This document shows positions 1-32,000 of a DNA stretch of 32,000 nucleotides, in pieces (the stretch's first letter is position 1; the number at the start of each line of letters is the position of its first letter). The notes beneath the pieces were generated by a model. That model did not search any database. It was not told the DNA's origin and saw only the letters and a program-made list of their open reading frames with translations. The stretch is from Candidatus Heimdallarchaeota archaeon (GTDB lineage: Archaea; Asgardarchaeota; Heimdallarchaeia; Heimdallarchaeales; Kariarchaeaceae): positions 90,001-122,000 of the forward strand of contig JASBSB010000007.1 of NCBI GenBank assembly GCA_030149205.1. The letters run 5' to 3'. The position numbers and the translations under genes were made by a program.

Positions 1-916
1 CGAAACCTTGAATTGCTGCAGCTTCTTGCCATGATAGAGGTCTATTTTCATCTAATAATGGATATTTATACGAAAGAAACCATTCATAAGTAAATCTGTC
101 ATTAATCAGGTTATCTTTCTTCATTTTGATTCCAGTTGGATGTAGTGATATAGAGCGCATGCTTGCAAGTATTGTATATGAAACGTCTTCATATCCTCTC
201 TTCCGATTTCTAGAACGAAAGTGCCATGGTTGCGGGAATTCTAAAAATGGAAAATAATCGGATCCTGAACGAAACAATCTCCCTTCAAACTGTTTTAATT
301 TGTCACCTATTTTGACTCCATTGTTAGCATACTTCATTAATTTGTGAAAAATTATTTCAATTGACAGATTTTTCCAATTAGGGTCTTTTTCTCGAACTTT
401 TCGATGTATTCCAAAATAAAATAATCTTCTTCTTGCCTGCGATACCCCAAAATCAGAGGCATTTAAAATTAGTGGAAAAACATGATAAGACCCGTTGTTA
501 ATAGAATTAAATTCATCTAGAATATAATCAAAAAAATAACCATCATAATTTGATTTTAATCCCAATACATTTTCTGCAACAAAAAAAAGTGGTTCAACTG
601 TTTTAACAACTTGTTTAAAAAATAAAAATAACTTATTCCTTGGATCATTTTTTTCTCTCGAGCCAATCATACTAAAACCTTGACAAGGAAATCCACCAAT
701 TACAATATTGGCCCTTGGTAATAAAGATAAATTTAAGTCTTCAATAGGGATTATTCCAATGCTTTCATTATCACGATAATTATGAATAGCTTGATATATT
801 TTGTAAATTTCAGGTACTTTCTCATTTGCAAACACAATTTTAAACCCTTCTTTTGTAAATCCAAGATCAAGTCCTCCTATACCGCTAAATAACGAAATCA
901 CATTTGGAGCTACCAT
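1..916 (-). CDS. DNA (cytosine-5)-methyltransferase, 3'-truncated by the window edge (not in ORF track)
   Basis: Manual translation from ATG at 916: MVAPNVISLFSGIGGLDLGF (motif I), GGFPCQGFS (motif IV, catalytic PC), ENV (VI), QARRRLF (VIII) and RPLSWQEAAAIQGF at the window edge (IX/X). Motifs I and IX/X are in the same frame and no stop was seen in the stretches translated. Confidence 0.95.
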   Translation of the reverse strand, partial: MVAPNVISLFSGIGGLDLGFTKEGFKIVFANEKVPEIYKIYQAIHNYRDNESIGIIPIEDLNLSLLPRANIVIGGFPCQGFSMIGSREKNDPRNKLFLFFKQVVKTVEPLFFVAENVLGLKSNYDGYFFDYILDEFNSINNGSYHVFPLILNASDFGVSQARRRLFYFGIHRKVREKDPNWKNLSIEIIFHKLMKYANNGVKIGDKLKQFEGRLFRSGSDYFPFLEFPQPWHFRSRNRKRGYEDVSYTILASMRSISLHPTGIKMKKDNLINDRFTYEWFLSYKYPLLDENRPLSWQEAAAIQGF

Positions 917-1090
917 AAGAAATATTAAAATTCAGGTAAATTAACTTTTGGCCATTGAATAAATCAAATTGTAAGCTTTTTTTATTATTATAATATGTAC
1001 AAAATATATTCATTCTCATTTTTTTAGGGCTGTTTATTCAAACGTTTAATTTATCATATAATAGAAAAATAAATAGAATGCAGTGATTAC

Positions 1091-1146
1091 TCTTAAATGA
1101 TTTTTAGGGTACAACCCAATTTAAAAGAGTTGTATTTTTCTTAAGA
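1091..1146 (-). terminator. Possible 3' hairpin downstream of the sarcosine oxidase gene
   Basis: TACAAC (1110-1115)/GTTGTA (1129-1134) nested within TCTTAA (1091-1096)/TTAAGA (1141-1146), immediately after the stop at 1147. Confidence 0.3.
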
Positions 1147-2253
1147 TCAAATTTTAATCTTGAAATGTTCAAGGTTAACATCTGATTCACCAGTCAGAAT
1201 TAAATCTCTCACTACCTCACCAATTAATGCTGTAAATTTAAATCCATGACCAGAAAACCCCCCACAAAACAGGATATTTTTATTTTTTGGGTGATAATCA
1301 ATTATAAAATTATCGTCTGGTGTAATTGTATAAAGACATCTCTCAGAGAACTCTGGAGTGGGATTTAGTCCAGGGAACATTCTCTCTGCAAATTTTGTCG
1401 TCAGTTTGACCAATTCAGAATTCACTTCCGGATCGCGTTTTGAGATATCATCAATGATCTTGTTTGAGAAATGAGGTGCGATTTTGACATACCCATCCTT
1501 TTCAAATTCTGGAAACCCATAAAACACAGGCTCTTCCCAACAGATGAAAATAGGGCTATCAACTGATTCTCGTTGCTTAAAATACATGAAGGCAACCTGC
1601 CAAATTTGTAAATAACCCAATTTGATCCCCAAATCCTCTGCGATGTTTTTTAGCCAGGCACCAGCTGTAATTACAACCTTTTTTGAGGTATATTCTCCTT
1701 TAGAAGTTATTACCTTTATTCCTTCCCTCAATCTTTGAATTGATAACACCTCTTCTTCGTCCTTCATTGTGCATCCCTGTGCTTTAGCCTGATTTTGGAG
1801 AAAGGGGAGGACCTCATCAGGATTAAGTATCCCTGCATCTGGTTGGTAGATTCCTATATAACCGCCAGGGATATTGAAATTGGGAAACCTGCCTCTCATT
1901 TCCTTAGCGTTTAATCTCTCAAACTTGATCCCTATTTTTTCTATGGATTTGATTGTTTGTAACAACCTTGGTGAATCTGGGGGGCCAAAATCTAAGCCAC
2001 CTTTTTTATGAATAAAATTTCTTTCAGTGCTTTCTCTGATCCTATCCCATGCAGCATAAGCTTTGTACATCATAGAGACAAAGTAATCCTGTTCATAAGT
2101 CAGACGAATTATTCGACTTTCTCCATGGCTTGAACCATTGGTATGACCAAATGCAAATTGCTCGAGGAGAAGAACCCTCATATTTTTGGATAGCTGGTAA
2201 GCTGCTGAGGAACCCATTGCACCAGCACCAATAACAATAACATCAAAATCCAT
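1147..2253 (-). CDS. Monomeric sarcosine oxidase / N-methyl-amino-acid oxidase (MSOX/SolA/PIPOX family)
   Basis: GAGAMG FAD-binding motif, GSSHGESRIIR, conserved flavinylation-region Cys in ERCLYTITPDDNFIID, GFSGHGFKF. Confidence 0.88.
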   Translation of the reverse strand: MDFDVIVIGAGAMGSSAAYQLSKNMRVLLLEQFAFGHTNGSSHGESRIIRLTYEQDYFVSMMYKAYAAWDRIRESTERNFIHKKGGLDFGPPDSPRLLQTIKSIEKIGIKFERLNAKEMRGRFPNFNIPGGYIGIYQPDAGILNPDEVLPFLQNQAKAQGCTMKDEEEVLSIQRLREGIKVITSKGEYTSKKVVITAGAWLKNIAEDLGIKLGYLQIWQVAFMYFKQRESVDSPIFICWEEPVFYGFPEFEKDGYVKIAPHFSNKIIDDISKRDPEVNSELVKLTTKFAERMFPGLNPTPEFSERCLYTITPDDNFIIDYHPKNKNILFCGGFSGHGFKFTALIGEVVRDLILTGESDVNLEHFKIKI

Positions 2254-2508
2254 GCAATTTTACAGAATTAACAAATCTTAAGCTTTATGGGCTATCGCTG
2301 AATTCCTGAGGTGAGCGGAACCCTTTACAGCTTCCATAAAAGTGTGTTTCCTTACATTACATAAACATATCTGATACACATCTCCCCCAATATATCCCAA
2401 CATGTCAATCTTATGATGATGTTTAAGGAGGATGAAAGTGGCTAATTCGATTACTTATTGCTAAGAGATTACACAAAGAATAATCAATAAAGAATTCCTA
2501 GAAGATAT

Positions 2509-3399
2509 ATGCAAACAGACGACAAATCAGACCAATCAGTTCTCATAACTGGTGCAAATGGGGGAATTGGTCTAGTGACAACAAAGCTACTGTCTGGAAG
2601 GGGAATTCACGTATTCGCAGGATACAGAGGTGCTGATACTGTAAATTCCTTTGAAGGCTTAAATAATGTTACTCCGGTTAAAATAGATGTAACCAGCGTA
2701 GATTCCATCAGAGAAGCATTAAACACAATAACACAATCTGGAAGAACGCTGAAGGGGATAGTCAACAATACGGGTCTTTCTGACTATGGACCACTCCTTG
2801 AAATGACTACAGAAAGTCTCGAAAGATTAATCAATGTAAATTTGTATGGTGTACACAGAGTCACATCAGTTTTTATTGACCTTCTAATCGCCTCTCAGGG
2901 AAGAATTATAAATATCAGCTCAATTGATGGAATTCTCACACAAAGGTTTACTGGTGCATATTCCATGTCCAAGCATGCCTTAGAAACCTACTCTGATGTT
3001 TTAAGGCTAGAGCTTGAAAAATTTGGAATCAAGGTTTGTGTTATAGAACCTGGAAGCTTTAATTCATCCATGTTCAAGAATAATATCCCATGGATAGAGT
3101 CTCGACTTGAACAAATAAAGGATTCAAGATACGCACAGGAAACATCCTTTGTCTTAGAAAATAGTGAACAAATTATTGCTAGACAGAATGCACTTCCTGA
3201 TCCAAGCGTGGTTGGAGAGGCTATTTTTAAGGCTTTAAGCTCTTCTACACCAAAGAACAGGTATCTTGTAGCCACTGCCGATGAAACTGAAAGAGTTGTT
3301 AAGCATCTTTTGAAACTGCTTTCAGAGATAAATGAAGACCATGATACAGCATTATCAAAAGAAAGATTACAAGCGTTAGTGGATAAAATTTTAATTTAA
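2509..3399 (+). CDS. Classical short-chain dehydrogenase/reductase (RDH/17beta-HSD-like)
   Basis: TGANGGIG, VNNTG, NISS, YSMSK catalytic motif, IEPG. Confidence 0.92.
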   Translation: MQTDDKSDQSVLITGANGGIGLVTTKLLSGRGIHVFAGYRGADTVNSFEGLNNVTPVKIDVTSVDSIREALNTITQSGRTLKGIVNNTGLSDYGPLLEMTTESLERLINVNLYGVHRVTSVFIDLLIASQGRIINISSIDGILTQRFTGAYSMSKHALETYSDVLRLELEKFGIKVCVIEPGSFNSSMFKNNIPWIESRLEQIKDSRYAQETSFVLENSEQIIARQNALPDPSVVGEAIFKALSSSTPKNRYLVATADETERVVKHLLKLLSEINEDHDTALSKERLQALVDKILI

Positions 3400-3546
3400 G
3401 TAAACAAAAAACCAAACAACTTTTTATAACACACACAATTGGTCAAAATACTCCCCATAATTCAAAATTGGATACATACAGTGTTTAATATAAGAAAAAC
3501 TGTAACTCCAGATAATTCATATGACCATTTTATCAAAAATAGATCA

Positions 3547-3641
3547 TCTATCTCTCCAGGTTGATGTTAGAGATAGACATTGAAATTTTAAGTGCTAACT
3601 TCTACTTCAAAAAAAAAAAAAGCAAATGATGTAATTACATC
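3547..3641. promoter_or_regulatory. Inverted repeats and A13 tract upstream of the endonuclease
   Basis: TCTATCTCT (3547-3555)/AGAGATAGA (3569-3577); A13 run at 3609-3621; perfect 14-bp palindrome GATGTAATTACATC (3628-3641). Confidence 0.4.
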
Positions 3642-3738
3642 CGACAAATAATATTTTTTATCAATTATGACTATTGTAATATTTTAGTAACACATTGGTA
3701 TTATGTAACAAGATAAATAGAGAAATAAAAATTCATCT

Positions 3739-4782
3739 ATGAAAGATTTAATTTGGAAAGAAGACGAGCTATACATAAAGGAGCTGATCTGCAATCTTTA
3801 TTATGGGAATTTACGGAAATTTTATTATGTAATTGAGAAACAAAGAGTAATTCAACTTCTAAAATATTTGGAGAGAGATTTTCCTACAAATAAGTCAAAT
3901 TTATTAGAGAGGATAGATAAACAAAAAAGTATAAAAGAAGTTATTTCATTATCTCAAATGGGGGATAAAACTCTTACGAATATAATCGGTGATGAGAAGA
4001 AAACGATAGATAAAGTTAAAGAGATTGTCAAAGAAGTAATTGATTATGTTGAAAATGAAGTTAATGAGACCGAAATTTCTAATAAATTAGAATTAAAAAT
4101 TATGGGTAAATCCATTGAAAAATCGTTAGTATTCCAGATCATTTTATTGTTAAATAGTGCCTATGCGACCATTAGCGGATCGATCAGAAGTAAATATGGA
4201 AAATTAGTTGAAAAATACTATTTAAAAATGCTCATTCAAGCCTTTGAAAGTATAATATGGCATGAAGATAAGGATCTGGATTATAATGAAGAAGGACATC
4301 CCGTGATTGATAAAACTGGATTAGGTGCTATACACGGTGCAAAATGGAAAGTAGAGCAGAATCAATTATCACGAGTAACAACAAAAGGTGAAGCTGGTAG
4401 GGAGATCGATTTATTAGTGTTCTTTTTTGATGTTAGTAAAAAACGTTTTTTCCCTCTGTGTGCGATAGAATTCACAATTGGAGGTAGAGGAAATCCTAGT
4501 GCTTCTGTAAACAAAGCAAAAAGTATAGAAAGTTTTGATTTTATTCTACCAAATAGTACAATTTTCACAGCTTTTGATTTATCAAAATCGAATATTAGGA
4601 AAGATATTAAGAAAGCAAAAATAATCATTTTCCAAGATGATATAGAAACAAAGCCAATTGAAATGATATATTCGACCATTAATCAAAGGTTATTAAATCT
4701 AGAAATAAACGTTAAGTTAATTCCAATAAATAATGTTACCAAAAATTTATCATCAATTATTGTTGGAAATTGTTGTGAATGA
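3739..4782 (+). CDS. Putative type II restriction endonuclease, CfrBI-family-like
   Basis: Motifs resemble my recollection of the CfrBI family: KTLTNIIG, SGSIRSKYGKLVEK, REIDL...IEFTIGGRGNPSAS (family approx. REVD...EVKLMGKGNPES). AT-rich and convergent with an N4C MTase. Confidence 0.6.
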   Translation: MKDLIWKEDELYIKELICNLYYGNLRKFYYVIEKQRVIQLLKYLERDFPTNKSNLLERIDKQKSIKEVISLSQMGDKTLTNIIGDEKKTIDKVKEIVKEVIDYVENEVNETEISNKLELKIMGKSIEKSLVFQIILLLNSAYATISGSIRSKYGKLVEKYYLKMLIQAFESIIWHEDKDLDYNEEGHPVIDKTGLGAIHGAKWKVEQNQLSRVTTKGEAGREIDLLVFFFDVSKKRFFPLCAIEFTIGGRGNPSASVNKAKSIESFDFILPNSTIFTAFDLSKSNIRKDIKKAKIIIFQDDIETKPIEMIYSTINQRLLNLEINVKLIPINNVTKNLSSIIVGNCCE

Positions 4783-4995
4783 TGTATTACTTTCACTAAT
4801 AACTTCGTTAGAAAGAATAGTTTTTGTACCTGATTCATTTATTTCCATGATATTTACGCTTTCAATATCATACTCAAATAATGAACCAAACAAGATTTCC
4901 TGAATCTCTTTTCCTGTTCCAGTAAGTTTAATAGATACAGAGATTTTATATTTGTGGTTATCTTCTAATTCATCTAATTCAAAATGTGTGTTCAT
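4753..4995 (-). CDS. Small acidic hypothetical protein (80 aa)
   Basis: ATG ORF 50 nt downstream of and co-oriented with the MTase; 14 D/E, 5 K, no R; overlaps the endonuclease 3' end by 30 nt. Confidence 0.45.
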   Translation of the reverse strand: MNTHFELDELEDNHKYKISVSIKLTGTGKEIQEILFGSLFEYDIESVNIMEINESGTKTILSNEVISESNTSFTTISNNN

Positions 4996-5045
4996 GGTTA
5001 TTTATTGAAATTAGACAATTTAAAGTGATGAGGTTTGGTAAAAAT

Positions 5046-6494
5046 TCACGAATATTTTGTTGTGATTATAGGTTTTATATCATTTATTATTTCAATATCT
5101 TCCTCAATTGTTGAAATTGCCTCATTAATTTTCCTGTAATTATCTTCAAGGCGTTCTACTGATGGTTTTTTGATTGTAGTAATTGATGAACCTGTACCAT
5201 CTTGTTTTAATTTTTCAAGGAATTTTACCATTAGATCTTTAACAACTTTCACTAATTCATATGTGTTGTTGCTTTCAAATTCACAATCAGAAATTTTTTC
5301 CATAACAAGAATATATTCATCATCTATTTTTCCAATGTTACTATGGTGTTTTTTAGTCTTGTCAATATTTCGATTTATCGATGTGATGATCTTAAATCCC
5401 ATTTTCTCACCTAATTGAGAAAAAAATTTGTGGGATTCTATCAATTCATATTCTAAGCTTGAATTACCGACAACAATAACACATATTTTGTTTCGTTTTA
5501 ACACACGGTTCATTTCAATAATTGTACGTCCCATGTCTCCTAAATATTCTGAAAGTAACCGGAATCTATTGTTTATAAAGTGTGAATGTCCTCCTATTTC
5601 ATTATCTTTAAACAATTTAATATCTAAATCAAGAACTGCCATATTGTATTGATGAATACGATAATAATCGAGAGCATTTACATAAGGTGGAGAAGTAACA
5701 ATTAAATCTACAGATTTATTCTCAATATAATTTAATTTTCGAGAATCACCCTTGATTACCTCGATTTTAGACTTGTCATTGCCAACCTTATTTTTTAAAT
5801 GGATCAATTCTTTTGCAAAAAGTCTAATATTCTTTAAAAATAATTTGTAAAATCTATCAGCAGACCATTTAACAATTTCTTTTTTTCTACCATTTTGATC
5901 AATTAACGAAAAAATAGCAGATGATAATGAAACATCTAATAAACGACAAATAATTGGATTAGAAAATAATTTAGAAGATTTTCTAATTTGTACTATTCTT
6001 TTTAAAAGGTCATCATGAAAATATTCTTTTTCTTTTCTTTTTGGTAATTTATCTTTGAGTTGATTAATTTCATTCATAGAGACTTCTTGTGTTTCAATAT
6101 TATATTTAATATTTTCAAAATTAAACGAATCTAATAAATCAGTTTTTAGATTAGCAATTAGGTGAGCTAATGGATTGAAATCAATACCAATTCCATTTCT
6201 TTTATTCAAAAGCGCTTCTACTAAGGTAGTACCTCCTCCCATAAACGGATCTAATACAGTGTCTCCTTTTTTTGTAAACAGTTTAATGAATGTTTTAGGA
6301 ATTTGAGGTATAAACCTTGCTGGATATGAATGAATTTTGTGAGATAAATATTGTGTTTTGGCATCTGTAAAGTCCCACAGAATTTCATTTTTAACAATTT
6401 CAAATGCTTCTATATTAGATATACATTGTTTGTTCAGATGATTTTTTTCAGTTTTCGATGGCTCATTAAACCATTGATCTAAACTCGTATTCAT
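5046..6494 (-). CDS. Amino-DNA methyltransferase, probably N4-cytosine, alpha motif order, with C-terminal extension
   Basis: HKIHSYPARFIPQIP, DPFMGGGTT (motif I) preceding DLIVTSPPY (motif IV; SPPY is typical of m4C MTases). Confidence 0.9.
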   Translation of the reverse strand: MNTSLDQWFNEPSKTEKNHLNKQCISNIEAFEIVKNEILWDFTDAKTQYLSHKIHSYPARFIPQIPKTFIKLFTKKGDTVLDPFMGGGTTLVEALLNKRNGIGIDFNPLAHLIANLKTDLLDSFNFENIKYNIETQEVSMNEINQLKDKLPKRKEKEYFHDDLLKRIVQIRKSSKLFSNPIICRLLDVSLSSAIFSLIDQNGRKKEIVKWSADRFYKLFLKNIRLFAKELIHLKNKVGNDKSKIEVIKGDSRKLNYIENKSVDLIVTSPPYVNALDYYRIHQYNMAVLDLDIKLFKDNEIGGHSHFINNRFRLLSEYLGDMGRTIIEMNRVLKRNKICVIVVGNSSLEYELIESHKFFSQLGEKMGFKIITSINRNIDKTKKHHSNIGKIDDEYILVMEKISDCEFESNNTYELVKVVKDLMVKFLEKLKQDGTGSSITTIKKPSVERLEDNYRKINEAISTIEEDIEIINDIKPIITTKYS

Positions 6495-6682
6495 AGCTCT
6501 TATTTGTCATCAAAGAGTTAGAATTAATAAGTACTTATTCGTTATGCTAGATTGATTGCATTTTTTAATCATTTACTTTACTCTCCTTTATTATGTATTC
6601 ACTTCCATTATTTGTACACACTCCTAATTATTCTGTACATTACAACTCATGAGATTCAAAGTTTTTTACCTATTAATTTTTC

Positions 6683-9475
6683 CTAACTGCATCCGGATGT
6701 ATTACCACATTCTGGGCAGGTGTAGCATGATCCTGTTCTAAAGGCAATTGCACCACAGTAGATACAGATCGTGTTATCCTCAAGGCTTGCGTTCTCAGGA
6801 ATTGGGTTGATGCTGGGTGAGACATCAGACGTGTCATGCTCAACGGTGTGCATGCTTATAGGTCTCTCCTCCTCAGGGAGAAATTCCATGGCAAGCCACC
6901 TGAATATGTAGTCCACAATACTTGAGGTTGTTGGTATATCCTTGTTAGCTGTGTAGCCTGAGGGTTCAAACTTTGTGTGAATAAACTTGTTTACTAACAC
7001 AGACAGAGGCACACCATATTGTAATGACATAGAGATCAATACAGCCAGTGAGTCCATCACACCACCGAGGGTAGACCCCTGTTTGCTCATCTTGATGAAC
7101 ACCTCACCTACAGTTCCATCCTCATAAAGGCCTGCGATTATATACCCCTCATGTCCGTCAATGTCAAACTTGTGCACCTTGGATTGTCTTGTCTCAGGAA
7201 GCCTTCTTCTGACAGGTTCTCTGATCGTTACAACCTTCTTCTCAGTCTTTAAGGCAGAGGAGGTATCAGATGTCATTGTTCCGGATTTATCACCCGACTT
7301 CGTACTGGATTTATCACTAGATTTGTCTTCTGACTTTTCAGTGGATTTACCAGTGTTCAGGGGTTGCAGTCTCTTTGAGTTGTCTCTGTAGATGGCAATA
7401 GCCTTCAATCCCATTTTCCACGCCTGTATGTAGGTCTCTGAGATCTCCTCAACTGTGCTGTGCTCAGGCATGTTCACAGTCTTAGAAATTGCACCAGAGA
7501 GGAATGGTTGTGCGGCAGCCATCATCTTGACATGTCCCATATGATGAATTGTTCTTGTGCCATGAGGGCTCTTAAATGCGCAGTCAAATACAGGAAGGTC
7601 TTTCTCCTTGAATCCGGGGGCACCTTCAACAGTGCCATTTTCCAAGACGTAATCCATGATCTGGGCTATCTCCTCCTTGGTATATTTCAGACGCTTTAAT
7701 GCAAGAGGTACAGTTTGGTTTATAATGGTCATGTACCCACCACCGACGAGTTTCTTGTATTTTACGAGTGCTATATCAGGTTCTATACCGGTTGTATCAG
7801 CATCCATCATGAAAGAGATGGTTCCGGTGGGAGCAAGAACAGTCACCTGTGCGTTTCTGTAGCCATAGTTCTCACCAACAGTGAGGGTGGTATCCCACAC
7901 TGTGGTTGCATACTCATAGACCTGAGAGTCCACCCCCTTGTTTTTTATCTGTTTAGAGGCATCTCTGTGCATTTTGATGACTTCTAACATAGGTTCTCTG
8001 TTTGCTTTGAATCCCTCAAATGGCTGTTTTACAGCTGCAATCAGACCACTCTGTAGGTATCCTTGACCGGTGAGAATGGATGTTAGCCCAGCAGTATAGT
8101 TCCTACCCTCATCACTGTCATATGGAAGTCCGAGTGACATGAGTAGAGCACCTAGATTGGTGTATCCAAGACCAAGGGTTCTGTAGATGTGACTGTTCTT
8201 CTCTATCTGAGATGTGGGATAGCTGGAGTTTCCGACCAGTATCTCCTGTGCTGTGATGAGGATGTTGATTGTATGAATGTATTCTTCGAGCTTAAAGTTG
8301 CCATCTTGATCTCTGTATTTCAGGAGATTAATTGAGGCTAGGTTACATGCTGTGTCATCTAGAAAGACATACTCACTGCATGGGTTACTGGCATTGATTG
8401 GACCGCTGACCTTACAGGTGTGCCACTTGTTAAGTGTGTCCTTGAACTGCAAACCTGGATCCCCACAGACGTAAGTAGCCTGACTTATCATGTCCAACAG
8501 CTCTCTCGCCTTGTAGGTGTCTGCTACCTTTCCTGAGGTGACATAATGTGTCTGCCATTCTTTGTTTCGTGTGGCTGCTTCCATAAATGCATCAGACACC
8601 CTTACAGAGTGGTTTGCGTTTTGAAAGAAGACACTGTTATATGCCTCTCCTGTGAATGAGCCATCATATCCTGCATCAATAAGTGCCCATGCTTTCTGTT
8701 CTTCGTGAGCCTTACTGTCTATGAAGTCAACAATATCGGGGTGATCTGCATCCAGAATCACCATCTTTGCTGCTCTTCTGGTCTTACCACCAGATTTTAT
8801 GGTTCCTGCGAAGGCATCATATCCCCTCATGAATGACACCGGTCCAGATGCAAATCCACCCGTGCTAAGCTCCTCTTTCTTTGATCGTAGCTTGGATAGG
8901 TTTACGCCAGATCCAGAGCCATATTTGAAGAGCATTCCCTCGGTCTTTACCAGTTCAAGGATAGATTCCATGCTGTCTTCGATGGAGTTGATGAAGCATG
9001 CGGAGCTTTGTGGTTTGGGGGTTGTTCCGAGATTGAACCAAACTGGTGAGTTAAATGCTGCATACTGGTTGAGGAGGATATGTGTCAGTTCCAGTCCAAA
9101 TATCTCTGCACTTTCCTTATCAGTGAAGTAACTGTCCTTTATTCCCCAGTCTGTGATTGTGTTGACAACTCTGTCTATGAGATGTTTTAGGCTGCTCTCT
9201 CTTTCTGGAGAGTTGTATTTTCCGTGAAAGTATTTGCTTGCCACGATTTGGCTGGCGTTTAATGACCAGTCTTTTGGGAATTCAACATTTTCCTGTTTAA
9301 ACACTGTCTCTCCCTTTTCATTTGCGATGATTGCATCACGTTTTTCCCATTCCACTAATTCGTAGGGGTGGGCACCTGGGGTTGTAAATATTCTGTGAAA
9401 GATCAGGCCGTTTTCGTCAGCCGATGAAGATTTGTATCGTAGTCCCATTTCAGTCATTGTATTATTCTTCCTCAT
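6683..9475 (-). CDS. nrdJ: Class II (adenosylcobalamin-dependent) ribonucleotide reductase with TSCPD domain and C-terminal Zn ribbon
   Basis: NSPVWFN, SACF, GGKTRRAAKM, NPCSE radical Cys, CNLASINL, APTGTIS, SKTVN; C-terminal CIYCG...CPECGNTSGCS. No intein. True start may be the ATG at 9457. Confidence 0.97.
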   Translation of the reverse strand: MRKNNTMTEMGLRYKSSSADENGLIFHRIFTTPGAHPYELVEWEKRDAIIANEKGETVFKQENVEFPKDWSLNASQIVASKYFHGKYNSPERESSLKHLIDRVVNTITDWGIKDSYFTDKESAEIFGLELTHILLNQYAAFNSPVWFNLGTTPKPQSSACFINSIEDSMESILELVKTEGMLFKYGSGSGVNLSKLRSKKEELSTGGFASGPVSFMRGYDAFAGTIKSGGKTRRAAKMVILDADHPDIVDFIDSKAHEEQKAWALIDAGYDGSFTGEAYNSVFFQNANHSVRVSDAFMEAATRNKEWQTHYVTSGKVADTYKARELLDMISQATYVCGDPGLQFKDTLNKWHTCKVSGPINASNPCSEYVFLDDTACNLASINLLKYRDQDGNFKLEEYIHTINILITAQEILVGNSSYPTSQIEKNSHIYRTLGLGYTNLGALLMSLGLPYDSDEGRNYTAGLTSILTGQGYLQSGLIAAVKQPFEGFKANREPMLEVIKMHRDASKQIKNKGVDSQVYEYATTVWDTTLTVGENYGYRNAQVTVLAPTGTISFMMDADTTGIEPDIALVKYKKLVGGGYMTIINQTVPLALKRLKYTKEEIAQIMDYVLENGTVEGAPGFKEKDLPVFDCAFKSPHGTRTIHHMGHVKMMAAAQPFLSGAISKTVNMPEHSTVEEISETYIQAWKMGLKAIAIYRDNSKRLQPLNTGKSTEKSEDKSSDKSSTKSGDKSGTMTSDTSSALKTEKKVVTIREPVRRRLPETRQSKVHKFDIDGHEGYIIAGLYEDGTVGEVFIKMSKQGSTLGGVMDSLAVLISMSLQYGVPLSVLVNKFIHTKFEPSGYTANKDIPTTSSIVDYIFRWLAMEFLPEEERPISMHTVEHDTSDVSPSINPIPENASLEDNTICIYCGAIAFRTGSCYTCPECGNTSGCS
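7277..7348 (-). repeat. In-frame 12-nt x6 repeat encoding the KSxx linker of NrdJ
   Basis: KSTE-KSED-KSSD-KSST-KSGD-KSGT between the catalytic and TSCPD domains. Confidence 0.7.
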
Positions 9476-9942
9476 TCCTTTCTTTAAGTGTAGAGAGGGG
9501 GGTCTCGAAGTGAAATTTTACTCACAATCGAGGGTTTTGATTCCCAAACTACCTTTCGAGGTTCGGTATCACTTATTTTTGAGTTAAGTTTAAAACTATT
9601 GATGCTTGGAACAGACAAATAAATCCTTGACCGCTTAGGTATCAGATCGTCGCGATAATCGGAAGACCCACATGAATAACTATGAAAAATGTCCGATGGA
9701 AATACACATAATTTTCTGCTATACGCGAGGTGAGTCGCGTGAGCATTCTAGCGCCGTTAATTCTTAAGAGTAATGTGAATCTCTCTGGCGCTAGTTAGAT
9801 TCGCTGGGTATGAGAATCGTAATTGCTAAGTTCCATAGGAAATAGTGGGGTATCATATTTGGGTAGTACCTAGAGCTATATAGGTAATTGATGAGACTTT
9901 TATTTTGTCATTGTAACTGGCTGAAACTTTAATATTAATAAG

Positions 9943-11331
9943 TTGAGAATATTTCTACACTCTGTGAAAAGAGGAAAGTTTATCATAGTAATTTCCCTCC
10001 TTAGTGCTCTGGTATTGACTTCATCAGTAAATGTTATATCAGGTCAGCAGACACCTTCTACTATCACCTTCAAAGATTTTTTTGATTTTTTGAATCAGTT
10101 TTCAGGTTCGAAGAATCAGTCTGGACTAATTGATGAGTACTTGGTGTGGCAATCTACAAAGGGTTTCCCAACCATAGTTAACAAAACCACAGCAGTCTTC
10201 ATTTTTTACTCAAGTGCGAATCAGTTGAAGGAGGCAAAGATTGCTGGGGATTTTAACTCATGGAACCCAGAGGCAATGAATCAGTTACAGAGCAACTTTA
10301 GTTTCTTCTACCTGGTAAAACATTTTGAGGCAGATGCACGCCTTGACTACAAGTTTGTGTTGGGAAGTAACTGGGTGCTTGATCCACGAAATCCAGCAAA
10401 GGTTCCAGGTGGGTTTGGTCCAAATTCAGAGCTGGCAATGCCAGATTTTGTTCAACCCAAGGAGATAAAGTATTATGCAGATATTCCTCATGGTACAGTT
10501 GAGTCCTTCGATCCAAAGTTAAGCCCAAATCCAAGTGTGCAAATTTATTTACCTCCTGCATACAACACATCTAAGAGATATGACACAGCCTATTTCACAG
10601 ATGGATCAGAGTATCTAAGTCTGGGATATGCACAAAACACACTTGACTATCTTATTGCTCACAGGAATATACAGCCTATTATTGGTGTGTTTGTTGACCC
10701 CAGTGGTTCAAGGACCTCGTGGTACAATTGCAGTGATACGTCATACATACATTACCTGGAGAAGTTGGTACCCGTGATTGATGCGAACTTTGCAACCAAC
10801 CAAAGCTCCACCTCTCGATTGCATGTTGGAGATTCCTTGGGTGGTCAAATCTCAGCCTTTGTGGGGATTAAGTTATCTAATCTGTTCAAACGTCTGGGGA
10901 TTCAGAGTGGTGCCTTCTGGGATGGGGCATCTTCATCTGGATTGATTGGGTGTAATATCAAACAACAGCTTTCTATTGCACCTAAGAGCCTTGATCTAAA
11001 CGTGTGGTTGACTGCGGGAACCTATGAGCAAACCATATATCAGGACACCAAGACTGTTGTAGATTCTATCAAACAGAAGGGGTGGGTGTATAATGTCAGT
11101 TACTACCATGAGGGGCACTCTTGGGGATTATGGAGGCATACACTAGCTGACCTGCTTATTCATCACTTCCCAAACACGGTTACCAACATATCTGTTCAAC
11201 CCACGACACCATCAAATTCGGGAATACCCACTAAAAGTAGCAGTAACAATAGCTTCTTTTCGCCCCTAGGTTTGTTCTTATCTATCCCTGTTTTGATTTC
11301 AATCAAGAAAAAAATAAGGTCATATTTTTAG
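9943..11331 (+). CDS. Secreted, membrane-anchored CBM48-like + Fes-type alpha/beta-hydrolase (putative carbohydrate esterase)
   Basis: N-terminal signal/TM; IAGDFNSWNP...YKFV..NW.LDP.NP glycogen-binding-type domain; GDSLGG nucleophile elbow; HEGHSWGLW; S/T/N-rich linker, then a hydrophobic helix and KKK tail. Starts at TTG. Confidence 0.85.
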   Translation: MRIFLHSVKRGKFIIVISLLSALVLTSSVNVISGQQTPSTITFKDFFDFLNQFSGSKNQSGLIDEYLVWQSTKGFPTIVNKTTAVFIFYSSANQLKEAKIAGDFNSWNPEAMNQLQSNFSFFYLVKHFEADARLDYKFVLGSNWVLDPRNPAKVPGGFGPNSELAMPDFVQPKEIKYYADIPHGTVESFDPKLSPNPSVQIYLPPAYNTSKRYDTAYFTDGSEYLSLGYAQNTLDYLIAHRNIQPIIGVFVDPSGSRTSWYNCSDTSYIHYLEKLVPVIDANFATNQSSTSRLHVGDSLGGQISAFVGIKLSNLFKRLGIQSGAFWDGASSSGLIGCNIKQQLSIAPKSLDLNVWLTAGTYEQTIYQDTKTVVDSIKQKGWVYNVSYYHEGHSWGLWRHTLADLLIHHFPNTVTNISVQPTTPSNSGIPTKSSSNNSFFSPLGLFLSIPVLISIKKKIRSYF

Positions 11332-11450
11332 AGTTAAACAGAGTAAAGGAAGGAAAGTTCAACTTGTTTTCTCTGTTTAAATACCTTGTAGATGACATTA
11401 TTCTGCGGAATAGGATTGATTTAAATAGATAAGAAGAACATGAGGAGAAA

Positions 11451-11515
11451 AAATTTAGAGATATATTTTAGAAATAAAATTTAGAGATAGAATTTATAGG
11501 AAAAAATTAGAGAGA
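11451..11515. repeat. Imperfect 13-nt tandem repeat x5
   Basis: AAATTTAGAGATA / TATTTTAGAAATA / AAATTTAGAGATA / GAATTTATAGGAA / AAAATTAGAGAGA, contiguous and intergenic. Confidence 0.75.
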
Positions 11516-11586
11516 AAGTTATGCTGTAAAAGTGGTATAGAGCAGAAATAGATACTATAAATAGGTAGCATTTCATCGAAGCTTAG

Positions 11587-12246
11587 TTGGAGTCTCAAAT
11601 CTCTTCATCCCTGGTTAACTATTTCAGAAGGGGGATATATAAGTGGAAGAAGCAATTTGGTTTGAGAAACTTTCCATGGCGAAACACCGATAATAAATAT
11701 GAGATTTTCATTGCCGAGTTTCTTTTGCGAAGAACTCAATCCATTATGGTTGCAAACTTTTGGGATGAGTTTTTCGGAAGATTCCCGAATTTTGATTCTA
11801 TTAGGGAAGTCAAAGAAGAGGAGTTGGAAAAGGTGTTAGTACCGTTGGGTCTAAGTAAGATACGTGCTAGATCCCTTAAGAAACTAGTTACTGAGTTTGA
11901 AGGTGAAGACCTTCCAAAGACAGAGAAAGATCTTGCAAATCTTCATGGTGTGGGTACGTACATATCAAGAATGTATCTTCAGATGACATCAACAAAGAGA
12001 AGGCTTGTTTGGGATTCCAATTTTATTCGTGTGTACTCTCGTTTTTTTGGTGTCTCTCTAAACACAAACAAGGCGGGTATAGAAACGATAGAGGATATCT
12101 CTTCCCGAATTATTCCAAGTAGAAATTCTAAGGAGTTCATTCTCACAGTGCTTGATTTTTCCGCTGCAACCTGTAGACCGCAAAGTCCTTTGTGTTTAGA
12201 ATGTGCACTAAGGAACAAGTGCAAATTCTATCAAAAAAGAGATTGA
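11587..12246 (+). CDS. HhH-GPD DNA glycosylase with 4Fe-4S loop, MIG-type (T:G/U:G mismatch)
   Basis: IAEFLLRRT (MIG has ITEILLRRT; MutY has MLQQT), LHGVGTY HhH, WDSNFIRV catalytic Asp, DFSAATC, C-x6-C-x2-C-x5-C; no MutT-like C-terminal domain. Confidence 0.8.
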   Translation: MESQISSSLVNYFRRGIYKWKKQFGLRNFPWRNTDNKYEIFIAEFLLRRTQSIMVANFWDEFFGRFPNFDSIREVKEEELEKVLVPLGLSKIRARSLKKLVTEFEGEDLPKTEKDLANLHGVGTYISRMYLQMTSTKRRLVWDSNFIRVYSRFFGVSLNTNKAGIETIEDISSRIIPSRNSKEFILTVLDFSAATCRPQSPLCLECALRNKCKFYQKRD

Positions 12247-12251
12247 TAGGT

Positions 12252-12659
12252 TTACTCCTGATCAATAGCAACAGAGGAGACATACATAGATTCTATCCCA
12301 CGTGTGCCCCTTATTTTGTTAACCAATGGGTTCAGCTCATATTTCTTTCCATGAAGAATTACAAGTTCGAAGCACATATTTTTGTGTAAATGTCTATGAA
12401 GTGTTTCTTTTATCTCTGTTGAATATTCGTGTTGAAGATTACTGATCACGTTTCGGATGCTTACTGTGTCTACATAAGAGAATCCAATGATCATCTCTAC
12501 ATGGTGGTTCTCATCATCATCCACATTCAGATATTTCAAGACAAAGTCGTACATGGCAACTCTAAATGCCTCAGATTTGCTTTTGAATCCCTCTTTCTCT
12601 ATTATCCTGTTAAACTTGCTCAGAAGCTTACTTTCAACAGAGAGACTTATAACTGGCAT
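12252..12659 (-). CDS. nikR: NikR-family nickel-responsive regulator (RHH + ACT-like domain)
   Basis: N-terminal RHH (VISLSV...SKSEAFR); QH...HRHLHKNMCFE retains the His/His/His/Cys square-planar Ni ligands. Confidence 0.88.
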   Translation of the reverse strand: MPVISLSVESKLLSKFNRIIEKEGFKSKSEAFRVAMYDFVLKYLNVDDDENHHVEMIIGFSYVDTVSIRNVISNLQHEYSTEIKETLHRHLHKNMCFELVILHGKKYELNPLVNKIRGTRGIESMYVSSVAIDQE

Positions 12660-12776
12660 AATCCAATATTATTAAAAATCTACATAAATATTATTAATGG
12701 TGTAATAAAAATTTCTTGGAAATTAGCACAATTTTATTAAAAGATTAAACCCATATTTATTTAGAGTTGTATTGAT

Positions 12777-13697
12777 TTGGGGTCGAACTTAGGGTCAAAA
12801 ACGTCAGTTGCTGAGGATGGGCATAATCGCAGCCTTATTGTTAAAACAAGACTTTGGATTGTGTTTGTTTTTACTCTCATATTTATGGTCGTAGAGTTTG
12901 TGGTTGGTTTTCTTGCCAACTCACTGGCACTGATAGCAGATGCTGGTCACATGCTTAATGATGTTTTTTCAATTCTTCTTGGGTTGGTTGCAATATCCTT
13001 AGGGAAGGTCGAGGGTCCACCCCAGTTGACTTTTGGATACAAAAGGGTCGAGGTCTTATCTGGACTGATTAACGGGTTGTCTCTCTTGGGCATTTCATAT
13101 TTTATAATCTATGAAGCGATTGTGAGATTTGGAAATTTGGAAACGTTGACTGTGGAGGGACCTTTGGTATTGGTTGTAGGTGTATTAGGTCTACTTGTAA
13201 ACATTGGTGGGGTCCTACTTTTAACCAAGGAAAAGGAGGGAAGCATAAACATAGAGGGAGTTTATCATCATGTTATGGCAGATGCCCTGGGTTCAGTGGC
13301 TGCAATAGTGGCAGGTGTGGGCATTATTCTTTTCAAAGCTTTCTGGTTGGATCTTGTGGTTAGTGTGTTAGTTTCAATTTTAATTGTCCGAAGTGGGGTT
13401 GTATTAACACTAAAATCGTTAAAAATTCTTATTCAGGCAACCCCAGAAGGAATTGATTTAAATCTGGTTCGATCAGAAATTTCAGGGATCCCTGGTGTTC
13501 AGAACGTCCACGATCTACATGCCTGGAGGGTGACTGATGGCATGGATGTTATTACAGCACATATTATTGTAAATGAAGACAAGGAAAAAGAGAGCATTAA
13601 ATCTCAAGCTTCCACTATAGCCTCATCACATGGATTTAATCATATGACATTTCAGGTTGAATCTGATTGTCAGGATCCCACAGCAATTTGTGATTAG
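12777..13697 (+). CDS. Cation diffusion facilitator (CzcD/ZitB-like metal exporter)
   Basis: SLALIADAGHMLND, TFGYKRVEVL, HVMADALGS, VHDLHAW, H.TFQVE. Confidence 0.93.
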   Translation: MGSNLGSKTSVAEDGHNRSLIVKTRLWIVFVFTLIFMVVEFVVGFLANSLALIADAGHMLNDVFSILLGLVAISLGKVEGPPQLTFGYKRVEVLSGLINGLSLLGISYFIIYEAIVRFGNLETLTVEGPLVLVVGVLGLLVNIGGVLLLTKEKEGSINIEGVYHHVMADALGSVAAIVAGVGIILFKAFWLDLVVSVLVSILIVRSGVVLTLKSLKILIQATPEGIDLNLVRSEISGIPGVQNVHDLHAWRVTDGMDVITAHIIVNEDKEKESIKSQASTIASSHGFNHMTFQVESDCQDPTAICD

Positions 13698-13718
13698 CAC
13701 TTGAACAAATTAATTGAT

Positions 13719-14066
13719 CTAATACGTAATGACTTTATCACTTTCAATGATCCAGTCAGTTAGCTCGTCCATAGAGCTTCTGTGAACTCCAGTAACTGGT
13801 GTGATACCACCCAACCCTCTTGCATCCATACAGCTTCCACAAGCACCAATTTTTGATTTCTTTGATATCAGAATTAACATTTTCTCCAGATTGTAATAAC
13901 CATTCGGTGTCTTTTGATTGGGAACAGCTGTGGTCACTGCATCTGCCATCAAAAAGAGATTGACTGTTATATTATCTCTTTTATTTAGGTAAATAGCTGT
14001 TCTAAATGCGTTGTAAGTTCTTTCTGTCCCGTATGGTGGGTCATTTGCTATGATCGTTATAATCAT
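13719..14066 (-). CDS. DsrE/DsrF-like (YchN) protein
   Basis: DPPYGTE, LFLMADAV, CGSCMDARG. Confidence 0.88.
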   Translation of the reverse strand: MIITIIANDPPYGTERTYNAFRTAIYLNKRDNITVNLFLMADAVTTAVPNQKTPNGYYNLEKMLILISKKSKIGACGSCMDARGLGGITPVTGVHRSSMDELTDWIIESDKVITY

Positions 14067-14257
14067 ACCTTTTGATTTGATATTATGGTATAAATGATAT
14101 TTTGGAAACCTGAGTAAAAATAAAGAATCACTCTAACCATTGGCAAATTCAAATTACTGCTACTTTTTCTTTAGTAAAACACAGGTTATCTTCCCCCTAG
14201 TAAATATTTGTCAAAGCATAATAAGGTTTAATCGAAAGGATTAGCCTGCAGGATGTT

Positions 14258-15097
14258 TTAAGCCAACCATCCCGAAATAGAGGATGCCTGTTTTATCCAA
14301 TTTTTAAGTTGATCTAGATTCAGATTTTCATCTTCAAAGATATGGACACATCTTGCCTCTTTGTTGTTTATAGGTATAGGAGGTTCTGGCTTTAACTCAG
14401 AACCACGTAGGAAAGTAATCTTAACATATTTACTTAGCAGGTTAATTTGTGCAAACCATCCGTTATCAGGTACACCATAAAATGGAGCATGCCATTTTAT
14501 TGCTCTTCTGACATCAGGAACCTCTTTTTCAACCAACTGATCAAAAGTACCAACAACTGCTCTCTGCCAACTTGGAAGGCAATCGATGAAAGCTTTAACA
14601 GCAGCTTCACCATCTGATTCATAGTTTTTTCGAGATTTTTGATATTGTCTTATCAATTTTTTCCATTCTTTTTCAGTGGGTTTGCCCTTCGTTATCTTGA
14701 TAGTTCCAAAGTCTCTATCCTCAATCTTTTGCGATTTTGGGTCCACCTCCTTTCCTTCGACTGCTGTAAACACTAGAACATAGCTGTTGTTCTTTGGGTC
14801 ATCTTTTAGGTCAAATTCAAGTCGTAGGGCTTCACCCCCATAATGAAATGAGTATCCAACCCATCCATCAGTTTTATCAGCCCTAGGATCCTTTTTTAAC
14901 CAAAATATTGACATCAATGCAGGGATAAGATCTGCGCCCCATTCTCTTAAACCGAGTCGAAGGTTTCCTTTTTTATCAACTCTGTAATTTGGTGCACGTA
15001 TTGCCTGATTTGATAGCACCAGCTCATTAATGTAGCCTGGAGAAACTTCAATATGATTCATAGATTGGGGTAGAATCTTTATATTAAAAAAATTCAT
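14258..15097 (-). CDS. Unknown N-terminal domain fused to DUF1801 (YdhG-like)
   Basis: C-terminal KWHAPFYG..GWF...YVKITFLRGSELKP...LKNWIKQAS resembles DUF1801; the N-terminal ~150 aa is unrecognised. Start may be the second Met. Confidence 0.7.
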   Translation of the reverse strand: MNFFNIKILPQSMNHIEVSPGYINELVLSNQAIRAPNYRVDKKGNLRLGLREWGADLIPALMSIFWLKKDPRADKTDGWVGYSFHYGGEALRLEFDLKDDPKNNSYVLVFTAVEGKEVDPKSQKIEDRDFGTIKITKGKPTEKEWKKLIRQYQKSRKNYESDGEAAVKAFIDCLPSWQRAVVGTFDQLVEKEVPDVRRAIKWHAPFYGVPDNGWFAQINLLSKYVKITFLRGSELKPEPPIPINNKEARCVHIFEDENLNLDQLKNWIKQASSISGWLA

Positions 15098-15203
15098 ATT
15101 ACAGAACTTTCTAAATCTGTAGAACGACGTCGAGCTTTAAAAAAATTCGACAAGTTTCATTTCTTGTGAGGCGAGAGTTAGCTTTGAAGAGTTTGTGTAT
15201 TCA

Positions 15204-15767
15204 TTACATTCTGATATCAAGCAGATCCATTTTTGTCAATATCCCTATTACTTTTTCTCTTTCTTGAATAAGAACCGCATTATACTTTCTTAGCAGAGGA
15301 TTGATATCTCTCAGAGATGCATTAGGAGGGACTATTGGTAAAATTTCTCGCATACACTCCTCTACTTCAGTATCTTTAAAATCTGTGGTTGTTTGAATTC
15401 TATCAAGGAGGTCAATTGAAAGGTCATCTGTTACTGTTCCATAGACTCTTCCATTTTCTATGACAGGGATCTGAGATATCCCATATTTCTTCATTAACTT
15501 AAGTGCAGACCCAAACTTAGAATGCATTCTTACCGATATAACACTAGGTTCCATTAGCATCTTAACTTCGTGTTCATCTGATTTTACCTGTTCAAGTAGA
15601 TAGTTAAAGATGTTTACTGCAACTGTGTATGAGGGTATTTGTAGCCCACCCTCATATTTTGCGATTGCTGATTGAGTTATCCCCACAGCTTTTGAAAGCT
15701 CAGACTGAGATAATCCCAACTTTTCACGTAAGAGTTTGATATCTGAAATATCTGGGAAAATTGACAC
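15204..15767 (-). CDS. XRE-type HTH + tandem CBS-domain transcriptional regulator
   Basis: LREKLGLSQSELSKAVGITQSAIAKYEG HTH; CBS pair (MKKYGISQIPVI...GTVT; VLIQE..VIGILTKMDLL). GTG start. Confidence 0.92.
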   Translation of the reverse strand: MSIFPDISDIKLLREKLGLSQSELSKAVGITQSAIAKYEGGLQIPSYTVAVNIFNYLLEQVKSDEHEVKMLMEPSVISVRMHSKFGSALKLMKKYGISQIPVIENGRVYGTVTDDLSIDLLDRIQTTTDFKDTEVEECMREILPIVPPNASLRDINPLLRKYNAVLIQEREKVIGILTKMDLLDIRM

Positions 15768-15826
15768 AATAACTAACTGAAAGCTGGAATATAAGTATTT
15801 TCAAGGCAAAATTCGAAGAAGTTAAA

Positions 15827-15844
15827 ATATTCCTATTGGAATAT
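15827..15844. promoter_or_regulatory. Putative operator palindrome ATATTCC-N4-GGAATAT
   Basis: Perfect 7-bp arms in the 121-nt divergent intergenic region; additional half-site GGAATAT at 15786-15792; TATAAA at 15853-15858. Confidence 0.6.
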
Positions 15845-15888
15845 ACAATTACTATAAACATATCTACCTATATTAGACTGGGGTTCTC

Positions 15889-16929
15889 TTGTCAAATATG
15901 GTGAAAGTTCGCGGTGCAATTAGTGGGAATCATCCCTTAAGTGAACAACTAATTCAAGCAATTTTAGACTTTAAATATGGAAGAAATTCCAAGGATAGGG
16001 TAAAAGAGCTATTCCAAAAAGAATTATCTGAACTCATTCAACTTCAGGAGCAATTAGGCTTTGCTAGGGTATCAACTGGTGCTTTAGGGATTGAGGATGT
16101 ATTACGTCCTTTTACAAGGACACTGGGTTCATTAAAATCATATGAGGTCATCGGGGATCTTCCAATTAATAGGTATCATTATACCAATACCTTTTATCGA
16201 CAGCCAAAATTGGTTTCTAAGTTTCCTGATGATGCATCAGTCTATAAATCAGATAAAAATGGACTATCTGATGACAATGTGTTGGCATTGAATCATCTAA
16301 AAAACAGAGAATCAAGAATTGTTGTTCCGGGTCCAGTGACATTTACAAAATTGATAGATAATTCTGAGAATGTCTATCCGTCAGAGCAAGAGCAGATATT
16401 GGAAACTGCCAAATATCTTTCAAAAGAGATCTCAAGTCTTCCAGAGAACTTTAAAGAAATTCAGTTTGATGAACCTGTTTTAGCCTGGAAAAATATTTCG
16501 AGATCGTATCGTGAGTCAATCAGAGATGCCTATACAACATTAAAATCTGCCGCTAAGTCAAGGGACCTGATAATTAACACCTATTTTGAATCCTCGGAAA
16601 ATGTTGTTCCCTTTCTTTTGGATTTGCCAGTTGATGGAGTTGGAGTTGATTTGGTTAACACAAACCTTCTGTCAATCACAGATTACTCTTTTGACAAGAA
16701 GATTTTACAGGCGGGAATCTTGGACTCTCAAAATTATAAACCCAATGTGGACGGTAGCTTGGATACCTCAGATACCAAGCTATACAGCAGGTTAACTCAA
16801 GCATTAGTTGAACTTGAACCAAAAGAGTTGATCCTAAGCAGTAACACAGGTTTGGACTATTTACCCAGAGAGATTGCAGATGCAAAGTTAAGACAATTAG
16901 GAGAGATAATAAAGGAGAGTGAAGAGTGA
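15889..16929 (+). CDS. metE: Split MetE, N-terminal (folate-binding, non-catalytic) half
   Basis: YHYTNTFYRQP, VPGPVTF, IQFDEP, NTYFE, AGILDSQN resemble the N-terminal barrel of MetE; Zn ligands absent. ATG alternative at 15898. Confidence 0.8.
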   Translation: MSNMVKVRGAISGNHPLSEQLIQAILDFKYGRNSKDRVKELFQKELSELIQLQEQLGFARVSTGALGIEDVLRPFTRTLGSLKSYEVIGDLPINRYHYTNTFYRQPKLVSKFPDDASVYKSDKNGLSDDNVLALNHLKNRESRIVVPGPVTFTKLIDNSENVYPSEQEQILETAKYLSKEISSLPENFKEIQFDEPVLAWKNISRSYRESIRDAYTTLKSAAKSRDLIINTYFESSENVVPFLLDLPVDGVGVDLVNTNLLSITDYSFDKKILQAGILDSQNYKPNVDGSLDTSDTKLYSRLTQALVELEPKELILSSNTGLDYLPREIADAKLRQLGEIIKESEE

Positions 16930-16930
16930 G

Positions 16931-18097
16931 ATGTCAAATTTAGATATAGATTTCTTAACACATGAGGTGGGTTCACTTAGAAAGCCAAATGCATTCATTA
17001 AAGCTGGAAGAAACCAGAAGCTTACAGATGCTGATTTCGATGAATTTAAGGGATTTTTAAGCCTTGTTGGGGAAACTGAGGTCTCTGAGGAGCTAAAGAA
17101 CCTATTTACAAGGGTCGGACCTGAAACAGCAAACGACAAAGACCTTCACAATGAGCTTGCAAAGTGGAGGGTTTGGTATAATGTAAAATACAAGGAAAGT
17201 TCAGGAATAGACTTAATTGATGCTGGTGAATGGATAAGAAGAGAGATGTATCAGCACATTGTAGATAATGATGTTGTTAGTGGGATCAAAATGTTACAAC
17301 ATGTGAGATCCTTTGATTACAATTTTTACAAAGTTGGTGTTAACACCTCTCCAATTCAGTATGATAGATCAAAGTCAATTCATGTACAGGAGTTTAAATG
17401 GGCATCAGAAGTGGCTACCAAACCACTCAAGGTCTGTGTGACATCTTTCAACACAGTTGCTGAGTGGTCATTGAAGGGAAAGAACAACTTCGATGACTTA
17501 ATGTTTGATTTCATTGATGAAGTTTTTGTCCCAGAAACAATTAAGTTGTTGGATGCAGGAGTAAATTGGATCCAGATGGATGAACCTGCCTTGACTACCC
17601 ACCCTAAGCACGTTGACACCTTTGTTGATGGGTGGAATTATTGGGTTGATAAAATTTCAGGGCATTTAAAACCCGATACAGTTCTAGGTTTACATAACTG
17701 TTTTTCTGATTATAACCTTCTTTGGCCTATATTACCAGACATGAAGAACTTAGGTGCCATTACATTAGAATTTGCAAACAGAGACACATGGAAACTGGGA
17801 ACTGATGATGAGAGTCGTGTTGCATTTGCGGAACACAAACAGGTGTTAAAAAACCTATACGATACTGGATTTAAAGCAAAAGCTGCATTAGGTGTACTGC
17901 CTGTTCACACAGACCATGAGACCTCGCCAGAGTTGATCAGAGATAGGTTATTGTATATACAATCATTCATAGATGATCCAAAGCTTGTGTTAGCTGCTCC
18001 AGATTGTGGGTTAAGACAAAGGAGCCTTGAGGTCTCCCATAAAGTGCTAAAAAACATGTCTAAAGGTGCAGAGTTGGCAAAGAAAGAACTGGAGTAA
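16931..18097 (+). CDS. metE: Split MetE, catalytic Zn half (cobalamin-independent methionine synthase)
   Basis: THEVGSLRKP, WIQMDEPA, LHNC (H-x-C), TLEFANR, APDCGL Zn ligands; ATG 1 nt after the upstream TGA (the track starts at GTG 16919). Confidence 0.9.
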   Translation: MSNLDIDFLTHEVGSLRKPNAFIKAGRNQKLTDADFDEFKGFLSLVGETEVSEELKNLFTRVGPETANDKDLHNELAKWRVWYNVKYKESSGIDLIDAGEWIRREMYQHIVDNDVVSGIKMLQHVRSFDYNFYKVGVNTSPIQYDRSKSIHVQEFKWASEVATKPLKVCVTSFNTVAEWSLKGKNNFDDLMFDFIDEVFVPETIKLLDAGVNWIQMDEPALTTHPKHVDTFVDGWNYWVDKISGHLKPDTVLGLHNCFSDYNLLWPILPDMKNLGAITLEFANRDTWKLGTDDESRVAFAEHKQVLKNLYDTGFKAKAALGVLPVHTDHETSPELIRDRLLYIQSFIDDPKLVLAAPDCGLRQRSLEVSHKVLKNMSKGAELAKKELE

Positions 18098-18101
18098 GAC
18101 A

Positions 18102-19055
18102 ATGAAAATAGGAGTTGAGATAGAACCACCAAAAGGAGCCTATACAACTCAAAAGGAGGAGAAACACTCATTTGAAGAGGAAGTCAATGCCTATAAGAAT
18201 CATGTCTCTATGATTTCAATCACCAACCGTCCAGTATTTGGATTGTCTTCCATAACTATGGCAAAACGTGTGCAGAGATTATCGATGGATGCCAACAGAG
18301 AAATTAGAATTAACCTACATTTAACAACAAGGTATTCACATTTTGACATATACAGGGAGGTGTTGGATTCTCATCGGATAGGGTTAACAGATCTACTTCC
18401 AATCTTAGGGGATCCTAGAGGTCCTAAAAATGATAAAACATACTTTGTAGATGGATTTGAGATTTTAGGTTTTGTAAACTATCTACGTAATGGGAATGCA
18501 GAATACCTATCAGACAGATTCACTGAAATGATTGAGAGAGGAGAATTCATTGAACCTCTTGATGATACTAAGTTTCGGGTAGGCTCTGTGGTGGATCTGA
18601 ATCCATACAAGGAAATAAAAGGAAAGCAAATAGAGATCAGGGAAAAACAGATCAAATTTGCCCTTAGAAAACAAGAATTAGGGGCGGATTATCTAATTTC
18701 ACAGGGAATCTTTGACACGGAACATTATTTTTCATTTTTAGAAGAATCAGGCTTAAAGATACCAATCATCCCTGGTGTCCTACCAGCCAGGTTACGGCTA
18801 ATAAATGCATTTGGTATTCCAATAAATACTCTGTTAAAGTCTAGATTAAGAGCACAATTTAGCACAGAGGATGAACAAAGGGAGGGAAATAAGATCTCAA
18901 GGGATGTGTTCAACGATCTCAAAGAAAAAGGGTGTGAAGCAGTTCACGTCTATTCTTTGGGGTCTTTAAAAAATTTTGAAGAGATCACTGGTCTTAAAGT
19001 TGGTCTTCCTAAGATCAAACTTTATGACAAATCAAAAGACCTTGGCAAAAGCTGA
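18102..19055 (+). CDS. metF: Methylenetetrahydrofolate reductase (MetF family, divergent)
   Basis: VEIEPPK, HLT, LGDP, ISQGIFD, PIIPGVLP and HVYSL match MTHFR motif positions; operon context. Likely start is the ATG at 18102. Confidence 0.8.
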   Translation: MKIGVEIEPPKGAYTTQKEEKHSFEEEVNAYKNHVSMISITNRPVFGLSSITMAKRVQRLSMDANREIRINLHLTTRYSHFDIYREVLDSHRIGLTDLLPILGDPRGPKNDKTYFVDGFEILGFVNYLRNGNAEYLSDRFTEMIERGEFIEPLDDTKFRVGSVVDLNPYKEIKGKQIEIREKQIKFALRKQELGADYLISQGIFDTEHYFSFLEESGLKIPIIPGVLPARLRLINAFGIPINTLLKSRLRAQFSTEDEQREGNKISRDVFNDLKEKGCEAVHVYSLGSLKNFEEITGLKVGLPKIKLYDKSKDLGKS

Positions 19056-19074
19056 GGAAACCGGAGAGAAATAA

Positions 19075-20208
19075 ATGACAAAAACTAGCTATTTAACGTC
19101 AGAAAGCGTTACTGAGGGTCACCCAGATAAGGTCGCTGATCAGATCAGTGACGCTATTCTTGATGAGATATTAAAAGAGGACAAGGCAGCCAGAGTTGCT
19201 TGTGAAACCTTTGTAACCACAGGACTTGTTGTTATTGGAGGAGAAATCGCAACAGAGAGTTATGTGAATCTACATCAGGTTGTAAGGGATACTGTTAAAG
19301 AAATTGGTTATGTACACCCAGACATCGGATTCTTCTACAAGGATGTGGCTGTGTTAAATGTTATACATGAACAAAGTCCAGATATCGCACAGGGTGTTAT
19401 CAAGAATTCATCAGAAGAACAGGGAGCTGGAGATCAGGGATTAATGTTTGGATATGCTGTCGATCATACAGATGAGTTAATGCCACTTCCAATCAAGCTT
19501 TCACATGATTTAACAAGAAATCTTGCAAGGCTTAGAAAATCCGGAGAGTTGGATTATTTAAGACCTGATGGAAAAGCCCAGATTGCTATAAGATATAAGG
19601 ACAATGTTCCACAGGAAGCCACAAAAGTTGTGATTGCTACCCAACACACCGAATCAGTGGATCAGACAAAGATTAAGCAAGATCTTACTGAACTTCTCAT
19701 CAAACCACAATTGGGGGAATATTTCACTGATAAGACTGATGTGATTGTAAATGGTACTGGTAAATTTGTAATCGGTGGTCCACATGGTGATGCTGGATTA
19801 ACTGGAAGAAAGATTATTGTAGACACCTATGGAGGAGCAGGTTACCATGGGGGTGGTGCCTTTTCAGGCAAGGATCCTTCAAAAGTGGACAGGTCTGGGT
19901 CATATGTGAGCCGTTATATTGCTAAAAATGTGGTGGCTGCTGGTTTAGCTAAAGAATGTTCTGTTCAGATTTCTTACTCAATAGGAGTAGCAGAACCCAT
20001 TTCATTTGACGTCAAAACTTTTGGAACATCTACTGACTTGTCTGATGAAGAAATCAGAGAGAAAGTTTTGAGAAACATTGACCTTCGCCCTGGTCCCATT
20101 ATAGAGAGGTTTGATCTGAGGAGACCAATTTTTAGACAGGTTTCAAACTATGGACATTTCGGGAGGAATGACTTAGATCTTCCTTGGGAAAAGACAGACT
20201 TATTTTAG
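19075..20208 (+). CDS. metK: S-adenosylmethionine synthetase, bacterial/eukaryotic type
   Basis: [54 protein letters not shown]. Confidence 0.98.
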
Positions 20209-20242
20209 TTTTTGCAGATAGCAATCACTAAACGCAATAATT

Positions 20243-20752
20243 TTAATGGTATATATTTGTGAGATATTGTTTCCATGGACCAACTTCTTCTTTGAAGTGG
20301 TTAGCAATAGACCTTGTAATTTGGATTAGATGGTTCAAATCATGCATTGCCCATGTCGATATTAACTCGCTTAAGGTAACCTTACCCAAAGAGGGATGAA
20401 TCCCAGTTTTATTGAGATTTTCTTTGATAGGAAGTGATTTTATAAATCCTAAATTCTTCTCTCTAAGCTCAATAAACTCTTTTAACAGAGCTTGAACTGT
20501 TGTTTTGTCATTAAGCTTGGGAATTCTGACAAAAGGCTCAAAGGATTTGTTAGCATCATCTGACAATATAATATTTATCCTTGGAACCCAGTCAGTATTC
20601 TCACCATGAATCAAATGTCCAAGAACAATTTTTGTATCCCAACTGTTATTATCTCCTCCACTTAACAATGAGTCGGGAAGTTGTGAGATTAATTCTTTGA
20701 TTGTTTTTGGGGTGTTTTGTAAGATACTGAGTGCAGAAGCGTAACTATTCAT
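20243..20752 (-). CDS. DinB/YfiT-family four-helix-bundle protein
   Basis: LGHLIHGENTDWVPR, GIHPSLGKVTLSELISTWAMHDLNHL (three-His metal triad). Confidence 0.85.
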   Translation of the reverse strand: MNSYASALSILQNTPKTIKELISQLPDSLLSGGDNNSWDTKIVLGHLIHGENTDWVPRINIILSDDANKSFEPFVRIPKLNDKTTVQALLKEFIELREKNLGFIKSLPIKENLNKTGIHPSLGKVTLSELISTWAMHDLNHLIQITRSIANHFKEEVGPWKQYLTNIYH

Positions 20753-20957
20753 ACATTTTCATGACCAAGGTGGATATAACCCTTTCGTGAGATGAAGCAC
20801 AAGAGACAAATGAAGTATTTTTAATTGGAAACTTTTGATTTATGGAGAAATTTCAAACCGAGCAAATGAAGTATGTTATAGATTAATCCTTAAATAACTT
20901 CTCTTGAATTTACACTTGATAATTGAGAGACACTGTTTCTCAGTTATTATTTCTAAA

Positions 20958-20975
20958 TAATTGCAGATGCAATTA
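20958..20975. promoter_or_regulatory. Putative operator palindrome TAATTGCA-GA-TGCAATTA
   Basis: Perfect 8-bp arms ending 2 nt before the AGGTGA SD (20978-20983) and 12 nt before the ATG at 20988. Confidence 0.55.
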
Positions 20976-20987
20976 ACAGGTGAAAGT

Positions 20988-22139
20988 ATGGAAAAAGTAG
21001 CTATAATTGGAGTTGGAGTTGAAGGCTTTAGACCTGAAATTCGAGACTTATCTTACAAAGAGATGGTTTATCAGGCAGCTGTTAAGGCCTACTCCGATGC
21101 AGATATAAATCCAAGAGAAGAGGTTGACACCTTTATCTCTTGTGAAGAGGACTTTTCTATGGGTACATCTATAACTGACGAGTACGCTCCTGATCAGTTA
21201 GGTGCAGCTCAGAGAACTGTTCATACAATTACTGGTGATGGTATTCAAGGCATTGTAGCAGCTTATATGCAAATTAAAACAGGTATGTTTGATGTAGCTG
21301 TGGTTGAAGCCCAGAGTCGATCTTCTGATATAAAAACCCATAATCAAATTCAGCATTTAGCATTTGATCCATTATATGCAAGGCAGTTTGATGCAATTTA
21401 CCACTCAGCTGGTGCATTGGAAAAGAGGATGTATACCTCTGAGTTCGGTGTATCTGAAGAGGCAATTGCGAACGTTGTTATAAAAAATCATGAAAATGCC
21501 CTTAGGAACCCAAACGCAGCATATGGTATGAGATTAAAAGAATTTGATGTATTGGAAGCTGAGATGGTGGCAAGCCCACTGAGAGATACAGAGATTTCTT
21601 CATCTGTAGATGGCTCTATAGTTGTGGTCTTAGCTAATGAAAAGGTTGTAAAAGAGAAAGATTCAAATCCAGTATGGATTAAGGGAATTAATTATGCAAC
21701 AAACTCACCAAACTTTGATACCAGAGAATGGAAGAAGGCAAAGTACGCAGAATTGAGCGCAAAAAAGGCGTATCAGATGGCTGGGATCAAAAACCCACAT
21801 GATGAAATAGATGTTTTTGAGGTGGATGATACCTATGCATTTAAGGAATTACAACATCTGGAGGGCCTAGGTCTTTTTGAATATGGAAAGGCTGCGGAAG
21901 CTTTAATGAATGGAGAATTTAGCAATAAAGGAAGTACCCCCGTAAATGTTTCTGGAGGAGTTCTTGGTATGGGAAATGCACATGATGCAAATGGTTTACA
22001 AAGAATATCAGAAATTGTAGAACAACTCAGAGGACATGCCGGTAGAAGGCAGGTCAAAGGAGCTAAGACTGGTCTCGCATTCTCTTGGAGAGGAGTTCCG
22101 ACTACAGCAGGAGCTGTGGCAATTTTGTCAAAGGAGTGA
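20988..22139 (+). CDS. Non-canonical thiolase-fold protein, subunit 1 (no nucleophilic Cys)
   Basis: Thiolase/SCP2-type fold motifs (DGSIVVVLA, PVNVSGG, RQVKGA); TITGDG in place of xxACASG; GNAH in place of GHP. AGGTGA SD supports the start at 20988. Confidence 0.85.
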   Translation: MEKVAIIGVGVEGFRPEIRDLSYKEMVYQAAVKAYSDADINPREEVDTFISCEEDFSMGTSITDEYAPDQLGAAQRTVHTITGDGIQGIVAAYMQIKTGMFDVAVVEAQSRSSDIKTHNQIQHLAFDPLYARQFDAIYHSAGALEKRMYTSEFGVSEEAIANVVIKNHENALRNPNAAYGMRLKEFDVLEAEMVASPLRDTEISSSVDGSIVVVLANEKVVKEKDSNPVWIKGINYATNSPNFDTREWKKAKYAELSAKKAYQMAGIKNPHDEIDVFEVDDTYAFKELQHLEGLGLFEYGKAAEALMNGEFSNKGSTPVNVSGGVLGMGNAHDANGLQRISEIVEQLRGHAGRRQVKGAKTGLAFSWRGVPTTAGAVAILSKE

Positions 22140-22144
22140 ATAAA

Positions 22145-23344
22145 ATGAAAGGAAAGAAAGTAGGAATGGTAAGTGTAGGACTTACAAAATTTATGAGACG
22201 GGCAAAGGAAACTCCTAAAGAATTAGCATATTATTCTGCGAAAATGGCTTTGGATAATGCCGGAATCACAAGAAAAGATGTAGATGGAGTAATCATAGGG
22301 TCTGCGCCTGACGCCTTTGATGGTGTTCATCAAAAGCATGAATATTTGACCGATGGGTCTGGTGGGTTCAATCTGCCAACCATGAGAGGTTATGTTGGAG
22401 GTGGAACCGGGGTTTTCTCACCAATTCAGGGGTGGTACTCAGTTGCTTCAGGTATGAACGATGTTGTTCTTATAACAACTGAGGAGAAAATGTCGACTAT
22501 TCAACCCTCTGCTCAGGCAGGTTTTCTAACAATTTTTGATAATATGATCGAGAGAAACTTAGGTCCGAACCTGGTTTGGATTTTTGCTCTTGAGATGAAA
22601 AGGTATATGGAGAAGCACGGAATTCCAAAAGAACATATAGCATCAGTTTCTGTCAAAAACAAAGGAAATGCTTTGGATCATCCCAGTGCTATGCTTGGGC
22701 AAAAGCTAACAATTGAACAGGTTATGAACTCAGAAGTTCTGGCTGATCCAGTTCATTTGTTAGACATCTCCCCAGTGGCAGATGGAGCAGTCTCATTTGT
22801 TATGATGTCAGAGGATAAAATTAAAGAATTTGGAATTCCACTTGATCAGGTAGCCTGGGTTGACGGTGTTGGTTGGAATGTTGATACAACCATCTGGACC
22901 AATCGTGACCTATACTATCCAAAGTATGTGGAAAAGGCTGCAAAGCAGGCATATAACATGGCAGGTCAAAAAGACCATTCTCCAGAGACTTTAAGAAAAT
23001 GGTTATCCTTTGCTGAACCTTATGATCCGTTCAATTATAAGGAGCTCCATCACTTGGAGGGGTTACAATTGTTCGGAAAGGGAGAAGCACCCCGAGCGGC
23101 TTTTGAGGGTGTCACTGCAAGAGATAGCGATTTTCCTGTAACACCTTCTGGAGGTTTACTTGGTGTTGGAAACCCCATTGCTGCTGCTGCTGGAATGAAG
23201 GCTGCAGAAGTGTATTTACAGCTTACCGGACAGGCAGGAAAGAGACAGATTCCAAAAGATGTAACTCGTGGATTAGCACAGGCTTGGGGAGATCTTATGC
23301 AAGTTGGTACTGTTCTTGTTATGAAAGGAGGTCAGGTGCAATAA
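22145..23344 (+). CDS. Non-canonical thiolase-fold protein, subunit 2 (contains no Cys)
   Basis: SPVADGA, TPSGGLLGVGNP, AGKRQI; YVGGGTG at the catalytic-Cys position; start ATG at 22145. Confidence 0.87.
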   Translation: MKGKKVGMVSVGLTKFMRRAKETPKELAYYSAKMALDNAGITRKDVDGVIIGSAPDAFDGVHQKHEYLTDGSGGFNLPTMRGYVGGGTGVFSPIQGWYSVASGMNDVVLITTEEKMSTIQPSAQAGFLTIFDNMIERNLGPNLVWIFALEMKRYMEKHGIPKEHIASVSVKNKGNALDHPSAMLGQKLTIEQVMNSEVLADPVHLLDISPVADGAVSFVMMSEDKIKEFGIPLDQVAWVDGVGWNVDTTIWTNRDLYYPKYVEKAAKQAYNMAGQKDHSPETLRKWLSFAEPYDPFNYKELHHLEGLQLFGKGEAPRAAFEGVTARDSDFPVTPSGGLLGVGNPIAAAAGMKAAEVYLQLTGQAGKRQIPKDVTRGLAQAWGDLMQVGTVLVMKGGQVQ

Positions 23345-23844
23345 TGGAACTTAGAGGTACAAAACTCAGCAATGATGAATTTCTGAATAAGGTTCTTAGT
23401 GTGACATACTACCCTGAATTGGATTATGCTTGGGCCACAGGAGTTGCAATCACAAAGTTTCTGAATGGTCTCAAAGAGGGTGTCATCTATGGCACCAAAT
23501 GCAATGAATGTTCTCGAGTTGTTTGTCCACCCCGTATGTTTTGTGAGGAATGTCATACCCCTATGAATGAGTATGTGGAACTTCCCCAAACAGGAATTAT
23601 CAATACCTTCTCTTTAGCATACATCAGAACAGATGCAACCAGAAGAGACAAAGCAGAAATTCCAGCAGTAATTGACATTGATGGAACCACAATCAGTCCA
23701 TCTGGTTTCTTACATCTCATTAATGAAGATACACCTCATGACAAGGTAAAGGTCAATGCAAAGGTGAAAGCCGTCTGGAAATCTCCAGAGGAACGTAAGG
23801 GAGATATCACAGATATCAAGTATTTTGATATTATGGAGGACTAA
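23344..23844 (+). CDS. DUF35 Zn-ribbon/OB-fold protein 1
   Basis: GTKCNECSRVVCPPRMFCEEC, then OB fold ending VKAVWK...GDITDIKYF; the ATG overlaps the upstream TAA. Confidence 0.9.
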   Translation: MELRGTKLSNDEFLNKVLSVTYYPELDYAWATGVAITKFLNGLKEGVIYGTKCNECSRVVCPPRMFCEECHTPMNEYVELPQTGIINTFSLAYIRTDATRRDKAEIPAVIDIDGTTISPSGFLHLINEDTPHDKVKVNAKVKAVWKSPEERKGDITDIKYFDIMED

Positions 23845-23846
23845 AC

Positions 23847-24311
23847 ATGTTACCAACAAAGAGAAATGCAAAACACAACAGTGTAAGAGAGGTAGAAGGA
23901 AGCTTTCCGATTCATTTTCATTACACAGCAGGAATTTCAACTGAAAAGTTCTTCCTTGGCTTAAAGGAAAAGAAGATCTTAGGAAACACTTGTGCAACCT
24001 GCAATTTCACATACCTACCCCCAAAAATATTTTGTGAGGATTGTTTCGCAGAATTGGGAAATGATACGTATAAAGAGGTTCCACAAACTGGTATCTTGGA
24101 AAGCTATACAGAGATCTATTATGATTTCAGAGGAGACAAGTTGGAAACACCATACTTTTTGGCACTCATTAAAGTTGATGAGACAGACACAATGTTTTAT
24201 CACAAATTGATAGATACTGAGAACCCTAAAATTGGTATGAAAGTGTCTGCTATTTGGAATGATGATCGAAAGGGCTCTATTCATGATCTAAATGGATTTA
24301 AAGGCATTTAA
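23847..24311 (+). CDS. DUF35 Zn-ribbon/OB-fold protein 2
   Basis: GNTCATCNFTYLPPKIFCEDC; IGMKVSAIW...GSIHDL. Confidence 0.9.
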   Translation: MLPTKRNAKHNSVREVEGSFPIHFHYTAGISTEKFFLGLKEKKILGNTCATCNFTYLPPKIFCEDCFAELGNDTYKEVPQTGILESYTEIYYDFRGDKLETPYFLALIKVDETDTMFYHKLIDTENPKIGMKVSAIWNDDRKGSIHDLNGFKGI

Positions 24312-24673
24312 ATAAATTGCGAGAAATAAGACACAATAAACATTATTATTACAGTTAATGAAATAATAACAAAAACTCCAATTGCAATAAATAAGATTAG
24401 ATTCATTTTGCTGATTCCTGTGATTAATTCATTAATATCATCACCTGAGGTTGTGATTATATTTTTGAAATAGACGAGGGGAGTAATAAAGCTTGCAGCC
24501 AATAAAAATAGACCGATTGATAAAGCAAAATCAGAAAATATGAAACCAGTTTTTAACCCTTCAATTAACAAAACCACTCCAGTCACAACCAGTGAAAATG
24601 AGAGAATAAGTAGTCCTAACATAAAATTCAGAAAAATCCTGTTTTCCTCTTGTGTAAATTCGTATTCAGACAT
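24308..24673 (-). CDS. Small membrane protein, paralog A
   Basis: About 3 hydrophobic segments; EYEFTQEEN and FKNIITTSGDDINELITG motifs shared with its neighbour. Confidence 0.75.
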   Translation of the reverse strand: MSEYEFTQEENRIFLNFMLGLLILSFSLVVTGVVLLIEGLKTGFIFSDFALSIGLFLLAASFITPLVYFKNIITTSGDDINELITGISKMNLILFIAIGVFVIISLTVIIMFIVSYFSQFI

Positions 24674-24682
24674 TAGATCACC

Positions 24683-25048
24683 TCAAAAAATCAAGATAAA
24701 AAAGAACACTCCAATCACTGTAATCACAGCTGAGATGATTAGAAAGGATTTAGTAAAGAGTGATAATCCAGCCATTAATTCTTTCAGATCAGAACCTTCA
24801 GAAATTGCAATCTGTTTGAAATGGTTTGATGGTAAAAATAGAAGGTAAGCAATTGGAAATAAGAGAACAAAAGAAATCGATGCAAACCAATTTCTTTCGA
24901 GGTTAAAAGAACTCTTGGTAAAAGTGATTAGACTGGTGAGTAGTCCTAAAAAGCCAGTAAGAAGTACTAGGATACTCAGAATCATCAATTGATTTCCAAA
25001 TCTCCAAAGAACTTCTGCGTCTTCCTCAGAGAATTCATATGAAGCCAT
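24683..25048 (-). CDS. Small membrane protein, paralog B
   Basis: SYEFSEEDA and FKQIAISEGSDLKELMAG; same 121-aa length as its neighbour. Confidence 0.75.
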   Translation of the reverse strand: MASYEFSEEDAEVLWRFGNQLMILSILVLLTGFLGLLTSLITFTKSSFNLERNWFASISFVLLFPIAYLLFLPSNHFKQIAISEGSDLKELMAGLSLFTKSFLIISAVITVIGVFFFILIF

Positions 25049-25166
25049 GCAACTTTGTATAAATATAGTATGTTAAAAATGTTTTGTGATTGATGTTGAA
25101 AATTGTTAATTAAGTCAATATTTTATAGTTATGGATGTTTTTTAATACTAAACAGAATTCACCAAT

Positions 25167-25943
25167 TTAATTACCAGTATACCTTGCAGACATTAAGAAG
25201 CCAGTATGTCCAATCATTCGGGTCGCTGGTCTTGTAGCTTGCTCTTTGATCTCTATTTCACGTTGAATCAATTCAATACAACTAATATCATAGTATCCAC
25301 TTTTTCTGAGGGATTGTTTAGTTCTTTCTAATTGATCAAATGTTGCAAGAAATATTACAATCATGGATCCTTTTTGAATATGTTGAGTAGTTATTGGAAT
25401 AATATCCCAAGGATCCAACAAATCCAGAATGAATGCTTCTGCTTTTCCTTCAGCAAACCCCATTTTTACATCAGTTAAATGTTGTTCCACGTTTGTTATA
25501 CCTAAAATTGCAAAATTTTCCTTTGCTATATTGAAGGCCTCCTCTCTAACCTCGTGAGTGATTATTTTTCCTGTTGAGCCCACTAAAGTTGCCAGGACAC
25601 TGGTGAGGGCCCCACTTCCGGTACCAGCCTCATAAACAAGCATCCCAGGTCGAATATCTGCTAGAAATGCAATCATTGCTGCATCCTTGTCGTAAATTAT
25701 TTGGCTTTTGTGTTTTACAGTATATATCCAATCTTTCATGGTGGGTTTCAACACCAGAAGTTTTTTACCTCGATTAGTTTTTACATAGTCTCCAGGTTCT
25801 TTTCCTATTATTCTCCTTAATTCTAGCTTCCCTGCAGAACAGTGAAAATCATTCTCTGAAATTTTTGTTAACCAACGGTTTTTTTTATCAAGAACTAGAA
25901 TAACTGAATCATCTTGTTGAAATTTAATAATCGTCATTTTCAA
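25167..25943 (-). CDS. trmI: tRNA (adenine-57/58-N1)-methyltransferase
   Basis: QIIYDKD, YEAGTGSGALT, LDLLDPW, RP..RMIGHTGFL. Confidence 0.93.
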   Translation of the reverse strand: MKMTIIKFQQDDSVILVLDKKNRWLTKISENDFHCSAGKLELRRIIGKEPGDYVKTNRGKKLLVLKPTMKDWIYTVKHKSQIIYDKDAAMIAFLADIRPGMLVYEAGTGSGALTSVLATLVGSTGKIITHEVREEAFNIAKENFAILGITNVEQHLTDVKMGFAEGKAEAFILDLLDPWDIIPITTQHIQKGSMIVIFLATFDQLERTKQSLRKSGYYDISCIELIQREIEIKEQATRPATRMIGHTGFLMSARYTGN

Positions 25944-26217
25944 AATCCTCTCTAAATGTATCTTTAATCAATTTTCTCTGAGTCTCTTTAAAATTATCGT
26001 CATCGACCTCTTTTTCAATGAGTTTATTGTTCAACCGTCGCAGAGAAATTACAGTTAGAATTACACCTACCACTAGACTCCCTAAAATAACTAGAAGTTT
26101 TGTGTAGTTAGGCATTGGGACAAAAACTATGATTAGTATTCCTATAAACATAACTGAGATAATTGAAAATAAAGGATCAAGAACTTTGAGCCCAAAGCTC
26201 AAATTAGATTTTGACAT
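25924..26217 (-). CDS. Two-TM hypothetical protein in the ATPase operon
   Basis: ATG 2 nt after the subunit K stop; two hydrophobic helices and an acidic/charged C-terminal tail; overlaps the trmI start. Confidence 0.7.
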   Translation of the reverse strand: MSKSNLSFGLKVLDPLFSIISVMFIGILIIVFVPMPNYTKLLVILGSLVVGVILTVISLRRLNNKLIEKEVDDDNFKETQRKLIKDTFREDFENDDY

Positions 26218-26219
26218 GC

Positions 26220-26558
26220 TTATGATACGAATAACAGTAAGAAAGAAATAAGTAGCCCATAAATTGCAATAGCTTCAATAAGCACGACAAATAGGATTGA
26301 ATTTCCAAACATTGCTCTGTCTTCAGCAATTGCACCAATAGCTGCGCTAGAAGCAGGACCCATACCCATACCGGCACCAATTCCTGCTAGTCCTACTGCG
26401 AGTCCAGCTCCAATAAATTTACCTGCCTCAGGAGTCATCCCAATTTGGGTTACATTTGCGTAAGTTGTTGCATCCAAGCCAAGTGCGCTAACAGTTATTA
26501 TGAAGGCACTTATAGCCAGAGAAGCAGCAATCATCGTCATCTTTGTGATTTTTTTCAT
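26220..26558 (-). CDS. atpK: A/V-type ATPase proteolipid subunit K (c), single hairpin with N-terminal leader
   Basis: GAGLAVGLAGIGAGMGMG; LIEAIAIYG carrying the ion-binding Glu; GAGGT SD upstream. Confidence 0.95.
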   Translation of the reverse strand: MKKITKMTMIAASLAISAFIITVSALGLDATTYANVTQIGMTPEAGKFIGAGLAVGLAGIGAGMGMGPASSAAIGAIAEDRAMFGNSILFVVLIEAIAIYGLLISFLLLFVS

Positions 26559-26586
26559 AGTTGATTTACCTCTTGTGTTTTTATAT

Positions 26587-26656
26587 TTTAATCGGTTGAT
26601 ACCGATTAAATTGGTTGGTTCATTAAAGAACCGATAAACTTAGTGACCTAAGTTTA
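26587..26656. other. Three stacked inverted repeats between subunit C and subunit K genes
   Basis: TTTAATCGGT-TGAT-ACCGATTAAA (26587-26610); GGTTC-N6-GAACC (26617-26632); TAAACTTAG-TGAC-CTAAGTTTA (26635-26656). Confidence 0.65.
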
Positions 26657-27670
26657 AATATAATAGCCAAATGATCCTTGGATTAACTCTGGGTCAGATT
26701 TAGTGACCACTCCAAGAACCAATCTAGCGATGTCTTTCACCTGAGCCTCTTTCAGAACAAAATAACTCCAAATTGCGTCAGGTGTGTTGCTCTTTATGTT
26801 GAAAATTACTCTGTTACGTTTGTTATAAGCAACTTCTAACATATGTTCTAGTGTTGGAACTAGTGTCTCATCTGGTGCATCCAAAGCAGGTCTCAATTCC
26901 TTTGCGAAGGCAAGCCTACTTAATGACCATATAATTATGTCTCTTGCAGAATTCATCTGCTTTATTCTGTCTACGTTTTTTGCTATGACACCATATTTTG
27001 AAATAATCCACTTTTCTGGATCGATATTTAGAGACTTTGCTCTAATAATGGTTAACATGTTTTGATAATCTATCATAGTTTTTACTGTGGGGATTATCTT
27101 GACAGAATATTCATAAACTGCATGTTCAAGACTTGTGGTTAATTGGAAGAGTTCTTCCTCAAACTCACCCTTGTATGAAAGTGCAGATTTTATTGCCTTT
27201 CTAAGCTGCCTTTGGGTTATTAAATCAGCTGCTAGGAGAGGATTGGGGGTAAACAACATCCTTTCATAATGTTTCACCCCATATTTGCTCACTGGAACAA
27301 TGTAATTTAGAATATCACTATCCACTTCGTTGGAAATAATAGATCTAAATATCAATTTCAGGTTTTCGCTCTCTACTTTTAATATAACCGCATCAAGAAT
27401 TTCTCCGATTCTTTGTGAGGCACCTGTTCTAAAGCTCAACAACCTATCAGCGAAAGTTTTTCTAAGTTCCCTCTCAAATTTGAGAATATCAACAGAAGGA
27501 CGAGCCTGACTTACAACTTCCGCATAGCTCGTGTTGCTTAAGTAATTTTCCAACTCAAAGATGTCCGAAACACTCGTTAAGCTTTTAATTAACCCAAGCT
27601 TGGGAGATTTTCCCATATCAGATTTTGCCCGAGCTATTAGGTAGGGGAGGGTTGCTGTCATAGAATTCAC
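26654..27670 (-). CDS. atpC: A/V-type ATPase subunit C (V0 d homolog)
   Basis: YLIARAKS, LSNTSY, ESENLKLIFR, YFVLKEAQVKDI; the GTG overlaps the subunit I TGA. Confidence 0.85.
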   Translation of the reverse strand: MNSMTATLPYLIARAKSDMGKSPKLGLIKSLTSVSDIFELENYLSNTSYAEVVSQARPSVDILKFERELRKTFADRLLSFRTGASQRIGEILDAVILKVESENLKLIFRSIISNEVDSDILNYIVPVSKYGVKHYERMLFTPNPLLAADLITQRQLRKAIKSALSYKGEFEEELFQLTTSLEHAVYEYSVKIIPTVKTMIDYQNMLTIIRAKSLNIDPEKWIISKYGVIAKNVDRIKQMNSARDIIIWSLSRLAFAKELRPALDAPDETLVPTLEHMLEVAYNKRNRVIFNIKSNTPDAIWSYFVLKEAQVKDIARLVLGVVTKSDPELIQGSFGYYI

Positions 27671-29826
27671 TCCTCAACTGTGTAAAGTCGCTTTACAGAG
27701 TAAGGTGAAAAAGGAACACCGTTTCCACTGTAAAATTTCCCGTAGAACTCAACCCATGTTAACCTAAGAGCTTGTAAACTGCTAAACACTGTTTCTACAG
27801 GGACAACGATGATTGTACCAATAATCAAACCTACAATCCACCATGTTAGACTACCACTTCCAACCACATTTTGTCCCCATTCCCCAACATAGTGATTTAC
27901 TGTGTGACTTTGAAGAAACAGATCTAAAAATATGTATGGAAGAATCCTTAAAACAAAGTGAACTGTATTCATTGCAAGCAACCGGCTAAAACTAAGTGTG
28001 TTACTCAGTAAGCCTATAAAATGCTCAACCCCTTGCATTGCTCCATCAAAACCGTGAGCTTTCGCTTCAAAATAGATTAAGAAGAACAGTGCGAGTCCTA
28101 CAACGGCCATGAAGAAATATTGAACAAAAGAACTGGTAAAGAAGATTAAACCTGCCCCTAAGAACAGAGTGATCTGTGCAATCGGTGCATAATACTCATA
28201 TTTTGAATGACCATACTTCCTTTTCTGATAAACTTTGATGACCAAACCTAGCAGAATTGTAATCGCAGCCATAACTATTGATAAAATGAGAATATTAACA
28301 TAGTTTCGAGAGACCTCTTCTGCTCCATGTGCGGGGACTATAGAATACAACCATCTCCAGCCACCACCAAATATCTGAGGTAAAACAGGTACACTCCATA
28401 ATATAGTTTCATCTCCACCAAACGAACCGAAGACAAGCCCCATAAAGGCGGAAACCAGACCCATCCAAACCAACAGCTCAGCACCACCGTAAAGATAAGC
28501 TGAAAATCCTTCTGTTGGTATAACGTCTTTCTTCCTCTTCTTTCTTACAAAAATGTAACCGATTAGAGCAAGAACTAAACCATCAACGACATCAGCGAAC
28601 ATTATCCCAAAAAATACTGGGAATAGAATGGCAACCAATGGGAAGGGGTCAATTTCCTCATGACTTGGGTGGCCAAAGGAGCTAACAAGTCCTCTGACTG
28701 GAGGTAAATATTTTTTATCTCTTGTTAAGCTTGGGACATATTTCTTATCAAAAGCTGCCTCTTTATATTCCACTATTGCGGAACCTTTGCTTACTTCATC
28801 AACCTTGGTGGTAAACGAATTTACATTTTCTGGAGGGATCCAACCCCAAACAACGATATTTGTCTTTGTTCTCTTCATCTTGTTTTCTAAGGCAATTCGT
28901 TGAGTTTCGATATCACAGGCTTCTAGTGCAGATAAGAACAAGTTCAGGTTTGAATCCCCGAAGCTTTTAATTTCGTCTAAAATAACTTCAAGCTTGTTCT
29001 CTAATATAGAAATTTCAGATTCAAAACTTTTTGCATCCAATGTTTGAGTTAATTCAATATTTTCAGGAATTTTGAAAGGTTGATAATTAAACTCCTTTAA
29101 CTTTAATTCTACTACCTCTTCATCAGATGCTAAACAAATTAATATGAAGAAAACTTCTCCTGTTTTTTTGTCTTCATCAGAATACCTTAACACAAAAGCT
29201 CCATCAGTTAGGTCAATCATAATTGAATTCAAAGTTTTTATCTGTTCACCAAATACTGAGCCTATGAAGACCTTTGTATAATTTGATTGAACCTTTGAGG
29301 TTAGGGTTGAAACTGTCTCAGAATCACTTTCCAAACCAACTGCTTCAATCTTTTGTAGTAGGCTTAGAACTGTCCTTAAATCGCTTAACTCCTTTTGAAT
29401 TTCAGTCTCTTGTTTAAACAGTGATTCAACCTCGGTGCCTTTCTCATCCTTAACTTTATTTGCGAATTTTTGAACCTCAAGCTCTATGCTAGGAACGGTT
29501 AATTTTTGACGTGGTGGGTCATCTTTTAAATACGTTCGTAGCTTTGTAACAATTACTTGAAAGTCACTTTTTAATGATTCAAATGTATTTCTTCTGTTTT
29601 CAAGTTCAAGTTGATCCACACCGGGTCTTGGATCGATTTCGATTGGTTCAATGTAACCGACCTTTTCAATCTCTCTAACGATATTTCGCTTGTATTCCAT
29701 TGGTGCAATAATTTTCACGAGTCCAGGATAATCAGGAAATCCCCAATCTTTTTTTGCTCTTTGGGTAACTACCCCCTTATCCATGGATTCAGCCTTATTT
29801 ACACTAGTTGTAGCTAGGTTGGACAT
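27667..29826 (-). CDS. atpI: A/V-type ATPase subunit I (a)
   Basis: EIDPFP, FFGIMFADVVDG, NTLSFSRLLAM (essential Arg), LRLTWVEFYGKFYSGNGVPFSP. Confidence 0.95.
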   Translation of the reverse strand: MSNLATTSVNKAESMDKGVVTQRAKKDWGFPDYPGLVKIIAPMEYKRNIVREIEKVGYIEPIEIDPRPGVDQLELENRRNTFESLKSDFQVIVTKLRTYLKDDPPRQKLTVPSIELEVQKFANKVKDEKGTEVESLFKQETEIQKELSDLRTVLSLLQKIEAVGLESDSETVSTLTSKVQSNYTKVFIGSVFGEQIKTLNSIMIDLTDGAFVLRYSDEDKKTGEVFFILICLASDEEVVELKLKEFNYQPFKIPENIELTQTLDAKSFESEISILENKLEVILDEIKSFGDSNLNLFLSALEACDIETQRIALENKMKRTKTNIVVWGWIPPENVNSFTTKVDEVSKGSAIVEYKEAAFDKKYVPSLTRDKKYLPPVRGLVSSFGHPSHEEIDPFPLVAILFPVFFGIMFADVVDGLVLALIGYIFVRKKRKKDVIPTEGFSAYLYGGAELLVWMGLVSAFMGLVFGSFGGDETILWSVPVLPQIFGGGWRWLYSIVPAHGAEEVSRNYVNILILSIVMAAITILLGLVIKVYQKRKYGHSKYEYYAPIAQITLFLGAGLIFFTSSFVQYFFMAVVGLALFFLIYFEAKAHGFDGAMQGVEHFIGLLSNTLSFSRLLAMNTVHFVLRILPYIFLDLFLQSHTVNHYVGEWGQNVVGSGSLTWWIVGLIIGTIIVVPVETVFSSLQALRLTWVEFYGKFYSGNGVPFSPYSVKRLYTVEE

Positions 29827-30034
29827 TAAGTATCTAAGTCTACGTTGATGATTGATTTTTAGAGATTACGACATAGTACTGAAAACATCGGATTAATTTG
29901 TGATATATTACTAATATTTATGACAAATAGGAAAACATGGATTTTGCAAAGGAAACGTTAATTTATATCAGTAAATATTTTTTGAAAATAATAAATTGTT
30001 TAATTTGAAAGAGGAGATAACTGGCATAAGTGAC

Positions 30035-31543
30035 TCATATAACTATGGTTTTATCAGAATATTTCTTTTCAACGGTAAATACATGTTTATCCTCATGGAC
30101 TGGCGACCAAACCTGTGCAAAGAAGGGACTGTGTTTGGCATAATCCGCAAAATCCCACATTGTTCTTTCACATTCGTCACACCAGTGTCCTCCTTTGAGT
30201 ATAAGATTTGGAGTCGCTGTAAATTCATGTCCTTTATGACATTTCCAAATGAGGGGAGTAAAGAGGTCTCCAATTCTCATTTTTTCAGAAACACAGTAAC
30301 CTCCTCGAAATTTTGCTGCTGCTTGTACATCGCCAAGTGTTAGTTCGTTTATTGGTTTAGATTCATCATACCCATGATCAAGGAAGGTCATATCTTTACT
30401 GGGCAGATATAGTTTATAACCCTCCTTCCAAGATTTAATATTATTGTAGTCGTTAAGTGACCCAAAGAAAGTGTTAACCCAATCTTCGGCATTATTATCA
30501 AGCATCCATTTAACCCCTCCATGCATTTTGTTCATTTCTTCATATCTCTTTTTCAACTTATTTTCAATTGAAAATAATTTTGGTAAAAAGGGAAAAACTC
30601 CAAAAATCCTTGTCCAACTCCTTTTTGAATTAAAATATACATCGGGATTTAGAAATCGAAAATTCACGATGTTATTTAAATTATCAGAATCTGTGAACCA
30701 CTGCCCATGAAAATTATAAAGAGCGAAGTCTTTTGGAGAAAATATTTTACGAATATCAAGCCCTAATGGATCTAAGTTTAATTTTAATAGTTCCCAGTAT
30801 GTAAACCTCCACTGGTCCCCACCACCCACGTTATATGCTTTTCTCCAAAATGTTTCAGGAATCCAATCTTCACATATATTTGCCATAAGTACCCCGGATT
30901 CTTCAGCTGTGATCCATTCTAGGACATTATTTAAATTCTGATGAAAAATAGCCACATTTGACTCAGTTGTTACCGGAAACATTCCAGTCTGTCTGATACT
31001 TACCCATTTTTTAAGTCCAGATTCAAATACAGCTCTTTCAGCTGCAATTTTAGAGGTACCATAATAATCAAAAACAGAGCTGTGGATCGGGTCTCCCACT
31101 CTACCCCAGTGTATTGGAGCTCGTCTACACCCTGTCTCACCCACAGTTCCAATATAAACCAATGCAATTTCATTAGAATTTGAATTTTTTCGAATAGCAT
31201 CTATAATACTTAAGGTAGAACCATAGTTTACCATGAGAGTCTCTTCAGGATATTGATCTGCCATTGGGGAAACCATTGCCCCGATATGTAACACATAATC
31301 GACACCTTGGACACATTGTTCAATTAAATCTGCATCTTTTAAATTTCCATAAAAAATTTCAATATTTTTATTCCGTGTGAATGGTGATATTAACTTTCTA
31401 TCTTTTTTCGAGTCGAGTACCAGAAGTCTAAGTCTAAAACGGTCTTGTCGTTTCATAAATTCCTTAAGGGTTGCCATCCCCATTGTGCCAGTTGCACCGG
31501 TAATGAACACAGTTTTCTTCCTATTCACAACATTCACCAACAT
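30035..31543 (-). CDS. Extended SDR (NAD-dependent epimerase/dehydratase) with C-terminal Zn-finger-like module
   Basis: ITGATGTMG, YGTSK, C-terminal WKCHKGHEF...HWCDEC. Start likely the ATG at 31543 or GTG at 31528 rather than 31576. Confidence 0.85.
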   Translation of the reverse strand: MLVNVVNRKKTVFITGATGTMGMATLKEFMKRQDRFRLRLLVLDSKKDRKLISPFTRNKNIEIFYGNLKDADLIEQCVQGVDYVLHIGAMVSPMADQYPEETLMVNYGSTLSIIDAIRKNSNSNEIALVYIGTVGETGCRRAPIHWGRVGDPIHSSVFDYYGTSKIAAERAVFESGLKKWVSIRQTGMFPVTTESNVAIFHQNLNNVLEWITAEESGVLMANICEDWIPETFWRKAYNVGGGDQWRFTYWELLKLNLDPLGLDIRKIFSPKDFALYNFHGQWFTDSDNLNNIVNFRFLNPDVYFNSKRSWTRIFGVFPFLPKLFSIENKLKKRYEEMNKMHGGVKWMLDNNAEDWVNTFFGSLNDYNNIKSWKEGYKLYLPSKDMTFLDHGYDESKPINELTLGDVQAAAKFRGGYCVSEKMRIGDLFTPLIWKCHKGHEFTATPNLILKGGHWCDECERTMWDFADYAKHSPFFAQVWSPVHEDKHVFTVEKKYSDKTIVI

Positions 31544-31899
31544 CCACACCAAAAAATTAGAGAAGTGAATAATCAACCAAGAAACAATGTTTAAGGAACA
31601 GTTGAGTCTCTCCTATTAAATTCAATCTATGTTTATCCACACATAATTTTATTTTAAATAAAAAAAAAGATTTTCGTATTTTTCTATGAAAGAGTGTGAT
31701 TTTAGTATATTTATTAATTGTAATGAGATTCTTCTTACAAAATTGAATTTTTTATGATTTAAGCAGAAATTAAAAACCATGTCGAACTTCCCTATGTAGA
31801 CCAGTAAGTCTGTTATTATGTTTAATTTTTGTAAATCAGTTCAATATTTGAAATATTTGAGAAAAGACAAGGTTTTATTCTATCAGGGAAATCAAAATT

Positions 31900-32000
31900 A
31901 TGCTTATTGTCAAAAATAAGAGGCTGGGGTTTTCATCAGCTCACATTACTCTTGAAGATGGAGATTGGCGATTACACGGTCATAATTTCGAGGTCGAAGT
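31900..32000 (+). CDS. PTPS/QueD (COG0720) family protein, 5' fragment (not in ORF track)
   Basis: Manual translation MLIVKNKRLGFSSAHITLEDGDWRLHGHNFEVEV: FSSAH and LHGHN Zn-binding His motifs. Confidence 0.8.
   Translation, partial: MLIVKNKRLGFSSAHITLEDGDWRLHGHNFEVE

What the first reader, a model, noticed from the sequence alone, without database searches (positions are those of the whole stretch)
15204..20208. Candidate SAM/adenosyl-sensing HTH-CBS regulator with its operator, controlling a methionine-SAM operon
Seen: an XRE-HTH+CBS gene is divergent from a tightly packed metE(N)-metE(C)-metF-metK operon. The 121-nt gap holds a perfect ATATTCC-TATT-GGAATAT palindrome (15827-15844) just upstream of a TATAAA (15853), and a half-site GGAATAT (15786-15792) over the regulator's own TATA-like element. 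Known: CBS pairs bind adenosyl ligands (AMP, SAM, MTA); bacteria control this pathway with MetJ/MetR or SAM riboswitches. I know of no characterised archaeal Met-cycle regulator of this architecture. Inferred: a one-component SAM/SAH/MTA sensor that regulates the operon and represses its own gene.
Basis: partly seen in the sequence, partly recalled or inferred. Interest (0 to 1): 0.78.

Follow-up and report, generated by a model that had tools for sequence, protein, structure and literature searches.

The report
Archaeal methionine/SAM regulator with operator
In an Asgard (Heimdall-group) archaeon, a small DNA-binding protein with a metabolite-sensing CBS module sits back-to-back with the methionine/S-adenosylmethionine operon; the palindrome between them recurs almost unchanged across many archaeal phyla, which makes this a strong and testable candidate for the so far undescribed switch that controls methionine/SAM synthesis in archaea.

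Summary
A 187-aa HTH_3 + CBS-pair gene (15204-15767, minus) lies divergent from an overlapping metE-N/metE-C/metF/metK operon (15889-20208). The perfect palindrome ATATTCC-TATT-GGAATAT (15827-15844) is the only site above 20 bits in the 3.3-Mb genome.

- Gene linkage: homologues at 30-45% identity are divergent from metE/metF/metK in other Heimdallarchaeia. In DPANN, Nitrososphaeria, Bathyarchaeia and Methanosarcinales MAGs they lie beside metK, metE, Cys/Met PLP enzymes or a SAM hydrolase.
- Operator: the consensus AATATTCy-N4-rGAATATT sits in those intergenic regions. It also stands before remote Met genes. It is missing upstream of metK in relatives that lack the regulator.

Most likely this is a dimeric one-component regulator that binds the palindrome next to the operon promoter. 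Its CBS module probably senses SAM or a close adenosyl metabolite. The ligand, and whether the protein represses or activates, are inferred, not shown.

I found no paper describing such a regulator. Public annotation reads only "CBS domain-containing protein". Earlier follow-ups in this scan reached the same reading on other archaeal genomes.

New here:
- an Asgard case that controls the genome's only SAM synthetase;
- a variant with one extra spacer base in another Heimdall genus;
- operator-bearing links to acetyl-CoA synthase (cdhC) genes.

The parts
15204..15767 (-). Regulator gene: N-terminal XRE-type HTH_3 domain (residues about 9-62) fused to a CBS pair (Bateman module, about 66-186); 187 aa, GTG start
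   Evidence: Pfam HTH_3 E 3e-12 and CBS E 1.5e-17. AlphaFold model with mean pLDDT 93.9. Full-length family of 481 clusters at E<=1e-30.
15826..15845 (.). Operator: 20-bp site AATATTCCTATTGGAATATA, whose core is a perfect 7-4-7 palindrome at 15827-15844. The ATTC and GAAT cores lie 10 bp apart centre to centre.
   Evidence: Unique in the genome at 27.0 bits. The identical or near-identical site occurs in the orthologous intergenic regions of many archaeal phyla.
15786..15792 (.). Extra half-site GGAATAT, overlapping a TATA-like TTATATT (minus strand, 15788-15794) that lies 24 nt upstream of the regulator's GTG
   Evidence: Read from the sequence. About 0.03 expected by chance per 121 nt. Conservation not shown.
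15853..15858 (+). TATAAA, candidate TATA box of the met operon, 7 nt after the 20-bp site (8 nt after the palindrome core). The same geometry (operator, short BRE-sized gap, TATA) is seen at metK promoters elsewhere.
   Evidence: No transcription start data.
15869..15875 (+). Alternative TATA-like TATATTA, centred 26 nt upstream of ATG 15898; it would give a leaderless metE-N mRNA
   Evidence: Read from the sequence; inference only.
15889..16929 (+). metE-N: protein like the N-terminal domain of cobalamin-independent methionine synthase (probable true start ATG 15898)
   Evidence: Pfam Meth_synt_1 E 5e-22; NCBIfam methionine synthase models below their cut-offs.
16919..18097 (+). metE-C: catalytic domain of cobalamin-independent methionine synthase
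   Evidence: Pfam Meth_synt_2 E 5.5e-19; NCBIfam PRK01207 E 2e-48, below its cut-off.
18066..19055 (+). metF: methylenetetrahydrofolate reductase-like protein
   Evidence: Pfam MTHFR E 3e-14, 53.5 bits against a cut-off of 24.
19075..20208 (+). metK: bacterial/eukaryotic-type SAM synthetase, the only SAM synthetase found in this genome
   Evidence: TIGR01034 metK E 1.5e-163, above its cut-off. No archaeal-type MAT (PF01941) found in the 93.5%-complete genome.

Best explanation
The gene at 15204-15767 encodes a one-component transcription factor of an uncharacterised, widespread archaeal family (XRE-type HTH + CBS pair). As a dimer it binds the 20-bp palindrome AATATTCC-TATT-GGAATATA (15826-15845) in the shared divergent promoter region. 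By doing so it controls the metE-N/metE-C/metF/metK operon, and probably its own gene. The CBS module is the sensor. It most likely binds SAM, the end product of the operon, or a close adenosyl derivative, at its single canonical ribose-binding site (GILTKMD, D181). Ligand binding would then change the geometry of the two HTH domains and so their affinity for DNA, giving end-product feedback. I favour SAM-dependent repression through occlusion of TFB/TBP next to the TATA box. Shown here: the domain architecture, the uniqueness of the site, conserved linkage to Met/SAM genes, conservation of the operator, and co-occurrence of operator and regulator. Inferred: dimer binding, the identity of the ligand, and the sign of regulation.
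For: Architecture: HTH_3 plus two CBS stretches. The model is confident (pLDDT 93.9) and shows a four-helix HTH followed by a Bateman module.

Linkage within Heimdallarchaeia: L010 has the same divergent metE-N/metE-C/metF/metK, and L013 is divergent from metF-metK. Seven of eight loci of genus g14 are divergent from metE-N/metE-C(/metF)/metK, with regulators at 35-40% identity.

Linkage across archaea: 18 of 39 loci have a bacterial-type metK within 2.5 kb, mostly directly divergent. Others are divergent from metE (L054), from Cys_Met_Meta_PP (L048, L050, L056) or from a SAM hydroxide adenosyltransferase (L057). L009 lies beside a PALP-ThiS-homoserine DH-ThiF/rhodanese operon.

Operator: the same AATATTCy-N4-rGAATATT is found in 17 intergenic regions from DPANN, Asgard, Nitrososphaeria and Methanosarcinales MAGs; L061 carries the identical 18-mer core. 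Sites not used for the matrix include L015 (28.8 bits), L033 (25.5), L041 (23.9), L131 (24.7) and L009:6155 (21.0, at the promoter of the homoserine DH operon). L142 has a 21.8-bit site 22 nt upstream of a remote Cys/Met PLP gene.

Controls: one site of 15 bits or more in 250 kb of bacterial CBS-only loci, and one site above 20 bits in the 3.3-Mb host genome. metK of relatives that lack the regulator (G001, G003, G007) has no site; the best score there is 5.8 bits or less.

Protein conservation: the recognition-helix residues S31, Q32, S33, A36, K37 and E39 are at least 90% conserved in 118 family members, which fits the near-invariant operator. G175 and D181 of the ribose-binding motif are conserved too.

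Ligand precedent: the best NCBIfam match of the CBS part is the SAM-binding regulatory domain of cystathionine beta-synthase (TIGR01137, E 1e-13). In that domain, G-V-V-T-A-I-D and F-D-Q bind SAM (PMC4276868). Here the corresponding motifs read G-I-L-T-K-M-D and I-S-Q; this correspondence is by my own reading, not by a superposition.

No SAM riboswitch or other Rfam family lies in 15000-20500.
Against: No experiment and no transcript data exist for this or any family member that I could find. The fold does not tell the ligand: the best structural matches of the CBS pair are AMP/ADP-binding AcuB proteins, and the human CBS-SAM domain ranks lower. S98 and Q99 are also kept in most family members that are not next to Met genes, so they do not discriminate SAM.

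About a third of sampled family members lie next to unrelated genes and lack the operator, for example pyrG in Micrarchaeota. The family as a whole is therefore not uniformly a Met regulator.

In this genome ahcY and three Cys/Met PLP genes carry no site, so the regulon is local. The operator lies upstream of the candidate TATA boxes rather than on them. That position suits activation as well as repression. A SAM hydrolase as a divergent partner (L057) fits poorly with simple SAM-dependent repression.
Confidence: 0.72

Rival explanations
1. Same regulator and operator, but the CBS module reads the adenylate pool (AMP/ADP/ATP), as in CcpN, AcuB or AMPK-gamma, and ties the ATP-costly synthesis of SAM to energy state rather than to SAM itself.
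For: The closest structures of the CBS pair are AcuB with AMP/ADP/ATP and the AMPK-gamma-like MJ1225. CcpN, the one characterised HTH+CBS repressor, is a precedent (PMC7028823); that it responds to ATP/ADP is my own recollection, not checked here. Some family members lie next to pyrG or radical-SAM genes rather than Met genes.
Against: The conserved targets are specifically Met/SAM genes across phyla, not general ATP-consuming pathways. Energy sensing does not explain why metK is the commonest partner.
Confidence: 0.12
2. Same regulator and operator, but the effector is a by-product or precursor of the methyl cycle (SAH, MTA, homocysteine or methionine), as in the SAH-responsive SahR of Proteobacteria.
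For: CBS pairs of the archaeal homocysteine-pathway protein MJ0100 bind MTA as well as SAM (title of Lucas et al. 2010, cited in PMC4276868). SahR shows that SAH can be the signal for metK/metF control (PMC4239095, abstract only).
Against: The SAH hydrolase gene of this genome has no operator (best 6.2 bits), whereas ahcY is the core SahR target. The target set (metK, metE, metF, homocysteine synthesis) matches SAM-controlled regulons (MetJ, S-box; established knowledge).
Confidence: 0.13
3. Same parts, opposite sign: the ligand-free protein activates the met promoter from a site just upstream of BRE/TATA, and SAM releases it. At promoters where the site overlaps the regulator's own TATA it autorepresses.
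For: In the window the operator ends 7 nt before TATAAA, and about 24 nt before the alternative TATATTA. At metK promoters elsewhere it lies one BRE-sized gap upstream of TATA, while on the regulator side it abuts TTTATAAA. In archaea, sites upstream of BRE are typical of activators (established knowledge: Ptr2, TFB-RF1).
Against: No data on the sign of regulation. An HTH dimer on 20 bp would probably also cover the BRE-sized gap, which favours occlusion of TFB.
Confidence: 0.25
4. The adjacency and the palindrome are coincidental: a generic XRE-family protein next to a met operon, and an AT-rich inverted repeat with no role as an operator.
For: Short AT-rich palindromes are common in a 35% GC genome. 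In 16 of 100 shuffles of the window the pattern matched with up to 2 mismatches.
Against: The exact site is unique in 3.3 Mb. The same sequence recurs beside regulators that are only 30-45% identical in several phyla, where the surrounding intergenic DNA is unalignable. It is absent where the regulator is absent.
Confidence: 0.03

Closest known systems
CcpN (YqzB) of Bacillus subtilis, repressor of gapB/pckA
   Same: One polypeptide with an N-terminal HTH and two CBS domains that acts as a DNA-binding transcription regulator (PMC7028823). It is the closest characterised match in architecture.
   Different: It is bacterial and controls gluconeogenesis, not Met/SAM. Its targets and operator are different. 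No CcpN model appeared among the NCBIfam hits of this protein, and homology beyond the shared domains was not tested.
MetJ of Escherichia coli (SAM as corepressor)
   Same: The logic is the same: a protein repressor that senses SAM and shuts off met biosynthesis genes and metK. metJ is also divergent from met genes (established knowledge).
   Different: MetJ is a ribbon-helix-helix protein that binds tandem 8-bp metboxes and has no CBS domain. Here there is an HTH_3 + CBS pair and a single 20-bp palindrome. The two are not homologous.
SahR / SamR of Proteobacteria
   Same: One-component regulators of methyl-cycle genes (metK, metF, ahcY) that respond to an adenosyl metabolite (PMC4239095).
   Different: By my recollection, not checked here, they combine an ArsR-type winged helix with a methyltransferase-like sensor, and the effector is SAH. 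In this genome ahcY carries no site.
SAM-binding Bateman modules: human cystathionine beta-synthase regulatory domain and MJ0100
   Same: A CBS pair with one canonical site in which G-x-x-T-x-x-D binds the ribose and the methionyl carboxylate (PMC4276868). The best NCBIfam hit of the CBS part is TIGR01137. The fold matches 4uuu.
   Different: Those modules regulate an enzyme, not a DNA-binding domain. F443 and D444 of the hCBS FDQ motif are I and S here.
HhpR of Pyrococcus yayanosii and BCARR of Lactobacillus helveticus
   Same: CBS-domain proteins shown to act as transcription regulators (PMC11705074; PMC3795697).
   Different: HhpR has four CBS domains, responds to pressure and acts as an activator (NF053603 scores 22.5 bits against a cut-off of 520). 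BCARR has N-terminal CBS domains and responds to branched-chain amino acids. Neither is linked to Met/SAM genes.
SAM riboswitches (S-box and others)
   Same: They do the same job in bacteria: SAM feedback on metK, metE, metF and homocysteine synthesis genes.
   Different: They are RNA, not protein. No Rfam family matches 15000-20500.

Membership tests
XRE-type HTH_3 DNA-binding domain (PF01381) | Pfam match above the gathering score, and a helical HTH fold at the N-terminus | tested here: met
   46.7 bits against a cut-off of 23; helices 9-16, 21-28, 32-40 and 47-62 in the model.
CBS pair / Bateman module (PF00571 x2) | Two CBS motifs that fold into one Bateman module, with the G-h-h-T/S-x-x-D ribose motif | tested here: met
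   64.1 bits over 2 stretches. Foldseek probability 1.00 to many CBS pairs at rmsd about 2 A. G175-I-L-T-K-M-D181 is conserved in the family. CBS1 lacks the Asp (L116 at that position), so one canonical site is expected.
Archaeal HTH-CBS Met/SAM regulator group (undescribed; defined operationally here) | Full-length similarity (about 185 aa, HTH_3 + CBS pair) to the family | tested here: met
   481 clusters at E<=1e-30, aligned over residues 3-185; alignments A1 and A3.
Archaeal HTH-CBS Met/SAM regulator group (undescribed; defined operationally here) | Operator AATATTCy-N4-rGAATATT within about 100 nt of the regulator's start | tested here: met
   27.0-bit site, 59 nt from the GTG. The same holds in 16 training loci and 6 of 23 test loci, plus L015, L033, L041 and L131.
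Archaeal HTH-CBS Met/SAM regulator group (undescribed; defined operationally here) | Adjacent, usually divergent, Met/SAM metabolism gene | tested here: met
   metE-N/metE-C/metF/metK in the window; recurrent in relatives.
CcpN family | Sequence membership (orthology with B. subtilis CcpN), not just the same domain order | not tested
   No CcpN sequence or model was at hand, and none of the 24 NCBIfam hits is a CcpN model. Only the likeness in architecture is claimed.
MetJ | Ribbon-helix-helix fold and tandem metbox operators | tested here: not met
   The domains are HTH_3 + CBS, and the operator is a single 20-bp palindrome.
SAM riboswitch control | Match to an Rfam SAM-riboswitch model in the 5' region of the operon | tested here: not met
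   No match with E<=1 in 15000-20500 on either strand.
SAM-binding CBS modules (hCBS type) | Direct binding of SAM at site S2 | not testable with these tools
   Only motif correspondence (G-x-x-T-x-x-D; I-S-Q against F-D-Q) and a profile hit to TIGR01137 far below its cut-off (50.7 against 510 bits). Needs ITC or a structure.

The most novel reading that the evidence does not exclude
This is the Asgard representative of an ancient, pan-archaeal protein switch that senses SAM. It would be the protein counterpart of bacterial SAM riboswitches and MetJ. Its recognition helix and 20-bp operator have stayed almost unchanged across DPANN, Asgard, Nitrososphaeria, Bathyarchaeia and Methanosarcinales. 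In some Heimdallarchaeia it also couples acetyl-CoA synthase (cdhC-cdhD) expression to methyl-group status.
Probability: 0.45. Interest if true: 0.78.

Novelty: new variant of a known kind. Interest (0 to 1): 0.66.

Why it matters
I found no described transcriptional regulator of methionine or SAM synthesis in archaea (nine full-text searches; targeted it directly). Bacteria use MetJ, MetR, SahR or riboswitches, none of which is present here.

This locus offers a complete and small test system: one 187-aa protein, one 20-bp site and one operon that includes the genome's only SAM synthetase. The operator is nearly invariant across phyla, so a result from any one expressed orthologue would carry over to hundreds of uncultured lineages, including the Asgard relatives of eukaryotes. 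It would also allow Met/SAM regulons to be predicted from sequence.

It would add a second characterised HTH+CBS transcription factor after CcpN, and possibly a compact protein-based SAM sensor for use in biosensors.

Tried and rejected
- The word-indexed protein search found only the query itself. The exhaustive profile search was needed.
A 5-sequence alignment worked.
- Complex prediction on the homodimer with two SAM riding along returned "no answer" (score 0.15 against a mark of 0.42). I use it neither for nor against dimerisation or SAM binding.
- The look-up of sequencing runs listed no RNA holder, so there are no data on expression or transcription starts.
- Foldseek against the PDB found only generic CBS pairs. 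It found no full-length HTH+CBS structure and gave no way to tell the ligand.
- A loose degenerate pattern (WWTATTC-N6-GAATAWW, 1 mismatch) gave hundreds of hits per AT-rich genome, 1.5 to 5 times its reversed control. It was too noisy to reconstruct regulons. Only the best-scoring intergenic sites were followed up.
- In the Micrarchaeota genome whose family member lies beside pyrG, all near-matches to the operator fall inside ORFs and look like chance.
- In the host genome, the weaker sites (14-18 bits) are mostly inside ORFs or next to unrelated genes such as DJ-1/PfpI, PIN and an ABC transporter. They were rejected as regulon members.
- I considered reading the S98-Q99 motif as a signature specific for SAM. 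I rejected it as a discriminator because it is also conserved in family members without Met linkage.


Full report

Yes. Reading 15100-16000 shows ATATTCC-TATT-GGAATAT at 15827-15844, TATAAA at 15853-15858 and GGAATAT at 15786-15792.

The ORF list and Pfam give the following genes:
- Minus strand, 15204-15767: a 187-aa protein with HTH_3 (E 3e-12) and two CBS stretches (E 1.5e-17).
- Plus strand: Meth_synt_1 (15889-16929), Meth_synt_2 (16919-18097), MTHFR (18066-19055) and a bacterial/eukaryotic-type SAM synthetase (19075-20208; TIGR01034 E 1.5e-163).

The four plus-strand genes overlap by 11 and 32 nt and then leave a 19-nt gap. A convergent DinB-like gene follows. By comparison with L010, the metE-N start is more likely ATG 15898 than TTG 15889, so the gap is 121-130 nt.

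The palindrome occurs once in the whole 3.3-Mb, 35% GC genome. Scored with a 20-column matrix, it reaches 27.0 bits. The next best site in the genome scores 18.3 bits and lies inside a 1013-aa ORF.

The third half-site is only mildly unexpected, with about 0.03 expected per 121 nt.

**2. What organism?**

The titles of the closest relatives' records read Candidatus Heimdallarchaeota or Promethearchaeota. The genome has an archaeal 16S rRNA.

No archaeal-type SAM synthetase (PF01941) was found in the 93.5%-complete genome. The metK in this operon is therefore the only one found.

**3. Is the gene linkage conserved?**

Within the class, 17 of 83 genomes carry a homologue at E<=1e-25.
- L010 repeats the divergent metE-N/metE-C/metF/metK arrangement.
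- L013 is divergent from metF-metK.
- Seven of eight loci of genus g14 are divergent from metE-N/metE-C(/metF)/metK, although their regulators are only 35-40% identical to this one. The eighth is cut by a contig end.
- L009 lies at the end of an operon of a PALP enzyme, a ThiS-like carrier, homoserine dehydrogenase and ThiF-rhodanese. This set looks like protein-thiocarboxylate-dependent homocysteine synthesis.
- L015 and L033 are divergent from the acetyl-CoA synthase genes cdhC(-cdhD).

Outside the class, a scan of one genome per species gave 39 archaeal full-length loci.
- 18 have a bacterial-type metK within 2.5 kb, and 11 of these are directly divergent.
- Others are divergent from metE-N/C (Aenigmatarchaeota, L054), from Cys/Met PLP enzymes (Nitrososphaeria L048 and L050; Bathyarchaeota L056) or from a SAM hydroxide adenosyltransferase (Micrarchaeota, L057).
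- About ten show no such link.

Four further look-ups of metagenomic members gave mixed contexts. One is divergent from metK, two from CTP synthase, and one lies beside tRNA-binding and radical-SAM genes.

**4. Is the palindrome conserved?**

Far more than expected. In 17 intergenic regions from DPANN lineages, Asgard, Nitrososphaeria and Methanosarcinales MAGs, the same AATATTC[C/T]-N4-[G/A]GAATATT appears. L061, a Diapherotrites MAG, carries the identical 18-mer core ATATTCCTATTGGAATAT.

Sites that played no part in building the matrix score as high:
- L015, 28.8 bits;
- L033, 25.5 bits;
- L041, 23.9 bits;
- L131, 24.7 bits;
- L009:6155, 21.0 bits, exactly at the promoter of the homoserine-DH operon.

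In G070 the regulator is not next to Met genes. There, a 21.8-bit site sits 22 nt upstream of a remote Cys/Met PLP gene.

Controls:
- One site of 15 bits or more in 250 kb of bacterial CBS-only loci.
- metK of three related genomes without the regulator has nothing above 5.8 bits.
- Family members next to pyrG lack the site.

Two lineage variants stand out. Genus g14 keeps AATATTCC but places the right arm one base further away (N7 between ATTC and GAAT) and partly degenerate. Genus g2 (L010, L012) keeps the left arm and replaces the right one with TACTAAT.

The recognition helix (S31, Q32, S33, A36, K37, E39) is at least 90% conserved in 118 family members. This fits the constancy of the operator.

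**5. The protein**

The AlphaFold model is confident (mean pLDDT 93.9). It shows a helical HTH (9-62), then a Bateman module (66-186).

Foldseek finds only CBS pairs: AcuB with AMP/ADP, MJ1225, and the human cystathionine beta-synthase regulatory domain with SAM. It finds no full-length HTH+CBS structure. A profile search of PDB sequences agrees.

The second CBS motif carries the canonical G-x-x-T-x-x-D (G175...D181). The first has Leu at the Asp position, so one adenosyl site per monomer is expected.

In human CBS, SAM is held by G-V-V-T-A-I-D and by F-D-Q of CBS-1 (PMC4276868). By position, the family's nearly invariant I-S-Q corresponds to F-D-Q. I did not verify this by superposition. S-Q is also kept in most members without Met linkage, so it is a hint and not a discriminator.

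**6. Mechanism**

The ATTC and GAAT cores are 10 bp apart centre to centre (11 bp in g14). That is one helical turn, as expected for two HTH domains of a dimer in successive major grooves. CBS pairs commonly dimerise (established knowledge); the dimer itself is not shown here.

The operator ends 7 nt before TATAAA 15853. A second TATA-like element, TATATTA 15869-15875, lies 26 nt before ATG 15898. On the other strand, TTATATT 15788-15794 lies 24 nt before the regulator's GTG. Leaderless transcripts are therefore equally possible.

In DPANN loci the operator runs straight into TTTATAAA of the regulator's own promoter. It lies a BRE-sized gap upstream of the metK TATA.

I therefore favour occlusion of TFB/TBP when the protein is on the DNA, with SAM as corepressor, giving end-product feedback. 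An activator that SAM releases would give the same physiology and is not excluded.

In this genome the regulon looks local. ahcY and three Cys/Met PLP genes have no site.

**7. Comparison with what is known**

The closest match in architecture is CcpN of B. subtilis, an HTH plus two CBS domains that represses gluconeogenic genes (PMC7028823). The closest in logic are MetJ with SAM, SahR with SAH (PMC4239095) and the SAM riboswitches. None of these is homologous to this protein or present here.

HhpR (PMC11705074) and BCARR (PMC3795697) show that CBS proteins can regulate transcription, but their architectures differ.

Seven of the nine full-text searches looked for an archaeal Met/SAM regulator of this kind or for an HTH-CBS protein; the other two sought CcpN and MJ0100. 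None found one. Public records call family members only "CBS domain-containing protein".

The library lacks many subscription-journal papers, so "undescribed" means not found, not proven absent.

**8. Relation to earlier work in this scan**

Earlier follow-ups on other genomes reached the same reading: an HTH-CBS regulator with a palindromic operator next to SAM synthetase or homocysteine genes (e1-3182547, e1-4776292, e1-907063, e1-3188593, e1-1448967). I reproduced the core claims independently on this genome and its relatives.

New here:
- the Asgard instance, with a four-gene operon that contains the sole SAM synthetase;
- the N7 spacing variant;
- the co-absence of operator and regulator in close relatives;
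- a remote (trans) target;
- the cdhC link.

**9. Verdict**

Ligand and sign of regulation need the bench. I rate it as a new, uncharacterised family within a known kind (one-component HTH-sensor regulators), with interest 0.66.

Noticed in passing
L015:7662-7681 (G040) and L033:8303-8322 (G072): In two different Heimdallarchaeial families the regulator is divergent from the acetyl-CoA synthase genes cdhC(-cdhD). A perfect operator (28.8 and 25.5 bits) lies 38-45 nt upstream of cdhC. This may couple the methyl branch/ACS to SAM status.
   Followed up: partly
L034-L040 (genus g14), e.g. L038:8822-8842: Operator variant with one extra spacer base (AATATTC-N7-GAATATT) and a partly degenerate right arm. 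It is consistent across seven loci that keep the divergent met operon.
   Followed up: partly
L010:8648-8667 and L012:5714-5733 (genus g2): Both loci keep the left arm ATTCCAAT but have TACTAAT in place of the right arm GGAATAT. This is a conserved asymmetric variant with no explanation so far.
   Followed up: no
window 19075-20208; whole genome G000: The operon's metK is of the bacterial/eukaryotic type, and no archaeal-type SAM synthetase (PF01941) was found in the 93.5%-complete genome. The same metK type accompanies the regulator in DPANN, Nitrososphaeria and Methanosarcinales MAGs, so the pair may travel together.
   Followed up: partly
L009:2450-6174 (G006): An operon of a PALP enzyme, a ThiS-like carrier, homoserine dehydrogenase and ThiF-rhodanese, with a 21-bit operator at its promoter. 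It looks like thiocarboxylate-dependent homocysteine synthesis. The PALP enzyme is read as two ORFs of 231 and 187 aa, which may be a frameshift or an assembly error.
   Followed up: partly
L055, L063, L065, L073, L078 (metK side of the operator): A conserved CTCTTGAC(A) block lies between the operator and the metK TATA box in loci from different phyla. It may be a BRE or a second protein-binding element.
   Followed up: no
L129 and L133 (Micrarchaeota), L127: Family members with the same recognition helix lie divergent from CTP synthase (pyrG), or next to tRNA-binding and radical-SAM genes. They have no AATATTC-N6-GAATATT site nearby, so the family is not uniformly Met-linked.
   Followed up: partly
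P0003: A 4162-aa protein in the representative library matches the HTH part of the profile in 33 separate stretches (others of about 1000 aa match in 10-12). These are giant proteins made of repeated HTH-like units.
   Followed up: no
window 20961-23844: Two thiolase-like genes followed by a zf-ChsH2/OB (DUF35-type) gene. This resembles the archaeal acetoacetyl-CoA thiolase/HMG-CoA synthase/DUF35 cluster, except that the second gene scores as a thiolase rather than an HMG-CoA synthase in Pfam.
   Followed up: no
window 5046-9475 and 27667-29826: An N6/N4 DNA methylase, a class II (B12-dependent) ribonucleotide reductase with a C-terminal TSCPD domain, and a V-type ATPase subunit I. This is ordinary housekeeping context.
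   Followed up: no

What the first reader, a model, noticed from the sequence alone, without database searches (positions are those of the whole stretch)
20988..24311. Four-gene complex of two catalytically rewired thiolase-fold proteins plus two DUF35 proteins
Seen: a translationally coupled operon. Subunit 2 has no Cys at all and subunit 1 has one (ISCEED), away from the nucleophile position. The CASG motif is replaced by TITGDG/YVGGGTG and GHP by GNAH/GNP, while both share (Y/F)KEL(H/Q)HLEG. Classical Cys-acyl thiolase chemistry therefore looks impossible. Known: DUF35 proteins scaffold thiolase-fold enzymes (archaeal thiolase/HMG-CoA synthase complex; the Cys-less Ltp2 aldolase in steroid side-chain degradation). 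From memory, similar pairs occur in Sulfolobales/Thermoproteales, annotated only as acetyl-CoA acetyltransferase. Inferred: a heteromeric acyl-CoA aldolase/lyase-like enzyme of unknown reaction, perhaps in isoprenoid or branched-lipid catabolism.
Basis: partly seen in the sequence, partly recalled or inferred. Interest (0 to 1): 0.72.

Follow-up and report, generated by a model that had tools for sequence, protein, structure and literature searches.

The report
Cysteine-free thiolase pair with DUF35 partners
Four tightly packed genes in this Heimdall-group archaeon encode two thiolase-shaped proteins without the thiolase catalytic residues plus two zinc-ribbon helper proteins; the set is uncharacterised, is conserved in hundreds of archaeal and bacterial species, is routinely labelled "acetyl-CoA acetyltransferase", and most likely cuts carbon-carbon bonds in small CoA esters without a cysteine.

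Summary
T1 (20988-22139), T2 (22145-23344), D1 (23344-23844) and D2 (23847-24311) form one coupled operon. Against four canonical thiolase paralogues of the same genome and six solved relatives, T2 reads G86 for the nucleophilic Cys, YDPF for HDCF and GNP for GHP. T1 reads T82, DDTY and GNA.

These T2 positions are invariant in 84 homologues. T2 is about 63% identical between archaea and bacteria and T1 about 50%. At least 585 species genomes carry a relative. Of 80 loci fetched, 70 hold T1-T2-D-D and 7 are cut by contig ends. Natural T2-D1 and T2-D1-D2 fusions exist.

A T1-T2 heterodimer is predicted confidently (ipSAE 0.92, best control 0.00), though partly by likeness to solved thiolase dimers.

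T2 keeps the Tyr that is the catalytic base of the DUF35-bound retro-aldolases Ltp2 and Sal. It lacks both of their acid residues and no hydratase is attached.

Neighbours point to short-chain CoA esters, not isoprenoids: short-chain acyl-CoA dehydrogenase, acetyl-CoA-synthetase-like ligase, methylmalonyl-CoA mutase with MeaB, and a VOC gene inside the operon in Actinomycetota.

My reading is a cysteine-independent, enolate-forming C-C lyase, most likely an aldolase, with a methylmalonyl-type decarboxylase as the main rival. No characterised orthologue was found. This scan has flagged the same module before on other DNA, in at least 20 genomes.

The parts
20988..22139 (+). T1, thiolase-fold subunit, 383 aa (PRK06066-like). 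The less conserved partner subunit.
   Evidence: Pfam Thiolase_N/Thiolase_C_1. NF004722 scores 464 bits against a cut-off of 516. The family is about 50% identical across phyla and forms one clade at 100/100 support.
21225..21242 (+). T1 loop TITGDG at the position of the thiolase nucleophile motif; T82 aligns with the Cys.
   Evidence: Column make-up in 118 homologues: T80 117/118, D84 111/118, position 82 variable (T/P/S/G).
21825..21836 (+). T1 DDTY at the HDCF position; D280 replaces the His/Tyr.
   Evidence: Aligned to HDxF of 4YZO and 7YVY and to YDCY of CtSal 9MYR. D280 is present in 115/118 homologues.
21972..21980 (+). T1 GNA at the GHP position.
   Evidence: The family has H (59), N (50), Y (6) or Q (2) of 118 here.
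22145..23344 (+). T2, thiolase-fold subunit, 399 aa (PRK06065). The highly conserved, presumed catalytic subunit.
   Evidence: NF004721 scores 550.5 bits against a cut-off of 455. 62-65% identity to homologues from Thermoplasmatota, Bathyarchaeia, Actinomycetota, Chloroflexota and Deltaproteobacteria. One clade at 100/100 support, with shorter branches than T1.
22394..22411 (+). T2 VGGGTG; G86 sits at the nucleophilic-Cys position.
   Evidence: Alignments to 7YVY and 6ESQ and to the paralogues. V84, G85, G86, T88 and G89 are 84/84; G87 is 81/84.
23021..23062 (+). T2 YDPF (at the HDCF position) followed by the helix YKELHHLEG.
   Evidence: Y293 aligns with the His of HDxF in five solved relatives. 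Y293, D294, P295, F296, K299, E300, H302 and H303 are all 84/84. The same position is the catalytic Tyr of Ltp2 (YDHF) and Sal (YDCY) (PMC12329534).
23168..23176 (+). T2 GNP at the GHP position; N343 replaces the His.
   Evidence: 84/84. In CtSal this column holds Gln (GQ) in the HMMER alignment through T1; by the paper's numbering that is Gln352, the counterpart of Ltp2 Tyr344 (PMC12329534).
23285..23293 (+). T2 WGD loop, the lengthened C-terminal active-site loop. Its counterpart in T1 is WRG at 22086-22094.
   Evidence: W381, G382 and D383 are 84/84; T1 W367 and R368 are 118/118. Both loops lie in the predicted T1-T2 interface.
23344..23844 (+). D1, DUF35 protein, 166 aa. Zinc ribbon CxxC...CxxC at 23500-23553, followed by an OB fold.
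   Evidence: Pfam zf-ChsH2 and OB_ChsH2_C. The four Cys are kept in 39/39 D1 orthologues. D1 is fused to the C-terminus of T2 in 33 of 119 listed homologues.
23847..24311 (+). D2, DUF35 protein, 154 aa. Zinc ribbon at 23991-24044, followed by an OB fold.
   Evidence: Pfam. The closest solved relative is SSO2064 (3IRB), E 1.3e-17. The Cys4 ribbon is kept in 38/39. D2 is fused behind T2-D1 in proteins of about 720-745 aa.

Best explanation
The four genes encode one complex. A T1-T2 thiolase-type heterodimer forms the core, and each side is clamped by a zinc-ribbon/OB (DUF35) protein: D1 on T2 (shown by natural fusions) and, by inference, D2 on T1.

The complex cannot form an acyl-cysteine intermediate, so it is not a thiolase. 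T2 is the catalytic subunit. Its remodelled site keeps two hydrogen-bond donors where SCP2-type thiolases have their two histidines: Tyr293 and Asn343. It also keeps the backbone Gly382, so it can still stabilise the enolate of a CoA thioester.

I propose that it binds a short (C3-C5) 3-hydroxyacyl-CoA. Tyr293 takes the proton of the 3-hydroxyl, as in Ltp2 and Sal. The C2-C3 bond breaks to give a small aldehyde or ketone and the enolate of acetyl- or propionyl-CoA. An unidentified invariant residue then protonates the enolate; candidates are His302, His303, Asp383 and the Lys299-Glu300 pair. The reaction may also run in the aldol direction.

T1 is mainly a structural partner. Its family-specific invariant residues lie in the dimer interface.

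Shown: gene set, motifs, conservation, fusions, neighbours. Predicted: the dimer. Inferred: the catalytic roles, the substrate class and the D2-T1 pairing.
For: Loss of the thiolase residues:
- Both subunits lack them, while four paralogues in the same genome keep C/HDCF/GHP.
- In a DUF35-associated ACAT, His-to-Tyr in HDxF nearly abolishes thiolysis (PMC12960953).

Likeness to the aldolases:
- T2 has Gly at the nucleophile position and YDPF, the same arrangement as CtSal (Gly at the nucleophile position, Tyr302 as base) and TcLtp2 (Tyr294 as base) (PMC12329534; T1-to-9MYR alignment combined with the T1/T2 alignment).

Selection:
- All T2 site residues are 84/84 invariant and mean column identity is 75%. 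This is purifying selection on a working site, not decay.
- T2 evolves more slowly than T1.

The four proteins act together:
- 70 of 80 loci hold T1-T2-D-D and 7 more are cut by contig ends.
- Natural T2-D1 fusions (33 of 119) and T2-D1-D2 fusions exist.
- T1+T2 model: ipSAE 0.92, best of 3 controls 0.00. The mark was reached by 58 of 80 solved complexes and 2 of 110 mismatched pairs. The runs agree in at least 94% of contacts and the partner's pLDDT is at least 89. My own alignments were used, so these counts hold only roughly. Thiolase dimers are solved, so the pass partly shows likeness.
- The interface contains T1 54-69 (acidic invariants), T1 R368, and T2 54-67, 74-86 and 382-387.

Short-chain CoA context:
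- ACAD in 22 of 80 loci across 7 taxon groups; ACS-like ligase in 12; MCM in 9, with MeaB; CoA-transferase in 4.
Against: - T2 has neither known acid: Pro295 stands where Sal has Cys304 and Ltp2 has His296, and Asn343 stands where Ltp2 has Tyr344.
- No enoyl-CoA hydratase, 3-hydroxyacyl-CoA dehydrogenase or aldehyde dehydrogenase recurs next to the module. In Ltp2 and Sal the hydratase is fused to the DUF35 domain.
- By sequence and predicted fold T2 is nearer to real archaeal thiolases (7YVY E 1e-47; Foldseek ranks 1-5) than to Ltp2 (rank 26) or Sal (rank 39). The aldolase-like site would therefore be convergent.
- A Tyr/Asn pair would serve any enolate chemistry equally well.
- T1 also keeps invariant polar residues outside the predicted interface (D280, K286, E287, H290), so it may not be a passive partner.
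- No biochemical data exist for any member.
Confidence: 0.42

Rival explanations
1. Biotin-independent decarboxylase of methylmalonyl-, malonyl- or ethylmalonyl-type CoA esters. The Tyr293/Asn343 pair polarises the thioester, CO2 leaves, and the enolate is protonated to give propionyl-, acetyl- or butyryl-CoA.
For: - Methylmalonyl-CoA mutase is in 9 of 80 loci, with its B12 subunit and MeaB beside the module in several. This is seen in Deltaproteobacteria, Bathyarchaeia, another archaeon and Actinomycetota.
- From memory, this layout echoes the E. coli scpA-argK-scpB-scpC operon, in which the decarboxylase sits beside the mutase.
- A VOC-family gene sits between T1 and T2 in 11 of 22 Actinomycetota loci, and one VOC-T2 fusion exists.
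- TbSLP, a Cys-less relative with a YDCF motif, decarboxylates malonyl-CoA slowly and was crystallised with it (PMC12329534; 5AB7).
Against: - Mutase adjacency holds for only about 11% of loci.
- The VOC protein is not a recognisable methylmalonyl-CoA epimerase. It has no NCBIfam epimerase hit, and its best solved relatives are Rv0577 and glyoxalase I, with MCE at only E 0.004.
- This genome has two carboxyltransferases and two mutases, so no pathway gap calls for such an enzyme.
- A four-subunit complex seems elaborate for a simple decarboxylation.
Confidence: 0.18
2. Non-catalytic thiolase-like scaffold, CoA-ester binding protein or regulator, for example a partner of another acyl-CoA enzyme.
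For: - All canonical catalytic residues are missing in both subunits.
- DUF35 proteins are known scaffolds that recruit further enzymes (bioRxiv 10.1101/2024.07.05.601840).
- A canonical thiolase/DUF35 pair lies divergently beside the module in about 7 loci, mostly Bathyarchaeia.
Against: - The replaced active-site positions of T2 are themselves 100% invariant, together with neighbouring polar residues (Y293, N343, D383, H302, H303, K299, E300). This is unusual for a pure scaffold.
- 63% identity across domains of life.
- No constant third partner gene is seen.
Confidence: 0.1
3. It is still a thiolase or Claisen enzyme that works without a covalent intermediate, by direct attack of the CoA thiolate, or that uses a lineage-specific cysteine.
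For: - The gene context (ligase, CoA-transferase, ACAD) would suit a beta-oxidation thiolase.
- 76% of T2 homologues have a Cys at position 333.
Against: - This T2 has no Cys at all and position 333 is Thr.
- No Cys is conserved in either family.
- The H-to-Y change in HDxF alone nearly abolishes thiolysis in a related enzyme (PMC12960953).
- The GHP His is also lost.
Confidence: 0.05

Closest known systems
TcLtp2-ChsH2(DUF35) (PDB 6OK1) and CtSal-CtShy(DUF35) (PDB 9MYR), steroid and bile-acid side-chain retro-aldolases
   Same: - SCP2-thiolase fold without a nucleophilic Cys (Gly in Sal and in T2).
- A Tyr at the first position of the HDCF-equivalent motif (YDHF, YDCY, YDPF).
- A zinc-ribbon/OB DUF35 partner bound to each thiolase-fold subunit.
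   Different: - Those are homodimers with one kind of DUF35, which is fused to a MaoC hydratase. Here there are two different thiolase-fold subunits and two free-standing DUF35 proteins, with no hydratase.
- Their acid residues (Tyr344; Cys304) correspond to Asn343 and Pro295 in T2.
- Their substrates are bulky steroids. The context here is short-chain.
- Sequence and fold rank them below true thiolases.
[quoted passage not shown]
   Same: - These are the closest solved relatives of T2 by sequence (E 1e-47 and 7e-34) and by predicted fold (TM 0.82-0.88).
- The thiolase there is also associated with DUF35.
   Different: - They keep Cys, HDxF and GHP and are true thiolases.
- Their partner is HMG-CoA synthase, not a second thiolase-like subunit.
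NCBIfam NF004721 (PRK06065) and NF004722 (PRK06066), 'thiolase domain-containing protein'
   Same: T2 scores above the equivalog cut-off of NF004721, and T1 matches NF004722 end to end. These are the curated families of the two subunits.
   Different: The families carry no functional name, and T1 falls just under its cut-off (464 against 516 bits).
SSO2064 (PDB 3IRB), a DUF35 protein of Sulfolobus solfataricus, and ST0096 (PDB 4YZO), a thiolase-like protein of S. tokodaii
   Same: - SSO2064 is the best solved relative of D2 (E 1.3e-17) and of D1 (E 1.6e-11).
- ST0096 is the best solved relative of T1 and also lacks the nucleophilic Cys (GSGG).
   Different: - Both are structural-genomics entries without a known function.
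- ST0096 keeps HD and GHP and scores only E 5.5e-30 against T1, so it is not an orthologue.
Ltp3-Ltp4 with the double-DUF35 protein of actinobacterial sterol catabolism
   Same: Two different thiolase-like 'lipid-transfer proteins' together with two DUF35 domains, proposed to act as an aldol-lyase.
   Different: - Not tested here beyond NCBIfam scores. The 'lipid-transfer protein' models score 53-144 bits, below the true-thiolase models at 173-182 bits.
- My literature search for Ltp3/Ltp4 returned only unrelated papers.

Membership tests
Thiolase (acetyl-CoA C-acetyl/acyltransferase, SCP2/archaeal type) | Thiolase alpha-beta-alpha-beta-alpha fold (Thiolase_N plus Thiolase_C_1) | tested here: met
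   Pfam hits for T1 and T2. T2 model TM 0.82-0.88 to 7YVY and 6ESQ.
Thiolase (acetyl-CoA C-acetyl/acyltransferase, SCP2/archaeal type) | Nucleophilic Cys in the CxS motif | tested here: not met
   T2 has G86 (84/84 in the family). T1 has T82 in a variable column. No Cys is conserved in either family.
Thiolase (acetyl-CoA C-acetyl/acyltransferase, SCP2/archaeal type) | His of the HDxF motif and His of GHP (oxyanion hole) | tested here: not met
   T2 reads YDPF and GNP. T1 reads DDTY and GNA.
Ltp2/Sal-type DUF35-bound retro-aldolase | Catalytic Tyr at the first position of the YDxF/YDxY motif, with no nucleophilic Cys | tested here: met
   Met by T2 (Y293, G86; 84/84). Not met by T1 (D280) (PMC12329534).
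Ltp2/Sal-type DUF35-bound retro-aldolase | Catalytic acid: Tyr344 (Ltp2) or the Cys of YDCY (Sal) | tested here: not met
   T2 has N343 and P295 at these positions.
Ltp2/Sal-type DUF35-bound retro-aldolase | DUF35 partner that is part of a MaoC-type hydratase | tested here: not met
   D1 and D2 are free-standing, or are fused to T2. No hydratase recurs in the 80 loci.
Ltp2/Sal-type DUF35-bound retro-aldolase | Closest relatives by sequence or fold are Ltp2 or Sal | tested here: not met
   6OK1 scores E 4.5e-17 and 9MYR E 2.2e-14, against 7YVY at E 1.2e-47. Foldseek ranks are 26 and 39.
NCBIfam NF004721 (PRK06065) / NF004722 (PRK06066) | Score over the curated equivalog cut-off | tested here: met
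   T2 scores 550.5 against a cut-off of 455: met. T1 scores 464.1 against 516: just under, but it aligns full length over 1-382 of 385 model positions.
DUF35 (zf-ChsH2 plus OB_ChsH2_C) | Cys4 rubredoxin-like zinc ribbon followed by an OB fold | tested here: met
   Pfam hits. D2's OB domain is above the gathering score, while D1's is below it at 20.9 against 27.1. CxxC...CxxC is present in both proteins and conserved in 39/39 D1 and 38/39 D2 orthologues.
Archaeal thiolase/HMG-CoA synthase/DUF35 complex | HMG-CoA synthase subunit encoded alongside | tested here: not met
   The operon has no HMGS-like gene. A separate HMGS-like/thiolase-like/DUF35 set lies elsewhere in the genome.

The most novel reading that the evidence does not exclude
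The heterodimer carries two different, both functional, cysteine-free active sites: T1 with Asp280, His/Asn330 and Arg368, and T2 with Tyr293, Asn343 and Asp383. Each site is capped by its own DUF35 protein. Together they would run a two-step conversion that no thiolase-fold enzyme is known to do. One example is hydration of the enoyl-CoA delivered by the neighbouring acyl-CoA dehydrogenase, followed by retro-aldol cleavage. That would be a thiolase- and NAD-independent way to shorten or build short acyl-CoAs in Asgard, Bathyarchaeia, Sulfolobales and many bacteria.
Probability: 0.1. Interest if true: 0.85.

Novelty: new variant of a known kind. Interest (0 to 1): 0.6.

Why it matters
- **Scale of mis-annotation.** Relatives of T2 were confirmed in at least 585 of the 185,579 species genomes scanned. 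They include Asgard archaea, Bathyarchaeia, Sulfolobales, Thermoplasmatota, Actinomycetota and Chloroflexota. The two subunits are labelled acetyl-CoA acetyltransferase or thiolase in these genomes, so metabolic reconstructions (beta-oxidation, mevalonate pathway, archaeal fatty-acid synthesis, counts of 'KT/DUF35 pairs' in Asgard genomes) count two thiolases that cannot be thiolases.
- **Unknown reaction.** About 63% identity between archaeal and bacterial T2 points to a specific, conserved reaction in short-chain CoA-ester metabolism that has not been assigned.
- **Enzymology.** Identifying the reaction would add a third active-site solution to the Cys-less thiolase-fold lyases, after Ltp2 and Sal. 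It could also give a small-substrate C-C bond-forming biocatalyst.

Tried and rejected
- **Literature.** I searched for a characterised orthologue with DUF35/thiolase/archaea, PDB codes, SSO2061-2063/ST0096, thiolase-like aldolase, and DUF35 decarboxylase. None was found. The Sulfolobus fatty-acid-synthase preprint deals with a canonical KT/DUF35 pair. The Desulfotomaculum acetone cluster holds an ordinary thiolase/DUF35 context. The Ltp3/Ltp4 search returned only plant and neuroscience papers.
- **Pathway-gap test in this genome.** Mutases, carboxyltransferases and eight crotonases are all present, so no gap points to a function.
- **VOC as methylmalonyl-CoA epimerase.** Not supported.
- **CoA-transferase subtype.** The neighbours give only weak 3-oxoacid-transferase hits.
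- **Mapping further Sal residues onto T2.** Gln161 and Tyr165 lie before the aligned stretch, so my first guess (E150) could not be verified.
- **Pocket analysis.** I therefore made no pocket-size claim.
- **Expression.** No RNA holder was listed for this stretch, and no reads were laid.
- **Promoter and terminator scans.** Counts were no higher than in shuffled sequence.

Full report
**What is there.** The window is a stretch of a 3.3-Mb, 93.5%-complete genome, and the closest named homologues come from Heimdallarchaeota/Kariarchaeaceae MAGs. Four same-strand ORFs lie at 20988-24311: T1 (383 aa), T2 (399 aa), D1 (166 aa) and D2 (154 aa). They are separated by 5 nt, a one-base TAATG overlap, and 2 nt, with GGAG-type ribosome-binding sites inside the preceding genes. 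T1 and T2 are Thiolase_N/Thiolase_C_1 proteins. D1 and D2 are zf-ChsH2 plus OB_ChsH2_C (DUF35) proteins with intact CxxC...CxxC ribbons. The flanking genes are unrelated: MetE-like, MTHFR-like, MetK and a DinB-like gene upstream; two small membrane proteins, a GCD14-type tRNA methyltransferase and A/V-ATPase subunits downstream. The operon stands alone in this genome.

**The catalytic motifs.** HMMER alignments to six solved relatives agree with a MAFFT alignment against five paralogues from the same genome. The solved relatives are P. furiosus thiolase 7YVY, the M. thermolithotrophicus thiolase 6ESQ, ST0096 4YZO, BbsB 7PXP, zebrafish SCP2-thiolase 6HSJ and CtSal 9MYR. Four paralogues keep Cys / HDCF / GHP. 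T2 reads G86 / YDPF / GNP, and T1 reads T82 / DDTY / GNA. T2 has no Cys at all and T1 has one, C52.

In 84 T2 homologues the following are invariant: V84, G85, G86, T88, G89, Y293-D-P-F296, K299, E300, H302, H303, G342-N-P344 and W381-G-D383. In 118 T1 homologues T80, D84, D280, K286, E287, H290, W367 and R368 are invariant or nearly so, while the nucleophile column and the 'GHP' column (H/N/Y/Q) vary. No Cys column is conserved in either family; the highest frequency is 76% at T2 position 333, which is Thr here. Replacing the HDxF His by Tyr nearly abolishes thiolysis in a DUF35-associated ACAT (PMC12960953). Thiolase chemistry is therefore excluded on three counts.

**Family and distribution.** T2 passes the NCBIfam equivalog NF004721 (PRK06065; 550 bits, cut-off 455). 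T1 matches NF004722 (PRK06066) end to end but just below its cut-off. Both are named only 'thiolase domain-containing protein'.

- T2 homologues are 62-65% identical in Thermoplasmatota, Methanofastidiosia, Bathyarchaeia, Actinomycetota, Chloroflexota, Deltaproteobacteria and Armatimonadota. T1 homologues are about 50% identical.
- In a sample of 201 genomes of the same phylum, 45 carry a T2 over the cut-off. All 7 genomes of the window's own family have it and none of 23 in the sister family, so it is an accessory module, not a core one.
- Sulfolobus acidocaldarius is the one control genome over the cut-off.
- T1 and T2 are each monophyletic (100/100) and are separated from the canonical paralogues by a fully supported branch. 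T2 has much shorter branches. The outgroup was only five paralogues from one genome.

**The four proteins belong together.**

- Of the 80 loci fetched, 70 hold T1-T2-D-D in that order and 7 are cut by a contig end. Of the remaining three, two have genes inserted between T1 and T2, and one has no detectable DUF35 match.
- 33 of the 119 best T2 homologues are T2-D1 fusions. A large bacterial clade has T2-D1-D2 triple fusions of 720-745 aa.
- The T1+T2 complex prediction gave ipSAE 0.92 against a best control of 0.00. The mark was reached by 58 of 80 solved complexes and 2 of 110 mismatched pairs. The runs agree in at least 94% of contacts, and the partner's pLDDT is at least 89. My own alignments were used, so these counts hold only roughly. 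Thiolase homodimers are solved, so the pass shows likeness as much as binding, and it cannot exclude homodimers.
- The predicted interface holds precisely the family-specific invariants. These are T1's acidic stretch at 54-69 and R368, and T2's 54-67 (H62, K64), 74-86 (R81 and the G86 loop) and 382-387 (D383). The opposite charges (WRG in T1, WGD in T2) suggest a heterodimer lock. This last point is my inference.

**What it works like.** In the DUF35-bound retro-aldolases, the Tyr at the first position of YDHF (Ltp2, Tyr294) or YDCY (Sal, Tyr302) is the essential base, and the nucleophile position is Gly in Sal (PMC12329534). T2 shares both features. The acid differs: Ltp2 uses Tyr344 at the GHP position, where T2 has Asn343, and Sal uses the Cys of YDCY, where T2 has Pro295.

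T2 is therefore not a member of either aldolase family. By sequence and predicted fold it is closest to true archaeal thiolases. The monomer model has pLDDT 75, with the site loops poorly defined. What T2 keeps is a pair of hydrogen-bond donors (Tyr, Asn) and the backbone Gly382, arranged to stabilise a thioester enolate. That fits retro-aldol or aldol chemistry best, but also decarboxylation.

**Context.** Clustering all ORFs of the 80 loci gave these recurrent neighbours:

| Neighbour | Loci of 80 | Where |
|---|---|---|
| Short-chain (Bcd/AcrC-like) acyl-CoA dehydrogenase | 22 | seven taxon groups |
| Acetyl-CoA-synthetase-like ligase | 12 | Actinomycetota, Lokiarchaeia-type, Chloroflexota |
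| Methylmalonyl-CoA mutase, with B12 subunit and MeaB beside it in several | 9 | Deltaproteobacteria, Bathyarchaeia, another archaeon, Actinomycetota |
| Divergent family-I CoA-transferase pair | 4 | Chloroflexota |
| Second, canonical thiolase/DUF35 pair, divergently oriented | about 7 | mostly Bathyarchaeia |

- In 11 of 22 Actinomycetota loci a VOC-family gene sits between T1 and T2, and one protein is a VOC-T2 fusion. That VOC is not recognisably a methylmalonyl-CoA epimerase.
- No hydratase, 3-hydroxyacyl-CoA dehydrogenase, aldehyde dehydrogenase or isoprenoid gene recurs.
- The context therefore points to C3-C5 CoA esters. It also keeps a methylmalonyl-type decarboxylase alive as the main rival; from memory, the layout echoes the E. 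coli scpA-argK-scpB operon.
- This genome has mutases, carboxyltransferases and crotonases in plenty, so no pathway gap helps.

**Known or new.** I found no paper that characterises an orthologue. SSO2064 (3IRB), the closest solved relative of D2, and ST0096 (4YZO), a different Cys-less thiolase-like protein, are structures without functions. The Sulfolobus work counts 'KT/DUF35 pairs' in Asgard genomes without separating this type. Earlier notes of this scan describe the same module in at least 20 other genomes and reach the same aldolase-like reading. I re-derived the motifs, conservation and gene set independently. I add the interface mapping, the triple fusions, the VOC insertion and the taxon-resolved neighbour counts.

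**Verdict.** It is a real, strongly conserved, uncharacterised heteromeric thiolase-fold/DUF35 complex that is not a thiolase.

| Reading | Probability |
|---|---|
| Cys-independent aldolase-type C-C lyase on short CoA esters | about 0.4 |
| Decarboxylase | about 0.2 |
| Scaffold or regulator | about 0.1 |
| Residual thiolase | about 0.05 |
| Other enolate chemistry, including a two-site enzyme | the rest |

It is a new variant of a known kind (Cys-less, DUF35-bound thiolase-fold lyases). Interest 0.6.

Noticed in passing
L005:455-3079 (own genome, contig C7:143914-148023; outside the window): A second non-canonical set in the same genome: an HMG-CoA-synthase/KAS-III-like gene, then a thiolase-like gene reading AAEASG (Glu for the nucleophilic Cys), HDIF and GAP (Ala for the GHP His), then a DUF35 gene. 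It resembles a PhlABC/MucABC-type or degenerate mevalonate-type trio.
   Followed up: partly
L018, L032, L034-L038, L040, L052, L063, L064 (e.g. L032:5195-5560): In 11 of 22 Actinomycetota loci a 120-aa VOC/glyoxalase-family gene is inserted between T1 and T2, and one protein (P0252) is a VOC-T2 fusion. The VOC is not recognisably a methylmalonyl-CoA epimerase.
   Followed up: partly
P0244-P0363 (proteins of 710-745 aa found): A large, mainly bacterial clade about 50% identical to T2 carries T2, D1 and D2 fused in one polypeptide (Pfam checked on P0244 and P0257).
   Followed up: partly
window 19075-20208 (+): The S-adenosylmethionine synthetase here is of the bacterial/eukaryotic MetK type (PF00438/PF02772/PF02773). 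From memory, most archaea use the distinct archaeal-type enzyme. It follows MetE-like and MTHFR-like genes.
   Followed up: no
window 24308-24673 (-) and 24683-25048 (-): Two adjacent paralogous 121-aa predicted membrane proteins with no Pfam family. They run convergent to the operon, and the first overlaps the D2 stop by 4 nt.
   Followed up: no
G063, G047, G087, G142 and others (one search match table): Many Asgard genomes hold further adjacent pairs of thiolase-like genes that score 250-330 bits to NF004721, below the cut-off. Other two-thiolase modules therefore exist beside this one.
   Followed up: no
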